A DNA stretch of 64,000 bases, taken from the NCBI GenBank assembly GCA_934277615.1, contig CAKQUV010000001.1, positions 206,380 through 270,379 on the forward strand, in the 5' to 3' direction. This DNA is from an uncultured Clostridia bacterium (GTDB lineage: Bacteria > Bacillota > Clostridia > Christensenellales > CAG-917). The first letter of the stretch is position 1. The number at the start of each line of letters is the position of its first letter. The position numbers were made by a program, and so were the translations under genes. The notes beneath the pieces are model-generated. The model was not told the DNA's origin, did not search any database, and worked only from the letters and a program-made list of their open reading frames with translations. Of this stretch, positions 1 to 64,000 are shown piece after piece.

Positions 1-25
1 CACGCACGACAAAGGAAAACTGATT

Positions 26-1711
26 ATGAACAGATTTTCGCTGCTTCTCAAAAAGCAGGTGCTTGACGCACTGCCGACGCGCTCGCGCAAAAAATCGCTC
101 TCGGATTGGACGGGGACGATTGTTATGCTTGCGCTCGTAGCGGTGATGATTGCCGTGTTTGTGATGGTTTTTTCTCTATTTGCCAAAACTTATACTGCGA
201 TTAAAATCAATCGCGTTCCCGACGTCGCGGCAAGACAATACGAGATTATGTCGATCGGATATTTTGCGCTTATCGCGCTGTTTGCAATCTTCGGCGTGAG
301 CGCACTCTGCCATACGCTTTTTGAAAACAGCGATATAAATATCCTCATTACGATGCCGTTTTCTTCGACGGAGATATTCCTCTCAAAACTCGCGTCGGTA
401 TACTTCAAACAAGCGATTTTGTCGCTTGTGTGCGTGCCCGTGTTCAACTTCACGTTCTTCTGCACGACGGACACGTTGTCGGCATACGGCGGCATTATGA
501 CTTTTGTCGTTGCGCTTGCGCTTCCTATTATTCCGCTTGCGATTGCGTCTATGATAGTGCTTCCTTTCTATTATCTAAAACGCCTCGTAAGCACCAATTA
601 TATCCTCACTTTCATTGTTATCACGGCTCTTGCGGGACTGTTCTGCTGGGGCTATTCTTATATTTTCCGCATTGCGCAAGACCTCTTGACGAGCGGAAAA
701 ATCACAACGCTTTTCAACGAAAAGGTTATGACCGGGATATTGAATTTTACAAAATACAACTACCCTGCAAACCTCTTTGCTTCCATTATGCTCGGGCGTG
801 AAATCGGCAAAAACATAGGCATTCTCATTGCAATCATCGTCGTGGCGCTTGCGCTCTGTCTTGTGATTGTGCGCGCGATATTCATTCGTGTTACGCACTC
901 AAATCTCAATTTCGGCATACCGCACGCAAAGAGAAATCAATTGCATTTTGTCAAGAGAAGCAAATTTGCGACGTTGCTTGCAAAAGAGTTTATGATTGTA
1001 GCTCGCACGGCGGACTACGCATATATGTATCTTACAACCGCCATAGTAATGCCCGTTATGGCGTTCTACTCGGCAAAGATGGCTTCGAGCATGGTAGTGG
1101 GGCTTTTCGGAAACGAAATGAACCTCTCTTTCGAGATATGCACGTTTATCGTGATACTGTACTCGACTCTCACCAACACGTTCTGCTCCACCAACATAAG
1201 TCGCGACGGATATATGTCTATGACGCAAAAGACTTTGCCCTATTCGCCCTCGTCCATACTCGGCTCCAAAATAGTATTCTGCGCTATAATTGCGGAGGCG
1301 AGCCTAGCGATTGCGTGCATCGTGCTTTGCGCGACGGGTATAGAGAGTGTGGCGGACGGGATAATCACGTTTATCGCCTCATCGACGTTTGCGCTTGCGC
1401 AAATCATCGGCGCGACCAAAAAGGACTTGACAAATCCGCACTTCTCTCGCGCGGAAGACGGTCAGATACGAGAATCCAACTCCACCGTATCATCCGTGCT
1501 TGCAATAGGGTTGGGAATGAGTTTTCTTATAGGCTTTGCCCTCCTCTTTACGTCGTTTGCACCGCTTTTCAAGGGCGGTCAACCCGAAGTGAACAAGGGC
1601 GCAAGTTACGCAATAGCGATATGCTTGCCAATAGCGATGTTGGGCGCGTCTCTCGGTTACTTCTTTGCAAACCTCAAAAAGGCGTACGAAAATCTGGACA
1701 CGGAGGACTGA
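26..1711 (+). CDS. polytopic membrane protein, putative ABC-exporter-type permease
   Basis: 561-aa ORF with ATG at 26, 2 nt after an upstream stop (tga 21-23). Hydrophobic helices run along the whole length (IVMLALVAVMIAVFVMVF, IIPLAIASMIVLPFYY, FLIGFALLFTSFAPLF). The stop at 1709-1711 abuts the next start. The family call is architectural only. Confidence 0.6.
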   Translation: MNRFSLLLKKQVLDALPTRSRKKSLSDWTGTIVMLALVAVMIAVFVMVFSLFAKTYTAIKINRVPDVAARQYEIMSIGYFALIALFAIFGVSALCHTLFENSDINILITMPFSSTEIFLSKLASVYFKQAILSLVCVPVFNFTFFCTTDTLSAYGGIMTFVVALALPIIPLAIASMIVLPFYYLKRLVSTNYILTFIVITALAGLFCWGYSYIFRIAQDLLTSGKITTLFNEKVMTGILNFTKYNYPANLFASIMLGREIGKNIGILIAIIVVALALCLVIVRAIFIRVTHSNLNFGIPHAKRNQLHFVKRSKFATLLAKEFMIVARTADYAYMYLTTAIVMPVMAFYSAKMASSMVVGLFGNEMNLSFEICTFIVILYSTLTNTFCSTNISRDGYMSMTQKTLPYSPSSILGSKIVFCAIIAEASLAIACIVLCATGIESVADGIITFIASSTFALAQIIGATKKDLTNPHFSRAEDGQIRESNSTVSSVLAIGLGMSFLIGFALLFTSFAPLFKGGQPEVNKGASYAIAICLPIAMLGASLGYFFANLKKAYENLDTED

Positions 1712-1712
1712 T

Positions 1713-4700
1713 ATGAAAAAGATAGTTACCGCACTTATGATAGTATTGCCTCTCGTGTTCCTCATCGCGCTTTTTGCCGTTACAAACGTGGCGAGCGTGT
1801 CGGCGGATATCTCAGCAAACTCTATACGCATAGGAAACAAGGGCGACAACGGCATATTCTCATTTGACCTTGCAAACTACGAGCATCCGATGTATGAAAG
1901 CGACCTTGCCGTGGAAGTGCTGCCCTACAAAGCGAAAAACCGCGCTTACTCACTTGCCGTTACGGACGCACACACCGGCGAGGCAAGCGACATAGTTAGC
2001 CTCAACGGCGACGGCTCGTTCAGCCTGAACGACGTTGGCGTCGCAAAGCTCACGTACACAAGCATGGACGGCGGATACTCTGACAGCGTTGTGTTTAATA
2101 TCGGCTCGAGCGGCATTTTGGAATACACTCCCACCCTCTCGGACGTGCAAGGCAACGCTATATCTCTTGACGGAAACGGCGACGATTACACCGCCACAGT
2201 GAGTACCGGCACGTTTATACTCGGCGGCGACTATTATCCGCAAACCGCAACCAACGTGCAAATCAAATACGAAAGCGAAAACGCCTCCGCTCTCACGGTC
2301 AACGAAGTGAGCGGACGAGTGTATGCATATTTCGACACGGACACGACGGTGAAAATGCACGTCGTAAACGCATTCGGACAAAACGTAACTAAACGCATAG
2401 CGTTTAAAGTGCGCAAAGACGGCGACGCGGCGGTGAACGGCGAGATTGCGCCTAAAAGCACAACGGGCACCGTACCCACCGTTATCGCGCCGCTCAACAC
2501 AAAGCATTTTACCTTTTACGTCGATTACGACGGCGTAACTGACGGGAATATACAAATATCGGGCATACCCGGCGCAACGTACTCCGTACGCAAGTTGGAC
2601 GACGTAAACAACCACTCGTATGCCGTTGACGTAACGCTTGCAAACCCCGTAACTTCACCGACCTCAAACATCAGATGTTCCGTTAAAGTCGGCGACGACG
2701 CGGCGAGCGTGCGACACTTCAGATTGTCATACGCGAACGTCGACTTCTCCGTAAACTCTTTCGGTAACCCTGACGGAAAGGGCGGTTTGGTGCTTCTTGA
2801 CGATACGAACACCAAATTTACCGTGTCCGTGGAGCCGTATGCGGCGTTGCAATACGAATGGTCTATAGAAAACGAAAACGTCGCAAAAATATCCGCTCAA
2901 AACAACGAATATTGCTATATTCAAGCGGTGAGGGACGGCAAGACGACGTTGAGAATACAATGGAAACGTGTGGAAAACGGCTCGGTTGCGGCAAGCGGAA
3001 CGATAGAAAGAGAACTTGTTACGACCAAAGCTTACACATCTCTTATGTTCAACGAATCCGTTACGAAATACGGACTCGGCACGCTTGCAATCGCAAATCA
3101 GCGCTATGAGGGCAATACCTCGGTAAAGACAGATTATATCACCACTCTCTACAACAACGTGATAGGCGGCGACAAGGCGCAAGCGGAAGTTGAGGATTTT
3201 GAAAACATAGTTTTCAAGTCCAGCAACGAATCGGTGGCGAGCATAAAAATAATTGACGGCAAAGTGCATTTCGTCATAAAGGATACCGGCGACGTTACGA
3301 TAAGCGCAAGCTGGAAATACGGAGAGAGATTTAACGTATCTCCCGCTTCCATAACGTTCAAGGCTGTAAACGGCGTATACGTATCGGATTACGACCAACT
3401 TGTGCTTGCAGGCTCGCAAAACAAGCAAATCGTGCTTAAGAATAATATTTACCTCGGCGAAAACCTGTTTGACGAAAACGGAAAAGCCAAATATGACGAA
3501 AATACCATGAGCGAAAAGCTCAGAACGTACACAAAAGAGATTTACTCCACCGCGGATTGCAGATATTACGAGAACACCGGCAAAGGCAAACAAACCGTGC
3601 GCTACTGCTATGAGTTTACAAACAACGTGTACGGCAACGGATATATGCTCAACGCAGAGTATATCACCAACGTTATCGACAGCACGGGCGTGTTGCACGA
3701 TTATGCAGTGTTCAAAGGTCCGCTCGATTTCGTTGCGGCATATATGAACGGCACAAAGATTGCTTCCGTCAAAGGACAGGACAACATTTCCTTCCTTGTG
3801 AGAAAGGACGGCATTACGCTGGATAACGTGGTTTTGGCAGGCTGCGACGACGAATCGCTGTACAACGGCGATACGATGGAACTCAATCTGCTCAACTATA
3901 TCGGCACTACGATTGAAATTATGAGCGACGCTACGATTAAGAATTGTCGCGTTAAGAACGGGCGCACGTGCGTGCGTATATTCGGACGAGATAACGTTGT
4001 CGGCGATACGCCTAACGTGGCGCAAGAGAAAATAAACGTAACGATTGACGGTTGCAGATTGCAAACGGCAAGAGAGTTTATCCTCAAAATAGGTACAAAT
4101 CGTTTCTTGCAAGGCACATCGGGCACATCCGACACTCTGTCCCCTGCTTTTAAGACTTCGACGGGCGCGAACTACGTGCAGAACAACAAGTCCGAATGCG
4201 ATAATCTTGCAAACGACAACTTCTTTGTGTCCAACTATGTGCTTACGGACGTCGTGCTTAAAGACAGCGTGCTGACAAAGAGCGGCTTGTTTACAATCGG
4301 TCTTGAAAGCCACTTTGCAGGCGGTTTCCTCGACAGCGGCGAGGCGACTATGAGCGGAAGTCTGGCAGGCTGGAGCGGACTTGCGGCGACAAGCTACCCT
4401 GCAATTTTGCATCTTGTGGGCGACGTGGTGCTGGAGGACTGGAAAGACCTCGAACAAGTGGACAGTTCCACCCTTATCGAAACGTCGCTTAACAGCGATA
4501 CTCAGCGCTTTGCGTTCCTGTCGCTCAATATCAAAGAGATGTTGCTTGAAGTGAGACGTCAAAATAGCGAATGTCAAAACATTCTCAAAGTCGTGGGCGA
4601 CAAGAACTACGTGCACGGAGGAATCGCGTTCTACGGAGGCGGAAAGAACTACCATATTCTCGACACGAGCGCGTACACGTTTGAGGCGATGCATCAATAT

Positions 4701-4838
4701 AACGTCAATATCGGCGTGCTTGCAAACTCCACGGACGACAAACTCAAAACGCAGGGCGAAATGCTGCCATACGCCGCAGGTACGGAAGATTTCCGTTTCG
4801 TGATGTTTGACGCAACAAGCAACTACTCGCCAAAATAA
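1713..4838 (+). CDS. membrane-anchored/secreted protein with Ig-like (Big_2-type) repeats and a C-terminal parallel beta-helix (pectin-lyase-fold-like) region
   Basis: ATG at 1713 preceded by GGAGGA (1703-1708). N-terminal signal/anchor MKKIVTALMIVLPLVFLIALFAV. Big_2-like segments (NENVAKISAQNNEYCYIQAVRDGKTTLRIQW; SNESVASIKIIDGKVHFVIKDTGDVTISASW). Beta-helix-like repeats (ITLDNVVLAGCDD, IEIMSDATIKNCRVKNGRTCVRIFG). The ORF-track start at 1665 is probably too far upstream. Confidence 0.75.
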   Translation: MKKIVTALMIVLPLVFLIALFAVTNVASVSADISANSIRIGNKGDNGIFSFDLANYEHPMYESDLAVEVLPYKAKNRAYSLAVTDAHTGEASDIVSLNGDGSFSLNDVGVAKLTYTSMDGGYSDSVVFNIGSSGILEYTPTLSDVQGNAISLDGNGDDYTATVSTGTFILGGDYYPQTATNVQIKYESENASALTVNEVSGRVYAYFDTDTTVKMHVVNAFGQNVTKRIAFKVRKDGDAAVNGEIAPKSTTGTVPTVIAPLNTKHFTFYVDYDGVTDGNIQISGIPGATYSVRKLDDVNNHSYAVDVTLANPVTSPTSNIRCSVKVGDDAASVRHFRLSYANVDFSVNSFGNPDGKGGLVLLDDTNTKFTVSVEPYAALQYEWSIENENVAKISAQNNEYCYIQAVRDGKTTLRIQWKRVENGSVAASGTIERELVTTKAYTSLMFNESVTKYGLGTLAIANQRYEGNTSVKTDYITTLYNNVIGGDKAQAEVEDFENIVFKSSNESVASIKIIDGKVHFVIKDTGDVTISASWKYGERFNVSPASITFKAVNGVYVSDYDQLVLAGSQNKQIVLKNNIYLGENLFDENGKAKYDENTMSEKLRTYTKEIYSTADCRYYENTGKGKQTVRYCYEFTNNVYGNGYMLNAEYITNVIDSTGVLHDYAVFKGPLDFVAAYMNGTKIASVKGQDNISFLVRKDGITLDNVVLAGCDDESLYNGDTMELNLLNYIGTTIEIMSDATIKNCRVKNGRTCVRIFGRDNVVGDTPNVAQEKINVTIDGCRLQTAREFILKIGTNRFLQGTSGTSDTLSPAFKTSTGANYVQNNKSECDNLANDNFFVSNYVLTDVVLKDSVLTKSGLFTIGLESHFAGGFLDSGEATMSGSLAGWSGLAATSYPAILHLVGDVVLEDWKDLEQVDSSTLIETSLNSDTQRFAFLSLNIKEMLLEVRRQNSECQNILKVVGDKNYVHGGIAFYGGGKNYHILDTSAYTFEAMHQYNVNIGVLANSTDDKLKTQGEMLPYAAGTEDFRFVMFDATSNYSPK

Positions 4839-4944
4839 GAAACTAACGCAAATTTTGCGACTGTATAAATAAAACCTAATCACACTATCTCGTTTCCGAA
4901 AGGAAAATATCAAGGGAGAGGGAGAAATTACATTGGGGTGTAAT

Positions 4945-7900
4945 ATGAACAAGACAAAAAACAAAAGTAAACTGCTTGCATTGACAATGATTTTGGCGCT
5001 TGTCGTTATCGCTACCGCTATGCTTGCCGCATGCAACGAAACCGACGGTCAAGGCGCAATGAAAGTCATTACGTTTGACTTCAACGACGGCACGGGAAAA
5101 ACGTTAGAGAAAATTCTCAACATCGACGAATCCATATCTTATACTCCGCCTGCGCACGAGGGATATAACTTTACCGGTTGGACGTTTGACAAGGAAGGAA
5201 CAAACGCATTTGACGCAAGCAAGGTGGAAACGTCGTCGTTTACGCTGTACGCCCAATGGAAGATAAAGACGTACGCCGTCTATTTCTTCCTGTACGAAGG
5301 CGAAGATCCGATATCCGCTCAAACCGTCAATTACGGCGAGAGCGCAGTCGCACCGAGCGAGGAATCCATTGCTCAATATCTCAAAGAGGGCGACGTGTTT
5401 GTCGGATGGGATAAAAGCTTTGATAACATCAAGAGCGACGCTTACGTGTATGCGGAAACTTCCAAAATCGAATGCTCCGTCAAATTTGTGGACGGCGAGA
5501 ACGAAATTAAGTCCGCTAAAGGCACGTTCGGCGAAAAAATAACCTTGCCGAGCGACAACGAAAACCCGACGAAAAACGGATATAAGTTTGCAGGCTGGTT
5601 TGACGAAAAAGGCAATCAGGCAACCGCCGAAACGACATTTAGCGGCGACAAAACCTACTTTGCAAAGTGGATAATCAACGCTCCGCAACAACCCAAACTC
5701 AACGGCACCTCTGCAATAACGTACGGCGAGAGCGCAAACCTCACCGCCTCTATATCAGAGAAAATCAATGGTATTTCGTATACTTACGAATGGTTTGAAA
5801 AAGGCGTAAGCATAGCAAAAGGCGAAAATGCGACAATTGACAAGCTCGGCGCGGGCAAACACGTGATTATGTGCTATGCAACCGCGTCCGACGGCACTCA
5901 AACAAGCGTCGCGTCCGGTGCGTCGGTAACTGTAAATGTGCAAAAAGCCACTTTAAGTGCGACAATCGCTACAATAAACCTCGTTTACGGCGATGATTTA
6001 CCCGTTTTAGACGTTCAATATACGGGATTTAAGTATGACGACAATCAAAGCGCAATCGACGCCACAAACGTGCAATGGGATACTGCTTATACGCAAACCT
6101 CGAGTGTTGGCGAATACACGATAATCGCAAGCGGTTTTGCGGCGGCAAACTACGAAGTGAGCTTTGCGCAAAGCAAGATTGTTGTCGGCAAGAAAGACGT
6201 TGCGGCAAAGAGCAATCTCGTTTTCGACAAAGAATACGACGGACAGACGTTGGTAAAGACGTTTGGCAACGACAGTTTTGACGGAGTGTTTGCAGGACAC
6301 GTATTAACGCTTGTCCTCACCACGTCGGCGAGCGGCGTTGGCGAATACAGCCTTGCAAACGATACGATTACAAGCAATCTCAAAATCATAGACGGCGAAG
6401 GCAACAACGTTACGGCAAACTACTCCGTTTCGGTCGCCGCAACGGCGTCTATCTCCCCTGCGGCGATAAGCGACGACGACTACACCGTGCCGACAGTCGA
6501 GGCAAACACGTTTGCGTTTGACAACCACAACCACGGCGTGGGAGTAAAGAGCAATGATTTTGAAATAACGTACTCGCTCGAGCAAGACGGCGAATATACC
6601 GCCGTGCAACCGCACTTCACCGACGCAGGCATTTATACCGTTTATTTCAAAGTGTCGCGTAAAAACTACAAGAGCGCAAACGGTAGCTATGTCGTAACTA
6701 TCAACAAGGCGACGCTCGACATCACGATAAATAATCAAAAGACCGTATATGGCAAAGAATTTGAACTTGACAAGACTTTGTATCGCGTAAGCGGCAACGA
6801 CTATAATTTGTTGACATACACGCTCGCGTGCGCGTACGAGGAAGGTAACGGCGCAGGCGCTTACCCGATTATCCTCACAATCGGCACAAAGGGCGAAACG
6901 CGCGGCAACATAGCTCAAAACTTCGACATCAAGATGAACAGCGCCTATCTCGACGTTGATAAAGCGGCGCTGAGCGTGGCTCTCAAGCCCGTTTCCGTAA
7001 CGTACGGCGACGCACTCGAACTCGACATACAAAAACTTGCAACTATCGTCGGACTCTACGGCGCAGACCAAATTGCAGATGTAATCGCTCTCACAACGGA
7101 CTATGCGGCGGACAACAGCCACGTCGTAGGCGGCGAATACTATGTGTATTGCGCGCTCAAGAACGAAAACGGCAACTACACTCTCGCCGACGACAGCGTT
7201 GTAAAGGCGCAAGTTGCGGTAAATAAGCGCACGATTACAGTCAAAGTCGACGATATGAGCGTTATGTACGGCGAGGCTCTCGGTAAATACGACTACACTA
7301 TCGCGAACGGCTCTATCGTTAAAGGCGACGACGTGAACGAGGTTGTGGTATGCCAAAGCGACTACGTTTCCGAATACGGCAATCGCACGCAAGCCGGTGA
7401 AAACGTCGTGATCAACGTAACGTCCGGCAACGCAAACTACGACGTAACGGCAACGACAAGCGCATTGATTACGGTTACAAAGCGTCCCGTAATTATCAAA
7501 CTAAGTTCCGGCGGACAAAATCGTTTGTATTACGGCAAAGCCCCGGACAACTTCTTTGGCGTAAATAATATGCACGTGAGCGTCGATACCAAAAACGGCT
7601 TGAATAAAGCACAAGGCGACGACGTCGGAGAAAGCAGGAACTATGCGTTCTCGCTTGTACGCGGCAGATTTGGCGAAAATCCGGAAGAAGGATACGTCCC
7701 GGGTATGATTGGAAGTTTTGAACTTCGCGCTGTTCCTACGGACGAATATTTGAAGAATAACTATGACTTTACCGTAACTTCGGAAGAAGTCAAGGTTTCG
7801 CCGATTGCGTTTAAACTTAATTTCGAGAGGAAATTTGCCTACAAAGAGGGTGAATTTGCAACGTTTGACATCGCAAAAGCCGCAACACCGCTTTGCGACA

Positions 7901-10900
7901 GCGACAAGATCGAAGGCACGATAAGCACACTTACCGACGAAGTGGGCGTGTATACTTTTAAAAATAACTCTAAAAAAGAGGACTTTGAAGCATTGTTCAA
8001 AATGAACGGCTTTAAAGTAACCAACAAAGACGGCGCAGATGTAACCGAATACTATAAGATATCATACGGCTACTTCACTATCAATATAGAGATTGCAGAA
8101 ATATCTATTGCGCACACGGTGGATTCGCTTACACCGTTCACGTATGACGGCACGATACATTGTGTGCAAGTGGAGAATATTGAAGAAGGCGCAAGCATCT
8201 TGTATAGCCTTGACAATCAAAATTGGAGTGAAGTTGCACCCACCTTCACCGACGCAGGCACTTATACCGTGTATTACAAACTCCAAAAAACGGTGGAAGG
8301 CATTGACGAGCCAATCGTGTATGCAGACAGTTACATCGTCAAAATCAACGTTGCACAAGCATATATCAATCTTCAAGACCAAACGATGACGTTTGGCGAC
8401 GCTCTCAATATCGACCAAACCGCATACACGACGCAAGGTTTCTTCAACGGCGACGAAAACCTTGTAGGCGTTGAAATCTACGTAAGCTACTTCGACGAAA
8501 AACACGTAGGAAGTTACAACATCTGCGCAAAACTTGCATACAGCGGCGGCAACTATAATTGCCATTGGAACGGAGCAAACTTGATTGTCAATGCAAGACA
8601 AGTCAAGCTTGTGCAAAACGAAGGCGCACAATACACCGTCGTATATGGCGAAGAAGTTGGGGCGTTTGACGGATACAAGATTGTTGACGACAACGACAAC
8701 GAACATGAGGACGCAAGACAATATATCGTACTCTCGCACGTATATAGCGTTGGTTGCGGCGTTGGAAGTTATGCGGTAAACGCAAGCGCAAAAGACAGCG
8801 TTTCACCGTTGTGCAACTACGAAGTTACGGATTGCGATATCGGCGTCAACGTTTTGCCTCGTCCGATTACGGTCAAGACAAAAGACGCAAGTTTTGTGTA
8901 TGGACAAGAAATAAGCCTTGCATACGAGATTGTAAGCGGAACGCTTTACGATAAAGACGCGCTCACGGCATCGTTTGACTTCGCGCAAAAGAACGTCGGA
9001 AGTTACACTGTAACGCCCGCGTTTGACAGCATTGACGAAACAAACAAAAATTATGACATAACAGCACAAAGCGGCGTTGTAACAATCACAAAAGCCACTT
9101 TAACTATCCGTTTGAGCAAAACGCAGACAATCACATACGGCGACGATATGCCGAGTTACACAGCAACGCCCACAGGTCTGGCATATGGAGAAACACTCTC
9201 CGATATCGAATATACGTTTGGATATGCGTGCGATTATAACAGAGCAAAACGCGCAGGTACGTTTGACGTTACGGCAAGCGGAAATGTTTTGGCTAACTAC
9301 GATATCGTATATATCAACTCAAAACTCATTGTCAAAAAAGCAACTCTCACCCTCACCGCTCTGCCGCACGGCGCAATCACGTACGGCGACGACGCTCCCA
9401 CGGACTTTGCATACGAGGCGACAGGCTTTGTAAACGGCGACGATATAAGTTTGCTCGACGGCAAAACGTCTTTCCATACCAACTACCATAAAGGCGATGA
9501 CGCGAGCGACACGAAATACACGTTCGACGTGGAATGCTCAACGCTCGATAACTATGACCTGACGTTCGGCAATGCGCAAACGCTTGTCGTGAACAAAGCA
9601 ACCTACACCAAAGAACAAGTGGACGCGGCTCTTGCAAACGTCAACTTCTCCGGCACGTACGAATACGGAAAAACGCTCGGCGCATACTCCCTCTCCGGCA
9701 CAGGCTTTGAGTGGGTGGATTCAAACGAGCTTGTTTCGTGCGACATGAACGACGTTGGTTATTCCGCAAGATACTGCAAAGACAAAACCAACTACAACGC
9801 TTATACGGGCGTGATAATCAAAATCGCACTTGCAAAAGCGGACGCGTCGTTTGAATTCGACGGCGAGTTTGGCGCAAGATGGACGGGCTCTGTCATTGAC
9901 TATGCAGGCATAATCGCAGGCACGGCAAAACTCGAAGGCGTGAGCGTTGCAAGCCTCAATGCGCACGTGCAAGGCTGGAACCCGACCTTCACCTATACCA
10001 TTATCGCCCCGACGGACAGAACGCAAATGATTGACGGCGGCGTCTACACCGTGCGTGTGCGCGCAAGCGAAACCACCAACTATAATGCAGCCTATATCGA
10101 TATTCCGTTCAACGTATATGCGGCGCAACTCAACGGCACTTATATGACGGTTGAGGATGCATTGGCAGTTGCGAAATCAGGCAACAAAGTTTATCTTGTC
10201 GGCAATGCATTTCTGTTTAATGACGTAGCCATAAATAACGGCGTAACCCTTATTCTCGGTCTAAAAACCGCAAATTACACACAGACAATCGGAAAAGTCG
10301 ATACCTCCGCCGAATATGCGGCAAACGGAAGCTGCGATTATTCCTGGAAGAGTACCGCTGCCGATTATACTCTCACAATTTACAACGGCGCAACGCTTAC
10401 CGTTGCAAACGGTAACGTTCTTGTTGCAGGCTTGCTCGGACAAGCCGGAGTACGCTTTGAAGGACACACGTCCGGCGCATATAGTAAAATTGTCAACAAC
10501 GGCAATATTGTGCTGAACAGCGGTAGTTTTGATATCCGAGGCCTTGTAAACGGCAACGGACAAGCAACATTCAACAGCGGTAAAATATATAGTCCGTTCG
10601 TAGTTCGCGACTTCAAAGGCGGATCCTACACTGTTTACAAAGCGTGGGATGCGGCTATGTTGATTGATTGTTTGACAAATCGCGTTGCTCCGTTTAGCGA
10701 ATACGAAATGCCCAACATTCAATGCAACAGCAGATATTATTCAGGCGCAACGCTCACAGGATATGCGGATTTGTATGCAAGTAGCAAACACAATACAACA
10801 ACAATCGACGCAATCTCGCCAAGCGGTATTTTGCAAATCTCGAGCGGCGGATATATTGACAAATCATATAATGCTTCAATAGAGGTAACCACGCTTACTT

Positions 10901-11394
10901 TTGTCGGAACGGTTACAATGGGCTCTCTTTCCATGGAAGTACAGGGTAAAAACGTAAGTATGAGCAAAACATTCTTCCCTATTCCGTGGACCTATAATAT
11001 AAACGTAGGTAACGGCTCGACGGCATCCACGCTCAATGCAGGTTACAAATACAAAATAATGCCCGGCGCAGTAATAACCGTAAGAACAAACGGCAAATTA
11101 TCTTCAACCGGCAATTTGATTGTGTATAGCAACTTCACCGATACCAACACTATCCAACAATACCCCGTATCCAAGGGCACGGCAGGCACTCTTATGATTG
11201 ACGGCGGTACGTTCGAAGCAGCGGCGTTTGGCGGTATTGTACAAGGCACCGGTAAAGGCGGAACGGCAAAAGTAACAAGCACACTTTCCGTAACTGCATA
11301 CGAACACAACAATTCCGATAGATACAAAGTTACTGAAACTGCTCGCCTTGCCGACGGCATGGCTATGACCAAAGGCACGACTTATACTTTGTAA
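4945..11394 (+). CDS. giant surface lipoprotein with InlB-B/Listeria-Bacteroides repeats and many MBG-type repeats
   Basis: Lipobox signal MNKTKNKSKLLALTMILALVVIATAMLAAC from ATG 4945 (alternative TTG at 4933). GYxFxGW...YAxW repeats (EGYNFTGWTFD...LYAQW; NGYKFAGWFDE...YFAKW). More than 10 MBG-like units (KATL..xxVYGD....Y...G....D.......vGxYtI......NYdvtf). C-terminal Gly/Asn/Thr-rich beta-rich region. A terminator follows. Confidence 0.85.
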   Translation: MNKTKNKSKLLALTMILALVVIATAMLAACNETDGQGAMKVITFDFNDGTGKTLEKILNIDESISYTPPAHEGYNFTGWTFDKEGTNAFDASKVETSSFTLYAQWKIKTYAVYFFLYEGEDPISAQTVNYGESAVAPSEESIAQYLKEGDVFVGWDKSFDNIKSDAYVYAETSKIECSVKFVDGENEIKSAKGTFGEKITLPSDNENPTKNGYKFAGWFDEKGNQATAETTFSGDKTYFAKWIINAPQQPKLNGTSAITYGESANLTASISEKINGISYTYEWFEKGVSIAKGENATIDKLGAGKHVIMCYATASDGTQTSVASGASVTVNVQKATLSATIATINLVYGDDLPVLDVQYTGFKYDDNQSAIDATNVQWDTAYTQTSSVGEYTIIASGFAAANYEVSFAQSKIVVGKKDVAAKSNLVFDKEYDGQTLVKTFGNDSFDGVFAGHVLTLVLTTSASGVGEYSLANDTITSNLKIIDGEGNNVTANYSVSVAATASISPAAISDDDYTVPTVEANTFAFDNHNHGVGVKSNDFEITYSLEQDGEYTAVQPHFTDAGIYTVYFKVSRKNYKSANGSYVVTINKATLDITINNQKTVYGKEFELDKTLYRVSGNDYNLLTYTLACAYEEGNGAGAYPIILTIGTKGETRGNIAQNFDIKMNSAYLDVDKAALSVALKPVSVTYGDALELDIQKLATIVGLYGADQIADVIALTTDYAADNSHVVGGEYYVYCALKNENGNYTLADDSVVKAQVAVNKRTITVKVDDMSVMYGEALGKYDYTIANGSIVKGDDVNEVVVCQSDYVSEYGNRTQAGENVVINVTSGNANYDVTATTSALITVTKRPVIIKLSSGGQNRLYYGKAPDNFFGVNNMHVSVDTKNGLNKAQGDDVGESRNYAFSLVRGRFGENPEEGYVPGMIGSFELRAVPTDEYLKNNYDFTVTSEEVKVSPIAFKLNFERKFAYKEGEFATFDIAKAATPLCDSDKIEGTISTLTDEVGVYTFKNNSKKEDFEALFKMNGFKVTNKDGADVTEYYKISYGYFTINIEIAEISIAHTVDSLTPFTYDGTIHCVQVENIEEGASILYSLDNQNWSEVAPTFTDAGTYTVYYKLQKTVEGIDEPIVYADSYIVKINVAQAYINLQDQTMTFGDALNIDQTAYTTQGFFNGDENLVGVEIYVSYFDEKHVGSYNICAKLAYSGGNYNCHWNGANLIVNARQVKLVQNEGAQYTVVYGEEVGAFDGYKIVDDNDNEHEDARQYIVLSHVYSVGCGVGSYAVNASAKDSVSPLCNYEVTDCDIGVNVLPRPITVKTKDASFVYGQEISLAYEIVSGTLYDKDALTASFDFAQKNVGSYTVTPAFDSIDETNKNYDITAQSGVVTITKATLTIRLSKTQTITYGDDMPSYTATPTGLAYGETLSDIEYTFGYACDYNRAKRAGTFDVTASGNVLANYDIVYINSKLIVKKATLTLTALPHGAITYGDDAPTDFAYEATGFVNGDDISLLDGKTSFHTNYHKGDDASDTKYTFDVECSTLDNYDLTFGNAQTLVVNKATYTKEQVDAALANVNFSGTYEYGKTLGAYSLSGTGFEWVDSNELVSCDMNDVGYSARYCKDKTNYNAYTGVIIKIALAKADASFEFDGEFGARWTGSVIDYAGIIAGTAKLEGVSVASLNAHVQGWNPTFTYTIIAPTDRTQMIDGGVYTVRVRASETTNYNAAYIDIPFNVYAAQLNGTYMTVEDALAVAKSGNKVYLVGNAFLFNDVAINNGVTLILGLKTANYTQTIGKVDTSAEYAANGSCDYSWKSTAADYTLTIYNGATLTVANGNVLVAGLLGQAGVRFEGHTSGAYSKIVNNGNIVLNSGSFDIRGLVNGNGQATFNSGKIYSPFVVRDFKGGSYTVYKAWDAAMLIDCLTNRVAPFSEYEMPNIQCNSRYYSGATLTGYADLYASSKHNTTTIDAISPSGILQISSGGYIDKSYNASIEVTTLTFVGTVTMGSLSMEVQGKNVSMSKTFFPIPWTYNINVGNGSTASTLNAGYKYKIMPGAVITVRTNGKLSSTGNLIVYSNFTDTNTIQQYPVSKGTAGTLMIDGGTFEAAAFGGIVQGTGKGGTAKVTSTLSVTAYEHNNSDRYKVTETARLADGMAMTKGTTYTL

Positions 11395-11434
11395 TCGCCA
11401 AATTTAGCGTTGCAAAATGCGCAAAATATAGAAA

Positions 11435-11462
11435 AACGGCTTTCAATTGAAAGTCGTTTTTC
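11435..11462 (+). terminator. intrinsic terminator after the giant lipoprotein gene
   Basis: aacggctttc-aatt-gaaagtcgtt hairpin followed by a T run. Confidence 0.65.
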
Positions 11463-11523
11463 TTATTGGTTTTCTTTGATAATTGACGCTTTTTTGCTAT
11501 TGATTGGTCAAATTGAACGTTTT

Positions 11524-11757
11524 TTATTCAATCTGAATTTTCTTCATCTTTGCAAAATAATTGATCTCGCCCACCGTGAAGAGCAATCCTGCAACTACGA
11601 ACATCGTTATGCCGATTGCGTAGCCGATCGTGCCAGGGACGAGGAAGAAAAACGCCAAGCCGACTGATAGAGCAATGAATGCAACGAGAATGAAAAGTAT
11701 CATGACGTTCATATTGCTGATTTCGGCAACCTTTCTTACGAGATTGTTATCTTCCAT
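11524..11757 (-). CDS. small two-helix membrane protein
   Basis: 77-aa ORF. AAGGAGG (rc of 11764-11770) lies 6 nt upstream of the ATG. Two hydrophobic helices (VMILFILVAFIALSVGLAFFFLV; IGITMFVVAGLLFTV). Preferred over the overlapping plus-strand ORF 11410..11667, which has no RBS. Confidence 0.6.
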   Translation of the reverse strand: MEDNNLVRKVAEISNMNVMILFILVAFIALSVGLAFFFLVPGTIGYAIGITMFVVAGLLFTVGEINYFAKMKKIQIE

Positions 11758-11960
11758 ACCATACCTCCTTTGAGATTGTGTATAGCGTGTGCAATCGGCG
11801 CGATTTTATGTAAGACGACGCAGTTTAAGATATATCTGCCTTATACTAAAAACTTTTTGGCATAATGAGATAAAACACTACAAAATGTCGAATTTTTGTG
11901 TTGCGAAGATATGCATACAAGTATATAATTAGTATGGAATATTTATTTGGGGATAAATAT

Positions 11961-13637
11961 ATGCTTGTCAAAGATAAAAAGTATTTCGAAGGTTTTAGAT
12001 GGTTTGCGCTGTTTACATTGCTTTGCACCGTAGCGATGTGGATTGCTCTATGGGCGTCATCTGCAACTCCCGGTGATGTCAGCGGAGCAAACAGTTGGGC
12101 GATGGCAGGCGCGATTGACGGCAAATACAATCTTTCTCATAAATTCGATTCCGCAATAACCACGCAAAACGTCACGATTGAAAGAACTACGTGGAAAGCG
12201 TACTACATCGGCGACCAAGAGCAAATGAAAGCTATTTTTTCGCCCAAAGGGACGCGCGATACGGACGTGGAATGGTCGTCGGGAAACGAAAACGTCGCAA
12301 CCGTTGACCAAAACGGACTCGTTACGCTTGTCGGAAAAGGTGAAGTGCGAATTTTTGCAAAACTCAAAAGCAATCTCGATATCGTCAATTATGAATACTT
12401 TTTCTGTTGGGGGGAAAATCCTCACAACGTTGAAAATCCACACGTAAGACTTAAAAATAACGTCAAATCCGTAAATGTCGGCTCTTCCACCACGATAATA
12501 CTCAATGACAACAAGACACATAGCGTCGCTGCATCGTACCGGACATCCGATGAAAGCGTGGCAATCGTCGATGCCGGCATGTTGCACGCAAGAAAAGCGG
12601 GCAATGTTACTATAACCGCAACGTATAGTGACGGCTTTGAATGTTCTTGTGTCGTTACTGTGGTTGACAATCCCGAATACGTATGCCCTACGCAAATAAT
12701 TTTGCAAGACAAACACATAGATCAAGGTGACGTAATCGATGTATATGATTTTGTAAAAAGCGTACTGCCAAACGACGATTTTCAAAAATGTATAGTTACA
12801 ATCACACAATCAAAATCCGTTGCGGGACTTAGGAACACCAACTTGCACGTGTGGGGTTACGGTGAGTTTACTCTCACTTTTACGTCCTGCTTCAACGAGA
12901 ACGTAAAAGCAAGCATCACGCTATATTCCAATAGAAAAATGCCGGAAGATTTCCGCGTTTCCATACCTTCGGTTGCAAGCCCCAACAACACGTATTATCT
13001 CAAAGCGGCACATTATCCCTACCCTTGCACCGACGAGGTGAAGTGGGAACTTGTCAGCGGAAAACACGCAACGCTTGACGAGGACGGCGTTTTTAAACCG
13101 AGATTTTTCGGCACATACGTAATTCGTTGTACGAGCACGATAGACCCGAGTTTGAGCGTGGAAAAAACCGTTGAGGTCAAGCTTTTCGACGACATCGGAG
13201 GTTTCGTGCGCAAACTTATGGGACATATGGGACTGTCGGGCGTTCTCGGCTTCGGCCTGTTCTTCACTTGCTTATTCCTTTGCAAACACAAGTGGAAATG
13301 CGCCGTATATCCCTTCGTGATATCCTTCGTTCACGGCGGGCTTTCGGAGGCAATTCAATACTTCACACCGGGGCGTTTTTGCACCTTTGCGGACGTCCTC
13401 GTGGATTTTATGGGCGGTTGTATAGGTATTGTTCTCGGAATGATTTTGGCGAGCCTTATATTGCTTATATGGAAACTTGCCAACAAGCAGAGTTTCGATA
13501 GAGCGGTATATGCCATAAAGAGCCTAAACGGCGGCAATTGCTTCAAAAAAATGTATAAGTTCGATGCCGAATACGCCGAGGAAAACAGGGAAAACCAACC
13601 TCACGCAGAAGAAACGCAAGCAGCCGACGTAGCATAA
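11961..13637 (+). CDS. Big_2-domain protein fused to a C-terminal VanZ-like membrane domain
   Basis: Start chosen at ATG 11961 (MLVKDKKYFEGFRWFALFTLL..., signal anchor). Big_2-like repeats (GNENVATVDQNGLVTLVGKGEVRIF; TSDESVAIVDAGMLHARKAGNVTITATY). VanZ-like C-terminus (GHMGLSGVLGFGLFF...LSEAIQYFTPGRFCTFADVLVDFMGGCIGIVLG). Confidence 0.75.
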   Translation: MLVKDKKYFEGFRWFALFTLLCTVAMWIALWASSATPGDVSGANSWAMAGAIDGKYNLSHKFDSAITTQNVTIERTTWKAYYIGDQEQMKAIFSPKGTRDTDVEWSSGNENVATVDQNGLVTLVGKGEVRIFAKLKSNLDIVNYEYFFCWGENPHNVENPHVRLKNNVKSVNVGSSTTIILNDNKTHSVAASYRTSDESVAIVDAGMLHARKAGNVTITATYSDGFECSCVVTVVDNPEYVCPTQIILQDKHIDQGDVIDVYDFVKSVLPNDDFQKCIVTITQSKSVAGLRNTNLHVWGYGEFTLTFTSCFNENVKASITLYSNRKMPEDFRVSIPSVASPNNTYYLKAAHYPYPCTDEVKWELVSGKHATLDEDGVFKPRFFGTYVIRCTSTIDPSLSVEKTVEVKLFDDIGGFVRKLMGHMGLSGVLGFGLFFTCLFLCKHKWKCAVYPFVISFVHGGLSEAIQYFTPGRFCTFADVLVDFMGGCIGIVLGMILASLILLIWKLANKQSFDRAVYAIKSLNGGNCFKKMYKFDAEYAEENRENQPHAEETQAADVA

Positions 13638-13763
13638 ACACAAGATTGCGCCGAAAAACAAGACCGCATTTGGGCTCTATATATCGGCACAACTTTGGAC
13701 ACTTTTGCATAATCGGCGAAATCGTGCAGGTATAAAATCTCAAGACGTGGCAACAATCGTTGT

Positions 13764-14339
13764 ATGAAAAACACATCTCGAGAAATTGTAAACTCAATAG
13801 AAAAAATCGTAAAAAGCAGCGACGGCATAGATGACGTCGCTCCTTTTGTAAGTTTGCTTTTCAACGACATTGTTGACAGAGGCGAGCGCGAAATCGTGAT
13901 TGTGTGCTTTGGCACAAACGCAATATCCGGTGACGCGCTCGGTCCTATGGTAGGCACCCTACTAACGCAAAAATACAACGTTCCGGCCTTTGTATACGGC
14001 ACGGACGAGAGCACCGTCAACGGAAAAAATATGGCGCAATGGCTGTCTTTTATCAAAACGGTACACAAAGACGCAATCTTCGTTGCGGTGGACGCAAGTC
14101 TCGGCAGAGCGGATAAAATCGGTGATATCGTAATACGCCCCGACGGGGTATGTCCCTCGGGCGTTACAGGCAAATCCGAGCGATTCGGCGACGTGGGAAT
14201 ATTGGGTATAGTGGCGCAAAACCACAAGGACGCTCTTATGCAACTTATGTGCGTATCGCCACTTGAAGTGTCAAAAATGGCAGATAAAATATCAATTATG
14301 TTAAAAGATGTGATTTGCGCGCCGAGAATTATTGGTTGA
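13764..14339 (+). CDS. yyaC: YyaC-family putative sporulation protease
   Basis: 191 aa. The motif REIVIVCFGTNAISGDALGPMVGTLL matches the YyaC/GPR-like fold signature (xxCIGTDRSTGDSLGPLVG). yyaC is origin-linked in Bacillus. Confidence 0.7.
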   Translation: MKNTSREIVNSIEKIVKSSDGIDDVAPFVSLLFNDIVDRGEREIVIVCFGTNAISGDALGPMVGTLLTQKYNVPAFVYGTDESTVNGKNMAQWLSFIKTVHKDAIFVAVDASLGRADKIGDIVIRPDGVCPSGVTGKSERFGDVGILGIVAQNHKDALMQLMCVSPLEVSKMADKISIMLKDVICAPRIIG

Positions 14340-14398
14340 AATATGTGTTTTTAAGTTTGATTTTTGTATAAAAAGATGTTGAAAAAGGAAATGGATGG

Positions 14399-14420
14399 AA
14401 AGTCGCTAATGCGACTTTTT
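14399..14420 (+). terminator. intrinsic terminator after yyaC
   Basis: aaagtcgc-taat-gcgacttt hairpin plus T5. Confidence 0.6.
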
Positions 14421-14442
14421 GTCGTTTGATAGACAAAAAGTA

Positions 14443-14471
14443 TTGCATAATGCGCGAGAGTCGATTATAAT
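14443..14471 (+). promoter_or_regulatory. sigma-A-type promoter for the cvpA-like gene
   Basis: TTGCAT (14443-14448), 17-nt spacer, TATAAT (14466-14471), about 50 nt upstream of ATG 14521. Confidence 0.5.
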
Positions 14472-14520
14472 AGTTATATCTACATATATGCGTGCATATT
14501 GCGCGCGATAAGGAGAAAAG

Positions 14521-15306
14521 ATGTTTTTGCAAGTGTTATCCGCAGATATACCCTACGCCGATATAGCGTTTTTCGTAATACTCGCTCTCGGCTTGTTGCT
14601 GGGTATTCTGCGCGGTTTTTCCAAATCGTTCAAAGGCTTTTTCCTCACGATAGGGATTATGCTTGCCGCACTTCTCATCCTCTCGCCTACCTTTGCAAAA
14701 GTGCGTGAAATCAGCGTATTTGACAAAATGGAAACTTCCATAACGGAAGGTATACAAGGAAAATCCGAACTGCTCAGCGAGCCCATTTACGTCGAAACGG
14801 ATGAAGAAGGCAAACGCACTTTCTACGTCGACGTAACGAAAGACGGCGTTACTACGCGCACAGATCTCGAAACAGTCATCAAAAACAGCGATATGTCCGG
14901 CAAGCTCAAAGGTCAAACGACGCTTTGGCTTGCGCAAAAATTTATTTACGAGGACGGACAATCCATCGGCGAGGTTGCCGGCGCTTTCATATCCGACCTT
15001 ATCGTGGCAATCGTGGCGTACGTCGTGTATTGCCTTGCGCTGGGACTTATATGCTGGCTGTTGCGCAAGATTTTTGCAAAGATGCACGACTCGGACAACA
15101 AACTTCTCAAAGCGCTCGACCGCACTTGCGGCGCAATCGTATCAACGGCATTTGCGGCTGTGTTTATTTTGCTTGTGCTTGCAATCCTTTACGCTTTGCG
15201 CGATAAAATAGGCGTTGTTGACACCGCCCTTCGCGATTCCAAAGTGTGCGGATATTTCTACCTTAACAACCCTGTGGCAAAACTATTCACCGAAATCTTC
15301 GGTTGA
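14521..15306 (+). CDS. CvpA-family membrane protein
   Basis: 261 aa, AAGGAG RBS. The N-terminal pattern (DIAFFVILALGLLLGILRGFSKSF...) and four hydrophobic helices are typical of colicin V production protein-like CvpA. Confidence 0.65.
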   Translation: MFLQVLSADIPYADIAFFVILALGLLLGILRGFSKSFKGFFLTIGIMLAALLILSPTFAKVREISVFDKMETSITEGIQGKSELLSEPIYVETDEEGKRTFYVDVTKDGVTTRTDLETVIKNSDMSGKLKGQTTLWLAQKFIYEDGQSIGEVAGAFISDLIVAIVAYVVYCLALGLICWLLRKIFAKMHDSDNKLLKALDRTCGAIVSTAFAAVFILLVLAILYALRDKIGVVDTALRDSKVCGYFYLNNPVAKLFTEIFG

Positions 15307-15357
15307 CACGACGTCGCGCTTTTTTAGGCGCGCGTTTTTTTATACGGAGTAACTATT

Positions 15358-18300
15358 ATGAGAGTATTACGCGGAACTTTGACCTTTATCCTCGGTATGG
15401 TAATCGGCATCATACTTTTCGTTCTTGCAATCGGCGGCGCGGTCTACATAATGGGCACGTCGATGACCGTCGGAGAATTGCAACAAAAATTTACCGATGA
15501 AGAGATTATCGCATCCGACAGCGAGGCGTACGGAAAAACTATTCTCGACGCTGCGCTCAAAGCGTACGACGATTTTAAAAACCTTGATAACCTCACGCTT
15601 GAATCCTTGTATAAATCTTACGGCATCAAAATGCTCAACGGCATTAGCGGCGTGGATTTCACAAACAAGGACTTCTACACCATGCCTTTGACCGAATTGT
15701 TTAAGGACCTGTCCAAAATTACCAATTCGTTTACACTCGATGATGTCGGCACGCTTGCCAAATTGGAATTCCCCGACATTCCCGTCATCGACGACAATCT
15801 TAACGTCGGCATGAAAGACGCCATAAACAATATCCTCGGCTCTATCGACGGAAATCTTACCGTGCGCGATATTCAAGGCAAATTCGGCATAGACATCGGT
15901 CTTGGCGCAAACAAAATGCTGCAAGCGGTGCAAGACGTAAAACTTTCTGCTTTCGGCGATACAATCAACGCGGTGCGCCTTTTCAACCTCATCGACGTGG
16001 ATGTGGACGAATTTATCAAATCGGGCAACAACACTGTTTACGTCAAGCTCGGCGACGACGGCGTTTTTGAAGAAGTAAGCAAGGAAGACCTTGCGCTCAA
16101 GGCAGGATATATCCCGCCCTTCGGCGTGGAAACGTATATTTCCGGGAGCATCGACGCGGACGAAAACGGCAAAGCGGACCACACAATAGAAAGGGAACTC
16201 CGCTACGTTCTGAAAACCAAGACGGACAAGGAAACGGGCGAGGAAACTTCGTCATACGTTGTCGACAACTCCTGTTATGAGGATAATTTCGACGCGGAAA
16301 CCAACGAAACGACGTATTATCGCCACGTTTTGTATTCCGTAAACGACGGCTCTCATACGGTGGAAAATCCCCTGTATTACGTGATTTCCTACGCAAACCG
16401 CATAGATTCTTATACAACCGATACGTTTTCGCTGGTGCAAAAGGGCTTCGCTTCCCTCGACAAACTCACAGTGTACAAAGACGGACAATACGTGCCTGCG
16501 TCGGCGCTTGTCGAGGGCGGCATGCAAACAATCGTCATCAACGACTTTGCGTTTGCCTATGAGAAAGACGGCGCAACGCAATCAAAGCCCGCTTCTCGCT
16601 ACTATATCACCGAATCTCCGATAACCAAAGACAGCCGCCTTCAAGCACTCGAGGACGGCGTAACCATAAGCGGCGATTATCTCATTGCGCACGAGGGCAC
16701 GTCCTCCAAAGTGTTGCAACTTGTGGCGTACATGACCGTTGCGGAACTTGAAAGCGCAGACGATATCCTCGATTCGCTCACAATCGGCGACGTTGTGGAT
16801 ACCGAGGCGGCAGATACCGCAAAAATCCTCAAAACGTTGGCTGATACAAAAATCGGCGAACTCGGCTCGAAAGTCGATACCCTCTCGCTTGCGGAAATGA
16901 CGGATATCACGTTTACGGCATACACGAGAGTGAACGGAGTAGGCGGAAGCTACGTGCTTGTAGAGGACAAAGACTCCGAGGGTAATTTTATCTATGTCAA
17001 CTATGATGACGAAAGCCCCAACAAGAACTACGTATCTCGCTATCGTTATGACAGCGAAACAAAGACATACAAGGCGGACGAAAAAGGCAAGTATATGCGC
17101 GCATATCATTTCACCTTGTACAACCCTGCTTTGCACAACGTTGACGGCAGTGCTCCGACGTACACTTACGATATAAACGAAGGCGCAGTCGAAAATCCCT
17201 CCTCAAAAGTGCTTCAACGCCTCGCATACACCAAAATCAACGACTTCTCCGGCTCGTTCAGTGATTTGTCGCTCGGCGAAGTTATGGATATCGACTCGGA
17301 TTTGTACGTCGTAGACGACGGCGCCGCCGCCGAAAATGCGACGAGATACTATTATGACTCCGCTCTCAACGTCTATATGCGCATAACCGAGAGCAACAAG
17401 GACGAGCATACCGCCGACGCCAAGTACGTCATCTCGAATGAAGGCGCTTCTCAATCCGTGCTCAAACGCCTCGCATTCGTCAAAATCGACGATATGTCCG
17501 ACGCTATGGAACAGATAACCAAAGATATGCTGCTCTCCGAACTCGTTGATATTTACAACGAATACGCAGTGCAAGAAAACACGTCTTTTGACCTCCTTGC
17601 ATACGACGAAACGAAAGATAGATTCTTCATCGAAGATACTGACGGCGACGGATACGTGTTTGCTTACAACGACAAAGGCAAGTACGTCAAAGGCGACTGG
17701 CGCATGGACGCATACGGCGCAGACGAGCTTGCGACAATCGCAGTCAAATATACCGCAACGTCCTATTCATACCAACCGATTACGTCAATCGCGGAGGCAA
17801 AAGCCGCTCTCACCTCTTACAACATCTACTACAAAGGTCAACGAGACGGCGTAACCGTATATGAAAACAATATCGCGCTTTGCTCGTATATCGTCGCGCA
17901 ATCGTTTTCAAGCGGAACGCTCCCCTCGAACACTCTTTATACGAGAGTAAGCAATACCGGTTACGAGAACCCTCAAACGAGCGTCGCTCGCTACGGCTCT
18001 GCGGGTGCGGAAAATATTTACGTGCTTATCAACGGCACTTATATCGCATACGATATGAGCAATCTCGCTCACCTCTCGCAAGACGTTTACTATAAGAAAG
18101 TGACCGCTGCGACAGGCGAAACGATGTATATAAGACAATCTCAACCCGGCATTTTGTCGGGCGCAACAGTCGAAACCGCACAAGACACGTCAAGTGCGAA
18201 ATTTGCAAAATACAAAGCCGAAGCGGTGTATTTCAAGACCACAAGCACAACCAACGCTTACGTCTTTGCAGGCGGTAAATACGTGCCTTATGACGAGAAC

Positions 18301-18807
18301 GTGCACGGCGCTGCGGATAAAAACGAATTGTTTGTCAAAAAGAGCGGATACATCGCGACGCTTACGGAAACGTACCTTGTCAACAACAACGAGGAAAAAG
18401 TGCCTATCCCCTCATCTGGACTTGCCAACACGCCCGTTACGCTCATAAGAGAAAAGAGTCAAGCCGTGCTGCGTATGCTTGCCAGAAAGGAAACGACAAT
18501 CGACACTATCAACACTGCGGTGCAAGAGGCGCAAATAAAAGATATTATGGACGTTGACGAGGACAGTTTGTTCTCGCGTTTCGAGGGCGCTACAATCGAG
18601 CAACTGAGCGACAAGGTGGAAACTTCACTCAAAGAAATGAGCGTCGGCGAATTGCTCGATTACATCAATATCGAGAAAGTCAACCCCGAAGTCAAAGCGG
18701 CTCTCTGCAACGTAACGTTGACCGACTTCTTCAAGAGTTTGGTGCCAAAAGCAGGTATCGGCATCGTTGTGGATATGGAAATTGCCTGCGGTTACAAGAC
18801 AAAATAA
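15358..18807 (+). CDS. large N-terminally anchored extracytoplasmic protein with degenerate internal repeats (function unknown)
   Basis: 1149 aa. N-terminal helix LTFILGMVIGIILFVLAIGGAVYIM. Acidic and Tyr/Thr-rich. About 7-8 copies of a ~30-aa motif (e.g. SKVLQRLAYTKINDFSGSFSDLSLGEVMDI; QSVLKRLAFVKIDDMSDAMEQITKDMLLSELVDI). Confidence 0.75.
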   Translation: MRVLRGTLTFILGMVIGIILFVLAIGGAVYIMGTSMTVGELQQKFTDEEIIASDSEAYGKTILDAALKAYDDFKNLDNLTLESLYKSYGIKMLNGISGVDFTNKDFYTMPLTELFKDLSKITNSFTLDDVGTLAKLEFPDIPVIDDNLNVGMKDAINNILGSIDGNLTVRDIQGKFGIDIGLGANKMLQAVQDVKLSAFGDTINAVRLFNLIDVDVDEFIKSGNNTVYVKLGDDGVFEEVSKEDLALKAGYIPPFGVETYISGSIDADENGKADHTIERELRYVLKTKTDKETGEETSSYVVDNSCYEDNFDAETNETTYYRHVLYSVNDGSHTVENPLYYVISYANRIDSYTTDTFSLVQKGFASLDKLTVYKDGQYVPASALVEGGMQTIVINDFAFAYEKDGATQSKPASRYYITESPITKDSRLQALEDGVTISGDYLIAHEGTSSKVLQLVAYMTVAELESADDILDSLTIGDVVDTEAADTAKILKTLADTKIGELGSKVDTLSLAEMTDITFTAYTRVNGVGGSYVLVEDKDSEGNFIYVNYDDESPNKNYVSRYRYDSETKTYKADEKGKYMRAYHFTLYNPALHNVDGSAPTYTYDINEGAVENPSSKVLQRLAYTKINDFSGSFSDLSLGEVMDIDSDLYVVDDGAAAENATRYYYDSALNVYMRITESNKDEHTADAKYVISNEGASQSVLKRLAFVKIDDMSDAMEQITKDMLLSELVDIYNEYAVQENTSFDLLAYDETKDRFFIEDTDGDGYVFAYNDKGKYVKGDWRMDAYGADELATIAVKYTATSYSYQPITSIAEAKAALTSYNIYYKGQRDGVTVYENNIALCSYIVAQSFSSGTLPSNTLYTRVSNTGYENPQTSVARYGSAGAENIYVLINGTYIAYDMSNLAHLSQDVYYKKVTAATGETMYIRQSQPGILSGATVETAQDTSSAKFAKYKAEAVYFKTTSTTNAYVFAGGKYVPYDENVHGAADKNELFVKKSGYIATLTETYLVNNNEEKVPIPSSGLANTPVTLIREKSQAVLRMLARKETTIDTINTAVQEAQIKDIMDVDEDSLFSRFEGATIEQLSDKVETSLKEMSVGELLDYINIEKVNPEVKAALCNVTLTDFFKSLVPKAGIGIVVDMEIACGYKTK

Positions 18808-18854
18808 AACCGCATACACTAATCGTTCAAGCAACAAAAAACTTCAAACAATGC

Positions 18855-18892
18855 GAAAGCGTCTCAATCGAGACGCTTTCTTTTGTTTTTTT
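18855..18892. terminator. bidirectional intrinsic terminator between convergent genes
   Basis: gaaagcgtctc-aat-cgagacgctttc hairpin followed by an interrupted T run on the plus strand (ttttgttttttt); the minus-strand side has only a weak T context. Confidence 0.7.
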
Positions 18893-18951
18893 GCATAAAT
18901 CTATGTTAAAGTGTCGTTTTTGGTTGTATAAACATTGTGTTTTGCGATTTA

Positions 18952-20841
18952 TTACGTTTCGGACAGTTGTAGCCATTCCTCTTCGAGGGGCGCGAGTTTT
19001 TCCTTCAATTCGTCAATGTGCGCTTGTATTGTTTGTATTTGAGTATAGTCGCTATACACGCTTTCGTCATTGTGTATTTTGTCGTCAAGGGCTGTTATTT
19101 CGTCTTGAAGCACCTTCATTTTTTCTTCCAAAAAGTTCATTCTGTGCGCTCTGCGCGCGCTTTCTTTGCTTTGCGAAACGGGCTTTTCTTTCTTCCTTGG
19201 GGCTGTTGTTCCGCCGCCTGTTACCCCAACATCTACTTCTTCTTTGCTCTTTTCGTACTCGCTGTATTTGCCGTCGAACAGTTCGACTTTTCCGCCGTCG
19301 AAAACTATGAGGCGGTCGCAAACTCTGTTGATAAAGTATCTGTCGTGCGACACGGTAACAAGCGTACCTTGGTAGGAGCAAAGCAGTTTTTCAAGCGTTT
19401 CTTTACCCACGATGTCCATATGGTTGGTAGGCTCGTCGAGGATGAGAATATTTGGTTTTTTGCGCAATATTTTGCAGAGCGCGAGGCATACTTTTTCACC
19501 GCCGGACAAGTCGCAAATATGTTTGAATACGTCGTCGCCGCAAAATTGGAATGCGCCGAGCGCACTACGCGCCTGCGTGTTGTCGAGCATGGGAAACTCG
19601 TTTTGAAAATCCTCGAGCACCGTTTGCGTTGAAAAGCTTTGCGTAAGCGTCTGGTCAAAATACCCAACTTGCGCATGAAGTCCGAAAATCGCCGTTCCGT
19701 CCAATGCTTTTTGTATGTGCATCACGGTTTTGAGCATTGTGGATTTTCCGCATCCGTTGTTGCCTATCACACCAACTTTTTGTCCGCGCTTTATAATGGT
19801 GGTTATCGTGCCGAGCGGTTTGTCGTATCCGAACGTAAGATTGTCGAGCACAATCGCCTTTTCCACCGTTTCTCTTTCGGGCTGGAAGTTTGACCTGAAC
19901 GTGCCTGTATCGAACGGGGACGGCGCGGTTGCGTCGCCTATCCTTTCGATTTGCTTGATTTTGGCTTGCGCCATCGCTGCTTTGGACGCTTTGTAACGGA
20001 ATCTTTCAACAAGCGCGCTTAATCTCTCGATTTCTTTTTTGCGCACCATCGAGTCTTTAAGCGCCTTATCGTACGCTTGCTGCTTTTGCTCAATAAACGA
20101 CGTGTAGTTGCCGCTGTATCGCTTTGTTTCGCCATACTCTATCTCGTACACAGTGCCCACGATTTTGTCCAAAAACATTCGGTCGTGAGATACGATTACG
20201 CAAGATTTTTTGTAGGACGCAAGATACTTCTCAAGCCACTCTATCGCGTCGAGATCGAGATGGTTGGTCGGCTCGTCCAAAAGAAGTACGTCGGGCTTTG
20301 AAAGAAGCAATTTGAGCAAAGCGATTTTTGTGCGCTGTCCGCCCGAGAAAGTATCGAGAGTTTTGCTCAAATCCTCTTCACTGAATCCGAATTTGCGCAC
20401 GGCGGTCTTGTATTCCTTTTGATAAACGTATCCGCCCTCTCTTTCAAATTTTTCACACAAAGCGGAATAAATCTTAACGTTCTTCTCGCTTGCGTCTTTT
20501 TCTAGCTCTTTGAGCGCGATTTCGGATTGTCGCTCAATTTCAAGCAAATCCGAATATGCGTCAAGTATCTCTTCGAGCATGGTTTTTCCGTCTATGTCAT
20601 GGCTTACCTGTTTCAAAAATCCGATTTGCGGATTTCCGCTGGTAAATACACCCGAAATATCGTTGCCGTCGCCCTTGACGTACTCAAGCTCGCCCGCAAG
20701 CACTTTCAACAGCGTTGTTTTGCCGCATCCGTTGCGCCCCACAAGCGCAATCTTCTCATTGTCGTGTACGACAAAATTAGCCTCCGTCAACACAGGCACT
20801 CCGTCATATTCCACAGCAATGTTAGATACGTTGATTTGCAT
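18952..20841 (-). CDS. ABC-F family ATPase (translation-associated, Uup/YdiF-like) with C-terminal coiled coil
   Basis: 629 aa with two ABC cassettes: Walker A GRNGCGKTTLLK and GNNGCGKSTMLK, signatures LSGGQRTK and LSGGEKV. No membrane domain. Lys/Glu-rich C-terminal tail. Confidence 0.9.
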   Translation of the reverse strand: MQINVSNIAVEYDGVPVLTEANFVVHDNEKIALVGRNGCGKTTLLKVLAGELEYVKGDGNDISGVFTSGNPQIGFLKQVSHDIDGKTMLEEILDAYSDLLEIERQSEIALKELEKDASEKNVKIYSALCEKFEREGGYVYQKEYKTAVRKFGFSEEDLSKTLDTFSGGQRTKIALLKLLLSKPDVLLLDEPTNHLDLDAIEWLEKYLASYKKSCVIVSHDRMFLDKIVGTVYEIEYGETKRYSGNYTSFIEQKQQAYDKALKDSMVRKKEIERLSALVERFRYKASKAAMAQAKIKQIERIGDATAPSPFDTGTFRSNFQPERETVEKAIVLDNLTFGYDKPLGTITTIIKRGQKVGVIGNNGCGKSTMLKTVMHIQKALDGTAIFGLHAQVGYFDQTLTQSFSTQTVLEDFQNEFPMLDNTQARSALGAFQFCGDDVFKHICDLSGGEKVCLALCKILRKKPNILILDEPTNHMDIVGKETLEKLLCSYQGTLVTVSHDRYFINRVCDRLIVFDGGKVELFDGKYSEYEKSKEEVDVGVTGGGTTAPRKKEKPVSQSKESARRAHRMNFLEEKMKVLQDEITALDDKIHNDESVYSDYTQIQTIQAHIDELKEKLAPLEEEWLQLSET

Positions 20842-20912
20842 GCTTTGATTTTATCTCATTTTGCCGATTTAGTCCACAAAATAACCCAATCCTGCAAAAA
20901 TCCTCAAAATTT

Positions 20913-21161
20913 ATGCATTTTATGATGACGATTCAAGCAGTACGTAAGGATTTGAATGAAATCCGTTATTATTTCGCGCGCAAAAAACGACTTGATGACG
21001 TTTCTGAACTTGTCGGCAATAACAAAGTTGTCGATATGGTTGAACGCTACAATGTCGCAATGCAAAATGCGCCCATAAGACTTTACGATTTATTTAACAT
21101 AACAAAAGGCTCGAAGTTGTTGAACTTCGATCCTTTTGCCGCTTGCAGGTGTCCCCATTAA
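20913..21161 (+). CDS. small hypothetical ORF, possibly a truncated remnant
   Basis: 82-aa ORF with no clear RBS. Its last ~20 codons read through a terminator-like hairpin (aaaaggctcgaagtt-gttg-aacttcgatcctttt, about 21103-21135), which suggests a decayed 3' end. Confidence 0.3.
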   Translation: MHFMMTIQAVRKDLNEIRYYFARKKRLDDVSELVGNNKVVDMVERYNVAMQNAPIRLYDLFNITKGSKLLNFDPFAACRCPH

Positions 21162-21225
21162 ATTAATTGATTTTTTTATAATCCCTAATAGGAACACCGC
21201 TTTGGGTGTTCGTTTTATTCCCTAA

Positions 21226-21415
21226 TGGCGCCTCGGCGTAGTACACCGCACCGCATTTTTCAAATGCGATTCGGGACTCGGACTCCCGAAAAATAGCGGT
21301 GTGTGTAAATGTATTTACATCAACACAACGCGTCCAATTCGGAAGAAGTGTCGTGGCACATAGTGCCGCCGCACAATAGTGCGGCAGGGGTACGATTTCC
21401 ACAACAGGCGAAAAA
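21226..21415 (-). other. hairpin-dense ~190-nt element ending in a tRNA-like ...GAGGCGCCA, with a copy of the tRNA-Asn T-arm
   Basis: Minus-strand read gcctgttgtgg...cgggagtccgagtcccg...gaggcgcca. At least 5 local hairpins (ccgcac/gtgcgg, ggcac/gtgcc, tgtaaat/atttaca, ttcggga/tcccgaa, cgcattt/aaatgcg). The first 7 nt equal the tRNA-Asn 5' end. Confidence 0.3.
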
Positions 21416-21417
21416 AT

Positions 21418-21503
21418 AAAGGAGCGCAATGCGTTCCTTTTGGCGCTTCGACGTGGTACGCCTCAACATAATAAAAGGAACGCGATGCGTTCCTTTTGGC
21501 GCC
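21418..21503 (-). repeat. direct duplication of the tRNA 3' end plus terminator hairpin
   Basis: Minus strand: GCGCCA+aaaggaacgcatcgcgttccttt (21474-21503) is repeated as GCGCCA+aaaggaacgcattgcgctccttt (21418-21446). Confidence 0.6.
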
Positions 21504-21572
21504 TGTTGAGGGACTCGGACCCCCGACACTTCGGTTAACAGCCGAATGCTCTACCGACTGAGCTAAACAGGC
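21497..21572 (-). tRNA. tRNA-Asn (anticodon GTT), CCA encoded
   Basis: Hand-folded cloverleaf: acceptor gcctgtt/aacaggc, D arm gctc-agtcggta-gagc, anticodon arm ttcgg-ctGTTaa-ccgaa, variable loop gtgtc, T arm ggggg-tccgagt-ccctc, discriminator G, CCA. The T-loop has C at position 55, which is non-canonical. Confidence 0.85.
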
Positions 21573-21594
21573 ATTTGTTTCTTAATGCTTGTTT

Positions 21595-21623
21595 ATAATA
21601 ATCTTTATAACGCTGTTTGTCAA
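21595..21623 (-). promoter_or_regulatory. sigma-A-type promoter for tRNA-Asn
   Basis: Minus strand: TTGACA (21623-21618), 17-nt spacer, TATTAT (21600-21595), about 22 nt upstream of the tRNA 5' end. Confidence 0.55.
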
Positions 21624-21818
21624 GAATTTTTAGCAAACTGTCTTTGAAAAAGTTAACGTTTTCTAAACATTGCTATAGTTTTCATTATATATATTAAGGC
21701 ACTATATTATTTAACGCCGTTTTCTGTCTTATTATATCGCAAGGCGTTTTTATACGTTTAATACTTATTTAACATTTGTATGTTTTTATATTTAAAACTC
21801 TTGATAAGGAGGGATACT

Positions 21819-22493
21819 ATGGAAAAAGAAAAGGATATTAAATATGTTCCCAATATCGAAACGCGGCATAGGCACAACATTTTGAAAATGCCGGATTGTA
21901 TCAGGAAGGCAAGCGGAATCGTTATATACGGAAGGCGCATAAAGAGCATTGTATTCACAACAGATCTTGCGATTATCCGCAATTGCGACGCAGACGCTGT
22001 ATTTGCGGTGTACCCTTTCACTCCACAACAAGTGATAAGCGACGCAATTATAAAAGCGTCATATATTCCCGTATTTTGCGGCGTTGGCGGAGGAACAACA
22101 AAGGGCTTGCGCACAGTGGCAATCGCAAAAGACGTGGAGTCGCAAGGCGCTATGGGAGTTGTGTTGAACGCCCCTATTTCAGATCTTAACCTTGCTGCGG
22201 TTGCATTGGGTGTGGATATTCCTGTTATCATAACCGTTGCAAAAGAGGACACGGATATACAAGCAAGACTTGACGCAGGCGCGACGATTATAAACGTTGC
22301 GTGCGGCACGGACACGCCTCGCATTGTGAAGAAAATCCGAGACGATTTTCCTAATATCCCGATAATCGCATCGGGCGGAAAAACAGAAGAAAGCATACTC
22401 CAAACAATAGAGGCAGGAGCAAACGCAATCACATATACGCCGCCCTCTACACAAGAACTTTTTAAAGAAATGATGAGCAAGTATAGAGAATAA
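21819..22493 (+). CDS. uncharacterised alpha/beta (TIM-barrel-like) protein
   Basis: Start at ATG 21819 with AAGGAGGG RBS (the ORF track begins at 21780). 224 aa with alternating beta-alpha pattern and Gly-rich phosphate-binding-like loops (FCGVGGGTTKG, IIASGGKTEE). Function not recognised. Confidence 0.6.
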   Translation: MEKEKDIKYVPNIETRHRHNILKMPDCIRKASGIVIYGRRIKSIVFTTDLAIIRNCDADAVFAVYPFTPQQVISDAIIKASYIPVFCGVGGGTTKGLRTVAIAKDVESQGAMGVVLNAPISDLNLAAVALGVDIPVIITVAKEDTDIQARLDAGATIINVACGTDTPRIVKKIRDDFPNIPIIASGGKTEESILQTIEAGANAITYTPPSTQELFKEMMSKYRE

Positions 22494-22641
22494 ATTAGAT
22501 ATGGATTTTATCAAAAACACGTGTTTATATATTCAAATATTCAATATAAACTGTGTTTTATGTTGAAAACACAAAACGTTATAAGATAAAAACATAGGCG
22601 CAACGATTATAAAAATCTTGCGCTTTTATATTGTAAATGGA

Positions 22642-22669
22642 TTGTATTTTCTATATATAGTGTTATAAT
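22642..22669 (+). promoter_or_regulatory. extended -10 promoter placed for a leaderless or near-leaderless transcript
   Basis: TTGTAT (22642-22647), 16-nt spacer, TGT-TATAAT (22661-22669). ATG 22679 lies 9 nt after the -10 and there is no SD. Confidence 0.45.
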
Positions 22670-22678
22670 ATTATAAGT

Positions 22679-23695
22679 ATGGGCGAAGTAATTTTAGATG
22701 CGTTTCTAGATAGTTTGAAGATACTTGCGGTGGTGGTTGTTTTCCAATTTATCATCGCTTTTATCGAGCCGAAACTGTCCGACAAAATAAAACTCAAAGG
22801 CAATCTTGCGCCGCTTATCGGCGTGAGTATTTCGCTATTGCCTCAATGCGGATTCAGTATAGTCGCAACGGATTTATATCAAAAACGTCATCTTACGCTC
22901 GGCACGCTTATTGGCGTATATCTCGCGACTAGCGACGAGGCTTTGCCTATCTTTTTGGGCACGCCTGACAAGGCGTTGCATGTGTTGCCTATAATCGCAC
23001 TAAAATTTGCATTGGGCTTACTCTTCGGATATCTTATCGACCTTGTTATGACCAAAAGTCGCAAGAAAGTGGAACACCACGTCAAGCATTGCGACGAGCA
23101 ATACAAGATAAGACTTACCGACTGCACAAGTGCGGAAGTCGTGCAAAAGAAAGAAGATGACCATTGTGAAAAGTGTGATTGTGAAGATTGCAAGGAATGT
23201 GAACGTTTTGAAGAAGAAAGCATAAAAGAGGAAGAAAACAAAGCCTCTGAAGAAAAAAAGCAAAAGACGGAAAAAGAGCAAAAACTCGACAGATTTTTAT
23301 TCCACCCTCTAAAGCACTCGCTTGAAATATTCGGATACGTATTTGTCGTAAACGTGATTCTTAGCGTGATCATGTATAGAGTCGGGCAAGACAAACTTGT
23401 TGAGTTTTTGACCGCCAACAAATATCTTGCTCCTCTGCTTGCGGTAGTTGTGGGCGCGATTCCAAACTGCGTTTCGTCCGTCGTACTTAGCGAACTTTAC
23501 ATTATGGGCGGACTTGGGTTCGGCGCGACGCTCGGCGGTCTTTGTATGAATGCAGGACTCGGATTTGTGTATCTCTTCAAAGACGTGAAACACACAAAGC
23601 GCAATCTGGCAATCTTTGCGCTGATGTTTGCGATAAGCCTGGTTGTCGCATACGTGTTCTCGGCGATATTCTCGTTTGATACACTCAAATTTTGA
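22679..23695 (+). CDS. ArsP_2-like putative metal/metalloid permease with a Cys/His/Glu-rich cytoplasmic loop
   Basis: 338 aa. Two-fold repeat motifs LLPQCGFS...TSDEALPIF (N half) and IPNCVSSVVLSELY (C half). Central loop HHVKHCDEQ...DDHCEKCDCEDCKECERFEEES. Confidence 0.7.
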   Translation: MGEVILDAFLDSLKILAVVVVFQFIIAFIEPKLSDKIKLKGNLAPLIGVSISLLPQCGFSIVATDLYQKRHLTLGTLIGVYLATSDEALPIFLGTPDKALHVLPIIALKFALGLLFGYLIDLVMTKSRKKVEHHVKHCDEQYKIRLTDCTSAEVVQKKEDDHCEKCDCEDCKECERFEEESIKEEENKASEEKKQKTEKEQKLDRFLFHPLKHSLEIFGYVFVVNVILSVIMYRVGQDKLVEFLTANKYLAPLLAVVVGAIPNCVSSVVLSELYIMGGLGFGATLGGLCMNAGLGFVYLFKDVKHTKRNLAIFALMFAISLVVAYVFSAIFSFDTLKF

Positions 23696-23754
23696 TAATC
23701 GAAAACGAGGAAAAACAAGACAAAATAGCGCAAAATTAAGAGTTTATGTCGCTT

Positions 23755-23814
23755 TGTTGACAACTTGGAAAAGTTGTTGACAATATGTTGACGCAAATGC
23801 ACTTTTTGTCAACA
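23755..23814. promoter_or_regulatory. cluster of four TGTTGAC(A/G)(A/C) / TTGTCAACA 9-mers (variant DnaA-box or operator candidates)
   Basis: tgttgacaa 23755-23763, tgttgacaa 23775-23783, tgttgacgc 23786-23794, ttgtcaaca 23806-23814. A fifth copy is at 23899-23907. Each matches the DnaA box TTATCCACA at 7 of 9 positions. Confidence 0.4.
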
Positions 23815-23889
23815 TAACAACATGCTCTAAACGACAAGATATTGGGCTTGAATAAATGGTAAATAAGCATACTTTGTGGTGGTGGTTGT

Positions 23890-23907
23890 ATTTTCCACTT
23901 GTCAACA
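23890..23907. promoter_or_regulatory. 18-mer attttccacttgtcaaca (two overlapping DnaA-box-like 9-mers), repeated at 34744-34761
   Basis: 17/18 identity with attttccacttatcaaca at 34744-34761. Preceded by tgtggtggtggttgta and followed by a ~48-nt almost pure A/T tract up to the dnaN start. Confidence 0.45.
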
Positions 23908-23965
23908 TTGCTTATTTATGTTATCATTATTAAAAATAAAAGAATAAAAAATATATAGGCGAAAT

Positions 23966-25066
23966 ATGAAACTTATTTGTCAAGGAAACGAATTGAGCGA
24001 CGCTCTCGCAAAAGTTGTAAAGGCACTTCCCGTAAAACGTAATAATCCAATTCTCGACGGTGTAAAACTCACCGCTTTGGGTGATACGCTCACGATTTTT
24101 GCAACCGATCTCGAACTTGCAATTGAAAAGAAAATCAACGCGCAAGTGCTCATTGAAGGCGAAATCGTTGTACCCGGCAAACTTTTTGCGGATTACGCAA
24201 AGAAAATCGAGGAAGAACAAATCGAACTCGACGGCACCGATCCGACAAAACTCATCATCAAGTATCTTGATAGCGAATTGCAAATCAAGTGTATGAGTGC
24301 GGATGAATACCCTGTATTCAAAGAAGTCGATACGCAAAATTCTTTTATCATCCTCAAAAAAGAATTCAAAGACATTATTTCCAAGGTTATATTCAACGTT
24401 GCGGTTGACGAGGCAAGACCTTCCCTCCGCGGCGTGTGCCTCAACATCAAAGACGAAGAGGTTGAAGCTGTCGCATCCGACGGATATCGACTTGCTCTTG
24501 CAAGAGCGCAAATCAAAAACAACGGCATCGTTGACAAAATCGTCGTTCCTTCCAAGAGTATGAACGAGCTTGCTCGTCTTATCGACGAGGGTGAAGAAAC
24601 AATCACCGTCTATGTTGAGAAAAACTATATCATGGTTGACCTCTTCCACACTAAAATCGTTACAAGACTTATCGGTGAGGAATATATCAACTATGAAAAA
24701 ATTATCCCCAGCGTTTTCACCACTGAAGTTACAATCGACAAGAAGCTCTTTGAAAACGCAATCGATCGTGTATCCCTTATCAACCGCACCGAGAAGAAAT
24801 CTTACGTGAAGATGGAAATCAAAGAGGATACAATCTCCCTCAACGCACACAGCGATGACGGCGAAATCAACGAAAAAGTTACCATCGGTCTTAAAGGAAA
24901 AGATCTTACAATCGGTTTCAATTCCAAATACATCATTGACAGCATGCATGCAATCGACGAGCCGTTTGTAACTCTCAACTTCACAACCTCTACGGCACCG
25001 GGAATTATTAAGGGCGAGAGCGACCGTTGGCTGTATCTCATCCTTCCTCTCCGTGTCATCGGTTAA
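23966..25066 (+). CDS. dnaN: DNA polymerase III beta sliding clamp
   Basis: 366 aa of typical three-domain clamp length. MKLICQGNELSDALAKVVKALP..., RPSLRGVCLNI, C-terminal ...LILPLRVIG. Confidence 0.95.
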   Translation: MKLICQGNELSDALAKVVKALPVKRNNPILDGVKLTALGDTLTIFATDLELAIEKKINAQVLIEGEIVVPGKLFADYAKKIEEEQIELDGTDPTKLIIKYLDSELQIKCMSADEYPVFKEVDTQNSFIILKKEFKDIISKVIFNVAVDEARPSLRGVCLNIKDEEVEAVASDGYRLALARAQIKNNGIVDKIVVPSKSMNELARLIDEGEETITVYVEKNYIMVDLFHTKIVTRLIGEEYINYEKIIPSVFTTEVTIDKKLFENAIDRVSLINRTEKKSYVKMEIKEDTISLNAHSDDGEINEKVTIGLKGKDLTIGFNSKYIIDSMHAIDEPFVTLNFTTSTAPGIIKGESDRWLYLILPLRVIG

Positions 25067-25074
25067 AAAACGCG

Positions 25075-25225
25075 CTAAATAGCGACTAACTTTGTCAGTG
25101 CCCCGAGCCCGCCAACTCATTTACGATTAGTAAATTAGGGTTGTCGTTCTCGGGGCACTTTCGCGTTACTCATCTGTTTGGTGAGCTTTTATATATTTTT
25201 TATTATAATTCATCTATTTATCGCG
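25075..25225 (+). repeat. family-A palindromic intergenic element, copy A1
   Basis: ctaaatagcgactaactttgtcag + stem gtgccccgag (25098-25107) + conserved core caactcatttacgattagtaaattagggttg (25113-25143) + stem ctcggggcac (25149-25158) + tttcgcg...ttcatctatttatcgcg. Starts 9 nt after the dnaN stop. Confidence 0.75.
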
Positions 25226-25263
25226 TTTTTATAAGCTTTATTTTTATATGGAATATTCCTTAT

Positions 25264-25464
25264 GTCATTTCGAGCGTTAGCGTGGCAATCAAGGCGTAAG
25301 CCGCACACATAAAGCAAACGATATAGCGAAATTGTGGTAAGAGCTTTATCCTTGTTTGAACTGATAGCGTGTATCGGTTGCGCGGTAGAAGTTGCGAAAA
25401 CAAATACAATAAAGGGACTGCTATTATTATTGCAGTCCCTTTGTAATTATGCCGTTTGAGCAAC
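25264..25464 (+). repeat. family-B element, copy B1 (conserved core plus variable long hairpin)
   Basis: Core gtcatttcgagcgttagcgtggcaatcaaggcgtaagccgcacaca...cgatatagcgaaattgtgg...ctgatagcgtgtatcggttgcgcggtag (25264-25388). Then the nested hairpin gttgc...aaagggactgc-tattattat-tgcagtcccttt...gcaac. Confidence 0.75.
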
Positions 25465-25495
25465 GTGACATGTGTTTAGCATTCGGCGCAATTAC

Positions 25496-26869
25496 TTATC
25501 TATTAAGTATCATATTCTTAATATCCGCAACGGTGATTTTGATGCGCGGATTGGTCTTGATTTCGTCGCTGATTTTATCTCTTGCGTGGATAACCGTCGT
25601 GTGATCTCTGCCGCCAAACATCTCGCCTATCTGCACAAGCGGCATCGGTAAAAGCTCGGTGATAAGGTATATAGCGATCATACGAGGCTCGACGATGTTT
25701 TTGGTTTTCTTTTTTGAAATGATATCCGTTGTGGAAATCTTGAAGTATTTACACACGGCGTCGATAATTCCGCTTGCGTCGGTTGTTTCGCCTTGTTTTT
25801 CTTTGAGGAATCCCGAAAACGCCTCGCTTGCAATCTCTCTTGTTTGAATGGGATTGTTTGTGAGCGAGCTATAGAAGATAATGCGGTTGAGCAAACCTTC
25901 CATTTCTCTGATATTTGACGGAGCAAGCTCTGCAATATACTCTGCCACTTCATCAGAGAGCATAAATTTGGACTGTACTGCTTTGGTTTTGAGGATAGCC
26001 ACCCTTGTTTCGAGGTCCGGCACTTGAATATCCACAATAAGACCGCATCCAAAACGTGTGCGAAGCCTGTCCGACAGCGTTGTTAGGTCTTTTGGCGAAC
26101 GATCGGACGTGAGAATAATTTGTTTATTGTCTTGATACAGGTCGTTGAAGATGTGGAAAAATGCCTCCTGCGTTGCCTCTTTGCCGATAAGGAATTGCAC
26201 GTCATCGACCATAAGCACGTCGCAAGAGCGGTATTTTTCTCTGAAACGGTTATTCTCGTCGTTAGACTTGTTGCGAATGACGCTGATAAGCTCTGTAACA
26301 AGCGTTTCCGCACTCACGTAAAGCACGTTTGCGGACTTCCTGTTTTTGAAAAGATAATTGCCTATTGCATGCAAAAGGTGAGTCTTACCAAGACCTACAC
26401 CCGAGTAGATAAAGAGCGGATTGTAACTTCCGCCGGGGTTTTGAGCAATAGTCTTGCAAGCTGCCAAAGCGTACTCGTTGGATTTGCCCACGACAAAGTT
26501 TTCAAAAGTGTATTTTTCAAGGAACGGGCATTTTTTCTTGCCTTTTTCTTCAGGGGTGAAGTTGGTAACAAAACCCTCGTCCTCTATAAACACGGTTTGT
26601 TTGTTGAGATATTCGTCTTTTTTGTCGGGAGTAATAATAATTACGTCGGTGATTGCGGAATTGAGCGAGTTTACCACTTCTTTTATGGTGTCGCGGTATC
26701 TCGTATCGATTGTGCGTTTTGCGTTTGCGGAAATAGTCGACAATACGATTGCGTTGTCAACAAAGCAAACAGGCTCCAATTTTTCTATCCACACTTCATA
26801 ACTTATCGCTTGTATGGATATGGACAATTCATCCTTTGCGTTTTCCCAAAATTCTTCAATGTTAATCAT
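25496..26869 (-). CDS. dnaA: chromosomal replication initiator DnaA
   Basis: 457 aa. AAA+ Walker A GVGLGKTHLLHAIGN, Walker B LMVDDVQFL, domain IV GGRDHTTVIHARDKI. It lies on the opposite strand to both dnaN and recF. Confidence 0.97.
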   Translation of the reverse strand: MINIEEFWENAKDELSISIQAISYEVWIEKLEPVCFVDNAIVLSTISANAKRTIDTRYRDTIKEVVNSLNSAITDVIIITPDKKDEYLNKQTVFIEDEGFVTNFTPEEKGKKKCPFLEKYTFENFVVGKSNEYALAACKTIAQNPGGSYNPLFIYSGVGLGKTHLLHAIGNYLFKNRKSANVLYVSAETLVTELISVIRNKSNDENNRFREKYRSCDVLMVDDVQFLIGKEATQEAFFHIFNDLYQDNKQIILTSDRSPKDLTTLSDRLRTRFGCGLIVDIQVPDLETRVAILKTKAVQSKFMLSDEVAEYIAELAPSNIREMEGLLNRIIFYSSLTNNPIQTREIASEAFSGFLKEKQGETTDASGIIDAVCKYFKISTTDIISKKKTKNIVEPRMIAIYLITELLPMPLVQIGEMFGGRDHTTVIHARDKISDEIKTNPRIKITVADIKNMILNR

Positions 26870-26876
26870 ATTTTTG

Positions 26877-26904
26877 ATTATATCAAAACGACGGATTTTT
26901 TCAA
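26877..26904 (-). promoter_or_regulatory. candidate dnaA promoter placed for a leaderless mRNA
   Basis: Minus strand: TTGAAA (26904-26899), 16-nt spacer, TATAAT (26882-26877), then caaaaat and ATG (26869). No SD. Confidence 0.45.
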
Positions 26905-26939
26905 GCGAAAATCAAAAAAGAAAACTTAAACACAAGATG

Positions 26940-26968
26940 TTGAAAAAAAACGCTCTCTACGCTATACT
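26940..26968 (+). promoter_or_regulatory. candidate recF promoter placed for a leaderless mRNA
   Basis: TTGAAA (26940-26945), 17-nt spacer, TATACT (26963-26968), then tgtagtgt and ATG 26977. No SD. Confidence 0.45.
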
Positions 26969-26976
26969 TGTAGTGT

Positions 26977-28077
26977 ATGAAAATCCTTTCGCTCGAACTT
27001 CAGAACTTCAGAAACTACCTCGAGGCCGCTGTAAACTTTGCAGACGGTCTTAACGTTTTGTACGGGCAGAATGCGAGCGGAAAGACCAATATGCTGGAAT
27101 CTATATATCTTTGCTCCATTTTCCACTCCCCTCGCACTACAAAGGACAAGGAAATGATTTTGCTTGGCAAAGACAAAGCAAGGGTGAAAATCGCGCTCGA
27201 AAGGAAATTTAGAAAACACACTATAGTCCTTCAAATAGACGCTCAAGGCAAGAAAAAAGTTGCCGTGGACGGTATCCCTGTCAATCGCGCAGGTGAACTT
27301 TTGGGAGTGCTCGGCGTGGTGTTTTTCTCCCCCGATGAAATGAAACTCGTCAAAGAGGCGCCTCAAGAAAGACGCAGATTTTTGGACGTGGGCATATCCC
27401 AACAACAAAAGGCGTATTTTATCGCGCTTCAACGCTACAACAAAACGCTCAAGCAAAAGAACAATCTTCTCAAAGAATACAAGTATCAAAACATAGACGA
27501 TATGCTTGACGTTTGGGATGCGTCGCTTGCAAAAGAAGGCGCGATTATCGTGCAAAAACGAAAGGAATATATAGCCACGTTGAGCGACGCCGCGCGCAAA
27601 TTTCACTTTGCGTTAAGCGGCGAAAAGGAAACTCTTGCCCTCTCGTACGAAAGCGGCGTAAAAACGGATTGTGAGGACAGTCAGCTTGAAAGCAATTTAT
27701 ATTCCTCAATTGTCGCATCAAGGCAAAAAGACAAAGAACTCGGTTTTTGCACTGTCGGACCTCATCGCGACGATATCAAAATCGAAATCAACGGCAAAGA
27801 CAGCCGCAAGTTTGCATCGCAAGGTCAGCAGCGCACCATTGCGCTTGCAATGAAACTCGGTGAAGTGATTATCTACAAAAACGAAATCGGAGAGCCGCCC
27901 GTTTTGCTCCTCGACGACGTGCTTTCCGAACTTGATGAAAACAGACAAACCACCCTACTCAAAATGACGGAAGGTTTCCAAACAATTCTCACCTGCACGG
28001 AATATACTCTTCCGAATAAAGCCAACAAGATAAACATAAAAGACGGCTCGGTTGTAGGTGGAAAAATTAATAGTTAA
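26977..28077 (+). CDS. recF: DNA replication/repair protein RecF
   Basis: 366 aa. MKILSLELQNFRNY, Walker A GQNASGKTNMLESI, signature SQGQQRT, Walker B VLLLDDVLSELD. Confidence 0.95.
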   Translation: MKILSLELQNFRNYLEAAVNFADGLNVLYGQNASGKTNMLESIYLCSIFHSPRTTKDKEMILLGKDKARVKIALERKFRKHTIVLQIDAQGKKKVAVDGIPVNRAGELLGVLGVVFFSPDEMKLVKEAPQERRRFLDVGISQQQKAYFIALQRYNKTLKQKNNLLKEYKYQNIDDMLDVWDASLAKEGAIIVQKRKEYIATLSDAARKFHFALSGEKETLALSYESGVKTDCEDSQLESNLYSSIVASRQKDKELGFCTVGPHRDDIKIEINGKDSRKFASQGQQRTIALAMKLGEVIIYKNEIGEPPVLLLDDVLSELDENRQTTLLKMTEGFQTILTCTEYTLPNKANKINIKDGSVVGGKINS

Positions 28078-28151
28078 TAATTAATAATTTCTGGTGGGCA
28101 AAGCCTTGATGAAAAAATAAGTAAATTACACAAAACATTATTTAAATAATA

Positions 28152-28186
28152 CAAAACACGCATATAAAGTGCGTGTTTTGTATTTT
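28152..28186 (+). terminator. intrinsic terminator after recF
   Basis: aaaacacgc...gcgtgtttt hairpin followed by tgtatttta. Confidence 0.6.
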
Positions 28187-28221
28187 ATAAACAATATATA
28201 TGATTAATTCAGAATTAATAC

Positions 28222-28300
28222 GTTGCGCTATATCGGATTTATATATCACTAATTCTGTTATATTGCGCTACGCTAGATTCCAACGTTTGAATTTGTGGTG
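28222..28300 (-). repeat. degenerate family-B-like fragment
   Basis: gcgctatatcg and cgctagattccaacgtttgaat resemble the reverse complement of the B core (cgatatagcg; gggaatctaggcg / attcc..ggaat hairpin). The spacing differs, so the match is weak. Confidence 0.3.
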
Positions 28301-28446
28301 ATTGTGCGCTAATAGCGCAAGCCTACGGCTTTTATTTGCAACTGCAAATGCAATCACTTCAAAAATATCATCGTTCGGAAACCCTTGCGAGCAAGTTTTC
28401 TCACTCGACATTGGCGCAATATTTATTGCTCCTCGGGAAGACAAGC

Positions 28447-28476
28447 GGAATATTTCGCAATTATTAATTATTAATT
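28447..28476 (+). repeat. 30-nt repeat ggaatatttcgcaattattaattattaatt (copy 1)
   Basis: 29/30 identical to 56189-56218. Ends 5 nt from the parB stop codon. Confidence 0.8.
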
Positions 28477-28481
28477 AATTT

Positions 28482-29381
28482 TTACAGTTTATCGTTATAC
28501 TTCAAGATTTGGACGAGAGCGTAAATTCTGTCAAGGTCGTCCTTATTGAAGTAGTCGATTGTGATACGACCTTTTTGGTCGTTACCAACAAGTTTGACCT
28601 TGGTTGCGAAGATGCGTTTCATATCGCCGACAAACTCTTTGAGTTCCAAAGACATAACGCCTTTTTCTCTCGGACCTGACGGAATGGCTTTTCTCGTGAA
28701 GTACAATCTTACACGGTTTTCGAGGTCGCGTACGGAAAGTTTGTTGTCGCAGGCTTGTTTTGCAAGCGTAACAAGATATTCTTTATCGTCAATCGAGATA
28801 AGCGTTCTTGCGTGTCCGGGGGAGAGCTTGCCTTCTCTGACGAGCTCGGTAACTTCGTCGGGGAGTTGCAAAAGTCGCAATGTGTTGGTTACGTACGGAC
28901 GAGATTTGCCAATACGGGATGCAACTTCTTCTTGAGTGAGCCCGTGATTTTCCATAAGTTCGCGCATACCTTCCGCCGCTTCGATTGCGTTGAGGTCTTC
29001 GCGGTGCAAGTTTTCGATGAGCGAAATCTCTTGTATTTGTTGCGGAGTAAAATCTCTGATGATTGCGGGCACTTTTTTAAGACCTGCGAGAAGGCTGGCT
29101 CTGAAACGACGTTCACCTGCGATGATGAGGTATCTTCCGCCCTCGCTTCTCACCAAAATAAGCGGTTGCAAAACGCCGTATGTGGCAATTGACGTAGCCA
29201 TTTCTTTGAGGCTGTCCTCATCGAACGTTTTTCTCGGCTGATTGGGGTTGCGGTCAATGAGCGTGATATCGATTTCTTGCGCTACGATATCGTCGGAGAT
29301 ATCCACTTTTACATTTTCTTCATTGTCGTTGAAAAGTGCGTTAAAGCCTTTGGAACCAAGTCCGCCTTTTGTATTTGCCAT
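28482..29381 (-). CDS. parB: ParB/Spo0J chromosome partitioning protein
   Basis: 299 aa. ParB box LQPLILV...YLIIAGERRFRA, HTH GLTQEEVASRIGKSRPYVTNTLRLL. AAGGAG RBS. The start lies 3 nt downstream of the parA stop codon (29385-29387). Confidence 0.93.
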   Translation of the reverse strand: MANTKGGLGSKGFNALFNDNEENVKVDISDDIVAQEIDITLIDRNPNQPRKTFDEDSLKEMATSIATYGVLQPLILVRSEGGRYLIIAGERRFRASLLAGLKKVPAIIRDFTPQQIQEISLIENLHREDLNAIEAAEGMRELMENHGLTQEEVASRIGKSRPYVTNTLRLLQLPDEVTELVREGKLSPGHARTLISIDDKEYLVTLAKQACDNKLSVRDLENRVRLYFTRKAIPSGPREKGVMSLELKEFVGDMKRIFATKVKLVGNDQKGRITIDYFNKDDLDRIYALVQILKYNDKL

Positions 29382-29384
29382 ACT

Positions 29385-30140
29385 TCACTCCTTATGTTTT
29401 GATATAAATTCTTGCGCAAGAGCTTTATATGCAAGCGCGCCTGCGCATTTTTCGTCGTAATTGTTTATTGTTTTTGCAAAACTCGGCGATTCCGCAAGCC
29501 GAATATTGCGAGGTATTTTGGTATCGAATACGGCGCTTTTGAATAGCGTTCGCACGTTGTTTTCCACATCTTGCGCAAGTTTGTTGCGCATGCACATAGT
29601 GAGCAGCACTCCGTCGATTTCGAGAGTCGGATTTAGATGCTTTTTCACAAGTCGCACGGTATTGAGCAGTTGATTCATGCCCTCCAAAGCAAAATATTCG
29701 CATTGAAGAGGTACAATCACGCCGTTTGACGCAGCGAGCGCATTGACAAGCAGCAGATTTATGGACGGCGCGCAATCTATAAAGATGTAGTCGTACCTGT
29801 CAAGAACATCGGATAGCACGTTTTTAAGCACGTATTCTCTGTTCTCTTTGTCTTTAAGTTCGAGTTCCGCACCCGTCAAATCCCTTGACGACGGCACAAA
29901 ATCGAAGTCTACACCCTTTCTGATGCAAGGTCTGATATTGCCGGCGCATAGCGCGGTATATATCGAATTATCGACTTTTTTGTCGAACACCCCGAGCGCG
30001 CTTGACGCGTTGGCTTGCGAATCTAGGTCAACGAGCAAAACTTTGTATCCCGAGAGAGCGATATAAGCGGCAAGATTTACACACGAAGTGGTTTTGCCGA
30101 CGCCTCCCTTTTGGTTTGAAAAGGATACGACGTACGCCAT
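29385..30140 (-). CDS. parA: ParA/Soj partition ATPase
   Basis: 251 aa. Deviant Walker A NQKGGVGKTTS, and IFIDCAPS. Confidence 0.93.
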   Translation of the reverse strand: MAYVVSFSNQKGGVGKTTSCVNLAAYIALSGYKVLLVDLDSQANASSALGVFDKKVDNSIYTALCAGNIRPCIRKGVDFDFVPSSRDLTGAELELKDKENREYVLKNVLSDVLDRYDYIFIDCAPSINLLLVNALAASNGVIVPLQCEYFALEGMNQLLNTVRLVKKHLNPTLEIDGVLLTMCMRNKLAQDVENNVRTLFKSAVFDTKIPRNIRLAESPSFAKTINNYDEKCAGALAYKALAQEFISKHKE

Positions 30141-30178
30141 AAAAACAGTGTAGCATACAAAAACGCTTTTTTCAATGA

Positions 30179-30199
30179 TGTTTCACAAAAAGTTTCACG
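30179..30199. promoter_or_regulatory. two parS half-sites (TGTTTCAC, GTTTCACG) in the parA upstream region
   Basis: gatgtttcacaaaaagtttcacgaaaaa lies 40-60 nt upstream of the parA start codon (30140). Confidence 0.4.
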
Positions 30200-30254
30200 A
30201 AAAATTTATAAAAAATGGAAAATAATGTTATTAAATTACTTTCCATTCAAAATT

Positions 30255-30944
30255 TTATAAGGGTTTTTTCTTTATACTCCCATACACTCTTGGGTACTGC
30301 GGCGGAGTTTGTTTTACTTTTTCAAAAACCATAATTGCACGCTTATCCCCGTTTGGTAAATTCAAAAACTTGGTGTGCAAATGCTTTGCGCCAAGCACTT
30401 TCATTGCGTTTTGAGCGCTTTCAAGTTCACTCTCGTCCGTCTTGTACGCAAGGAAAATTCCGCCCACTTTCAAAAACGGCATAGCAAGTTCAAGCAAAAT
30501 CGGAAGTGCGGAAACTGCCCTTGCCGTAACCACGTCGTACTTTGCAAATTGCGTCTTTTGCTCTTCCGCTCTGCCTGCTATCGTTGAGATATTATTTATT
30601 CCAAGCTGCCTTGCGCTTTGCGATACGAACGCCATTTTCTTTGCCGTGGAATCGAGCGCAGTTACCGATACGTCATCTCTTGCAATGGCAATTGGCATAG
30701 ACGGAAACCCACCGCCGGAGCCTATATCGCAAAGTTTTGCGCCGTGCGGAATTTCGCTTATTCCTGCAAGCGAGTCTATGATATGCTTTATGGTAAAGTC
30801 TTTCTCTTCGGTGATTGCGGTGAGGTTGAAAGCCTTGTTGCACTCAACCACTTTTTCATAGTACGAACAAAGCGCTTCCGCTTGATCGGAAGTTATAGTT
30901 GCGCCAACTTGTGCCGCTCCGTTTACAAGAAAGTCTTTATCCAT
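30255..30944 (-). CDS. rsmG: 16S rRNA (guanine527-N7)-methyltransferase RsmG (GidB)
   Basis: 229 aa. SAM motif DIGSGGGFPSMPIA. Sits in the typical gidB-parA-parB context. Confidence 0.92.
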   Translation of the reverse strand: MDKDFLVNGAAQVGATITSDQAEALCSYYEKVVECNKAFNLTAITEEKDFTIKHIIDSLAGISEIPHGAKLCDIGSGGGFPSMPIAIARDDVSVTALDSTAKKMAFVSQSARQLGINNISTIAGRAEEQKTQFAKYDVVTARAVSALPILLELAMPFLKVGGIFLAYKTDESELESAQNAMKVLGAKHLHTKFLNLPNGDKRAIMVFEKVKQTPPQYPRVYGSIKKKPL

Positions 30945-31206
30945 ATGAATATAATAACATTTTTTCTTGCGTTTTTCAAGCGTCGAGCCTCAATATTTAT
31001 AAAGCTATCAATTTGACGTTAAATTGCAAAACACGGTGTTTATATCGTTAAAATTGCAAGATTAAATATCAATATTGCTGTTTGTAATCGAAATTTACAA
31101 AATCTACAACAAAAAGAAAATATACAAATTTGCAAGACATTTTTTGCCCTGCTATTGTACTTAATACGAAATAGTGATAAAATATATAAACAAACGGAGG
31201 CAGTAT

Positions 31207-31929
31207 ATGAGAATTGCAATCGTAACCGCTATGGCGGAAGAAACGTTGCCAATCTTCCAAAAACTCGGCAACGTAGTTGATCAAAGTACAATAGCAGGCG
31301 TAGCTATCAGCAAGATAGAGCTTGACGGCGACACTATATATCTTGCAACGAGCGGCGTGGGCGAGGTCAAAGCCGCGCTTGCCGTGCAATTGCTTGTGGA
31401 TTTGTTCGATGTGGAAATTGTCCTCAACTTTGGCTTTGTCGGAGCGGTGGGCAAATTTGACGTGGGTGAAATCGTCGTGCCGAGAAAGGTCGTGCATTAT
31501 CAATTCGACGTAACGGAAGTGGATACGGATAGAAAGGTCGGACAATACAGCGGCATGGCGGACAACTTCTTCTATCTTGACGAAGTGGTCATCCAAAACG
31601 TGCTTGCCAATATCGGCAAACCCGTCAAACTTGTCAGCGTCGCAAGCGGCGATAAGTTTGTGGCAATCAAAGAAGAAAAACAAAGACTCAAAAGGGAGTT
31701 CGACGCGGACATCTGCGAGATGGAACTTGCAGGGCTTGCCATTGCGTGCGAGCGCAACAACATCCCCCTCTTCTCCGTCAAGGTGGTCAGCGACAACGCC
31801 GAGGAAGGCGCAAACGTGAGTTTTGAAACCGTTATGGCAAAAGGCGTCGCAGGTTACGAGAAGATGTTGCCTGCTATCCTTAAAGCCGTCAAAGAGGGCG
31901 CAAGCGCACTTCCGCCCGTAAAGGAATGA
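31207..31929 (+). CDS. mtnN: 5'-methylthioadenosine/S-adenosylhomocysteine nucleosidase
   Basis: Start at ATG 31207 with GGAGG RBS. MRIAIVTAMAEE...ATSGVGEVKAALAVQLL...NFGFVGAV (PNP_UDP_1 fold). Immediately upstream of luxS, which forms the activated methyl cycle pair. Confidence 0.85.
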   Translation: MRIAIVTAMAEETLPIFQKLGNVVDQSTIAGVAISKIELDGDTIYLATSGVGEVKAALAVQLLVDLFDVEIVLNFGFVGAVGKFDVGEIVVPRKVVHYQFDVTEVDTDRKVGQYSGMADNFFYLDEVVIQNVLANIGKPVKLVSVASGDKFVAIKEEKQRLKREFDADICEMELAGLAIACERNNIPLFSVKVVSDNAEEGANVSFETVMAKGVAGYEKMLPAILKAVKEGASALPPVKE

Positions 31930-31938
31930 GAAGTTATT

Positions 31939-32367
31939 ATGGAAAAGATAACGTCGTTTACAATCGACCACAACGTGCTTAAAAAGGGTTTTTACCTCAG
32001 CCGTGTGGATAAAAACGTGTTTACATACGATTTGCGCTTTAAAGAGCCGAATAAAGGCGACTATCTTCATATGGCTGCAATGCACACTATAGAGCATTTA
32101 TTTGCCACTGTTGTGCGCAACAGCGCGTATAAGGATAAAGTTGTGTATTTCGGCCCTATGGGCTGCAGAACGGGCTTTTATTTGCTTTTGTTCGATACGG
32201 ACAAAGATGAGGCACTCGCGCTCACCAAAGAGTGCGTCGCAAAATGCCTCGAACTCGATACGATCCCCGGTAGCAAGAAAATCGAGTGCGGAAACTACCG
32301 CTCTCACAACCTTGCCGGCGCAAAGAAAGAATTGTCCGAATATCTTGACGTCCTCAACACCCTGTGA
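31939..32367 (+). CDS. luxS: S-ribosylhomocysteine lyase LuxS
   Basis: 142 aa. Metal site HTIEHL and GCRTGFY. Confidence 0.93.
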   Translation: MEKITSFTIDHNVLKKGFYLSRVDKNVFTYDLRFKEPNKGDYLHMAAMHTIEHLFATVVRNSAYKDKVVYFGPMGCRTGFYLLLFDTDKDEALALTKECVAKCLELDTIPGSKKIECGNYRSHNLAGAKKELSEYLDVLNTL

Positions 32368-32483
32368 AACAGAGCTGAGTTGATATCTATATGTAAAAAA
32401 GTTTGTGTGCCGATATATTGTAATAAATCAAATACGAGTTTAGTGATAAATACTCATAACATAACATTTAAAAACGCACGGAT

Positions 32484-32515
32484 AACAGGTTGACGAAGCG
32501 TCAGCCTGTTTTTTC
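32484..32515 (+). terminator. intrinsic terminator after luxS
   Basis: aacaggttgacg-aagc-gtcagcctgtt followed by tttt. Confidence 0.7.
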
Positions 32516-32924
32516 ACTTTTACAATGAGTTATATTTCAACAAAACGAAAAAATAATAGTTTATAAGTAAACTATTATAACATATATAAACATATTGAAA
32601 TAGTGTGATAAACAGGGAAAACTCAGGTACATAAAACAATACGTGATTTTGATAATTGCCGAATATGGGTAAATAGTGTAAATAGTGTAAATAGCATGAA
32701 TATGTAAAAAAATATTGTGTTAAGTATAAGAAGGCTTAATTTGAATTGTAAATAGTAATTCATAGGTATAATTGTAATAATGTCATATTTATAAAGTGCC
32801 GATATTGCGGTCTGATAAGAATATATAAATAGACGGAGTGATTTAAACAAAGAGAGAAAAGCATATACTCACCGCCATTCTGTTTGTGATTAATTATGAT
32901 GATTTTTTGACATTTATCTCATAT

Positions 32925-32940
32925 TGTTTCACGTGTAACG
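32925..32940. promoter_or_regulatory. parS-like site tgtttcacgtgtaacg
   Basis: 14/16 match to the Firmicute parS consensus TGTTNCACGTGAAACA. Confidence 0.6.
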
Positions 32941-33051
32941 TATAGAAAAGCAAATATCAAGTTTCTACGAAATAAGCAAAATTATTAAATAAAAGCGTGC
33001 CGAGGTTTTAACTAAACTCGATACACTTGCTTTTATATTTGCGATTTGTAT

Positions 33052-33719
33052 TTATATATTATACCGAGAAATCGTTCGATGATATTCGTATATCGTATAC
33101 GTTGCTTTATAGTGATGTTGCCGATTATCTATCCGAGATTTGGCTCGATAATCGAGTAATCTCCCATTATCGTTCCATTCGCCGTACATAATACCCTTCC
33201 TTGTATTCTCGACAAATTTTGCCAGTCGTGATTGATAAAGTTCGAGTCGATGTTTGTTGAATTGAATTGTGTCTATTCTCACTCTTTGATATAGCGGCGG
33301 AAAACTCAAAAAGTTTTGCCACACAACGTTATCTGATTGCAGCAGGATTAATATATCTTGATTTATAACAAAACCACTCTCTGACATATCCGGTAACGCA
33401 GCTCTTCCGCTATCCGTCATAAGGCCGAGCTTCTCAAGCCTTCTGCAACGCTCATTATTAAGTTCTGTCCGGTTGCTGTTTTTCTACGCTTTGCAAAACG
33501 CTGCGCGGTGCTAGTATCCGATATTTTCTTTTGGGTGCTGTCAATCCAACCAAAGCATAGGGCTTCTTCAACCGCATCAATATACCAAAACGTAGTGCTA
33601 TCTGTAGGGCGACCTCTTTTAACTATTGCCCGGCATTCGTTTTCTTTCGAGTGATTATCCGTAAGCCACCCTCGGAACTCATATCTATTTTTGACGTTAA
33701 GCAAGTTTATTGTTTCCAT
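33052..33719 (-). pseudogene. YdeI/OmpD-associated family gene split by a 1-nt frameshift in an A5 run
   Basis: ORFs 33417..33719 and 33052..33420 encode the N and C halves of one YdeI-like protein. The second frame already reads KNSNRTELNNERCRRLEKLGLMTDSG upstream of its ATG. An A6 in place of the A5 (rc of 33479-33483) would restore a single ORF. Confidence 0.7.
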
Positions 33720-33785
33720 ATGCCGATTATACCACTATATATCGGAGTGGTCAATATTCCGCAAAAATCTATAAAAACGCAAAAT

Positions 33786-33801
33786 TGTTTCACGTGTAAC
33801 G
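33786..33801. promoter_or_regulatory. parS-like site tgtttcacgtgtaacg
   Basis: Same 16-mer as 32925-32940. Embedded in a 24-nt perfect direct repeat attgtttcacgtgtaacgtataga. Confidence 0.6.
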
Positions 33802-33870
33802 TATAGAGAAAATAGGCTAAACTCATACTAAATAGTAGAAGAGTAGCATGTTTTTGTGCATTAATCAAAA

Positions 33871-33888
33871 TGTGGATAATATGGATAA
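33871..33888. promoter_or_regulatory. two tandem DnaA boxes
   Basis: TGTGGATAA (perfect complement of TTATCCACA) is immediately followed by TATGGATAA (8/9). A further AGTGGATAA lies at 34021-34029. Confidence 0.55.
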
Positions 33889-34197
33889 TGATCAAATTGC
33901 GGGTAGAATTATATAATTTGATTATTACTACTTAGCATCTAATTGCAATTATTAGTCGGTGTTATTTTGACGATATTCAATCGTACTATAACAACCGCAA
34001 TATCAATAATTTACGTGTATAGTGGATAAACAATTATTGCCTCAAATTGAGAATAAAAACAAAGGCAAACATCACTAAAAACTGTATAAATCGAGATAAA
34101 AGCGCAACGAGAGCATGCGGTGTTTGATTGAAAGTAATAATAGTGATATGAGTGATAATATGGTGTGTTTATCGGAGAAATCGATGTAAAACGTCTA

Positions 34198-34213
34198 TGT
34201 TTCACGTGTAACA
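34198..34213. promoter_or_regulatory. parS-like site tgtttcacgtgtaaca
   Basis: 15/16 match to TGTTNCACGTGAAACA. Confidence 0.7.
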
Positions 34214-34230
34214 ATTTGATTTTCGAACCC

Positions 34231-34246
34231 CGTTTCACGTGGAACG
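34231..34246. promoter_or_regulatory. parS-like site cgtttcacgtggaacg
   Basis: 14/16 match read on the complementary strand (CGTTCCACGTGAAACG). Lies 17 nt from the previous site. Confidence 0.65.
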
Positions 34247-34743
34247 AAAACATCTGAAAACCCACTATTTAGTGGGGTTTTAGGCTGTTTTTGCTACCCA
34301 AAAAATAATTTTTGGTCTTTCACCATGTAAATTTTGACAGAAAAATTTTCGACCTTTCACCCAAATTTTTCGGCATAAAATGTTTCTCGATTTTTATAGA
34401 AAATTTTTACTGTTTCACACTGTTTCTATTGTTTGTATCTATGTTGTGTTTTTCTATATGATTCTTCTAGTGAAATCTTCTGTAATCTATAGTGATAAGT
34501 GCTGATTTTACCTGTTATTAATCTCTATTTTTCTATGCAATTTGATATTGAAGTATTGTTTACTGCTTTGTGTTTTGCTTGATGATGTACGACATAAACG
34601 GATAAATGCACTCATTTTTTCGTATCTCGTAATTCGCTTTTACAATATGATTATTAGGGTGTTTTTGATTTTGTTTATATTCTTTTGTATGCATAAAACA
34701 AGCAAAAACGCCGCTAAATAATGCGGCGTTTCACGGAAAACAA

Positions 34744-34761
34744 ATTTTCCACTTATCAACA
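34744..34761. promoter_or_regulatory. 18-mer attttccacttatcaaca (TTATCAACA is a DnaA box with 1 mismatch); second copy of the dnaN-upstream 18-mer
   Basis: 17/18 identical to 23890-23907. Confidence 0.45.
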
Positions 34762-34931
34762 CGTCAATGTCGGCTCAAACGGTTGAATTTCTATCGTTTT
34801 AGAGAAAAACATTATAAAACAGTTTACAAGTAAACATATGTACTTTCTTGTTTTTATACTTTTTGTCTTTTTTACGGTATTTTTTATTGCTCACAAAGAT
34901 CGATATTTGCCATTGAAAATTACTTTTTCTT

Positions 34932-35627
34932 TTATCTGAGTTGCATATATGTTGCTATCAGGAAAAGCATCGGACCTACAAGTACAAAAACGTGGAATAC
35001 GCAATGGACGTAGCGTTTATGCACACCGAAGAGCAATGCGCCTATAAGGCAGGATATCAGTCCAAAGAGATAAACAATGCTGGTTGCTAGCGGTATACCC
35101 GTTTCGCTGAAATACGCCGTGAAGAACGCGGCAAACATCAATCCGCCTATAACGAACGTCGAGGCAACTGACACTTTGCGGAAGATATCGAAGCGGACTT
35201 GACAAAGTATGAATATCAAAAGCGCAATTACAAGCGACGCGCCGAGCGCGACATAGCCGTATATGCTGCCGTACATGAGGCATGTTGCCGTTGCGCAGGC
35301 GATCACGTTGAGGTTGACGGCAGGGAAATCCACTTTGCGCCAAACAAGCTTACGTTTTAAATCCGTAACGCCGTGATACGTTGCCGACACGGCAAATTCG
35401 ATTGCTATAAATGCGCAGGACAACACAGCGCTTGCGTATGCGGCAGGAGTTGTGGCTTTTATGAGCATAAATATCATAAAAATCAGCGCAAAAACCGTGC
35501 CGAAAGCGTGCGTCGCGACGTTTATCAACTCTTCCTTGGGTGTGTAATACACGAGTTGATTTTGCTTGTACACTTCCTTCAATTCGTCGGTGTTGTCCGG
35601 CGTTTTCAATCTTTCTTTCAAATCCAT
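34932..35627 (-). CDS. hemolysin III / PAQR family membrane protein
   Basis: Seven hydrophobic helices. N-terminal EELINVATHAFG motif and C-terminal HVFVLVG. Start set at ATG 35627 (231 aa); the ORF track extends to a GTG at 35723. Confidence 0.8.
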   Translation of the reverse strand: MDLKERLKTPDNTDELKEVYKQNQLVYYTPKEELINVATHAFGTVFALIFMIFMLIKATTPAAYASAVLSCAFIAIEFAVSATYHGVTDLKRKLVWRKVDFPAVNLNVIACATATCLMYGSIYGYVALGASLVIALLIFILCQVRFDIFRKVSVASTFVIGGLMFAAFFTAYFSETGIPLATSIVYLFGLISCLIGALLFGVHKRYVHCVFHVFVLVGPMLFLIATYMQLR

Positions 35628-35789
35628 AGTTTTATCGTAAAGCAAAAATCTTGCTATGGCAAGCGATTGTGGCAATCTAAAACCGCCCAAAACGACGAAA
35701 TTCGTAAAAGATTGTCCAAACACTCATCCGCTGCCCTGGATTGAAAAAAGAGCGGTTTGAGTGCGCCAAAACAAAATTTGCGAAAACTC

Positions 35790-35818
35790 TTGATATTTTG
35801 ATATAAACTTGATATAAT
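35790..35818 (+). promoter_or_regulatory. sigma-A-type promoter for gyrBA
   Basis: TTGATA (35790-35795), 17-nt spacer, TATAAT (35813-35818). Followed by a ~65-nt A/T-rich leader and a GGAGG RBS. Confidence 0.5.
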
Positions 35819-35846
35819 ATTTTTACTTATTATTATTGAATAATAA

Positions 35847-37796
<1,950 letters not shown>

Positions 37797-37806
37797 GGAG
37801 TGAATT

Positions 37807-40386
37807 ATGGCAAACATAAGAGACGATAAAAACAACGAATATGTCCAACATATAGCCAATTCGACCGTCAAAGACGTCGAAATCAACGGCGAGCTCAAAA
37901 AATCGTTCATCGCATATGCGATGGCGGTCAATGTATCCCGTGCAATCCCCGACGCAAGAGACGGTTTGAAGCCCGTTCACAGACGTATTTTGTACGCTAT
38001 GAGCGAGCTCGGACTCACTCCCGACAAGCCTTATCGTAAGTGCGCTATGGTCGTCGGTGAAGTGCTCGGTAAATACCATCCCCACGGCGACAGTTCCGTA
38101 TACGACGCAATGGTACGTCTTGCGCAAGACTTCTCCATTCGTTGCCCGCTCATCGACGGACACGGCAACTTCGGCTCAATCGACGGCGATCCTGCGGCTG
38201 CTTACCGTTATACGGAGGCAAGACTTTCCAAAATCGCGTTGGAAATGATCCGCGACATAGACAAAAAGACGGTTGATTTCTATCCCAACTTCGACGACAC
38301 GCGCGAACAACCGGTTGTATTGCCCTCCCGTTTCCCCAACTTGCTCGTAAACGGCTCAGACGGTATCGCGGTCGGTATGGCGACGTCCATTCCTCCGCAC
38401 AATCTCGGCGAGGTTATAGACGCGTCTGTCGCGCTCTTGAAAAACCCCGAGGCGACCGTTGAGGAACTTATGGAATATATCCCTGCTCCCGACTTCCCGA
38501 CAGGCGCGCTCATTTTGGGCAGACACGCAATCAAACAAGCGTACAAGACGGGTCGCGGCGGTTGCATTTTGCGCGCTAAGGCGGAAATCGAAGAGATGGC
38601 AAACGGCAAGAGTCGTATCGTCGTAACCGAGATTCCTTACCAAGTCAACAAAGCAAAACTTATCGAGAATATCGCAGACCAAGTCAAAGACAAACGCCTT
38701 GAAGGCATCAGCGACCTTCGCGAAGAAACGGACCGCCACGGTATGCGTATCGTTATCGAACTCAAAAAGGACGTCAACGCGCAAGTTTTGCTCAATCAAC
38801 TTTACAAACAAACGCAAATGCAAACCAATTTCAGCATGATTATGCTTGCGTTGGTTGACGGTGTGCCTCGCGTTCTCAATCTCAAAGAGATTTTGGAATG
38901 CTACATTGCGCACCAAAAAGACGTTATCGTACGCCGCACTCGTTTCGACCTCGAAAAAGCTCAAGAAAGACAACATATCTTGATGGGCTTGCATATCGCG
39001 CTTGAAAACATCGACGCTATCGTGGAATTGCTCAAAAAATCCCGCGACAGACAAGACGCTATGGCAAAACTTATGGAAAATTACGGCCTTAGCGACAAGC
39101 AGGCGGCGGCAATACTCGACATGCGTTTGCAACGCTTGACAGGACTCGAAGTCGAGAAAATCAATGCGGAACTTGAAGACCTTGACAAGCAAATCGCATA
39201 CTTTACAATGGTGCTCGGCAGCGACGAAGAGATTGTCAACATCATCATCAAGGAGCTTGGCGACATCAAGGCGCAATACAACACTCCCAGACTTTCCGAG
39301 CTCACTTACGATTACGGCGATATCGACATCGAGGACCTTATCGAAAGAGAGGACGTTGTCATTTCCATGACTCACGGCGGATATATCAAGCGTATGCCTG
39401 TTGCAGAGTATAAGGCTCAACACAGAGGCGGCATGGGTATCACCGCTCACAAAGCCAAAGACGAGGACTTTGTGGAGAGAATTTTCACGTCCAATACTCA
39501 CGAAAGACTTATGTTCTTCACCAATAAGGGCAAGGTATTCACCCTCAAGGCGTATGAAATTCCCGAGGCGACTCGCAACGCTCGCGGCAGAGCGGCTGTA
39601 AACCTCTTGCAACTCGAACAAGGCGAGAAGATTCAAACCATTCTTCAAATGCCGGAAGAGAGAGAAAACAAGTTCCTCATGCTCGCAACCAAGCAAGGTC
39701 TTATCAAAAAGACTCCGCTCGAGGAATACGATTCAATCAAACGTAACGGCAAGATCGCAATCAAGTTCAACGACGATGACGAACTTATCGGCGCAGCGAT
39801 TACAACCGGCAACGACGAAGTGCTTGTAGCCTCCAGCGCAGGTATGAGCATCCACTTCAACGAGAAAGACGTGCGCCCCGTCGGCAGAACGGCAATGGGC
39901 GTCAAGGCGATGAACATCGACGACGGCACGACGCTTGTGGCGTTCGACGTAGTGCGTGAAGGCGACGAAATCCTCACCGTTACGTCAACAGGTTACGGCA
40001 AGCGCAGCTCCATTGCGGACTACCCGATTCAAAACAGAGCGGGCAAGGGCGTCAAAGCAGGAGTGTTCAACGACAAGACGGGTACGCTCGTGTGCTTGAA
40101 GGTTATACCCGCGGATACCGACGTCATGATGATCACCGACAGCGGCGTTATCATCAGAGTGCAAGCGGATGAGATTAGCAAGATCGGCAGAGCAACGCAA
40201 GGCGTGCGTATCATGAAACTCAAAGACGACAAGTTCAAGGTTATGGCAATCGCGCTCACTCCTCACGAGGACGAAGAAGAAGGCGTCGAATACGACGAGG
40301 AAGGCAACCCGATTGTAGTAGCGACCGATGACAATCAAGCGGTCGAGGGTGAAGTGGAAGAAACCACTCAAAACGACCAAGAATAA
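37807..40386 (+). CDS. gyrA: DNA gyrase subunit A
   Basis: 859 aa. [19 protein letters not shown], catalytic region [12 protein letters not shown]-terminal beta-pinwheel repeats and an acidic tail. Confidence 0.97.
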
Positions 40387-40401
40387 TGTTTATCATTGCA
40401 A

Positions 40402-40427
40402 AAACGAGGCATAAACCCTCGTTTTTT
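40402..40427 (+). terminator. intrinsic terminator after gyrA
   Basis: acgagg-cataaac-cctcgt followed by T6. Confidence 0.7.
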
Positions 40428-40444
40428 GCAATATGGAGGAAATT

Positions 40445-42139
40445 ATGGAAGAAAGAAAATGGTTCAAAGAGATGTCCGTTTATCAGATTTGGCCTCGTTC
40501 GTTTTGCGACGGAAACGGCGACGGAATAGGCGACCTCAAAGGCGTTTTGAGCAAGCTCGAATACATAAAGAGCCTTGGCAGCGACGCCATTTGGTTCTCG
40601 CCGCTTTACGCCTCGCCGCAAGCGGACTATGGTTACGACATAGCGGACTATTACAACATCAATCCCGAATACGGCACTCTCGACGACTTCAAAGCCGTGC
40701 TTGAAAAAGCGCACGCTCTCGGTATGCGCGTCGTTATGGACCTGGTTATCAACCACACGTCCGACCAACACGATTGGTTCAAAAAGAGTTGCGCGCGCAT
40801 AGAGCCTTACACAGATTTTTATATCTGGCGCAAAGGCAAGGGCAAAGACGGCAAAAAAGTTCCCAACAACTGGATGTCCACTTTCCCCGGCAGCGCATGG
40901 GAATACAACGAGCAAAGAGGCGAGTTTTATCTCCACCTCTACGCCAAAGAGCAGCCCGACCTCAATCATGACAATCCCAAGGTGAGAGAGGCGGTCAAGG
41001 ACGTTATGCGTTATTGGCTGGATATGGGCGTCGACGGATTCCGCGAGGACGTCATTACGCAAATCAGCAAGGTCGAAGGTTTGCCCAACGGCAATTGGCT
41101 TATGCCTGCTTCGAGGGGTATGGAGCATTACAACAACGGCCCTCATATTCACGAGTATTTGCAAGAATACCGCGAGGTTTTGAAAGATTACGATGCGTTC
41201 CAAGTGGGAGAAGCACCGCTTATGAACGTCAAGACCGCGCTTACCTACGTCAACGAGAACAAGAAAGAGCTCGATATGATGATATCCTTCCAACATATGC
41301 AAGCGGATTGTATTATTATCGAGTGGGTGCGTACGCCGTTTAATTTGCCCAAACTCAAAAAAACCTTCAACGAGTGGCAAACCAAACTTTACCATAGAGC
41401 GTGGAACGCCAACTACCTCGAAAACCACGACCACGCGCGTATTATTTCAAGATACGGTAACGAGAATTTCAGAGTGGAAAGCGGCAAAGCGCTCGCAATG
41501 GCTTACACTTTCCTCAGCGGCACGCATTTTGTCTATCAAGGACAAGAAATCGGTATGACCGCACTCTATTTTGACAAATACCCCAAAGGCACGGATCCGT
41601 GGGCGCAATTCAAGGACGTTTCCACCTTCTGCGTGCGCGATTTGATGCGCAAGTTCGGTTTCAGCGACAAACATATCCTCAAAGTCGCACACACCGCCGC
41701 TCGCGACTGCGCTCGCACACCCGTACAATGGAACGGTCAGAAATACGCGGGTTTCTCCACTGTCGAGCCGTGGTATACCGTCAATCCCAACTATCCCCAA
41801 GTCAACGTGGAAAACGCCTTGCAAGACGAAAACTCTATCTGGTATTTCTATCAACGCGCAATGGCGCTCCGCAAAGAGTACAAGGATACCGCGATTTACG
41901 GACAGTTCAAACTCTACTTGCCTCACGACAAGCAACTTTTCGTCTACGACAAGATAGCCGAGGACGGCAAGTCCAAGCTCACCATCGTCATCAATCTGTC
42001 CGCCAAACCCGTCCGCGCTTCTAGGGTAACCAAGTATATTCCGACCGACGCAACGGAGTTGTTGTCCGTCTACGACGATAAGTGGGATAAGGAGTTGCGT
42101 CCTTATTCGGGCAAACTCTTTTACACACAACTTCACTAA
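40445..42139 (+). CDS. GH13 alpha-glucosidase (oligo-1,6-glucosidase / trehalose-6-phosphate hydrolase-like)
   Basis: WFKEMSVYQIWPRSF, VMDLVINHTSDQHDWF, GVDGFREDVI, YLENHDHAR. Start at ATG 40445, 5 nt after GGAGGA (alternative 40433). Confidence 0.9.
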   Translation: MEERKWFKEMSVYQIWPRSFCDGNGDGIGDLKGVLSKLEYIKSLGSDAIWFSPLYASPQADYGYDIADYYNINPEYGTLDDFKAVLEKAHALGMRVVMDLVINHTSDQHDWFKKSCARIEPYTDFYIWRKGKGKDGKKVPNNWMSTFPGSAWEYNEQRGEFYLHLYAKEQPDLNHDNPKVREAVKDVMRYWLDMGVDGFREDVITQISKVEGLPNGNWLMPASRGMEHYNNGPHIHEYLQEYREVLKDYDAFQVGEAPLMNVKTALTYVNENKKELDMMISFQHMQADCIIIEWVRTPFNLPKLKKTFNEWQTKLYHRAWNANYLENHDHARIISRYGNENFRVESGKALAMAYTFLSGTHFVYQGQEIGMTALYFDKYPKGTDPWAQFKDVSTFCVRDLMRKFGFSDKHILKVAHTAARDCARTPVQWNGQKYAGFSTVEPWYTVNPNYPQVNVENALQDENSIWYFYQRAMALRKEYKDTAIYGQFKLYLPHDKQLFVYDKIAEDGKSKLTIVINLSAKPVRASRVTKYIPTDATELLSVYDDKWDKELRPYSGKLFYTQLH

Positions 42140-42245
42140 ATAGCGAATAACTGCGGCAGAGCCGTTCGCTGGTCAACTCATTTACGATTAGTAAATTAGG
42201 GTTGCCCCTCGGACGGCTCTTTCTTGTTCTTCATCTATTTATCGC
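42136..42245 (+). repeat. family-A element, copy A2
   Basis: ctaaatagcgaataactg + stem agagccgt (42158-42165) + core caactcatttacgattagtaaattagggttg (42174-42204) + stem acggctct (42213-42220) + ttcttgttcttcatctatttatcgc. Its first TAA (42137-42139) is the stop codon of the glucosidase gene. Confidence 0.8.
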
Positions 42246-42279
42246 AGTTTGGCAAGCTTTTGTTTAAGCGGAATATTCC

Positions 42280-42357
42280 ACAACTTGCGCCTTCGGCTTG
42301 ATTGCCACGTCACGTCGTTTCTCGCAATGACTATATGGTGGGACACCCACACCCGAA
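42280..42357 (-). repeat. partial inverted family-B copy (B2')
   Basis: The reverse complement reads ttcgggtgtgggtgtcccaccatatagtcattgcgagaaacgacgtgacgtggcaatcaagccgaaggcgcaag, which parallels the 5' part of B3. Arranged head to head with B2. Confidence 0.6.
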
Positions 42358-42373
42358 TTATATTTTTCCTTAT

Positions 42374-42587
42374 GTCATTCCGAGGAGCAACGAATGTTGC
42401 GATGTGGGAATCTAGGCGTTAGCCGCACACACCAAGCAAGCGATATAGCGGAACTGTGGTATGAGTTTTATCCTTGCAAGACTGATAGCGTGTATCGGTT
42501 GCGCGGTAGTAAAGCAAAAATCTAACGTGGCACTTGGCAATACACACAAGTGTGTGTTGCCATTGCCACAGTGACGATTTTTGCTTG
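42374..42587 (+). repeat. family-B element, copy B2 (core plus long hairpin)
   Basis: Core gtcattccgaggagcaacgaatgttgcgatgtgggaatctaggcgttagccgcacacaccaagcaagcgatatagcggaactgtgg...ctgatagcgtgtatcggttgcgcggtag (42374-42509). Then agcaaaaatc...gtggca..tacacac-aag-tgtgtgt..tgccac...gatttttgct. Confidence 0.8.
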
Positions 42588-42613
42588 CTCTTTTCCCCAT
42601 TCTCTATTATAAT
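42585..42613 (+). promoter_or_regulatory. candidate promoter for the flavoprotein gene, overlapping the B2 3' end
   Basis: TTGCTC (42585-42590), 17-nt spacer, TATAAT (42608-42613), 28 nt upstream of ATG 42642 (GAGGTG RBS). Confidence 0.45.
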
Positions 42614-42641
42614 TTCCTATACAAAAACTATGAGGTGAATT

Positions 42642-43787
42642 ATGTATATAACTGACGATATATTTTACGTGGGAGTCAACGACCACGATATAGACTTGTT
42701 CGAGGGACAATACGTCGTCAAAAACGGCATGTCCTACAATTCCTACGTCGTCAAAGACGAACAAATTGCGGTTTTCGACACAGTTGACGCACATTTTTCA
42801 AAGCAATGGTTTGCAAATCTCAAGGAAATTTTGAACGGCGCAGTACCGACTTATCTCGTCGTGCAACACATGGAGCCTGACCATTCGGCAAACGTCGCGC
42901 TGTTTATGTCGGCGTATCCCGAAGCCAAAATCGTAGCGTCGTCCAAGGCTTTTGCGATGATGAAAAACTATTTCGGCACGGACTTTGCGGACAGGCAAGT
43001 AGTGGTAGGGGACGGCTCCACGCTTTGCACGGGCAAACACACTTTCTCTTTTGTAACAGCGCCGCTTGTCCATTGGCCGGAAGTTATCATGACGTACGAT
43101 AGTTTCAGCGGAATGCTCTTTTCTGCAGACGCATTCGGAAAGTTCGGCGCTCTCGACGTCGAAGAGGACTGGACCGACGAAGCAAGACGTTACTATATCG
43201 GCATTGTCGGCAAATTCGGAGCGCAAGTGCAAAATCTATTTAAGAAAGTCGCAGGGCTCGACATCAAGAAAATTTGCCCTTTGCACGGACCCGTGCTTTG
43301 CGACAATCTCGCATATTATATCGGACTTTACGACAAATGGTCCAAGTACGATGCGGAAGAGGACGGCGTAGTCATCGCATACACATCCGTTTACGGACAT
43401 ACTAAAGCCGCCGTCCAAATCCTCGCCGATTTATTGCGCGCCAAGGGCAGCAAAGCGGTTGTTTACGACCTCGCAAGATGCGATATGTCCGAGGCGGTCG
43501 CCGATGCTTTCAGATACAGCAAAATCGTGCTTGCCACGACGACGTACAACGGCGGAATTTTCCCCTTTATGCGTGAATTTATATCCACGCTCGTCGAGCA
43601 CAATTTCCAAAACAGAACGGTTGCATTTATAGACAACGGCACGTGGGCGCCGTTCGCAACCAAGGTTATGAAAGGTATGTTGGAGGGCTGCAAGAACCTC
43701 GATATTTTGGAGCAAGGCGTAAAGATACTTTCCGCAGTCAATGAAACGAATATCCGAGAAATCAACGCTCTTGCGCAAGCGCTATAA
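42642..43787 (+). CDS. FprA-type flavodiiron protein (metallo-beta-lactamase fold plus flavodoxin domain)
   Basis: 381 aa. Di-iron motif HMEPDHS and a C-terminal flavodoxin-like domain (VVIAYTSVYGHTK...). Confidence 0.85.
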   Translation: MYITDDIFYVGVNDHDIDLFEGQYVVKNGMSYNSYVVKDEQIAVFDTVDAHFSKQWFANLKEILNGAVPTYLVVQHMEPDHSANVALFMSAYPEAKIVASSKAFAMMKNYFGTDFADRQVVVGDGSTLCTGKHTFSFVTAPLVHWPEVIMTYDSFSGMLFSADAFGKFGALDVEEDWTDEARRYYIGIVGKFGAQVQNLFKKVAGLDIKKICPLHGPVLCDNLAYYIGLYDKWSKYDAEEDGVVIAYTSVYGHTKAAVQILADLLRAKGSKAVVYDLARCDMSEAVADAFRYSKIVLATTTYNGGIFPFMREFISTLVEHNFQNRTVAFIDNGTWAPFATKVMKGMLEGCKNLDILEQGVKILSAVNETNIREINALAQAL

Positions 43788-43789
43788 CA

Positions 43790-43820
43790 AAAAACCATTT
43801 CAAAATGATATGGTTTTTAT
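43790..43820 (+). terminator. intrinsic terminator after the flavoprotein gene
   Basis: aaaaaccat...atggttttt hairpin plus T run. Confidence 0.55.
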
Positions 43821-43834
43821 CAAAAAAACACACA

Positions 43835-43862
43835 AAAACCGAGCAAATTGTGCTCGGTTTTT
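43835..43862 (-). terminator. intrinsic terminator after uppP
   Basis: Minus strand: aaaaaccgagca-caatt-tgctcggttttt followed by gtgtgttttttt. Confidence 0.65.
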
Positions 43863-43865
43863 ACG

Positions 43866-44636
43866 TTACATTTTCACCCAAAACGGGAGTATCGAAACCA
43901 CTAGTCCAAGCAATAACGTGTAGATTATAAACACCGTCATCGAGTGTTTTTCTATGAGTTTAAGAAAGAATTTGATTGACAAAAGTCCGGATACAAACGC
44001 CGCCAAAACGCCTACGATTAGAGCGGCAGGGGATATGTCGAGAGTTACTTTTCCCGTGATTAGGTCTATGCTTTCGTATAGCGCAGAGCCTATAATTATG
44101 GGTATGGAAAGCAGAAAAGAGAAGGTCGTCGCGTCCTCTTTTTGAACACCTTGAAAGCGCATTGCGGATATAGTAGCGCCGCTCCTCGATACGCCGGGCA
44201 AAACAGCGATACCTTGCAAAACTCCGGTTAATATACTCGTTTTGACATTTACAAGTGCCGTTTTGTGCAATTTAAAGTTTTCACCAACGTATAACAAACA
44301 CGCCGTCAATACAAATCCGCACCCCAACAATTTGCCGTCAATAAGCGACGGCGCAAGCAGTTTAAAGACAAAAGCAAGCGCAACCGTCGGCACGCACGCA
44401 AGTATCAAATATCCGTTGGTTTTATTGATAGGGTGGCGAAGCAGCAGCAACCATTTTTTGCGCATTGCGATAAGCACTGCCGCAAGCGTTCCCACGTGCA
44501 GCATAATGTTGAAAAACAAGTTCTCTTGTCCAACGCCCAGTTTTTCCAAAAGCAGCAGATGTCCCGACGACGATATAGGCAAAAACTCGCTTGCCCCTTG
44601 CACAAGCCCCAAAACCAACGCTTCCCAAATTTTCAT
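43866..44636 (-). CDS. uppP: undecaprenyl-diphosphate phosphatase
   Basis: 256 aa. ISSSGHLLL and PGVSRSG motifs with 8 helices. Confidence 0.92.
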   Translation of the reverse strand: MKIWEALVLGLVQGASEFLPISSSGHLLLLEKLGVGQENLFFNIMLHVGTLAAVLIAMRKKWLLLLRHPINKTNGYLILACVPTVALAFVFKLLAPSLIDGKLLGCGFVLTACLLYVGENFKLHKTALVNVKTSILTGVLQGIAVLPGVSRSGATISAMRFQGVQKEDATTFSFLLSIPIIIGSALYESIDLITGKVTLDISPAALIVGVLAAFVSGLLSIKFFLKLIEKHSMTVFIIYTLLLGLVVSILPFWVKM

Positions 44637-44723
44637 TTTCTCTTTACACTCTCTCCGATTTCGTTTATACTAAACTATTGTATTAAGATATATCGCACGT
44701 AAGAACGTGCAGCAGGAGAAAAA

Positions 44724-45806
44724 ATGAAACTCGGTGTCGTAGGTTTGCCTAACGTAGGCAAGAGCACTTTGTTCAACGCAATCACCAAAGCGGGCGCGCA
44801 AGCAGCCAATTACCCGTTTTGCACCATAGAGCCCAACGTAGGCGTAGTCGCAGTTCCTGACGAGCGACTTGAAAAACTTGCCGCTCTTTACGACAGTAAA
44901 AAAATCACTCCCACTTCGCTTGAATTTGTGGATATCGCAGGTCTTGTCAAAGGCGCAAGCAAAGGCGAGGGCTTGGGCAACAAATTTTTGTCGCACATAA
45001 GGGAAGTTGATGCGATCGTGCATGTCGTAAGATGCTTTGACGACGCCAACATCACCCACGTTGACGGCAGCGTAAATCCTACAAGAGATATCGAAACAAT
45101 CAATTACGAACTTATCTTTGCGGATATGGAAACGCTTGAGCGCCGCATGGCAAACGCCCTTACCAAAGTCAAAGCAGACAAAAAATATCAAGAGGACGTT
45201 GACCGCATCGCCACCATGCAAAAATGGCTCGAAAGCGGAAAACCGCTCCGCAATCTCGATATGGACGAAGACTTCAAGCAGTTTGTGGACGAACAGTTCT
45301 TGCTCACGTCCAAGCCCGTCATTTACGTCGCCAACACCGACGAGGCAGGCATTGGCGGCAACAAATACACCGAGGAAGTCGAACGCATCGCAAAGGAAGA
45401 GAATACGGAGGCAATCGTGCTTTGCGCCAAACTCGAGGAGGATTTGAGCGAGCTTTCCGACGACGACCGCGCCATGTTTATGGAAGATTACGGTCTTAAA
45501 GAGAGCGGACTTGACCGCCTTGTCAAAGCGTCCTACAAACTATTGGGGCTTATCTCCTACCTCACTGCAGGCGAGAAAGAAACCCGTGCCTGGACGATTG
45601 TCAAAGGCACCAAAGCTCCCCAAGCCGCAGGCAAAATCCACAGCGATTTCGAGCGTGGCTTTATCCGAGCCGAGATAGTGGATTATGCAACTTTGCTCGA
45701 ATGCGGTTCTTTCAACGCCGCCAAAGAGCGCGGTAAAGTCCGCAGTGAAGGAAAGGACTATGTTATGCAGGACAACGATGTCGTCCTATTCCGGATTAAT
45801 GTATGA
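44724..45806 (+). CDS. ychF: ribosome-binding ATPase YchF
   Basis: 360 aa. [26 protein letters not shown]-terminal TGS-like domain. Confidence 0.95.
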
Positions 45807-46060
45807 TCGGAGACGGAACTTCGAGCCGCAAGGCGGCGAGCCTGTCGAGCGTCGAGGTAGACGGAATGTACAAGCGACTGCGCCGTGTTGTTGCGTAGCG
45901 GGCGCACAAAGCGCGTGGCATAATGAGTGTACGATACTTATCTATCCGAAGACCGAGTGTTGCCCCCCTGCGGAGCAGTTCCGTGGGTTCCCTCAAGCAG
46001 AGCGCAGAGGGGGAACGGAATAGGGGAAACACATGAGGAAGGGGGGGAAGGTGCATTTAA
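45806..46060 (+). repeat. family-C structured intergenic element, copy C1
   Basis: Starts at the last base of the ychF stop codon. Shares with C2/C3 the order cggag - hairpin gccgc-aag-gcggc (45825-45837) - gtacaag - hairpin tgcgcc-gtgttgtt...-ggcgca (45879-45906) - gcataat. Shares with C3 the block gtgggttccctcaagcagagcgcagagggggaacggaataggggaaacac (45983-46032). Confidence 0.7.
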
Positions 46061-46174
46061 AGAGTTACGACTACACTCTATTAGAACTGTAATCTCACGA
46101 AAAATTTGAGCGTGGCGGTCTAAAAAACTGTGCGCTTTTACTGAAATAATTAAAACAACTCATTTGGAGTAACT

Positions 46175-47857
46175 ATGTTTGAAAAAGAATTAGCAAAGGC
46201 GCTTGCCGTGGAAGGACTTTCCGAGCAAGACGTCGAAAATGCTCTCGAAACACCCAAAGACACTACGCTCGGCGACGTATGTTTGCCGTGCTTCAAGTTT
46301 GCTCGCGCAATGAGGCTTGCGCCGCCCATGATTGCCAACAAACTTTTGCCATACGTTCAATCTCTCGATTTCGTGCAAAAAGTCGAGGTTGTAGGCGGAT
46401 ATCTCAACGTGTTTTTTGACAGAAACACCGTTGCGAAGATGGCTCTTGCAAGCGCAAAGGACGAAAACGTCGGCGCAAGCAACGAGGGCGCAGGCAAGAC
46501 GATTTGCATTGACTATAGTTCCGTAAACATCGCAAAGCCTTTCCACATCGGGCACCTTTCCACAACCGTTATCGGCGGCGCGCTCTATCGTATATTCGAA
46601 CATTTGGGATACAAAGTCGTGGGTATCAACCACCTTGGCGACTGGGGCACGCAATTTGGAAAACTTATTGTCGCAACGCAAAAATGGTCCTCACTCGAGG
46701 ATGTCGCAAACAACGACGAATACTACCTCAACAGGCTTTATGTCCGCTATCACAAAGAGGCTGAGGAGCACCCCGAAATGGACGACGAGGCGCGCGCTTG
46801 GTTCAAGCGTATCGAGGACGGCGACAAAGAGGCGATTGCCTATTTTGACGTGTTCAAAGCGGTAACCATGAAAGCCGTCGGACGCATTTACGACCGCCTC
46901 AAAATCAAGTTTGACAGTTACGCAGGCGAGAGTTTTTACAATGATAAAATGGAAGCTTGCCTCGACATATTGAGAGAGAAGAATTTGCTTGTCGAAAGCG
47001 ACGGCGCACAAGTTGTCAACCTCGACGAATACGGCATGCCTCCGTGCCTTCTCGTAAAGGCGGACGGCGCGACTTTGTATGCAACTCGCGACATCGCCGC
47101 AGCGTATTATCGCAAGAAAACATACGACTTCTACAAATGCCTCTATGTTGTTGCATATCAGCAGAATCTGCACTTTAAACAACTGTTTCAAGTGCTTAAA
47201 CTTATGGATTTTGCAGGTGCGGACGATATGGAACACATTGCGTTCGGCATGGTTTCCATGGAAGACGGATCGATGTCCACAAGAAACGGCAGGGTGATTT
47301 GGCTTCAGGAAGTGCTTGACAAAGCCGTTGATAAGGCAAGAAAAATCATTGAGGAAAAGAACCCCGACACCAAAGACAAAGACGCAATCGCAGAGAGCGT
47401 CGGCGTGGGCGCAGTGGTATTTTCCGCGCTTTGGAACAACCGCATAAAAGACATCGTTTTCTCATACGACAAGGTGCTTAATTTTGACGGTGAAACCGCA
47501 CCTTACGTTCAATACACTTACGCTCGTTGCGCAAGCGCATTGAGAAAGGGCGGCGACATAGATTTTGACAACGTCGATCTTTCTTCAATCACCACCGACG
47601 AGGGCTACGAGGTCATCAAGAGTGTTCTCACTTTCGGCGATTCCGTACGTCTTGCCGCCAAACTCCGCGAGCCATGCTACGTTACGCGCCACGTTGTCGA
47701 CCTTGCCGAAAAATTCAATCGTTTCTACATCGATCATCGCATTCTTGTTGACGATGTACCAACGCGCAACGCCCGTCTTGCACTCACCCAAGCGGTGGCA
47801 AACGTAATTCATTGCGGATTGAGGCTTCTTGGCATCGACACCCCCAACGAAATGTGA
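46175..47857 (+). CDS. argS: arginine--tRNA ligase
   Basis: 560 aa. HIGH-type motif PFHIGHLS, KMSKS-like MSTRNG, and a C-terminal DALR anticodon-binding domain. Confidence 0.95.
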   Translation: MFEKELAKALAVEGLSEQDVENALETPKDTTLGDVCLPCFKFARAMRLAPPMIANKLLPYVQSLDFVQKVEVVGGYLNVFFDRNTVAKMALASAKDENVGASNEGAGKTICIDYSSVNIAKPFHIGHLSTTVIGGALYRIFEHLGYKVVGINHLGDWGTQFGKLIVATQKWSSLEDVANNDEYYLNRLYVRYHKEAEEHPEMDDEARAWFKRIEDGDKEAIAYFDVFKAVTMKAVGRIYDRLKIKFDSYAGESFYNDKMEACLDILREKNLLVESDGAQVVNLDEYGMPPCLLVKADGATLYATRDIAAAYYRKKTYDFYKCLYVVAYQQNLHFKQLFQVLKLMDFAGADDMEHIAFGMVSMEDGSMSTRNGRVIWLQEVLDKAVDKARKIIEEKNPDTKDKDAIAESVGVGAVVFSALWNNRIKDIVFSYDKVLNFDGETAPYVQYTYARCASALRKGGDIDFDNVDLSSITTDEGYEVIKSVLTFGDSVRLAAKLREPCYVTRHVVDLAEKFNRFYIDHRILVDDVPTRNARLALTQAVANVIHCGLRLLGIDTPNEM

Positions 47858-47860
47858 GCG

Positions 47861-47985
47861 CGCCAAACGGCGAATAGCTTTGTCAAAGCCCCTTGAACAG
47901 CAACCCTAACGTACTAATGCGTACGTGAGTTGATGAACAAGGGGCTTTTGACGCGATTGACTCCGTAACAATCGCTATTAAACGC
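47861..47985 (-). repeat. family-A element, copy A3 (whole unit inverted)
   Basis: Stem aaagccccttg (47886-47896) / caaggggcttt (47938-47948) around caaccctaacgtactaatgcgtacgtgagttg, which is the reverse complement of the A core. The flanks ccaaacgg... and ...caatcgctattaa align to the reverse complement of the A1 flanks. Starts 4 nt after the argS stop. Confidence 0.75.
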
Positions 47986-48042
47986 GCTCTTCATCCGTTT
48001 GGACGGCTCTTTTTATAAAGTGCAGTCGTAAAACCTTAATGC

Positions 48043-48382
48043 AATAACCCCCTCTTTCCGGACACGCCGGTATGTCCACTTCGGCGTTTGCGCACCGCAA
48101 TCCGCCTTGTTCGCTTTGGCTACAACACATTCACCGAATGTGTCGCTTAACGCGTCGCGCCCGACCACTCGTATAGGGGGCTTCTATACAAAAGTGAACA
48201 TCGCTCGCGGGGGAGACATTTGGCACTCACATAGACAAGTATCGTTCACTTGTTATGCCACTCGTTCGCCAACGAAAAGAACAACACTCGTTGGCTCACT
48301 TGTACTAATCGTCAAGTTCGGCGCAAAAACGCTCGTCGCCTTGCGACTCGAAGCTCCGAATAAGCACATACCGTTAATAAGT
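48043..48382 (-). repeat. family-C element, copy C2 (inverted relative to C1/C3)
   Basis: The reverse complement shares with C3 aacggtatgtgcttattcggag (48354-48375), gtacaagtgagccaacgagtgttgttcttttcgttggcgaacgagtg and ccggcgtgtccggaaagagggggttatt (48043-48070). The middle part diverges. Confidence 0.75.
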
Positions 48383-48402
48383 ACGCTCCGAACAAGCTTC
48401 CG

Positions 48403-48678
48403 TTCGGGTGTGGGTGTCCCGCCCATATAGTCATTCCGAGCGAAGCGTGGGAATCAAGGCGTCAGCCGTACACACCAAGCAAGCGATATAGCGAAATTGT
48501 GGCGGGAGTACTTATCCTTGCTTGAACTGATAGCGTGTATCGATTGCGCGGTAGTAGAGCAATAAATCAAGCAAGGCTCTCGGCAATCGCCAAAAATATT
48601 CAAAGTTTGAGATTATATTTTTAATCAAAAATATGCAATTTTGGCGGTTGTCGTTGCCTCGGCGATGATTTTTGCTCT
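48403..48678 (+). repeat. family-B element, copy B3 (core plus long hairpin)
   Basis: ttcgggtgtgggtgtcccgcccatata + gtcattccgagcgaagcgtgggaatcaaggcgtcagccgtacacaccaagcaagcgatatagcgaaattgtgg...ctgatagcgtgtatcgattgcgcggtag (to 48554). Then the imperfect hairpin agagcaataaatc...ggcaatcgccaaaa...ttttggcggttg..gcc...gatgatttttgctct. Confidence 0.8.
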
Positions 48679-48683
48679 TTTAC

Positions 48684-48712
48684 TTGACACTATCTTTTGT
48701 TTTATTTATAAT
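48684..48712 (+). promoter_or_regulatory. consensus sigma-A promoter for the rpmH operon
   Basis: TTGACA (48684-48689), 17-nt spacer, TATAAT (48707-48712). Lies directly after the B3 hairpin. Confidence 0.6.
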
Positions 48713-48786
48713 GTTTAAGCATTTATATATTTATACGTGCGCATAAATCAAAAAATAAAAGTCCTAAAAGACGGAGGAATATCACT

Positions 48787-48921
48787 ATGAAACAAACCTA
48801 CCAACCCAAGAAAAGACAAAGAAGCAAAGTCCACGGATTCCGTGAAAGAATGTCCACCAAGTCCGGCAGGAACGTTCTCAAAAGACGTCGCAACAGAGGC
48901 AGAAAGAAACTCAGCGCATAA
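48787..48921 (+). CDS. rpmH: 50S ribosomal protein L34
   Basis: Not in the ORF track because it is shorter than 60 aa. Hand translation gives [52 protein letters not shown] 8 nt upstream. Confidence 0.92.
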
Positions 48922-48929
48922 CGATTGAT

Positions 48930-49262
48930 ATGCAAAAGCAATATAGACTCAAAAAAAGAGCGGCGTTTGCCTACGTTTATCGCAAAGGCGAAAAAGCCTC
49001 TGCAAGAGACCTATTGCTTTTGAGTGCCAAATCCAAGGAAGGATTGAAAATCGGTCTTTCGGTGTCCAAGAAAGTCGGCGGAGCGGTTACGCGCAACCGA
49101 GTAAAACGCCTTCTTCGCGAGGCAATCAAGCCTCTTGAGGCGAACATAGACGCCGGATATATGTACGTAATCGTGGCATATCCCTCGATTGCGGACAAGA
49201 CGTATCAAGACGTATGTCAATCAGTCGAATACGCTTTCAAAAAAGCGGGGAAGTTGCAATGA
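48930..49262 (+). CDS. rnpA: ribonuclease P protein component
   Basis: 110 aa, basic. RLKKRAAFAYVYRKG...VSKKVGGAVTRNRVKRLLREA. Follows rpmH. Confidence 0.9.
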   Translation: MQKQYRLKKRAAFAYVYRKGEKASARDLLLLSAKSKEGLKIGLSVSKKVGGAVTRNRVKRLLREAIKPLEANIDAGYMYVIVAYPSIADKTYQDVCQSVEYAFKKAGKLQ

Positions 49263-49504
49263 TAAAGAGGTTTTGCCTTTGGCTGTTGCTTTTGTACAAG
49301 CGCACGCTGTCGCCGATTACGGGCAATCATTGCGCATACACTCCCACCTGTTCGATGTATTCGTACGACGCGATAAGCAAATGGGGCGCGTTTATCGGCA
49401 TATTGCTCACCATGGAGCGACTTTTGCGATGCACGCCGTTTGCGAAAGGCGGTTTTGATCCCGTCAAAGAGAATTATCGAGGAAGAATCAAATGGCTAAT
49501 TTGA
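49259..49504 (+). CDS. yidD: membrane protein insertion efficiency factor YidD
   Basis: ATG 49259 overlaps the rnpA stop (ATGA). LLLLYKRTLSPITGNHCAYTPTCSMYSYDAISKWG is the YidD signature. Confidence 0.85.
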   Translation: MIKRFCLWLLLLYKRTLSPITGNHCAYTPTCSMYSYDAISKWGAFIGILLTMERLLRCTPFAKGGFDPVKENYRGRIKWLI

Positions 49505-50748
49505 GTTATCCGCAAAAGCGCAAAATACAAGTCTATCTTATCGCGGCTATGATCGCGATACTTTGCTGTATTTTGGTTGCTTGCAACAGCGACAACTCGT
49601 ACAGTGTAGTGGGCGAAAAGGTAAGCGAGCCGACGCACTTTATGGCAAAATTCATGATCGTCGTAAACGACGCTCTCGGCGGCGGAACGGCAAGTTTCGG
49701 CTGGACGGTCGTTTTGTTTACGGTCTTTTTGCGTCTCATTCTTTCCCCGTTCGATATTTGGCAAAAAGTGATTGCCAGAAAGAACAGCAAAGCAATGGAG
49801 CGTATGCGTCCGCAACTCGAAGTTTTGCAAGAAAGATACGCTGACGACAAGCAACGCTTGCAACAAGAGCAAATGGCTCTTTACAAAAAGGAAAAATATT
49901 CCACGTTCGGCATGTGTTTGCCCACGATAATCACGTTTGTCGTGTTCTTTGTCGTTTTTGCAGGATTCAGACAAATGGTCGGCTATCAATTCGCCAAAGA
50001 CTACAAAGAGTGCGTCAACGCATATGACGCGTCCATCTCTCAACAAATCGAGCAGGCGAAGGACAGCGAAGAGTGGTCGGGCGCAATTGTCGATAACGGC
50101 GACGGCAAATATGATTTGGACGATATCGCAAAGACGGAAAAGGGCGCAGAGTTTTTGTCAGCGGCAAAGAGCAACGCGCAAGACGCAGTCTATAAAGTCT
50201 ATTATTCCGACGAGCAAGTTACGATCAGAAGTTGGCTTTGGATAAAGAATATCTTTGTTTCCGACAACTGGGCAAAATCCGTTCCCGATTTCGAAACCGT
50301 TACCGGTCAATCCGGTATGGCAACTTCAAAACTTACGGGCATCACCAAGGACGAATACAACACCGTTATGGCAAAAGTTCTCGGCACCGGCGGATACGGC
50401 AAAGACGGCAAGTGGAACGGACTTCTTATATTGCCCGTATTGTCCATTGCATTGAGTTTGCTCTCAACCGTGCTTATGTCCAAGGCTCAAGGTCAACCGC
50501 CGGCACCGGCTCCCAAAGCGGAAGGCGAGGCAGCGGATAAAGCCAAAGCGCAACAACAATCCATGAAGATGATGCAGTACATTATGCCGATTATGTTCGG
50601 TGTGTTCGCACTCTTCTATTCGGGCGCGTTTGCGCTATATATGTTCACAAGTTCGCTTTGCGCGATATTGTTCCAATTGACGTTCAATCTCATCGCAAAG
50701 ATAGTGGACGTTCAAAGAGAAGGCAACAAGGGCGTTGCCAAAAGATAG
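49492..50748 (+). CDS. yidC: YidC/SpoIIIJ membrane protein insertase (lipoprotein-type N-terminus)
   Basis: 418 aa. Lipobox ILVAC. 60-kDa-insertase core helices (FGWTVVLFTVFLRLILSPF, MKMMQYIMPIMFGVFALFYSGAFALYMF). Confidence 0.9.
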   Translation: MANLSYPQKRKIQVYLIAAMIAILCCILVACNSDNSYSVVGEKVSEPTHFMAKFMIVVNDALGGGTASFGWTVVLFTVFLRLILSPFDIWQKVIARKNSKAMERMRPQLEVLQERYADDKQRLQQEQMALYKKEKYSTFGMCLPTIITFVVFFVVFAGFRQMVGYQFAKDYKECVNAYDASISQQIEQAKDSEEWSGAIVDNGDGKYDLDDIAKTEKGAEFLSAAKSNAQDAVYKVYYSDEQVTIRSWLWIKNIFVSDNWAKSVPDFETVTGQSGMATSKLTGITKDEYNTVMAKVLGTGGYGKDGKWNGLLILPVLSIALSLLSTVLMSKAQGQPPAPAPKAEGEAADKAKAQQQSMKMMQYIMPIMFGVFALFYSGAFALYMFTSSLCAILFQLTFNLIAKIVDVQREGNKGVAKR

Positions 50749-50756
50749 GAGTTAAA

Positions 50757-51641
50757 ATGGAAAAATCAATAGAAACACAAGCGTCATCGGTGGATATCGC
50801 CGTCGAAAAGGCGTTGGTGGAACTCGGTGTGTCGAGAGACAAGGTTGACGTCGAAGTGCTTGCCAAGGGCGGATTGTTCTCCAAGGCAAAAGTCAGAGTT
50901 ACCGTCAAAGACACTGTAGCCGACAAGATGGCAGAGTTTATCAACGGCACGCTTGAACGTATGGGGCTCACCTCTCGCGCGACGGTGGAAGAGAAAGACA
51001 ATACTCTTTACATCACCATCCAAGGCGACGACAGCGGTGTTGCAATCGGATACAGAGGCGAGGCGCTCGACGCATTCCAATATCTTGCGCTCACCTTCCT
51101 CAACGAGCATAAATGCGACTTCAAGAAAGTCGTCGTGGATTGCGAAAACTATCGCGAAAAACGCAAAGAAACACTCACCGCGCTTGCAGAAAAACTTGCG
51201 CAAAAAGCAGTCCGCTTGTGCCGCAAGATCGCTCTCGAACCAATGAACCCGTTTGAAAGACGCATCATTCACAGCGCGCTTGCAGACAGCGAAATTGCAG
51301 ATACCGAAAGCGTGGGCGAAGAACCTCAAAGATATATCGTCATCATCCCCAAGGGGGTTGAGCTCAAAGACCAACGTCCCATCAAGAACGGCGAGCGCGA
51401 GCCGAGAAAAGACTCTCGCAAAGGCGGCAAAAACGACCGCCGCGACAGAAATAACGGCAAAGGCAGACGCGACGACAGAAGAAACGACCGTCGTGAGCGC
51501 AAACCGCGCGAAGAAGAGGACGAAGTCGCAGACGGCAGAGTATATCGCGGATATTTCACCGAGCAAGACGATTTCGTCAAGCCCGTAGCGCAATCCGGTC
51601 CGCCCAAATTCAAGAGCTTTGGCGGAAAAAAGAAATTCTGA
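50757..51641 (+). CDS. jag: Jag/KhpB RNA-binding protein (Jag_N-KH-R3H) with an Arg/Asp-rich C-terminal extension
   Basis: ATG 50757 with TAGGAG RBS. The R3H motif MNPFERRIIHSALAD is followed by about 95 extra residues (RKDSRKGGKNDRRDRNNGKGRRDDRRNDRRERKPREEEDE...). Confidence 0.85.
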   Translation: MEKSIETQASSVDIAVEKALVELGVSRDKVDVEVLAKGGLFSKAKVRVTVKDTVADKMAEFINGTLERMGLTSRATVEEKDNTLYITIQGDDSGVAIGYRGEALDAFQYLALTFLNEHKCDFKKVVVDCENYREKRKETLTALAEKLAQKAVRLCRKIALEPMNPFERRIIHSALADSEIADTESVGEEPQRYIVIIPKGVELKDQRPIKNGEREPRKDSRKGGKNDRRDRNNGKGRRDDRRNDRRERKPREEEDEVADGRVYRGYFTEQDDFVKPVAQSGPPKFKSFGGKKKF

Positions 51642-51642
51642 A

Positions 51643-52995
51643 ATGAGTACGATAGCGGCAATTTCATCACCGATAGGTGCAGGTGGTATCGGCATAGTAC
51701 GTGTTTCCGGCGAGGAAGCACTGCGCATCGCCGATGCCATTTTCTATTTTGCGCATCCCGCCCTTGACGACGGGACGGTTTGCCGTATCCAAGGCGTGAA
51801 GCAAAACTGGAAACCGCTTATGATGAACTTCGGTACTTTCCACGCCACGGAGTTTTGCGACAAAGGCTATGCCGTGTATTTCCCCGGTACGCGCGCGTAT
51901 ACGGGCGAAGATACGGTTGAATTTTATTTGCACGGCGGCGTACGCATTATGCAAGGCGCGCTCGACACGCTTCTTGCAAACGGTGCGGTTATGGCAAAGA
52001 ACGGCGAATTTACCAAGCGTGCGTTTCTCAACGGGCGGCTTTCGCTTGCCGACGCAGAGGGCGTTATAGATATGATACAAGCCGAGAGCGCAGCAGGCGT
52101 AAAGGCGGCGTATAGGCTCATGCAAGGCGACGTGTCCAAAAAAATCAATTCCGTTTGCGACGAGTTGGAAAAGATAATCGCCACACTTGAGGCGACGCTC
52201 GATTATCCCGACGAAATGGAGGACGAGGTTTTGCCGTCGTTGCCCGACGAGATGAACGGAGTGCTCAATGAGGTCAATGCGCTTATAGCCACGGCAAAGA
52301 GCGGTAAAATCGCAAAATACGGCATAAACGTTGCGCTTGCAGGCAATGCCAATGCAGGCAAATCATCGCTTATGAACGCGCTTCTCAAAGAGGACAGAGC
52401 CATTGTTACGGACGTTGCAGGCACCACGAGAGATACGGTTGAGGATAGTTTCGAGTGCGACGGCGTAAAGATAAATCTTATCGACACCGCAGGCATACGC
52501 CAAAGCGACGACATTGTGGAAAGCAAGGGTATAGAGCGCGCCAAGAAAGCTTTTGAGGGCGCAGACGTGATTTTGCACGTCATCGACACAACAAGCGGCG
52601 ACAAGGATAATATCGAACTTCCCGAGGGCGTAATCACGTTTGACGTTTTCAATAAATGCGACGAAACCGGATTTGGAAAACACACTGCAGACAACCAATT
52701 CGAAATAAGCGCCAAGACAGGCAAAGGCGTTGATGCACTTGCGCGCGCAATAGCCGCTTTATATAAAGATGATAAGGTTGAGGGCGGTGAGATAATTACG
52801 TCGCAAAGACATGTATCGGCACTTTATCAAGCAAAAACGGCGCTTGAAAGTGCGATTGAGTCGTTAGACGATACAATCGATTGCACGTTGATTGATTTGC
52901 GTCGCGCCTATGACGCACTCGGCGAAATCACCGGAAAGACCGCAACACAAGACGTTGTGGATAGCATATTCTCTCGTTTTTGCGTGGGTAAATAA
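51643..52995 (+). CDS. mnmE: tRNA modification GTPase MnmE
   Basis: 450 aa. G1 motif GNANAGKSSLMNAL, DTAGIR, and the C-terminal CVGK motif. Confidence 0.93.
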   Translation: MSTIAAISSPIGAGGIGIVRVSGEEALRIADAIFYFAHPALDDGTVCRIQGVKQNWKPLMMNFGTFHATEFCDKGYAVYFPGTRAYTGEDTVEFYLHGGVRIMQGALDTLLANGAVMAKNGEFTKRAFLNGRLSLADAEGVIDMIQAESAAGVKAAYRLMQGDVSKKINSVCDELEKIIATLEATLDYPDEMEDEVLPSLPDEMNGVLNEVNALIATAKSGKIAKYGINVALAGNANAGKSSLMNALLKEDRAIVTDVAGTTRDTVEDSFECDGVKINLIDTAGIRQSDDIVESKGIERAKKAFEGADVILHVIDTTSGDKDNIELPEGVITFDVFNKCDETGFGKHTADNQFEISAKTGKGVDALARAIAALYKDDKVEGGEIITSQRHVSALYQAKTALESAIESLDDTIDCTLIDLRRAYDALGEITGKTATQDVVDSIFSRFCVGK

Positions 52996-53150
52996 AAGCC
53001 CGCAACGATAGAGATATCCGCAATAGATAGAAATATAATAGAATGCGAACTTAAATATAACGAAAAATCACGGCAATTTTCAGCGATAAAACGTAAGGAA
53101 ATTTGTCGTATAAAGATAATAATTTTTGCGATCAATCGCGATATACAACT

Positions 53151-54983
53151 ATGCAAAATTTTGACGCTGTCGTAATAGGAGGCGGACACGCCGGTGTCGA
53201 AGCCTCGCTTGCGCTTGCAAGACTCAATAAAAAAACGCTTATGTTGTGCCTTGATTACGGCACTGTTTCTTTGATGCCTTGCAATCCTGCAATCGGCGGA
53301 ACGGCAAAGGGACATCTCGTCAAAGAGGTGGACGCGCTCGGCGGTCAGATGGGGCTTTCGGCAGACAAAGCGCTTCTTCAAATAAAAACGCTCAATTCGG
53401 CAAAAGGCCCTGCGGTGTTCTCGCTCAGAGGACAAGAGGACAAGGCGGTTTATCACGAACTTATGCTCGATATAGTGCGCAATCAACCCAACCTCACCGT
53501 GCTTGACAAAGAGGCAAGCGAAGTTGTGGCAAAGGACGGCAAAGTGTGCGCCGTGCGCACGACGGACGGTGAAGAGTACGCCTGCAAAGCGGCGGTGCTT
53601 GCCACGGGCGTATATCTCAACGGAGCGATAATCATTGGCGATTACGTCAAAAAGAGCGGCCCTAGCGGATTTGAAAGCGCAACTCATCTTACCGACAGCC
53701 TAAAAAATCTCGGAGTGCAAATGCGCCGTTTCAAGACCGGCACGCCTGCGAGAATTTATCGCGACAGCATAGATTTTTCCAAAATGGAAATCCAAAGAGG
53801 GGATGACAGCGACAGATTCTCCTTTATGTCGCCTCACGAGGTCTTTAAGGAAGAGCCGTGTTGGCTCACATACACCAATGCCCAAACACACAAGATTATA
53901 CTTGACAATATAGACCGTTCCCCGCTTTACAACGGCACCATTCAATCTGTAGGTCCGAGATATTGTCCGTCAATCGAAACCAAAGTTATGCGTTTCAAGG
54001 ACAAGGAAAGGCATCAGATTTTTGTGGAACCCGAGGGCGCTGATAGTGAGGAAATGTACATACAAGGTATGTCCACGTCCTTGCCGCACGACGTGCAAGA
54101 GCAGATGTACAGGACGTTGCCCGGGCTTGAGAATTGCCGCTTTGCCAAATACGGCTATGCAATAGAATACGATTGCCTTGATCCGCTCGGCATGTATCCG
54201 TCGCTTGAAAACAAAGCGGTGGAGGGGTTGTTCTCGGCAGGACAGATGAACGGCAGCAGCGGATACGAAGAGGCGGCGGCGCAAGGTCTTATCGCAGGTA
54301 TCAACGCGGCAAGAAAGATTGACGGCAAAGAGCCGTTTGTATTGCGCAGAGATCAGGCGTATATAGGCGTGCTTATCGACGACCTTGTTACAAAAGGAAC
54401 CAACGAGCCGTACAGAATGATGACCGCGCGCGCGGAACATCGCATATTCTTGCGCCAGGACAATGCTGACATGCGCCTCACCCCCATAGGAAGAGAGATC
54501 GGTCTTGTCGATGACGCACGCTATCAACGCATGCTTGACAAAAAGGCAATGATAGAACGCGTTATCGAGTTTTCATCCAAAACCATGTCCAGGGATATCG
54601 TTGAGGGCTTGTTTAACGAACTCGGTGAAGAGATGCCGCAAAAAACGCCCACGTTTGCCGAGATTTGCAGACGTCCGAGCGTGGAGGCGCAGCACTTGAG
54701 AAGATTTATCGATTTCGAGTGCGACGACGAAGCATTGAAGGCGGCGGCAATCGAACTCAAATACGAGGGCTATCTCAAAAAAGAGCAATCCGCAATCAAT
54801 GAGCAGAAGAGGCTGGAAGGCAAGCTTATCCCCAAAGATTTCGATTACAACTCAATCAAAGCGCTAAGGATAGAGGCAAGACAAAAGCTTTCCGAAATCC
54901 GTCCGCTCAATCTCGGTCAAGCGTCCAGAATATCCGGAGTATCGCCTGCGGACATCGCTGTGTTGATTGTCGCATTGCGATAA
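53151..54983 (+). CDS. mnmG: tRNA uridine 5-carboxymethylaminomethyl modification enzyme MnmG (GidA)
   Basis: MQNFDAVVIGGGHAGVEA FAD motif. 610 aa from ATG 53151 (the ORF track extends to a TTG at 53103). Confidence 0.95.
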   Translation: MQNFDAVVIGGGHAGVEASLALARLNKKTLMLCLDYGTVSLMPCNPAIGGTAKGHLVKEVDALGGQMGLSADKALLQIKTLNSAKGPAVFSLRGQEDKAVYHELMLDIVRNQPNLTVLDKEASEVVAKDGKVCAVRTTDGEEYACKAAVLATGVYLNGAIIIGDYVKKSGPSGFESATHLTDSLKNLGVQMRRFKTGTPARIYRDSIDFSKMEIQRGDDSDRFSFMSPHEVFKEEPCWLTYTNAQTHKIILDNIDRSPLYNGTIQSVGPRYCPSIETKVMRFKDKERHQIFVEPEGADSEEMYIQGMSTSLPHDVQEQMYRTLPGLENCRFAKYGYAIEYDCLDPLGMYPSLENKAVEGLFSAGQMNGSSGYEEAAAQGLIAGINAARKIDGKEPFVLRRDQAYIGVLIDDLVTKGTNEPYRMMTARAEHRIFLRQDNADMRLTPIGREIGLVDDARYQRMLDKKAMIERVIEFSSKTMSRDIVEGLFNELGEEMPQKTPTFAEICRRPSVEAQHLRRFIDFECDDEALKAAAIELKYEGYLKKEQSAINEQKRLEGKLIPKDFDYNSIKALRIEARQKLSEIRPLNLGQASRISGVSPADIAVLIVALR

Positions 54984-55003
54984 AATCAAAAATTTTAAGA
55001 CAA

Positions 55004-55031
55004 AAGCGTCAATCGGCGCTTTTTCTTTTTT
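55004..55031 (+). terminator. intrinsic terminator after mnmG
   Basis: aaagcg-tcaatcgg-cgcttt followed by ttctttttt. Confidence 0.55.
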
Positions 55032-55379
55032 GCAAAACAAATTAAAGACGCGCAAAAAACAATTTTGTTAAAAATACTTTGTTTGCGCAAATCGCTTATA
55101 TTTGATTTACTTAAAATCAACGATTGCAGCGGTTAGATATCCGAAAAATCGCATTTAAAATATCTTAAAACAGCACGTTTTCAAAAATACCCGCTTAGAA
55201 TGCCGATTTCAATAAAAACGGTGTTTTTTGCAGGTTTTTTCTTGCAAAAACAGCGTTTTGCAAACAATTCAAGGCGCAATTTTGCACAATTCTTGTATAA
55301 ATTGTTAAAAGTTTTTAAGGGTTTTGTAAAGAATTTTGCAAAATTTGAAAAAAAATATAAAAAAATTTACAAAAACCCC

Positions 55380-55408
55380 TTGACAAATAATTCTTTTGGG
55401 CATAATAT
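55380..55408 (+). promoter_or_regulatory. near-consensus orphan promoter with no downstream ORF
   Basis: TTGACA (55380-55385), 17-nt spacer, TAATAT (55403-55408). Preceded by a long A/T-rich tract. Downstream DNA up to 56226 contains only repeat modules A4, A5 and C3. Confidence 0.5.
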
Positions 55409-55511
55409 GTAAACGTAATCGGGAAACGAAAGGCTCCCGAACCAAAATAACTCATAATTTTCCCCCTTATCATAGCGAGCGACTTTGGGTGTATCACCCG
55501 AGGTCGTTTGC

Positions 55512-55640
55512 ATTTTATGGAACAAAACAGCAAATAACTGTGTCAGAGCCACCCGACCATCAACTCATTTACGATAAGTAAACTAGGGTTGCTGTTCGGG
55601 TGGCTCTTCCTTGTTCTTTATCCGTTTTGTTCCATAAAAT
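55512..55640 (+). repeat. family-A element, copy A4, with a 17-bp outer stem
   Basis: attttatggaacaaaac (55512-55528) pairs with gttttgttccataaaat (55624-55640). Inner stem agagccacccga (55545-55556) / tcgggtggctct (55596-55607). Core caactcatttacgataagtaaactagggttg (55561-55591). Confidence 0.8.
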
Positions 55641-55653
55641 ATTATCGTTTTCA

Positions 55654-55733
55654 AACTTTGTCAGCGCGCATTTTTCAAAAATCACGTACGCCAAGTACGT
55701 TGGGTTTTTGAAAAATTTTGCGCTTTCGCGTAA
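55654..55733 (+). repeat. family-A-like unit (A5) with A1-type flanks but a different hairpin
   Basis: aactttgtcag + gcgca-tttttcaaaaa-tc-acgtac-gccaa-gtacgt-tgg-gtttttgaaaaa-ttt-tgcgc + tttcgcgtaa. The flanks equal the A1 aactttgtcag / tttcgcgtta. Confidence 0.55.
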
Positions 55734-55794
55734 TATATCTCTTTGACGGCTTTATATTATGGCGTCATTAAGCGATATACTTCGTCAAAGTCTA

Positions 55795-56152
55795 CTTATA
55801 AACGGTATGTGCTTATTCGGAGTTGGAGGCGCAGGGCGCCGACCGCATCGAGCGCCAAGCTTGACGATAAGTACAAGTGAGCCAACGAGTGTTGTTCTTT
55901 TCGTTGGCGAACGAGTGACATAATAAGGGAAATGTCCCTATCTATGCGCGTGCCGTAAGGAGCGAAGCGACGGAATAGCGATTGCTACGAAGTCAATCGC
56001 GTCGCCTGTCCCCCGCTACGCGGTCGTCGTGGGTTCCCTCAAGCAAAGCGCGGAGGGGGAACGGCGATAGGGAAAACACCTTGAGGAAAGGGAAAATTGC
56101 ATTAAATATTTATTTTTATAAATGCCGGCGTGTCCGGAAAGAGGGGGTTATT
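55795..56152 (+). repeat. family-C element, copy C3
   Basis: Shares its 5' and 3' blocks with C2 and its 3'-central block (56029-56079) with C1. Hairpins ggcgc-agg-gcgcc (55828-55840) and gccaacga-gtgttgttcttt-tcgttggc (55881-55908). Confidence 0.75.
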
Positions 56153-56188
56153 CTATTTAGAGGAGTTATGACGCTCTTTATTTTTCAT

Positions 56189-56218
56189 GGAATATTCCGC
56201 AATTATTAATTATTAATT
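56189..56218 (+). repeat. 30-nt repeat ggaatattccgcaattattaattattaatt (copy 2)
   Basis: 29/30 identical to 28447-28476. Ends 8 nt from the glmM stop codon. Confidence 0.8.
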
Positions 56219-56226
56219 CATAATTA

Positions 56227-57594
56227 TTAATTTCCATTTTCCGTCATAATCCTCTTTATGTCCTCAAATATCATCTTGTATTCCGACACAAAGCACTCGT
56301 ACGTTACGCGGATGAACGGCTCTGTTCCGCTGGGGCGGACGATTAGGCGACCGCTGTTTGCGTAGAGGTTGTTGACAGCGGTGATTTTTGCTTGAAAGTC
56401 GTCGCTTATTATGGTTTGCGACGGGTTTTGAGCGGTTATATTGAATTCGAGCATGGGGTAGGGCGTGTATTTAGGCAGACTTCCGAGCGTGCGCTTGACT
56501 TCCAGAATGCTGAGTGCAGTGATAAGTCCGTCGCCTGTATTTGCTCTGTCGAGCATGAGGATATGTCCGCTTTTTTCGCCGCCGAGCAGACATCCTTGCG
56601 CATTGAGCGCGTCAAGAACGTGCTTATCTCCGACGTCCGTGCGTATGAGTGCAGTGTTGTGGTATGCAAGTTCCCTTTGCAGTTTCGTGCCGGTCAGAAT
56701 AGTGCCCACGACAAACCGCTTTTTGAGCTTTCCTTGCAGCCTGTACAAAGTGGAAAGAGCAAGCAACATAGCGTCGCCGTCGTATATTTTGCCGTCCACC
56801 ACGCCAAGCACTCTATCTCCGTCTCCGTCGAACGCAAAGCCGATTTCGTCTTTTTTCACACGTCGTGCAAACTCTTCTATATGCGTGCTTCCGCACCCGA
56901 CGTTGACCTTTTCTCCGTCTCGGAAATTATGCTCCGCGCACACCACCGCCCCGAGGGACATAAACACCGCAGGCGCAAGCGTGGCAAAGCACCCGTATGC
57001 GCAGTCCAGACGAATTTTGTATCCGTCAAAGCGCGGAAACATGGATTTTACATGCTTTGCATACAAAAATTCCGCCCCGTCGACAATGCGAATCCTATGA
57101 TTTTTCACGGACGGCGTAATGTGCAAATCGCTCAGAATCTCGTCCTCCGTCAGCGTATCTGCACACAAATCCTCGTACAAAAACGCCACGGATTCCTCTT
57201 TCGGATTGTTCATAAGCTCAAACACTGCGCTGTCCAGCACGCACTCTTCCTCGCTTGAGAGTTTTCTTCCGCCTTTGCCGAACACTTTTAGCCCGTTGAA
57301 TTCCGGCGGATTGTGCGACGCGGTGATCATAATCGCATAGTCGGCTTTTTGCGATTGCGCCGTATATGCGAGGGCAGGGGTAGGCAAAACTCCCGCAAGC
57401 CAAATCTGCGCCGAGCCTTCCAGCAACCCTTTGCACAGTTGCTTTTCTATATCTTGCGAGCTTTCTCGCACGTCGCGCGCGACAATCACCTTTCCGCCTT
57501 TTTGCGAAATAGCCTTGCCCAAAAAATACGGAATATCCGCGCTTATAAGCGTATCCGCTTTGTTTCTTATACCGTCTGTACCGAAATAATGCAT
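56227..57594 (-). CDS. glmM: phosphoglucosamine mutase (phosphohexomutase family)
   Basis: Start set at ATG 57594 (MHYFGTDGIRNKA...), giving 455 aa. Active-site loop ITASHNPPEFNGLKVF. The 534-aa ORF-track version runs across the trxB terminator and is rejected. No SD upstream. Confidence 0.8.
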   Translation of the reverse strand: MHYFGTDGIRNKADTLISADIPYFLGKAISQKGGKVIVARDVRESSQDIEKQLCKGLLEGSAQIWLAGVLPTPALAYTAQSQKADYAIMITASHNPPEFNGLKVFGKGGRKLSSEEECVLDSAVFELMNNPKEESVAFLYEDLCADTLTEDEILSDLHITPSVKNHRIRIVDGAEFLYAKHVKSMFPRFDGYKIRLDCAYGCFATLAPAVFMSLGAVVCAEHNFRDGEKVNVGCGSTHIEEFARRVKKDEIGFAFDGDGDRVLGVVDGKIYDGDAMLLALSTLYRLQGKLKKRFVVGTILTGTKLQRELAYHNTALIRTDVGDKHVLDALNAQGCLLGGEKSGHILMLDRANTGDGLITALSILEVKRTLGSLPKYTPYPMLEFNITAQNPSQTIISDDFQAKITAVNNLYANSGRLIVRPSGTEPFIRVTYECFVSEYKMIFEDIKRIMTENGN

Positions 57595-57747
57595 ATAATC
57601 ACTATATGAAAAAGCGTATGTCAAAGCGCGCCATATTTTGTCGAAAAAGCGATTATTTGCACGAAATCGACGGACATTATTACGAAAAAAGATTTGTGAA
57701 AATAGGACAATCAGGAAAAACAGAAAGAACTCAAAACAACCGAAATA

Positions 57748-57776
57748 CAAAAAAGAGCGAGAGTTTTCTCGCTCTT
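57748..57776 (-). terminator. intrinsic terminator after trxB
   Basis: Minus strand: agagcgag-aaaact-ctcgctct followed by T6. Confidence 0.7.
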
Positions 57777-57799
57777 TTCTATATCGCACCAACTGATTT

Positions 57800-58690
57800 T
57801 TATGCCTCTTGTGCGCATATCGCGCCTGCAATTGCGCCGTCTGCGCAAGCCGTAACTACTTGGCGCAGAGTCGTATCTCTCACGTCGCCAACCGCAAAAA
57901 CGCCGTCTATATCAGTGCGCATATTTTCGTCCGTGATTATATACCCGTCGCTTGTTTTTTGCACCCCTTCAAAGAGATTCGATTCGGGAATTTGTCCGAT
58001 TGCCACAAACACGCCGTCAACCGAAACGGTACTTAACGTATCGTTTTTGACATTTTTAAGCGTCATTTGTGTCAAATTATCATCGCCGTCAAGATTTTGA
58101 ACAACGCTACTCCAAATCACTTCAACGTTGCTTTTTTCAAGCCTGTCGCAAAGGATTCTGTCCGCACGCAAAGCGTCTCTGCGATGCACGAGATACACCT
58201 TGCTCGCAAGTTTTTCAAGATAGAGCGCGTCCTCTACCGCGGTATTTCCGCCGCCTATCACGGCAACCGTTTTGCCCTTGAAGAATGCGCCGTCGCAAGT
58301 CGCGCAATAACTCACGCCTTTACCGAGGAAACGACTTTCGTTTTCAACGCCGAGTTTTCTCGGGCTTGCGCCCGTTGCGATGATAATGAATTTCGCGCTC
58401 AATTTGTTTCCGCTCTCGAGCGTGATTTTTTTGTTTTGCAAATCGCAAGCGGCTATTCTGTCAAGAGCAAAGTCCACGCCAAAGGACGTGCATTGCTCCA
58501 TCATCGAGTAGCAGAGGTCAAATCCGCCGACTGCTTTTATGCCGGGGTAGTTTTGGATTTCGTGAGCGGTTTGCGCTTGTCCGCCTATGCTTTTGCTTTC
58601 GACGATTACGGTTTTTAGACCGCCTCTTGCGGCATATATTCCTGCGCTTAGTCCTGCGGGGCCGCCGCCTATAATTATTACGTCATACAT
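57800..58690 (-). CDS. trxB: thioredoxin-disulfide reductase
   Basis: Start at ATG 58690 (MYDVIIIGGGPAG) with GAGGTG 6 nt upstream. Redox centre CATCDG and a second GGGNTA nucleotide-binding motif. Confidence 0.92.
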   Translation of the reverse strand: MYDVIIIGGGPAGLSAGIYAARGGLKTVIVESKSIGGQAQTAHEIQNYPGIKAVGGFDLCYSMMEQCTSFGVDFALDRIAACDLQNKKITLESGNKLSAKFIIIATGASPRKLGVENESRFLGKGVSYCATCDGAFFKGKTVAVIGGGNTAVEDALYLEKLASKVYLVHRRDALRADRILCDRLEKSNVEVIWSSVVQNLDGDDNLTQMTLKNVKNDTLSTVSVDGVFVAIGQIPESNLFEGVQKTSDGYIITDENMRTDIDGVFAVGDVRDTTLRQVVTACADGAIAGAICAQEA

Positions 58691-58785
58691 AAGTTTCACC
58701 TCGTTTGCATTATAGTTCAAAGCGCCTAGATAGTCAACTTTCAGAGCATATATGCGCGCCCGCGCGCCAAAACGCGCAAAATTAC

Positions 58786-58814
58786 TTTACAAATACAAGT
58801 TTTGTTTATATAAT
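58786..58814 (+). promoter_or_regulatory. sigma-A-type promoter for asnS
   Basis: TTTACA (58786-58791), 17-nt spacer, TATAAT (58809-58814), 24 nt upstream of ATG 58839. Confidence 0.5.
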
Positions 58815-58838
58815 TATTTAACATAATGAGGTAATTGT

Positions 58839-60230
58839 ATGCAAAACATCGACATTTCACGCATTCTTACCGACGGTAAGCAATACGAAGGCAAACAAGT
58901 CAACGTCGCAGGTTGGGTACGCTCCGCTCGCGACAGCAAAACGATGGCGTTTTTGGCACTCAACGACGGCACGTCGCTCAAACATTTGCAAATCGTCATC
59001 GACAAGTCCGAGTTTGAGCCGACCGCACTTGCGTCGGTCTTGAAAAACGGCGTATCCGTATCCGTTGACGGCATAGTCGTTCCCGCAATGAAAGAGGGCG
59101 AGTATGAACTCAATGCCAAAGAGATTACGCTTCTTGGCGATTGTCCGCAAGACTATCCGCTCCAAAAGAAGTATCATACAATGGAATTTTTGCGCACCAT
59201 TCCGCACTTGCGCCCCCGTACAAACACGATGAACGCAATGCTCCGCGTGCGCTCCAAACTCAGTTTCGCAATCCACCGTTTCTTCCAGGAGAACGGTTAC
59301 ACATACGTCCACACCCCGATTATCACGGGCAGCGACTGTGAGGGCGCAGGCGAGATTTTCAGAGTTACCACTCAAAACTACAAGGACGCAATCCTTGCCA
59401 AAGACGAGGCGGAGTATATCGCCAACGATTTCTTCCGTCGCAAAGCGGGACTTACCGTCAGCGGACAGCTCGAAGGCGAAGTCGCGGCAATGGCAATGGG
59501 CAAGATTTACACGTTCGGTCCGACGTTCAGAGCAGAAAACAGCAACACGCCCAGACACGCTGCGGAATTTTGGCAATGCGAGCCGGAAGTGGCTTTTGCA
59601 AAACTTCCCGACATCATCGACATCGCAACCAAGATGATAAAATACATTATCAAAGCGGTGCTCGAAGAGTGCCCCGACGAGATAGCGTTCTTCGAAAAAG
59701 CGTTCGAACCCGGTCTGAAAGACAAACTCCAACACGTTGTGGACAGCGACTTTGTTATTCTCGACTACTCCAAGGCAATCGATATCCTCAAAGAGAGCAA
59801 GGTGGAATTTGCGTATCCTGTGGAGTGGGGGCTCGACCTTCAAAGCGAACATGAGAGATACATCACGGAAAAGGTTTTCAACAAACCCGTGTTTGTCATC
59901 AACTATCCCAAGAAAATCAAGTCTTTCTATATGAAACAAAACGACGACGGTATCACCGTCGCCGCAACGGACTTGCTTGTGCCGGGCGTCGGTGAAATCA
60001 TCGGCTGCAGCGAGCGCGAGGCGGACTATGACAAACTCAAACAAGCAATGGTCGAAAGAGGCATGAACCTTGACGATTACACGGGCTATATGGATTTGAG
60101 AAAATACGGCAGCGTGCCGCACAGCGGTTTCGGTCTGGGGCTTGAGCGTATTTTGATGTACGTAACAGGCATCGGCAACATCCGCGACGTACAACTCTAT
60201 TCGAGAACGGCAGGAGATTTGATGGCGTAA
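58839..60230 (+). CDS. asnS: asparagine--tRNA ligase
   Basis: 463 aa, class IIb. FRAENSNTPRHAAEFWQCEPE and GSVPHSGFGLGLERI. Confidence 0.95.
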   Translation: MQNIDISRILTDGKQYEGKQVNVAGWVRSARDSKTMAFLALNDGTSLKHLQIVIDKSEFEPTALASVLKNGVSVSVDGIVVPAMKEGEYELNAKEITLLGDCPQDYPLQKKYHTMEFLRTIPHLRPRTNTMNAMLRVRSKLSFAIHRFFQENGYTYVHTPIITGSDCEGAGEIFRVTTQNYKDAILAKDEAEYIANDFFRRKAGLTVSGQLEGEVAAMAMGKIYTFGPTFRAENSNTPRHAAEFWQCEPEVAFAKLPDIIDIATKMIKYIIKAVLEECPDEIAFFEKAFEPGLKDKLQHVVDSDFVILDYSKAIDILKESKVEFAYPVEWGLDLQSEHERYITEKVFNKPVFVINYPKKIKSFYMKQNDDGITVAATDLLVPGVGEIIGCSEREADYDKLKQAMVERGMNLDDYTGYMDLRKYGSVPHSGFGLGLERILMYVTGIGNIRDVQLYSRTAGDLMA

Positions 60231-60290
60231 CGCCATAGGAAAATCGCAAAGGTAAGGGGGCTTTCGCAGCGGCGAAAGAGTGAGGTGAAA

Positions 60291-61301
60291 ATGTACAATC
60301 TCAAAATACCCAGCGACTACCGCCCAAAGCAGACCATCCGCGAGACGGAAAAGGCAATCAAGTACGTAAAAGACGCTTTTCAGCGCAACTTTATCAAAAA
60401 CTTCGGTTTTGAGAGAGTGTCCGCGCCATTGTTCGTCAAGAGCAACACGGGCGTAAACGACGACCTCAACGGCGTTGAAAGAGCGGTGCGTTTCGACATC
60501 CTCGAACAGGACGGTGCGGAAGCGGAAATTGTCCACTCGCTTGCAAAATGGAAACGTATCGCCCTCAAAAGATACGGCTTTAGAAGCGGTGAGGGCATAT
60601 ATACGGATATGAACGCCATTCGTCGCGACGACAAGTGCGACAATCTCCACTCGATATACGTCGATCAATGGGATTGGGAAATGGTGATAAGCGAGCAACA
60701 GCGGTGCGTCGACTTTCTCAAAATGATAGTATCTCGCATTGTGGGCGCAATCGTCGATACGTCGGAAGAAACCAAAAAAGTGTTTCCGTGTATTGACCTG
60801 AATCTCAAACGCGAAGTAACTTTTATCACCGCGCAAGAGGCGCTTGACAGATATCCCGACCTCGACCCGCACGCAAGAGAAAGCGCGCTTACCAAGGAGT
60901 ACGGAACGGTGTTTTTGATGAACATCGGCGGATTGCTTTCAAACGGCACACGCCACGACGGAAGAGCGCCCGATTATGACGACTGGACGTTAAACGGCGA
61001 TATCCTCTTCTATGACGAAGTGCTTGGCGAGAGTATAGAGATATCCTCTATGGGCATAAGGGTAGACGCGCAAAGCCTTGCAAAACAACTTGCCGAGGCA
61101 GGCGCGACAGACAGAATGAACAATGCCTATCATAAGGATGTGGCAAGCGGCAATTTGCCTCTCACCATAGGCGGCGGAATAGGTCAATCGAGGCTTTGTA
61201 TGTTGCTTTTGCAAAAGGCGCATATAGGCGAAGTGCAATCCAGCCTCTGGCCGGACGAGATGCACGAAAAATGTGAAAAAGCAGGTATAAACTTGCTGTA
61301 A
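60291..61301 (+). CDS. asnA: aspartate--ammonia ligase (asparagine synthetase A)
   Basis: IVHSLAKWKR and the class-II-aaRS-like catalytic core. About 336 aa from ATG 60291 (alternative GTG 60285). Confidence 0.9.
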   Translation: MYNLKIPSDYRPKQTIRETEKAIKYVKDAFQRNFIKNFGFERVSAPLFVKSNTGVNDDLNGVERAVRFDILEQDGAEAEIVHSLAKWKRIALKRYGFRSGEGIYTDMNAIRRDDKCDNLHSIYVDQWDWEMVISEQQRCVDFLKMIVSRIVGAIVDTSEETKKVFPCIDLNLKREVTFITAQEALDRYPDLDPHARESALTKEYGTVFLMNIGGLLSNGTRHDGRAPDYDDWTLNGDILFYDEVLGESIEISSMGIRVDAQSLAKQLAEAGATDRMNNAYHKDVASGNLPLTIGGGIGQSRLCMLLLQKAHIGEVQSSLWPDEMHEKCEKAGINLL

Positions 61302-61332
61302 AAATACAAAATCTTATACTTAAAAGGTGTAT

Positions 61333-63084
61333 ATGGAACTCAGAACTCACAATTGTGGCGAATTGCGTCAATCAGACGAGGGCAAACACGTCAAGCTTTG
61401 CGGCTGGCTTTCCAGCGTCCGCGACCTTGGCTCGGTTATCTTTTTCGTATTGCGCGACTACTACGGATACACTCAAGCCGTGGTAAGCGACGAGGACAAA
61501 AAAGAGCAAATCCGCGCAATCCCTCGCGAAAGCACGATATCCGTTGAGGGCAAAGTCGTGCTCCGCAGCGCGCCGAACAAAGACATGCCTACGGGTATGA
61601 TTGAAATCGAGCCCGAAAAAATCGAACTTTTGGGCAAGTGCTACGAACTTCTTCCGTTTGAGATTGCCACAAGCACTCAATCGAGAGAGGACGTACGTCT
61701 CAAATATCGTTTCCTCGATTTGAGAAATCCCGACGTGAAAGCCAAGATCGTATTCCGCTCCAAAGTGGTAAGTTGGCTGCGCAACAAGATGACGTCTCTC
61801 GGATTTTTGGAAATCACGACGCCTATCTTGACGTCAAGTTCCCCCGAGGGCGCGCGCGACTATATCGTGCCGTCCAGACTTTATCCGGGACATTTTTACG
61901 CACTTCCGCAAGCGCCGCAACAATACAAACAATTGCTTATGGCGTCGGGCTTTGACAAATACTTCCAAATCGCGCCTTGTTTCAGAGACGAGGACGCACG
62001 TGCGGACAGAAGCCCCGGCGAATTCTATCAGCTCGACACAGAGATGTGCTTTGCGACGCAAGAGGACGTTTTCACGGTTATGGAAGAAGTGCTCAGCGGC
62101 GTATTCAAAGAGTTCTCTCCCGAGGGCTACAAGGTTGACCAAGGTCCTTTCCGCAGAATCACTTATCGCGACGCAATGAGAGATTACGGCTCGGACAAAC
62201 CCGACCTCCGCAACCCCCTCATTATCAAGGACGTTACTGACATTTTGAGCGAAAAAGCACCTTTCTTCGAGAAGGGCAAGACCATAAAGGCAATCGCCGT
62301 CAACGACTTCAAAGAGACGAGAAAGTGGATTGACGCACTTGTTGAGAAATCCAAACAAAACGGCGCAAGCAATATGTATTGGTTCAAACTCGACGAGAAG
62401 GGAGAACTTGCAGGCGGAATCGCAAAATTCCTTGCCGACAGCAAAGACGCGCTTGTCCAAAGACTTGACCTCAAAGCCGGCGGATTCGTCGCGATTTTGG
62501 CAGAAGAGAAGGGCGTTGAAAAGCAAGCGGGTTACGTACGCACGGAATTGGGTACAGGACTTGATTTACTTGAAAAGAACGCATTCCGTTTCTGCTGGAT
62601 CGTCGATTTCCCGATGTACGAATACGATGACGACGGTGTTCTCGGCTTCTGCCACAACCCGTTCTCCATGCCTCAAGGCGGCTTGGACGCACTCAACAAT
62701 TTGGACCCGCTCGACATCGTCGCATATCAATACGACAGCGTTGTCAACGGCGTGGAATTGAGCTCGGGCGCAGTGAGAAACCACGAGCCTGCCATTATGG
62801 AAAGAGCGTTTGAAATCGTCGGCTACGGCAAAGACGTCATTGAGGAAAAATTCTCCGCGCTTTACAATGCGTTCAAGTTCGGCGCTCCGCCGCACGCAGG
62901 TATCGCGCCGGGCGTTGACCGTATTGTGATGTTGCTTGCCAACGAGCCGAGCATTAGAGAGATCATCACCTTCCCGATGGACAGAAACGCACGCGACGTG
63001 CTTATGGGCGCGCCGTCCACCGTTACCGAAAAGCAACTTAAAGAAGTGCATATCAAAATCGATATGCCCAAAGAGGAAAAATAA
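61333..63084 (+). CDS. aspS: aspartate--tRNA ligase
   Basis: MELRTHNCGELR, CFRDEDARADRSPGEFYQLD, GAPPHAGIAPGVDR. Bacterial-type GAD insertion present. Alternative GTG start at 61327. Confidence 0.95.
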   Translation: MELRTHNCGELRQSDEGKHVKLCGWLSSVRDLGSVIFFVLRDYYGYTQAVVSDEDKKEQIRAIPRESTISVEGKVVLRSAPNKDMPTGMIEIEPEKIELLGKCYELLPFEIATSTQSREDVRLKYRFLDLRNPDVKAKIVFRSKVVSWLRNKMTSLGFLEITTPILTSSSPEGARDYIVPSRLYPGHFYALPQAPQQYKQLLMASGFDKYFQIAPCFRDEDARADRSPGEFYQLDTEMCFATQEDVFTVMEEVLSGVFKEFSPEGYKVDQGPFRRITYRDAMRDYGSDKPDLRNPLIIKDVTDILSEKAPFFEKGKTIKAIAVNDFKETRKWIDALVEKSKQNGASNMYWFKLDEKGELAGGIAKFLADSKDALVQRLDLKAGGFVAILAEEKGVEKQAGYVRTELGTGLDLLEKNAFRFCWIVDFPMYEYDDDGVLGFCHNPFSMPQGGLDALNNLDPLDIVAYQYDSVVNGVELSSGAVRNHEPAIMERAFEIVGYGKDVIEEKFSALYNAFKFGAPPHAGIAPGVDRIVMLLANEPSIREIITFPMDRNARDVLMGAPSTVTEKQLKEVHIKIDMPKEEK

Positions 63085-63122
63085 GAAATATCAAAAGTGA
63101 CATTGTCACCAGGAGAAATATA

Positions 63123-64000
63123 ATGAAAAAGAAAATTTTGAGCGCAATTGCGGCAACGCTTATCCTTGCGGTATGCATCGTATGTCTCGTTGCTTGCAAC
63201 CCGTACAAGATGGACGCCATTGGCGGCGGAGACGCATCCGCAAAAGTCGAGTCCAACGGCGGTTACGTCGTAAAACAAGGTAATTACGTGTACTTTATCA
63301 ACGGCTACGTCGGCGCAGACGCAGACGCGGCATGGGGCGCAGCCACCAAACAAGGCATTGTCCGTGCAGAGTACAAGGACGGCAAAATCGACAACAGCAC
63401 TTCCAAAGTGCTTGTTCCCAAGAGTGTTTACAACTCTTCCGCAAACGGCGGCATCGCTATTTTTGGCGAATGGGTTTACTATGCAACGCCCAACGTCGAT
63501 AAAGACAAAAACGGCACCGCGTCCACAACCAATACCGACTTTATGCGCACCAAGATCGACGGCAGCGTAACTCAACTTATCGGCACCATCGGCACTCGTT
63601 CTTCCGAATATCTCTTCACGCCGACTCGCGTATATTACTACGAGAGCAGCAAAATCAGCTATATCGATTTCTCGGGCATGAAGACCAATAAGAACATCGA
63701 CAATGGCAAGGGCGCGGTCAAAGGCGTGCTTGCAGAGAACGTAACCGGCGTCGCATGGAAGTATGATTGCAACGAGTTCTATTACACTCAAAACGCACCC
63801 ACAGAGGAAAGTTATATGAACTACAACAACCTCTGCGCGTCAACGCTCGCAGGTGAAACTCGCACTATCGCAACCAAAAACACTTTCACCGAGAACGTAA
63901 CGGGCGATCCGCTCAACGTTTTCAAATTCACGCTCGTAACGATGTACGTTGAAAGCGACGGCAGCGCAACTCTTTACTACACCAAGGCGCACACCGTAAG
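63123..64000 (+). CDS. lipoprotein, partial (runs off the window end)
   Basis: ATG 63123 with AGGAG RBS. Lipobox MKKKILSAIAATLILAVCIVCLVAC. Open frame to the end of the window with Tyr/Asn/Gly-rich beta-propeller-like text (YVYFINGY, WVYYATPN). Absent from the ORF track because it has no stop. Confidence 0.65.
   Translation, partial: MKKKILSAIAATLILAVCIVCLVACNPYKMDAIGGGDASAKVESNGGYVVKQGNYVYFINGYVGADADAAWGAATKQGIVRAEYKDGKIDNSTSKVLVPKSVYNSSANGGIAIFGEWVYYATPNVDKDKNGTASTTNTDFMRTKIDGSVTQLIGTIGTRSSEYLFTPTRVYYYESSKISYIDFSGMKTNKNIDNGKGAVKGVLAENVTGVAWKYDCNEFYYTQNAPTEESYMNYNNLCASTLAGETRTIATKNTFTENVTGDPLNVFKFTLVTMYVESDGSATLYYTKAHTV

Follow-up and report, generated by a model that had tools for sequence, protein, structure and literature searches.

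The BOX elements of Streptococcus pneumoniae, composed of boxA-boxB(n)-boxC and treated alongside RUP and SPRITE, were judged to be parasitic rather than host-specialised (Croucher et al. 2011, PMC3049150). In the Bacillus cereus group, bcr1-bcr18 are interspersed repeats of 100-400 nt, of which bcr1 is transcribed, shows a non-conserved distribution, and keeps its RNA structure by compensatory changes (PMC3184786). REP units are GC-rich palindromes of 20-40 nt with a GTAG/CGTC tag, and are thought to be recognised as one-strand hairpins by a HUH transposase encoded once per genome (PMC3184786, PMC3733652). HEARO/omegaRNA and the PATEs of IS200/IS605 (RF02033; bioRxiv 10.1101/2023.03.14.532601) are ornate RNAs of ~300 nt that occur in multiple intergenic copies, many of them without a protein gene, and show strong covariation. 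No relevant paper came up in a literature search for elements of this kind in Christensenellales.

Here we describe family C, represented by three copies (C1, C2, and C3) in the 64,000-nt stretch of DNA that was analysed as a whole (hereafter, the window). Family C is a previously undescribed non-coding family of ~300 bases that resembles familiar repeat kinds and is probably not a dedicated regulator of the gene beside it. It matches BOX, bcr, and BIME in kind, and differs from them in size, fold complexity, non-palindromic nature, and depth of covariation. With BOX it shares restriction to one lineage, intergenic location, modular and non-coding make-up, extensive predicted RNA structure, lack of its own transposase, variable presence between relatives, and probable co-transcription with neighbours; in these respects family C fits a BOX-like composite repeat, the likeness being one of kind only. 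Its unit is bigger (280-400 nt), its hosts are Christensenellales and not Streptococcus, compensatory change occurs at many positions, and simple boxA/boxC pairing gives way to two domains of several helices each, with tandem G.A pairs and loops that do not vary. Compared with BOX, its fold looks more like that of an RNA gene. Like bcr1-bcr18, family C is an interspersed repeat in the 100-400 nt range in a Firmicutes lineage; however, bcr1 is flanked by 5-bp direct repeats, none of which is clearly evident around family C, and it folds into a two-stem cruciform, whereas the family C fold comprises at least eight helices. REP/BIME and REPIN/RAYT systems are likewise mosaics of short motifs with structure-forming units, intergenic clustering, and high copy number, but the family C unit is ten times longer than REP and is not palindromic, its helices being separated by conserved non-palindromic blocks, and it does not belong with REP/BIME, nor did a RAYT gene turn up in the loci covered. 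The features listed above for HEARO/omegaRNA and PATEs are all shared by family C, which nevertheless has no Rfam match, no adjacent iscB or tnpB in ~240 loci, no guide-like segment, and none of the LE/RE hairpin pairs or TAM that were looked for.

Family C copies in the window

The window covers a chromosomal origin region (dnaA, parB/parA/rsmG, and gyrB/gyrA) and contains no transposase, integrase, or reverse transcriptase gene. A preliminary description had reported C1 on the plus strand, C2 on the minus strand, and C3 on the plus strand as mosaics of shared ordered blocks, and both their places and this make-up were borne out by sequence inspection and BLASTN within the window. As described there, C2 and C3 share their 5′ and 3′ ends (84% identity over 163 nt and 82% over 61 nt, respectively), and C1 and C3 share a block (88% over 65 nt; 45982-46044 versus 56028-56092); C1 and C2 were 71% identical over 136 nt. 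E-values among the copies ranged from 1e-8 to 1e-45. The covariance model built from 63 copies (see below) generated three matches on the 64 kb, C2 with 149 bits, C3 with 147 bits, and the remaining copy with 100 bits, and no further match in the window at E ≤ 1.

C1 lies on the plus strand between ychF (44724-45806) and argS (46175-47857). It had been placed at 45806-46060; the place was right and the ends were not, as the copy starts at 45807, the base directly after the ychF stop codon, and ends at about 46086. The terminal hairpin (46060-46079) and the following ATTAGAA had been left out. Likeness to other copies spans -79 to +201 around position 45885. C1 (45807-46086) is 5′-truncated, lacking the leader of three imperfect direct repeats that is present in C2 and C3, and combines a 'C1-type' P2 with a type 3 3′ domain (see below).

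From its 5′ end, C1 contains a hairpin read from the sequence, CGGAG-ACGGAA-CTTCG (45808-45823), which occurs only in copies carrying the 8-nt ACGGAAC insert. Two helices predicted by covariation follow. P1 (45822-45840; C-GA-GCCGC AAG GCGGC-GA-G) is a hairpin whose tandem G.A/A.G is closed by a C-G/G-C pair that covaries. P2 (45868-45919; GTAC...GTGGC) is a long two-part hairpin with a lower helix GCG/CGC, an upper stem at 45879-45884 / 45901-45906, and an apical loop (45885-45900) that retains TGTTG. The P3 region (45919-45946; CATAA...hairpin...CTATC) is uncertain. The type 3 3′ domain, predicted by RNAalifold from 44 distinct copies, occupies 45957-46032, where the closing helix GTGTTGCCCCCCT / ATAGGGGAAACAC (45957-45969 / 46020-46032) encloses hairpin a (45968-45978) and hairpin b (45981-46018). 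It is followed by a purine-rich Shine-Dalgarno-like single strand, ATGAGGAAGGGGGGGAAGG, and then TGCATTTA (together 46033-46059); no block of the family is conserved more widely than TGAGGAAGGGGG in this tail. The terminal hairpin, AAGAGT-TACGACTAC-ACTCT, plus ATTAGAA forms the end of the element (46060-46086).

C2 (about 48015-48396, minus strand; core 48217-48350) is a full copy consisting of the leader, canonical P1-P3, a type 1 3′ domain with an extra inserted module, the tail, and the terminal hairpin. It lies downstream of argS on the opposite strand, convergent with it. C3 (about 55792-56183, plus strand; core 55825-55959) is also a full copy, with the leader, canonical P1-P3, an optional insert, a type 3 3′ domain, and two tandem tails; it follows the rnpA-yidC-jag-mnmE-mnmG block, and a phosphoglucomutase gene (56227-57831, minus strand) runs towards it from the other side. 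The optional insert of C3 is a 48-nt two-hairpin module (55956-56003, plus strand), found in many copies directly after G(C/T)GCCG, and a solo copy of it is present at 47950-47979 (repeat I7).

Predicted fold and compensatory changes

Comparison of the copies shows that the sense strand can fold into two multi-helix domains, followed by the purine-rich tail and the terminal hairpin, and that these predicted helices are kept via compensatory substitutions with constant loops. The two hairpins first noted as covarying correspond to P1 and the upper part of P2. The former reads exactly GCCGC-AAG-GCGGC in C1, GTCGC-AAG-GCGAC in C2, and GGCGC-AGG-GCGCC in C3, and the stem of the latter is TGCGCC/GGCGCA in C1 and GCCAACGA/TCGTTGGC in C2 and C3, with GTGTTGTT as the loop start in all three copies. 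The differences between copies in both hairpins are compensatory changes, as had been claimed.

Absence of covariation in larger alignments had been named in advance as grounds for rejecting the proposal, and three alignments of the 5′ half gave values far above controls. Alignment A2 comprised 63 copies and a hand-curated structure of 32 pairs, which were 91% paired; 204 double-change cells were counted, whereas column shuffles gave 58.7±7.3 (0/500) and slid-partner controls never exceeded 40. A4 (108 copies) gave 412 double-change cells versus 118±10 in controls, with 22 versus 16.8±1.4 pairs showing double changes, and A5 (58 copies) gave 210 versus 61±5.6; the shuffle controls of all three alignments ignore relatedness, and A4 and A5 were fitted to the model. 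A5 is an independent set, picked via the unrelated 3′ tail motif without reference to the P2 loop. A conserved secondary structure is thus supported by covariation, as in structured non-coding RNAs generally, at the level of predicted pairs.

The signal in the 5′ half comes from P1 and P2. The outer pair of P1 was CG in 54 copies, GC in 37, UA in 4, and AU in 3, the inner pairs showed 3-4 Watson-Crick types, and in the upper stem of P2 every position showed 3-4 pair types. The lower helix of P2 also covaries (GCG/CGC versus GTCC/GGAC). About 70% of copies have the tandem G.A/A.G in P1, and the pair that closes P2 is a G.U that hardly varies; these features make sense only on the sense strand. 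The GU:AC ratio was 11:2 in P1, and P2 without its conserved closing G.U showed no G.U excess over A.C (12 versus 14), so that the strand asymmetry rests mainly on P1 and the G.A pairs. As single-sequence folding energies were not clearly beyond those of shuffles (z = -1.0, -1.3, and -2.4), support for the structure comes from comparison only.

Three further pairings were considered and set aside. A long-range helix P0, formed by GAGCGCCG with GAGTGCCG, was 88-91% paired, but nearly every change affects one side only; the strands also repeat each other in direct orientation, and in locus L103 everything between them is gone. In P3, the outer CATA/TATG pairs are nearly invariant and the inner stem shifts register between copies with no covariation; this helix is therefore uncertain. 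A loop-tail pseudoknot between UUCUUUU of the P2 loop and GAAAGAG is possible on paper, and was dropped because one informative lineage (CP091723, GAAAGAU) does not compensate.

The 3′ half was predicted to form the second multi-helix domain, which occurs in three interchangeable versions built to one plan: one or two inner hairpins are enclosed by a helix formed of a C-rich and a G-rich strand. The pairing strands are TCTCCC-CCGC / GTGG-T-GGGAGA in type 1 (TCTTCC/GGAAGA in CP091723), TTCCCCT-CTTGC / GAGCAA-T-AGGGGAA in type 2, and GTGTTGCCCC / GGGGAAACAC in type 3, the version of C1. A small hairpin comes next in types 1 and 2, and all three types end with a purine-rich Shine-Dalgarno-like run, TTGCATTTA, and the terminal hairpin. 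For type 3, RNAalifold on the 44 distinct copies recovered the closing helix and both inner hairpins. Type 3 stems differ by lineage yet stay paired, with CUGC/GCAG, CGC/GCG, or GCCC/GGGC in hairpin a and CCG/CGG, UCG/CGA, or ACG/CGU at the base of hairpin b; the 3′ domain thus covaries too. The terminal-hairpin stem also varies by genome (AGAGT/ACTCT, AGTGC/GCACT, GGTTTT/AAAACT), as read from alignments with no formal count.

The mosaic character seen in the window extends to the family: leaders, P2 subtypes, the optional 48-nt insert, and the three 3′ versions combine freely, upholding the proposed modular organization. Any P2 subtype was found with any of the three 3′ versions. The C1-type P2 subfamily, with stem TGCGCC/GGCGCA and variants TGTGAC/GTCACA and TGCGTGGC/GCCACGCA, is itself multi-copy. 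The tail may be doubled, as in C3, and 5′-truncated (as C1), internally deleted (as L103), and tandem or nested copies are common. UBA7588 carries the P2 stems GCAAACG (six copies), GCCGACA (seven), and GCCAACG (three). Within one genome each compensated P2 variant is present at several loci, and the variants were therefore copied or converted rather than fixed independently at each site.

Distribution and genomic context

Uncultured Christensenellales-like gut MAGs, about 30 in number, carry the element at more than 200 intergenic sites. A search pattern joining the P2 loop to the following block (GTGTTGTT N8-30 CGNGTGRCATAAYRAG) matched 83 genome-contig stretches, of which 82 were non-chance and came from about 10 uncultured Christensenellales-like MAGs. 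The strict motifs alone gave at least 10-19 copies per MAG, and many copies sit exactly at contig ends. The tail motif GGGGRAACACNTGAGGAAGGGGG added more than 120 exact-match stretches from about 25 MAGs, all belonging to this clade among the matches listed, and reaching MAGs whose ArgS is only 74-76% identical to that of the window. Phage, plasmid, and viral collections contained no match to the family. The genome nearest to the window was Christensenella sp. UBA767 (98% ArgS identity).

Covariance model R1, covering the 5′ half, found ~200 copies: 108 hits came from the loci searched first, 31 from the surroundings of argS, and 58 from loci selected by the tail motif. Copies were mostly intact (70-158 bits), with weak fragments amounting to only ~13 of the 108, and the loops and tail were conserved down to genomes at 74% ArgS identity. 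Likeness between copies typically extends from about -85 to +190 around the anchor, giving a unit of ~280 nt, to which other repeat modules are often attached. Among 86 copies surveyed, the upstream gene had the same orientation in 44 and the opposed orientation in 28, and the corresponding numbers for the downstream gene were 37 and 36, which amounts to no strong preference of orientation. The family is strictly intergenic and high-copy, lies in either orientation, and is variably present at orthologous sites.

This variability is illustrated by the spacer that holds C1. The synteny of ychF and argS is held in 80 relatives, and their spacer measures 4-40 nt in distant relatives versus 200-750 nt in the close clade, where it is a mosaic of several repeat families. 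Family C is present in this spacer on the plus strand in some genomes, on the minus strand in CP091723, and is missing in others. C1-type copies in plus orientation upstream of argS were found in the window and in loci L086, L087, L091, L093-L096, L106, and L159, while the spacer had no element or other repeats in L121 (96% ArgS identity), L098, L156, and L161. The copy downstream of argS is on the minus strand in the window and on the plus strand in L087. Comparison with empty sites around argS gave no clean insertion boundaries, several repeat families having reshuffled the spacers, and an exact-protein look-up for this region returned only contigs identical to the window.

The ends and flanks were inspected for traits of mobile elements. 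Within C1, C2, C3, and the canonical L021 copy, the two ends share no terminal inverted repeat of at least 10 nt. In a comparison aimed at target-site duplications, the longest common substring of the 5′ and 3′ flanks averaged 7.2 nt within the same copy versus 6.5 nt across copies (p=0.03), an excess driven by tandem neighbours, and no duplication stood out clearly. An end motif, CACTYATT / GCACTYRCT, was present at both ends of most copies. The 5′ flanks consist of differing modules, no tetra- or pentanucleotide was seen to be conserved beside the ends, and the ends do not carry similar subterminal hairpins, P1 and the small 3′ hairpin being unrelated. ORFs lying up to 4 kb from the 83 copies found first, and those in about 160 later element-bearing loci, were clustered into paralogs; in these ~240 loci (~1.5 Mb of flanks) there was no recurrent transposase-, RT-, or integrase-like paralog, the clusters consisting only of housekeeping orthologs and ABC transporters. 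As no mobility machinery was found in the loci searched, the word 'mobile' rests only on distribution. Of the traits that characterise IS-derived MITEs, C1, C2, C3, and the L021 copy lacked the inverted repeats, and the window and the ~240 loci showed no autonomous element with shared ends.

An Rfam match had likewise been named beforehand as an outcome that would count against a new family. With gathering thresholds, Rfam 15 yielded no model for family C, and the copies, a canonical one among them, stayed without a match when the cutoff was relaxed to E ≤ 10; the models covered include those of T-box, RNase P, SRP, tmRNA, HEARO, and group II intron domains. Over the whole window it matched tRNA-Asn only. 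Scans of the window copies found no consensus promoter upstream and no terminator downstream, and the best sigma-70 match downstream of the tail scored 7.66 versus 7.76 in shuffles. Locus L194 has TTGACA-16-TATAAT.

In the small (~1.6 Mb) genomes of this common uncultured gut clade, repeat mosaics have inflated spacers from a few bases to several hundred, and family C is the largest and most structured of the repeats involved. It explains the breakage of MAGs into contigs in the clade and can serve as a clade marker. Its candidate fold has no Rfam entry and is unusually well supported, hundreds of natural variants being available and many positions showing 3-4 pair types.

Origin and role of the family

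The proposal that the copies are either a new structured non-coding RNA or a BOX-like composite repeat is supported by the Rfam result and the covariation in larger alignments, and the occurrence of the family as a high-copy dispersed repeat of a whole clade favours the composite-repeat half. On balance, we consider that C1 probably belongs to a family of modular interspersed repeats that is restricted to one lineage, non-autonomous, and under selection for its sense-strand fold. The distribution and the copied compensated variants suggest that copies arose through duplication to new sites, and recombination or gene conversion between copies would have come later. During propagation, a trans-acting protein may recognise the single-stranded sense form, either RNA or one DNA strand, and the fold would be kept probably because such a factor recognises it. 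Effects on neighbours would be incidental, the element forming a structured stretch in any transcript that passes across it.

The intactness of the copies and the deep conservation of the loops and tail fit a host function as well as they fit selection for propagation. Hence the copies may alternatively be multi-copy, host-kept genes for a trans-acting RNA (sRNA or RNP scaffold), each transcribed on its own, with the P2 loop and the purine tail as would-be binding sites for a host protein, the ribosome, or target RNAs. We regard this as unlikely, though it accounts well for a complex non-palindromic fold of at least eight helices with invariant loops and strong covariation, for the predominance of intact copies, for an architecture held down to 74% ArgS identity, and for the lack of any transposon hallmark or link to phages or plasmids. 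The tail, moreover, resembles an extended Shine-Dalgarno sequence, and GGGGUGAU of type 2 could pair with the 3′ end of 16S rRNA. However, independent RNA genes are difficult to reconcile with the absence of consensus promoters and terminators at the window copies and of their enrichment at tails, with presence, absence, and opposite orientations at one orthologous spacer, and with the frequency of truncated, internally deleted, tandem, or nested copies; dozens of copies in a 1.6-Mb genome, at which assemblies break, are the pattern of a repeat and not of regulators. Should the element be a discrete transcript, it would be one of few large multi-domain bacterial RNAs of unknown function. Somewhat less probable still is that family C is the RNA part of a so far unrecognised mobile or defence-like system, be it a bacterial SINE-like retroelement or a set of orphan guides or scaffolds serving in trans a protein that each genome encodes once; the P2 loop and the GAGGAAGGGGG tail would then be protein- or target-binding sites, and the family a new class of large ornate non-coding RNA, as HEARO was before IscB was understood. 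We give slightly less weight again to the copies being protein-less derivatives of an IS or retroelement family with a functional RNA; a nuclease, recombinase, or RT encoded at another site in the genome would mobilise them or use them in trans. This covers PATE-like elements with an omegaRNA- or bridge-RNA-like guide as well as a SINE-like retroelement. The profile is that of HEARO/omegaRNA before the protein was known (~300 nt, ornate, multi-copy, intergenic, mobile-looking, and mostly ORF-less), documented PATEs encode omegaRNAs that are acted on in trans (bioRxiv 10.1101/2023.03.14.532601), and one-strand structure is what recognition at the ssDNA (HUH) or RNA level would select. Yet no HEARO or other Rfam family matched even at E ≤ 10, the ends have neither similar subterminal hairpins nor a conserved flanking tetra- or pentanucleotide, no element segment matches flanking DNA, and no recurrent tnpB-, iscB-, tnpA-, or RT-sized paralog was present in the ~1.5 Mb of flanks, nor any such gene in the window.

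Two local roles are contradicted by the data. That C1 is a cis-regulatory leader of argS, substituting for a T-box, is suggested by the C1-type copies that immediately precede argS, and share its orientation, in several lineages, but is hardly credible: there was no T-box or other riboswitch match, the spacer of close relatives is empty or holds other repeats, the copy in CP091723 has the opposite orientation, C2 and C3 face gene ends, and the downstream gene is co-oriented in only 37 of 73 cases with varying spacing. A small protein gene in the antisense open frames, such as the 86-aa frame at 45796-46056 on the minus strand, is equally improbable. The median longest open frame is indeed longer than in shuffles (85/105 versus 67.5 codons) and mostly antisense; the few antisense stops are explained by the purine-rich sense strand. 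The long antisense frames fall in three different frames (frames 0, 1, and 2 in 29, 20, and 9 copies, respectively), their translations are unrelated between frames, and indels of 1-2 nt are frequent, in agreement with the preliminary statement that copies have no reading frame in common. For annotation of these genomes, the antisense open frames should not be called as genes, nor C1 as an argS leader.

Variant copies of family C and possible alternative folds

The modular composition of family C, a structured intergenic repeat with three copies in the window (C1 to C3), varies between copies. In the copy at locus L103 (4877-5060), P1 and the type-1 3′ domain are present and P2 and P3 are missing, the loss spanning the whole interval between two GAGYGCCG direct repeats. 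The core may be a module in itself, bounded by these 8-nt direct repeats. In one divergent lineage (L194, ~6060-6110, minus strand; also L195), the tail is followed by TTGACA-16 nt-TATAAT, a consensus outward-facing promoter sequence, which occupies the position taken by the terminal hairpin in other copies.

Alternative pairings can be drawn in two of the window copies. In C1, the tail's second G-run (46040-46049) is a possible partner for the C-rich strand (45960-45969). For hairpin b of C3, the 5′ strand (56034-56043) could pair with CTTGAGGAAA of the tail (56080-56089). These could be two-state folds; the pairings were not conserved in the deep lineages.

Other repeats in the same intergenic regions

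A second interspersed family of ~110-130 nt, internally palindromic with the plan GCGCTATTGAGCG...GTCACGTACGC...AAGTACG...CTTCCTTGTTCTTCATC..., was located at 25074-25179, 42135-42240, 55522-55627 and ~47860-47990 in the window. It also fills the ychF-argS spacer, the site of C1 in the window, in many relatives, at times as two or three tandem copies. A third family of ~110 nt (D2/D4; 25282-25391, 42404-42512 and 48447-48557), with the plan GTGGGAATCAAGGCGT...GCGATATAGCGAAATTGTGG...CTGATAGCGTGTATCGGTTGCGCGGTAG, adjoins the other repeat families in three intergenic regions of the window. The AT-rich motif AATTATTAATTATTAATT, found at 28062-28089, 28447-28499 and 56189-56248, also lies upstream of many family C copies at other loci and is often followed by the GC hairpin GGGTGGGACACCCACACCC (window example at ~48404-48424, minus strand), the pair forming a recurring module 5′ of the family C leader.

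Taxonomic labels of the element-bearing genomes

Family C repeats, together with argS genes 87-97% identical to that of the window, were found in bins labelled Butyrivibrio crossotus, Phascolarctobacterium succinatutens, Bacteroides sp., Bacteroidaceae and Anaeroplasmataceae (L021/L026/L056/L064/L087 (CAVANK01), L091, L089/L101/L139, L113 and others). The taxon names on the records of these metagenome-assembled genomes look wrong.

Genomic setting of the window

The window is a replication-origin neighbourhood (25496-30944, 35886-40386 and 48930-54983) carrying dnaA, parB, parA, rsmG, gyrB, gyrA, rnpA, yidC, jag, mnmE and mnmG. As the gene ahead of rnpA is argS, not dnaA, the usual rpmH-dnaA junction is rearranged here. 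Beside the tRNA-Asn gene (21497-21572, minus strand) lie two 29-nt direct repeats, AAAGGARCGCRATGCGTTCCTTTTGGCGC (21418-21446 and 21474-21502), 56 nt apart and each a terminator-like hairpin, the second of which extends into the tRNA gene at its 3′ end. Very large ORFs (1057, 2153, 579 and 1149 aa) follow one another at 1665-18807; with MBG, Listeria-Bacteroides repeat and Big_2 domains as well as internal DNA repeats, they probably encode surface proteins.

Follow-up and report, generated by a model that had tools for sequence, protein, structure and literature searches.

Between the argS and rpmH genes of this uncultured Clostridia bacterium lies a spacer of 929 nt, and the question that this locus raises is what the spacer is made of and how its contents came to stand there.

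Make-up of the argS–rpmH spacer

Within the window (i.e. the whole 64,000-nt stretch of DNA that was analysed), a repeat search paired the spacer with 25074–25391 and 42135–42512 in direct and with 55512–56160 in inverted orientation. Read from argS towards rpmH, the spacer opens with a damaged A hairpin and continues with an inverted C element, D and G (both small hairpins), the core of a B unit, and then a terminator-like hairpin of 120 nt and a promoter, laid out as follows:

46175–47857, + strand: argS, arginyl-tRNA synthetase (Pfam tRNA-synt_1d, DALR_1 and Arg_tRNA_synt_N)
47858–48786: argS–rpmH spacer, 929 nt
47858–48004, + strand: A3, a damaged A copy (nhmmer matches on both strands; aligned with its L005 orthologue), with left flank (47858–47885), stem arms (47886–47895 and 47938–47947), inverted apex (47896–47937) and right flank (47984–48004)
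47950–47983, + strand: mini-hairpin (gcgattg...caatcgc) of 34 nt inserted into A3, also present inside C3 at 55974–56003
48001–48014, + strand: remnant of a short apex-less A-type terminator hairpin (3′ arm plus T-run)
~48015–48402, – strand: C2, a copy of the ~350-nt C element (nhmmer 140 bits; inverted-repeat matches to 55780–56160)
48403–48424, – strand: D mini-hairpin, G[CT]GGG-ACA-CCC[GA]C and then ACCCGAA
48430–48455, + strand: G hairpin, GTCATTCCGAG...GGGAATC, the 5′ part of the B unit of the original prediction
48463–48557, + strand: B3 core (nhmmer 86 bits)
48556–48680, + strand: imperfect hairpin of 120 nt, ending in a terminator-like stem (48646–48670) plus T-run
48684–48712, + strand: rpmH promoter, TTGACA-17-TATAAT (12/12 match)
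48713–48786, + strand: rpmH 5′UTR with Shine-Dalgarno GGAGG, 78–96% identical across the close clade
48787–54983, + strand: rpmH-rnpA-yidD-yidC-jag-mnmE-mnmG block (Pfam)

The TGA stop codon of argS (47855–47857) directly abuts A3, and paralogous modules were located elsewhere in the window:

25069–25395, + strand: A1 (25069–25186) and B1 (25262–25395), between dnaN and dnaA
42130–42600, + strand: A2 (42130–42247, overlapping the stop codon of an amylase gene), an inverted G hairpin, D, a G hairpin, the B2 core (42420–42515) and a long hairpin (42505–42590)
45806–46075, + strand: C1, a 5′-truncated C element beginning directly after the ychF stop codon
55517–56170, + strand: A4 (55517–55634) and A5 (55635–55751) in tandem, then C3 (55775–56170)

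The original prediction had described the spacer as made entirely of repeat modules. Because 744 of its 929 nt (~80%) have paralogues at non-orthologous sites when relatives are included (485 nt when the window is taken alone), this is nearly right, the exceptions being ~90 nt of the apical part of the large hairpin (48588–48677), together with the promoter and the 5′UTR. The extension proposed 5′ of B3 (48405–48431) is indeed the reverse complement of 42331–42358, and the minus orientation of C2 was confirmed by repeat search, nhmmer and alignments.

Copies of A, B and C were sampled largely from orthologous neighbourhoods and unrelated metagenome contigs rather than from one complete genome, and their density per 100 kb amounted to 24 (A), 13 (C) and 4 (B) in the close clade, with values 7–20 times lower in remoter clades. 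At gathering score, Rfam 15 matched only a tRNA-Asn in the window, and when the spacer and the entire window were scanned permissively, only chance-level hairpin (miRNA-type) matches came up. Comparison with plasmids and phages via blastn gave no match to the repeats; in IMG/VR, the C pattern retrieved nothing, and the 12 matches to the A-apex pattern included no real A element. Our literature search found no description of such repeats in Christensenellales. Families A, B, C, D and G are a new REP/BIME-like set of repeat families, abundant and unannotated in a common uncultured gut lineage and absent from Rfam.

Since the spacer holds ORFs of 40–107 aa, such as the 107-aa ORF at 48107–48430, it might be thought to conceal protein-coding genes. 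However, the six spacer ORFs have no Pfam match, the paralogous copies of C are interrupted by stop codons in each of the six frames and by indels that are not multiples of three, and the variation is compensatory in stems instead of codon-like. No reading frame was found to be conserved among the copies either, and we regard hidden genes as exceedingly improbable; the repeats rather create spurious ORFs, of which the 107-aa ORF is an example.

History of the spacer, the rpmH promoter and the replication origin

The spacer was compared with its counterparts in 45 relatives (uncultured Christensenellales), with argS–rpmH synteny in 55 loci. The two genes were already neighbours in the ancestor of the whole family, which was covered down to an ArgS identity of 66%. 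Most relatives with an ArgS identity of ≤83% have a spacer of 94–271 nt (longer ones being found in L021, L022 and L072, with 363, 583 and 693 nt, respectively), and relatives with an identity of ≥87% have one of 484–1092 nt, except for L020 with 214 nt. The L020 spacer is of the ancestral type and consists of a canonical terminator followed by the promoter, with others having A in the place of this terminator. The comparison shows that the ancestral spacer measured ~100–270 nt and held the promoter, preceded in some relatives by a canonical terminator, and that expansion is confined to the closest clade, with a module content that differs species by species. The C element is present, absent or flipped from species to species, and only the segment from 48670/48683 to 48786 matches in all close relatives, the promoter and 5′UTR being the only part of the spacer that is orthologously conserved throughout the close clade. 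The original prediction had left it to the junction in relatives to reveal which modules are insertions; the modules turned out to be insertions, and not a conserved single-copy leader without paralogues.

In L042, L024, L008 and L020, the neighbouring ychF–argS spacer measures just –1 to 57 nt and is empty; elsewhere it is filled, no filled and empty spacer coming from the same species. Flanks such as TTAAG/CTTAA, TTGAG/CTCAA and CGAG/CTCG behave like a covarying helix extension and not like a fixed duplication. An exact 24-mer from the argS 3′ end had no match in metagenome contigs. The repeats appear to break metagenome assemblies; contigs that carry only argS and its flanks, or that end just after argS, were encountered in L002, L004, L009, L011 and L019, and runs of N lie inside the repeats in L003, L005 and L015.

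The predicted rpmH promoter is genuine as judged from its match and from phylogeny, and was found at the same position in 39 of the 45 relatives when defined as TTGAC[A/T]-16..18-TA[A/T]AAT at ≤130 nt from rpmH. Ahead of it, the 120-nt hairpin, likewise predicted earlier, folds (48556–48678) at –48.4 kcal/mol (z = –7.0), with a left arm that is the 3′ continuation of the B units. A terminator scan called the site at 48646–48670 with tail TTTGCTCTTT, which has the form of an intrinsic terminator, and the 3′ half of the hairpin is conserved in L003, L005, L006, L065 and L018. Together with its T-run, the hairpin at 48556–48680 may insulate the rpmH promoter from read-through.

Because rpmH classically adjoins dnaA/oriC, and because the spacer is long and highly structured, it could also be read as a remnant of a replication origin or as a leader that regulates the rpmH operon in cis, such as an attenuator or riboswitch. 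The absence of DnaA boxes that had been claimed for the spacer holds, as none with ≤1 mismatch to TTATCCACA occurs in 47858–48786. The surprise implied by a missing oriC/dnaA beside rpmH is nevertheless misplaced, since argS–rpmH adjacency is ancestral and dnaA (25496–26869), dnaN (23966–25066), recF, parAB and gyrBA are located elsewhere in the same window. Perfect and near-perfect DnaA boxes cluster at 32004 and 33871–34029, and the origin likely resides in an AT-rich stretch at 32.4–34.9 kb of the window that is rich in DnaA boxes and parS. The bin 48001–50000, with most of the spacer, has a GC content of 46% versus 36–38% at 32–36 kb, and is not an AT-rich unwinding region. Moreover, all modules lie upstream of the conserved promoter and are therefore not in the rpmH transcript, and module-free relatives keep the same promoter and UTR. 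An origin remnant or a leader is thus very improbable, and the expectation of an origin at this place needs to be corrected, as rpmH has long been separated from dnaA/oriC in this family.

Family A and its damaged copy A3

Family A, of which 272 copies were sampled, is a four-helix hairpin of 118–130 nt with massive compensatory change. An 11-bp stem surrounds a structured, conserved apex of 44 nt, and conserved flanks of 28 nt pair into two further helices. Over the 31 pairs in these four helices, 92.8% were paired, versus 66.6% in shuffles and 33–46% when slid. Double changes were seen at 27 pairs (507 cells in all), and all 10 pairs of the outermost helix displayed compensatory variation.

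In a first sample, a co-oriented gene lay upstream of A in 81 of 89 copies, and by the same spacer classification this was so for 88 of 102 copies from an independent metagenome sample, where the nearest upstream gene was co-oriented with A in 135 of 150 copies. On either strand, A is oriented like the gene next to it. Some half of the copies begin within a few nt of a stop codon, and a second peak of starts ~130 nt past the stop codon corresponds to tandem copies. Apex-less variants that bear the A left flank are textbook intrinsic terminators. The tail of A is T/C-rich, with a no more than moderate T content of 4.3 T among its first 8 nt, and none of the full A elements was called by the simple terminator scan. 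Judged from sequence and placement, A most likely acts as a terminator or 3′-end hairpin, and would stand in the terminator position by starting at the stop codon, being co-oriented with the upstream gene and ending in its T/C-rich tail. It shares with intrinsic terminators a GC-rich stem, a T-rich tail and a co-oriented place downstream of genes, a description that apex-less A and the site at 48646–48670 fit; full A, however, has a long conserved apex, pairing flanks and a weaker T-run, and ordinary terminators are not a sequence family. The conserved asymmetric internal loops of A and its conserved apex of fixed orientation suggest a specific ligand or a function beyond plain termination. 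From plain terminator to elaborated 130-nt hairpin, the copies make up a natural series suited to studying the evolution of terminators into repeat families.

The original prediction had taken A3 for a whole unit in inverted orientation. Instead, only its apex is inverted, its left and right flanks being in the + orientation as in all orthologues. Among 160 copies A3 is the sole one with an inverted apex, and because apex orientation is fixed to this extent (159 to 1), we rejected the idea that the apex is a free-standing module which enters the loops of terminators. A3 folds at –61 kcal/mol (z = –7.7). The mini-hairpin inserted into it is missing from the L005 orthologue, forms an inverted repeat (93%) with its copy in C3, and is an insert in several C copies as well. 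With its apex flipped, a mini-hairpin inserted and its outer helix truncated, A3 is probably a degenerate unit. The fragment ggacggctcttt at 48001–48012 proved identical to the A2 right arm (42211–42222), as had been stated, and comparison with L005 revealed that it is really what is left of an arm of a short A-type terminator. At the position of this remnant (48001–48014), L005 retains the intact hairpin AGAGCCGTCC-GATTGTA-GGACGGCTCTTTTTT, the 5′ arm of which has gone here through a ~140-nt deletion at a GGACG microhomology. Chimeric A copies with non-matching arms (L010:5467 and L004:1985) reveal recombination between copies.

The modules might alternatively be functional sites at the DNA level, such as recombination or inversion sites, binding sites in the form of cruciforms or for nucleoid proteins, or ssDNA hairpins for an enzyme of the HUH/RAYT or integrase type. 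The A mismatches G.T (G.U; 46) equal A.C (49), so that the test for RNA-type wobble fails for A, as expected for a DNA palindrome, and a YGTC tag reminiscent of CGTC-tagged REPs stands ahead of the A stem in 51 of 60 copies. C2 and C3, the latter being inverted relative to the former and both thus flanking the rpmH–mnmG block, form inverted repeats 7.4 kb apart, and in L046 and L049–L051 the rpmH block is inverted and lies on the other side of ychF–argS. However, no recombinase or RAYT-like gene recurs beside the modules in the ~2.3 Mb sampled, all close relatives that carry the repeats have the rpmH block in one and the same orientation, and the way in which A orientation follows the adjacent gene fits a transcription-linked function at least as well. 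The protein families that recur by the modules, C neighbours included, were all housekeeping (~2.3 Mb of loci and 120 extra contigs), and the sampled loci yielded neither a transposase nor terminal inverted repeats or target-site duplications for the repeats. We consider DNA-level sites improbable.

Among known repeats, REPs, including the CGTC-tagged superfamily, are 20–40 nt long, with a stem of 8–9 bp, a loop of 4–5 nt, a CCA tail and, ahead of the stem, an unpaired GTAG or CGTC tag, the stem itself beginning with A-T pairs; they mostly lie between tandem and convergent genes at ≤20 bp from the 3′ end of the upstream ORF, sometimes supply its stop codon, and have been assigned putative roles in terminating transcription and stabilising mRNA (Di Nocera et al. 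2013, PMC3733652). Like the REP, BIME and REPIN repeats of Proteobacteria, A is a high-copy extragenic palindrome at ORF 3′ ends, between tandem or convergent genes, that is combined into mosaics, and its unpaired YGTC tag likewise precedes a stem opening with A-T pairs. It differs from REPs in its length of 118–130 nt, four helices, 44-nt structured apex, 28-nt flanks and lack of a CCA tail, in its host, a Firmicute-type Clostridia lineage instead of Proteobacteria, and in that a RAYT (Y1/HUH) gene flanked by repeats was not found in the DNA sampled here.

Longer elements are the ERIC/IRU of enterobacteria, which are imperfect palindromes of 127 bp, and the Correia/NEMIS elements of Neisseria, which end in conserved inverted repeats, duplicate a TA target and can act as terminators and RNase III substrates. 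Both resemble A in being imperfect palindromes of ~100–150 nt in transcribed intergenic regions whose presence varies between related species. A has no sequence similarity to these elements. Unlike Correia elements, it has an outermost helix that varies compensatorily, and no target duplication was seen. With this variable outer helix, A lacks the conserved terminal inverted repeats of a MITE, and no parent IS was found in the sampled loci. Integron attC sites share with A the form of imperfect palindromes (57–141 nt) right after ORFs, with a fixed orientation and a structure conserved over sequence, and some A copies read GCCTAAC...GTTATGC, resembling R″/R′ boxes. This identity was rejected, since the R-like boxes, of which GAATAAC/GTTCTTC are the commonest and do not fit, mostly misfit RYYYAAC/GTTRRRY and are internal to a further helix instead of terminal, the flanking genes are core housekeeping genes (argS, ychF, dnaN, mnmG) and not cassettes, and no integrase was seen.

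The C, B, D and G modules and the nature of the mosaic

The spacer is probably a region of the bacterial interspersed-mosaic type, in which lineage-specific non-coding hairpin repeats (A, B, C, D, G and the mini-hairpin) have piled up and been rearranged downstream of argS and up to the rpmH promoter, with A and the 120-nt hairpin as putative terminators. The modules would occupy one tolerant slot between these two points. C, B, D and G, which show nothing specific to argS or rpmH, would be dispersed passengers, spread and shuffled by a DNA-level process for which recombination between copies, template switching at hairpins and an undescribed transposase are candidates. A modular organisation is also known from the pneumococcal BOX elements, in which boxA, boxB and boxC follow a fixed A-Bn-C order. 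The likeness lies in modular, shuffled, non-coding intergenic repeats of predicted stable structure, with modules in varied numbers and combinations; modules, sizes and host are different, however, and the modules here occur in many orders and orientations.

As a rival to this mosaic, the larger modules could be RNA genes or RNA-level elements. C would in this case be a structured RNA of ~350 nt and high copy number, encoded here on the minus strand, B and the 120-nt hairpin together would be a small RNA with its own terminator, and the spacer would be a cluster of RNA loci and not junk. C2 comprises a conserved 5′ domain (CL, 48226–48392) and a 3′ domain with an extra insert (~48077–48160). 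Among C copies, the central hairpin is maintained in 32 sequence-distinct versions, a GCCGC/GCGGC hairpin covaries, and a long-range helix of the 3′ domain comes in an alpha and a beta version without sequence relationship. Either version flanks an invariant tandem G.A/A.G (24/24) and an R:Y pair that covaries (13/13 alpha copies being split between A-U and G-C, and 11/11 beta copies having A-U), and the loop motifs CTTGTAGAG and GTGTTGTT are conserved. The C helices contain 13 G.U against 2 A.C, a ratio in favour of RNA, although 12 of these 13 G.U cells belong to one inherited column. A purely selfish-DNA reading leaves such RNA-like features of C (tandem G.A, G.U and GNRA-type loops) unexplained.

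For B, the helix caagcaag/cttgcttg had been said to covary. This could not be upheld, as it was paired in 71% of cells, a value reached by 413 of 500 shuffles. A different long-range helix, between 48479–48492 and 48533–48547, was 92.3% paired versus 78.8% in shuffles, with none of 500 shuffles reaching the observed value, and its compensatory variation includes 30 double changes. This B helix speaks for RNA-level elements, as do a U.G pair in 6/6 variant-1 copies and the terminator-like hairpin that follows B2 and B3.

However, these modules have no Rfam match, neither C nor D is preceded by a conserved promoter, and folds of the whole C (z = –0.8) and of the B core (z = –0.1) are no more stable than those of shuffles. 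Because of indels, RNAalifold yielded a poor structure for the whole C 5′ domain, in which only sub-helices are established. Furthermore, C and B are found in both orientations relative to neighbouring genes (C without bias, 17 against 14, and enriched in convergent spacers, with 18/34 versus 18% background), and copies are often truncated, chimeric or interrupted. RNA genes represent a minority alternative to the passenger mosaic. It is conceivable, albeit doubtful, that C is a previously undescribed structured RNA of ~350 nt (with a kink-turn-like tandem G.A, several covarying helices and variable insertion points) with a copy number of dozens to hundreds in a genome of 1.6 Mb, and that A is a hairpin derived from a terminator, with a dedicated protein that recognises its conserved apex and asymmetric loops. 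The two would then make up a lineage-specific system of RNA/DNA repeats in gut Christensenellales that does more than spread selfishly, with a role for instance in 3′-end processing, guide-RNA-like mobility or defence. If C or A do have a dedicated function, they would constitute new classes of structured nucleic acids.

The small hairpins display pairing of their own. D often stands directly 5′ of C elements, and its 17 copies, found in varied contexts, carry compensatory C/T-G/A changes. The G hairpin is common to B1, B2 and B3, and may resemble a widespread GTCATTGCGAG...GCAATC repeat. As read from the sequences, its stem covaries among copies, in the forms ATTCC/GGAAT, ATTGC/GCAAT, ATTCT/AGAAT and ATGTT/AACAT.

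The argS-rpmH spacer and its counterparts in relatives

The window organism is an uncultured Christensenellales (Clostridia) gut bacterium, whose ArgS protein occurs in identical form on ENA human-gut metagenome contigs. The closest genomes to it are MAGs that carry the labels Christensenella sp. UBA767/UBA7571 and 'uncultured Clostridiales'; the relatives include one complete chromosome (CP091723.1, 1.65 Mb). The gene map was checked with Pfam:

23966-25066, + strand: dnaN
25496-26869, - strand: dnaA
26977-28077, + strand: recF
28482-30944, - strand: parB, parA, rsmG
35886-40386, + strand: gyrB, gyrA
44724-45806, + strand: ychF
46175-47857, + strand: argS
48787-54983, + strand: rpmH-rnpA-yidD-yidC-jag-mnmE-mnmG

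The spacer between argS and rpmH (47858-48786, 929 nt) is a real feature that had mostly been observed correctly, its parts lying where the original prediction placed them apart from the nature of A3 (its copy of repeat family A) and of a helix in family B. A repeat search tied the spacer directly to 25074-25391 and 42135-42512 and in inverted orientation to 55512-56160, and ggacggctcttt at 48001-48012 was identical to 42211-42222. The 120-nt hairpin folded with z = -7.0, the rpmH promoter TTGACA-17-TATAAT (48684-48712) matched at 12 of 12 positions, and no DnaA box was found in the spacer at up to one mismatch. The spacer had further been described as consisting entirely of repeat modules, which held for most of it: BLAST covered 485 of the 929 nt against the rest of the window and 744 against non-orthologous positions in relatives, leaving uncovered the short right flank of A (picked up by a profile search), ~90 nt of the apical part of the big hairpin and the 3′ part of the 5′UTR.

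That the modules are insertions was tested by comparing the junction in relatives (loci numbered L). The order argS then rpmH held in 55 loci, with ArgS identity as low as 66%, except in one sublineage (L046, L049-L051) in which the rpmH block is inverted and lies upstream of ychF. In most relatives with ArgS identity of at most 83%, the spacer measured 94-271 nt, with three longer cases (L021, 363 nt; L022, 583 nt; L072, 693 nt), while the closest clade (ArgS at least 87%) had spacers of 484-1092 nt, except for L020 (214 nt). The simple state of L020 runs from the stop codon through a canonical terminator (AGCCCCTCGCAAGCGCGAGGGGTTTCTCTTTT) to the promoter, and 39 of 45 relatives had promoter hexamers at the same place. 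Among the expanded spacers, the sole segment matching in every species was 48670/48683-48786, comprising promoter and 5′UTR. Family C was absent from L003, L065, L082 and L032, present in the window's orientation in L005, L040, L018 and L010, and flipped in L006 and L015; family B occurred in some species only. The short ancestral-type spacers, the species-by-species module differences and the restriction of matching throughout to promoter and 5′UTR show that the modules were added, lineage by lineage, to a terminator-promoter spacer that is old, which is the result that the originally proposed check had been set up to reveal. The comparison showed promoter and UTR to be the conserved functional core and everything upstream to be variable repeat material.

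Inverted C copies at 48015-48402 and 55775-56170 (86-90% over conserved parts) bracket the whole rpmH-mnmG block, the block that is inverted beyond ychF-argS in L046 and L049-L051. MAG contigs often carried argS and its flanks only or ended just past argS (L002, L004, L009, L011, L019), and N-runs or scaffold gaps lay inside A and C elements in L003, L005 and L015; short-read assemblies of this lineage appear to be broken up by the repeats.

Structure and context of the repeat families

Profile searches yielded 114 non-redundant A copies from ~1.3 Mb of argS-centred loci, and 158 further copies came from a set of 89 unrelated metagenome contigs retrieved through the 17-mer GCGAATAACTGCGTCAG, the copy statistics coming in part from orthologous neighbourhoods. 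The unit is a 118-130-nt imperfect hairpin built of four helices. The outer one may take in the stop codon, and inside it follow a short A/T helix (GAATAAC/GTTCTTC) whose mismatch is fixed, an 11-bp stem rich in GC and an apical stem of 5 bp; the stretches between the helices are unpaired and conserved (GCG, YGTCA, TCA...TTAGG, CATC). Across 60 diverse copies, 92.8% of cells were paired, whereas shuffles reached 66.6% and slid partners 33-46%, and 27 of 31 pairs showed double changes. G.T and A.C mismatches were equally frequent (46 vs 49). The arms therefore appear to be held to strict complementarity, as would be expected of a DNA palindrome or of templated repair, and not to pairing that tolerates wobble in the manner of RNA.

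A is tightly constrained in position. According to simple ORF-based gene calls, on which the context counts rest, a co-oriented gene lay upstream of 81 of 89 A copies (88 of 102 in the independent sample), and coding DNA held almost no copies: none among the 109 that were classified in the first sample, and 2 among the 158 of the second. About half of the copies began within a few nt of the upstream stop codon, with a second peak of starts ~130 nt further reflecting tandem copies. At L005:5657, L005:11895, L109, L009:1956 and L010:11912, the A left flank was joined to a plain 3-7-nt loop and T-run, forming textbook terminators; in full A the tail is rich in T and C, its first 8 nt containing 4.3 T. 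Chimeric copies with stem arms from different subtypes show recombination between copies. In every close relative the argS stop was immediately followed by an A copy, whose stems and even apex subtype varied between species. Elsewhere in the window, 55380-55520 holds a promoter-like TTGACAAATAATTCTTTTGGGCATAATATG and two small hairpins (cgggaaacgaaaggctcccg; gactttgggtgtatcacccgaggtc) followed by tandem A4/A5; this stretch, which lacks an ORF and matches nothing in Rfam, could correspond to a small RNA with its end at A4.

The spacer's own copy, A3, had been taken for a whole inverted unit. Compared with the L005 orthologue, its left flank (47858-47885), both stem arms and its right flank (47984-48004) were all in normal + orientation, and only the apex (47896-47937) was inverted, the sole such case among 160 copies. 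A 34-nt mini-hairpin, found again inside C3 at 55974-56003, is inserted at 47950-47983, and the outer helix is shortened. L005 is ~140 nt longer here and carries a second, apex-less A-type terminator, of which the window keeps only the 3′ arm and T-run (48001-48014), the deletion joining two GGACG motifs. With flanks and arms normal, the inverted apex, inserted mini-hairpin and shortened outer helix mark A3 as a decaying copy and not an inverted unit.

Family B was aligned over 14 full-length copies. The helix originally proposed to covary (48476-48483 with 48518-48525) was paired in 71% of cells, a level that shuffles matched. Pairing reached 92% of cells, against 79% in shuffles, for a long-range helix joining 48479-48492 to 48533-48547, which overlaps the proposed one so that only one of the two can form. 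The long-range helix shows compensatory switches (GCAA/TTGC, GCAG/CTGC, GCCG/CGGC, GCGA/TCGC; GATATAGC/GCGTGTATC vs AATCTTGC/GCAAAGATT), and in one variant all six copies have a U.G pair. B extends into the long hairpin's left arm and occurs in both orientations relative to neighbouring genes. Because it lies upstream of the rpmH promoter, B is outside the rpmH leader.

The conserved 5′ domain of C (~170 nt) was found in 63 copies in a first set and 53 in a second. C is non-coding, with no Pfam match and stops in all frames in many copies. Its orientation was unbiased (17 vs 14), it was enriched in convergent spacers (18/34 vs 18% background), and it often lay ~20 nt downstream of an A element. 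The central hairpin occurred in 32 sequence versions around a conserved GTGTTGTT loop, and a GCCGC/GCGGC hairpin covaried. The 3′ domain is of at least three types, two of which, alpha and beta, form the same long-range helix from unrelated sequences (UCUCCC-CCGC/GUGG-Y-GGGAGA vs UUCCCCU-UUGC/GCAA-U-AGGGGAA), adjoined by an invariant tandem G.A/A.G (24/24) and a covarying R:Y pair. This region had 13 G.U vs 2 A.C, 12 of the G.U coming from a single column, and whole C did not fold unusually stably (z = -0.8). Copies were often truncated, as in C1, which starts at the stop codon of ychF, or had recombined or taken up the mini-hairpin. The spacer's C2 is antisense to argS and rpmH transcription, with no tie to either gene. 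Two small modules follow it:

48403-48424, - strand: D, a 5-bp mini-hairpin with compensatory variants that adjoins several different modules
48430-48455, + strand: G, a hairpin (GTCATTNNGAG...NNAATC) with a covarying stem

An AT-rich module, AATTATTAATTATTAATT, often followed by GGAATATTCC, lies at 28062-28089, 28447-28484 and 56189-56228; in relatives it is frequently directly 5′ of a D mini-hairpin and C element.

Known repeat classes and the spread of the modules

Family A is closest to the REP/BIME/REPIN class. Published REPs lie in uni- and convergent spacers, <20 bp from the upstream stop codon, and sometimes supply the stop (PMC3733652), a distribution that A closely matches; its YGTC tag recalls CGTC-type REPs (PMC3733652), but A differs from REPs in their defining size and shape. 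No conserved terminal inverted repeats were found, and the flanks of filled ychF-argS sites behaved as a covarying helix extension and not as a fixed target-site duplication; the data thus give no support for classing the elements as MITEs. In size or modularity there is a likeness to ERIC, Correia and BOX elements, which differ in ends and sequence. Membership in attC was excluded. The families were absent from Rfam, and a literature search found no paper describing them. Neither a RAYT nor a transposase-like or other recurrent non-housekeeping gene was seen beside any module in ~2.3 Mb, and plasmid, phage and IMG/VR collections yielded no module-like sequences. What lies between argS and rpmH is an ordinary terminator-promoter spacer into which repeat families have been inserted; the families are new but belong to a known general kind.

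A would occupy the terminator slot, either derived from or working as a terminator or 3′ hairpin. Because A3 is damaged, read-through from argS may instead end at the hairpin and T-run (48646-48680) that immediately precede the -35 box. A B core, a long hairpin ending in GATTTTTGCT and a promoter are arranged in the same way in front of the gene at 42642. The evidence points to multiplication of the modules by DNA-level processes, which may include recombination among copies, deletion at microhomologies, inversion of hairpin loops and a preference for landing beside terminator hairpins.

The replication origin and other parts of the window

The rpmH-dnaA linkage is lost throughout this family. 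An AT-rich (36-38% GC), ORF-poor stretch at 32400-34900, upstream of hlyIII-gyrB, lies ~14 kb from rpmH and ~6 kb from dnaA. DnaA boxes are perfect at 32004 and 33871 and carry one mismatch at 33880, 34021 and 34753; there are also four parS-like sites, at 32926, 33787 and 34199 (TGTTTCACGTGTAACG) and at 34232 (CGTTTCACGTGGAACG). By these motifs, the stretch is the best origin candidate within the window and likely an oriC/partition region. With the linkage lost and an origin candidate elsewhere, a spacer free of DnaA boxes is expected rather than anomalous.

The origin gene set is unusually arranged, dnaA being inverted between dnaN and recF (convergent with the former, divergent from the latter), and the repeat pair A1+B1 fills the dnaN-dnaA spacer. 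The convergent recF-parB spacer gave a sub-threshold Rfam match (28127-28181) to the Streptococcus sRNA SpF10 (34 bits vs a gathering score of 60, E = 0.008), which overlaps a hairpin at 28137-28195 and probably reflects no more than a terminator. The region 1665-13637 encodes predicted surface proteins of very large size (1057, 2153 and 579 aa) that carry Big_2, MBG_2 and Listeria-Bacteroides repeat domains. Two near-identical hairpins, AAAGGA(G/A)CGC(A/G)ATGCGTTCCTTTTGGCGC, lie 56 nt apart at 21418-21502, beside a tRNA-Asn (21497-21572, minus strand).

Follow-up and report, generated by a model that had tools for sequence, protein, structure and literature searches.

The interval between mnmG and glmM in the DNA analysed here probably contains a stand-alone gene for a small RNA (sRNA) of ~105 nt. 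This RNA would end at an intrinsic terminator at positions 55475-55518 and is likely to pair in trans with the translation-initiation regions (TIRs) of target mRNAs, and the repeats that follow the terminator would lie outside the gene. The gut lineage Christensenellales is widespread and has for the most part not been cultured, and no description of its regulatory RNAs was found in the searchable literature. An sRNA carrying invariant sequences complementary to the Shine-Dalgarno (SD) sequence and the AUG start codon in at least 119 species-level genomes would give a handle on post-transcriptional control in these bacteria. In addition, its locus would supply a strong, conserved pair of promoter and terminator for genetic tools.

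The window, i.e. the whole stretch of 64,000 nucleotides that was analysed, has a GC content of 46% and displays the gene order rpmH-rnpA-yidD-yidC-jag-mnmE-mnmG on its plus strand. The last of these genes, mnmG (GidA family; 53151-54983, plus strand), encodes a 610-aa product with GIDA Pfam families, recognized on an identical contig, and has syntenic orthologues in 15 relatives. The intrinsic terminator of the mnmG operon (55002-55033, plus strand) consists of a 9-bp stem followed by TCTTTTTTGC. A gene-free gap of 1243 nt (54984-56226) separates mnmG from a gene for a glmM-like phosphoglucosamine mutase (56227-57594, minus strand; 455-aa product with PGM_PMM_I-IV Pfam families). As the first-pass annotation of this DNA had stated, glmM abuts the interval in convergent orientation, and it is thereby convergent with the sRNA gene as well. 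An identical copy of the interval 54984-56226 is present in another assembly, while a second strain differs from it at 13 positions, none of which falls within 55380-55518.

Anatomy of the predicted sRNA gene

Transcription would be driven by a sigma-70-type promoter on the plus strand, TTGACA-17-TAATAT (55380-55408), which had been pointed out before as lying behind an A/T-rich tract. Its -35 hexamer TTGACA (55380-55385) and -10 hexamer TAATAT (55403-55408) are separated by a spacer of 17 nt, and with 10/12 matches it is the top-scoring site within 54900-56300. The match of the hexamers alone is weak evidence, because this A/T-rich interval contains three times as many promoter-like sites as its shuffles (11 vs 3.7 +/- 1.9); what raises this promoter above chance is its conservation among relatives. 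The -35 hexamer, the spacing and the -10 hexamer (mostly TGnTAATAT) are kept in all 15 syntenic relatives, together with an upstream AAAAAAA-TTTACAAAAA tract, and the alignment of these relatives gives the form TTGACR-17-(TGn)TAATAT. In a larger set of 127 homologues, 121 were found to have a promoter of at least 9/12 located 14-62 nt upstream of the conserved motif described below. The A/T tract directly upstream (AAAAAAA-N-TTTACAAAAA; 55341-55379, plus strand) is nearly invariant among relatives and, by its resemblance, may be an UP element. It was also considered as part of a replication origin (oriC). This was rejected: the cluster of DnaA boxes is located at 32.0-35.0 kb, and 54984-56226 is free of them. 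Gene callers placed a 70-aa ORF over the A-tract and the promoter; this ORF is spurious, and the annotation is corrected here.

Further upstream (55131-55231, plus strand), the alignments of the relatives retain a GGTTAGA box (55131-55137), a TTAGAAT box (55195-55201) and a GCCGATTT/AAAUCGGU hairpin with a T-run (55202-55229). Together they may represent a small terminator or a site for a regulator. TTAGAAT was found 200-260 nt upstream of the motif in ~25 loci, some of which have a different upstream gene. The retention of the box even beside a different upstream gene suggests that the sRNA promoter is under regulation.

From the position of the -10 hexamer, transcription would start near 55415, and it would stop at the intrinsic terminator at 55475-55518, where the U-tract sets the predicted end (sRNA 55415-55518, plus strand). 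The predicted RNA (folded as 55412-55522) has a free energy of -40.9 kcal/mol (z = -5.1 vs shuffles) and consists of three parts: a 5' stem-loop, an unpaired 24-mer and a terminator hairpin. The 5' stem-loop UCGGGA...UCCCGA, predicted by folding, occupies 55419-55440 (plus strand). Of the clade members, 41 have a 5' leader of 25 nt or more, and each of these has a 5' hairpin with 5 bp or more; the hairpin sequences differ, and the median z is -3.4. The single-stranded 24-mer CUCAUAAUUUUCCCCCUUAUCAUA (CTCATAATTTTCCCCCTTATCATA; 55451-55474, plus strand) contains an anti-AUG CAU and an anti-SD CCCCCU. These elements, CAU followed by seven nt and CCCCCU (55453-55468), lie between the hairpins at 55419-55440 and 55475-55511, and the predicted unpaired probability of the 24-mer has a median of 0.89 in clade members. 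In an independent terminator scan, the hairpin at 55475-55511 came out strongest of all in the interval; it has 17 pairs and the tail ATTTTATGGA. The complete terminator, with a 17-bp stem, a 3-nt loop and the tail AUUUUAU (55475-55518, plus strand), is positioned ~100 nt after the predicted start and directly before the first of the repeat modules, A4. Its U-tract is interrupted (AUUUUAU), so that some transcription past 55518 into A4 is possible.

Conservation, genomic context and coding potential

Conservation of the region was analysed by collecting loci that encode GlmM relatives, locating mnmG in them and aligning the intergenic regions. The 15 syntenic loci were thus reached via glmM and not via the motif. 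The convergent mnmG/glmM pair is kept in these 15 genomes (GlmM 64-95% identical), with intergenic lengths that range from 515 to 2480 nt. Only the part corresponding to ~55190-55520 is common to all 15 relatives; conservation is lost in the rest of the intergenic region. The shared block has the order upstream boxes, AAAAAAA-TTTACAAAAA, promoter, 5' hairpin, invariant CTCATAATTTTCCCCCTTATCATAGC, long hairpin and TTTTAT. Pairing in its 5' hairpin is kept though the sequence differs, and the 20-mer core of the unpaired region is invariant in 15/15 relatives. Contigs of metagenome-assembled genomes (MAGs) often break at the mnmG-glmM intergenic region because dispersed repeats interrupt assembly.

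The motif that marks carriers of the sRNA, CTCATAATTTTCCCCCTTAT, was also used for searches. With one genome per species scanned, the exact 20-mer was found in at least 119 stretches, usually as one copy per genome; two loci (L194 and L202) carry two copies in tandem. Nearly all carriers are MAGs labelled Christensenella, Christensenellales or Clostridia, and their sources are digesters and the guts of humans, mice, rabbits, chickens and ruminants. Three complete MAG chromosomes (CP091723.1, CP091734.1 and OZ006985.1) are among them. Part of the invariance of the 127 homologues follows from their retrieval by exact match to the 20-mer. Unbiased support for conservation comes from the 15 syntenic loci and from genomes selected by GlmM: when contig accessions were tallied by hand, at least 31/42 genomes chosen solely for the similarity of their GlmM proved to carry the exact 20-mer. 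No divergent variants of this seed were seen among the loci examined. A phage origin of the sRNA was rejected, with 2 viral-contig matches only.

The terminator is conserved as a structure. In an alignment-free scan, 105/107 homologues with distinct downstream sequence showed a hairpin that begins ~4 nt past the motif and has a T-run behind it. These hairpins have a median of 17 bp and -25.4 kcal/mol, vs -5.3 kcal/mol for shuffled sequences. In an alignment of a 26-member clade, 98.1% of the cells of the terminator stem (16 bp aligned) are paired, vs 34-46% in slid registers. Compensatory changes occur at 13/16 terminator pairs in these 26 sequences, and 0/500 shuffles reached the observed values. 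RNAalifold applied to a MAFFT alignment of 83 diverse homologues yielded no consensus structure, because stems of unrelated sequence are out of register; the alignment-free scan and the clade-level alignment were used in place of consensus folding of diverse homologues.

The surroundings of the sRNA gene vary widely. Five neighbour genes (mnmE, mnmG, glmM, trxB and asnS) were tested for among 119 listed loci: trxB was found at 44, mnmG at 32 and glmM at 20, and none of the five at 61 loci. A structured leader between a promoter and a terminator resembles an attenuator, and the RNA might accordingly be seen as a cis-acting 5' leader (riboswitch or attenuator) whose downstream gene has been lost. 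The gene is independent of a downstream gene, however, since the nearest one is convergent both in the window and in 69/97 loci overall. The RNA is constant while its genomic contexts change, no Rfam riboswitch matches it and an alternative antiterminator pairing is not evident, which together make a 5' leader very improbable.

As the first-pass annotation had remarked, no credible ORF follows the promoter: the interval holds only short ORFs, every one of which is broken by stop codons in relatives and none of which has a Pfam match. A conserved small protein, which that annotation had named beforehand as a finding that would speak against its reading, was looked for and not found, and the idea of a small protein was rejected. 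It has also been considered that the 24-mer is a DNA site (Xer/dif-like or an integration site) or codes for a tiny protein. Its occurrence as a single copy per genome and its partial CATAA...TTATC symmetry would agree with this. On the other hand, the layout depends on the strand, a promoter invariably preceding the 24-mer and a terminator of variable sequence following 4 nt downstream; the locus lies ~20 kb from the DnaA-box cluster and not at a terminus, and the ORFs in question are broken on both strands in relatives. We regard both a DNA site and a tiny protein as hardly credible.

Proposed mode of action and comparison with known sRNAs

The reverse complement of the 24-mer, UAUGAUAAGGGGGAAAAUUAUGAG, reads as a G-rich SD sequence, a spacer of 6 nt and AUG. 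This layout makes a trans-acting RNA that masks initiation regions the most likely reading. The unpaired 24 nt CUCAUAAUUUUCCCCCUUAUCAUA would base-pair in trans with the TIRs of target mRNAs, and this pairing would block ribosome binding. Within the window, the reverse complement GATAAGGGGGAAAATTATGAG has no other occurrence, and an RNAduplex scan returned generic SD-like sites only, e.g. at 21786-21825. The initiation regions of trxB and glmM are not complementary to the 24-mer. Targets should become predictable once complete genomes are scanned.

It could also be hypothesized that the sRNA does not pair with mRNAs but binds and titrates a protein that recognises the pyrimidine-rich 24-mer, e.g. 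a translational regulator or an RNA chaperone. This would be in agreement with the results of the target searches, as no complement of at least 15 nt to the 24-mer was found in 2.1 Mb of related loci and no complementary target in the window, and with the length of the conserved stretch, which at 24-25 nt exceeds that of a typical sRNA seed. However, the exact SD-spacer-AUG layout of the complement would then be a coincidence. Moreover, each RNA has one copy of the motif, whereas the titrating RNAs CsrB and RsmZ carry several binding sites. Titration of a protein is therefore considered unlikely, and masking of TIRs is the preferred reading.

The closest parallel is found in the csRNAs (cia-dependent small RNAs, CcnA-E) of Streptococcus, in which an unpaired region with anti-SD and anti-AUG sequences lies between two stem-loops and is proposed to block ribosome access (PMC3091779). 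The csRNAs and the predicted sRNA are alike in size (~90-150 nt), in having two stem-loops that flank an unpaired CAU plus anti-SD, and in being encoded by stand-alone genes with strong dedicated promoters in variable genomic contexts. A block of translation initiation has been proposed or shown for csRNAs (PMC3091779) and is proposed for the present RNA from its sequence. There are also clear differences. The anti-SD is CCCCCU in the predicted sRNA and CCUCC in csRNAs, and the predicted sRNA is usually encoded once per genome, whereas 2-6 csRNA paralogues occur. Expression of csRNAs is linked to a CiaR-type TTTAAG-N5-TTTAAG repeat just upstream of the -10 hexamer. Such a CiaR box is absent at the promoter of the predicted sRNA; the lone match in this region (55314-55330) has 2 mismatches and lies 73 nt upstream of the -10, and CiaR-box matches across the window are at chance level. 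The two RNAs share no detectable homology in sequence or structure and no Rfam match, and they belong to different Firmicutes classes (Christensenellales for the predicted sRNA).

RsaE/RoxS of the Bacillales, an RNA of ~100 nt, pairs with G-rich SD regions through an unpaired C-rich motif; it ends in an intrinsic terminator and has a wide taxonomic range. The predicted sRNA resembles it in its length of ~100 nt, its unpaired C-rich motif, its intrinsic terminator and its broad conservation. In RsaE, however, there are at least two C-rich motifs, an anti-AUG is absent and the conserved sequence is a different one; no Rfam match was obtained for the predicted sRNA.

Rfam searches at gathering thresholds returned tRNA as the sole match. 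With E values up to 10, no plus-strand match covering the sRNA unit was obtained but only noise from microRNA models (MIR5638, 55470-55511, E = 3.1), and searches of 8 diverse homologous loci with E up to 1 likewise gave no family match, only microRNA-like hairpin noise. No paper with the motif or describing a Christensenellales sRNA was found in the searchable literature, and the motif is absent from the first 200 supplementary files of a catalogue of structured RNAs of the human microbiome. The sRNA family thus appears to be new to Rfam and the searchable literature, though of a familiar kind.

Repeat modules between the terminator and glmM

The 0.7 kb between the sRNA terminator and the convergent glmM (55512-56233) is, judged by its sequence, a pile-up of dispersed non-coding hairpin repeats and not a part of the sRNA gene. 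The presence of repeat modules had been noted earlier, and indeed all of 55512-56233 was found to recur elsewhere in the window, in other intergenic regions. Furthermore, each 20-nt bin of this region has counterparts at 11 or more unrelated loci of related genomes. A mosaic at 47.9-48.6 kb shares modules with 55512-56233 but has them in a different order and orientation, and the modules are therefore independent units and not one RNA.

The first module, A4 (55512-55640, plus strand; apex CAACTCATTTACGATAAGTAAACTAGGGTTG), is a dispersed long-hairpin element with copies in the window and at more than 112 loci in related genomes. In its outer stem, ATTTTATGGAACAAAAC (55512-55528) pairs with 55624-55640 over 17 bp without a mismatch, as had been described; this stem reuses the U-tract of the sRNA. 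It is followed by A5 (55650-55745, plus strand), a variant of the A family with the apex AAAATCACGTAC-GCCAA-GTACGTTGGGTTTT and no outer stem; 55641-55760 has ~33-44 matches per 20-nt bin in other loci, and the A5 type of apex also occurs 3' of the sRNA in six relatives (L119, L123, L126, L128, L133 and L137). The previously noted ctttgacg/cgtcaaag hairpin is present next (55743-55795, plus strand; 55743-55750 pairing with 55785-55792), and 55761-55789 within it is a fragment of the left arm of an A element, with a 100% match to the A copy of L122. Module C3 (55780-55955) shares 82% identity with the reverse complement of 48222-48396 and has ~45-56 matches per 20-nt bin in other loci. A 30-nt module at 55974-56003 is 93% complementary to 47950-47979. 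The module at 56011-56112 is common to 45963-46067 (78% identity; ~18-28 matches per 20-nt bin in other loci), and that at 56122-56181 is shared, inverted, with 48015-48073 (82-90% identity). An A/T-rich module starting with AATTATTAATTATTAATT (56182-56233), which overlaps the glmM stop codon, shows 89% identity to 28447-28484.

These findings bear on the model of the first-pass annotation, in which the cggga...tcccg hairpin opens a long structured RNA of 0.2-0.8 kb that runs across the modules and functions either intact or after processing into small RNAs. The hairpin is present at 55419-55440, but as the 5' stem-loop of a short sRNA. The strong covarying terminator at 55475-55518, ahead of the modules, argues against the longer transcript. 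Nor do the modules form a locus-specific RNA, as they are members of genome-wide dispersed repeat families found at many unrelated loci; their number, type and order vary among relatives, and three relatives lack an A element. The modules are rich in hairpins, the U-tract of the terminator is imperfect and an A-type element lies directly 3' of the sRNA in 12/15 relatives, all of which would suit a long RNA. Weighing both sides, a long RNA across the modules is regarded as quite improbable.

A possible role of the module block, compatible with a short sRNA gene and put forward only tentatively, is that of a buffer or bidirectional terminator zone, which would shield glmM from antisense read-through and would terminate glmM transcription. 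The sRNA gene and glmM are convergent, and the interval contains 9 terminator-like hairpins, vs 1.8 expected. In addition, A elements were found directly 3' of co-oriented genes: a co-oriented ORF ends ~43 nt before the apex in 60/80 copies, and 13 copies have a convergent ORF. A elements thus usually follow a transcription unit directly and in the same orientation. A canonical minus-strand terminator, however, is absent within 280 nt of the glmM stop, and two relatives (L135 and L147) have as little as ~100 nt between the sRNA terminator and glmM.

The modules resemble REP/BIME, ERIC, BOX and Correia-type (MITE-like) repeats in being short, non-coding and hairpin-forming and in building multi-copy intergenic mosaics, often 3' of genes; the module sequences themselves have no Rfam family match. 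The apex of the A element is CAAC-TCA-TTTAC-GATTA-GTAAA-TTAGG-GTTG, and its core, present at more than 112 loci, occurs several times per MAG. Its consensus hairpin has 48 pairs, of which 35 show compensatory changes. A difference from MITE-like repeats lies in the outer stem. No direct target-site duplication was encountered around A elements; instead, the outer 15-19 nt of the hairpin include an inverted copy of the left flank in 63/81 copies, with a mode of 18 nt (median of 1 in a control with mismatched copies). This inclusion of a pre-existing left flank explains the perfect 17-bp outer stem of A4, where the copied flank is the sRNA U-tract ATTTTATGG. In the relatives without an A element, TTTTATGG is present and CCATAAAA is absent downstream, and these empty sites (L127, L135 and L147) accordingly have no right-hand copy of the flank. 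A more far-reaching reading, which we hold to be speculative and rather doubtful, would make the sRNA a master regulator of translation initiation throughout the order Christensenellales, with an invariant 24-nt anti-TIR element new to Rfam and the searchable literature, and would have the neighbouring A elements insert exactly at the 3' ends of transcription units with an inverted target duplication of fixed length. If true, this inverted duplication would mean that the A elements insert by a chemistry so far undescribed for bacterial MITEs.

Outer stem, orientation and strain variation of the A elements

The hairpins of the A elements, a dispersed repeat family, were found to have an outer stem built from locus-specific sequence. 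This was seen in the copy A4 (window 55512-55640), which lies directly 3' of the predicted sRNA terminator, as well as in the loci of related genomes carrying the A-element core (L001-L112). The outer stem corresponds to an inverted copy of the left flank of the element, often including the stop codon of the upstream gene, and the right-hand copy is missing at sites empty of an A element. Outer-stem length falls within a tight range, 15-19 nt, and a smaller class measures 27-28 nt. The elements also show a strong orientation bias. Among the 80 copies with flanks in L001-L112, 60 are located 3' of a co-oriented ORF, the stop codon of which ends ~43 nt upstream of the apex, and a convergent ORF is faced by only 13.

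Two near-identical strains differ by 13 intergenic SNPs, two of which (window 55529 and 55539) form a compensatory pair that changes A-U into G-C in the local ACAG/CUGU hairpin of A4. The SNP at 55529 also extends the outer stem of A4 from 17 to 19 bp.

Upstream region and copy number of the predicted sRNA gene

The region 200-260 nt 5' of the conserved motif of the predicted sRNA holds TTAGA(A/T) boxes and a GCCGATTT/AAATCGGY hairpin (window 55131-55137 and 55195-55229), which are conserved, even at loci with a different upstream gene. They may be bound by a regulator or act as a tiny terminator in their own right. Public assemblies carry an annotated gene of 70 aa (window 55200-55412) overlapping the A-tract and the promoter; this ORF is broken by stop codons in relatives. 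Two genomes harbour tandem sRNA gene pairs (L194, 4250-4518; L202, 6931-7361), with the 20-mer identical and the terminators different between the copies.

Contig ends, other repeats and a likely oriC

Contigs of several related MAGs (L118, L120, L121) end 9-445 nt past glmM, within the repeat-rich interval, as would be expected if assembly fails at dispersed repeats. A second repeat mosaic, upstream of rpmH (window 47887-48557), shares the A, C and 30-mer modules, among others, with the gene-free interval 54984-56226, but their order is not the same. Another repeat family, ~110 nt in length (GTGGSAATCWAGGCGT...), is absent from the latter interval and occurs at three sites elsewhere in the window (47887-48557, 25282-25391 and 42404-42512). 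Just 3' of tRNA-Asn (minus strand) lie two 29-nt direct repeats (AAAGGARCGCRATGCGTTCCTTTTGGCGC; window 21418-21446 and 21474-21502), each consisting of a hairpin and a T-run.

Window 32000-35100 is likely the oriC region. DnaA boxes are clustered here, comprising two perfect TTATCCACA copies together with near-matches, in a stretch where GC content reaches its minimum for the window (36.7%), immediately 5' of gyrB and gyrA.
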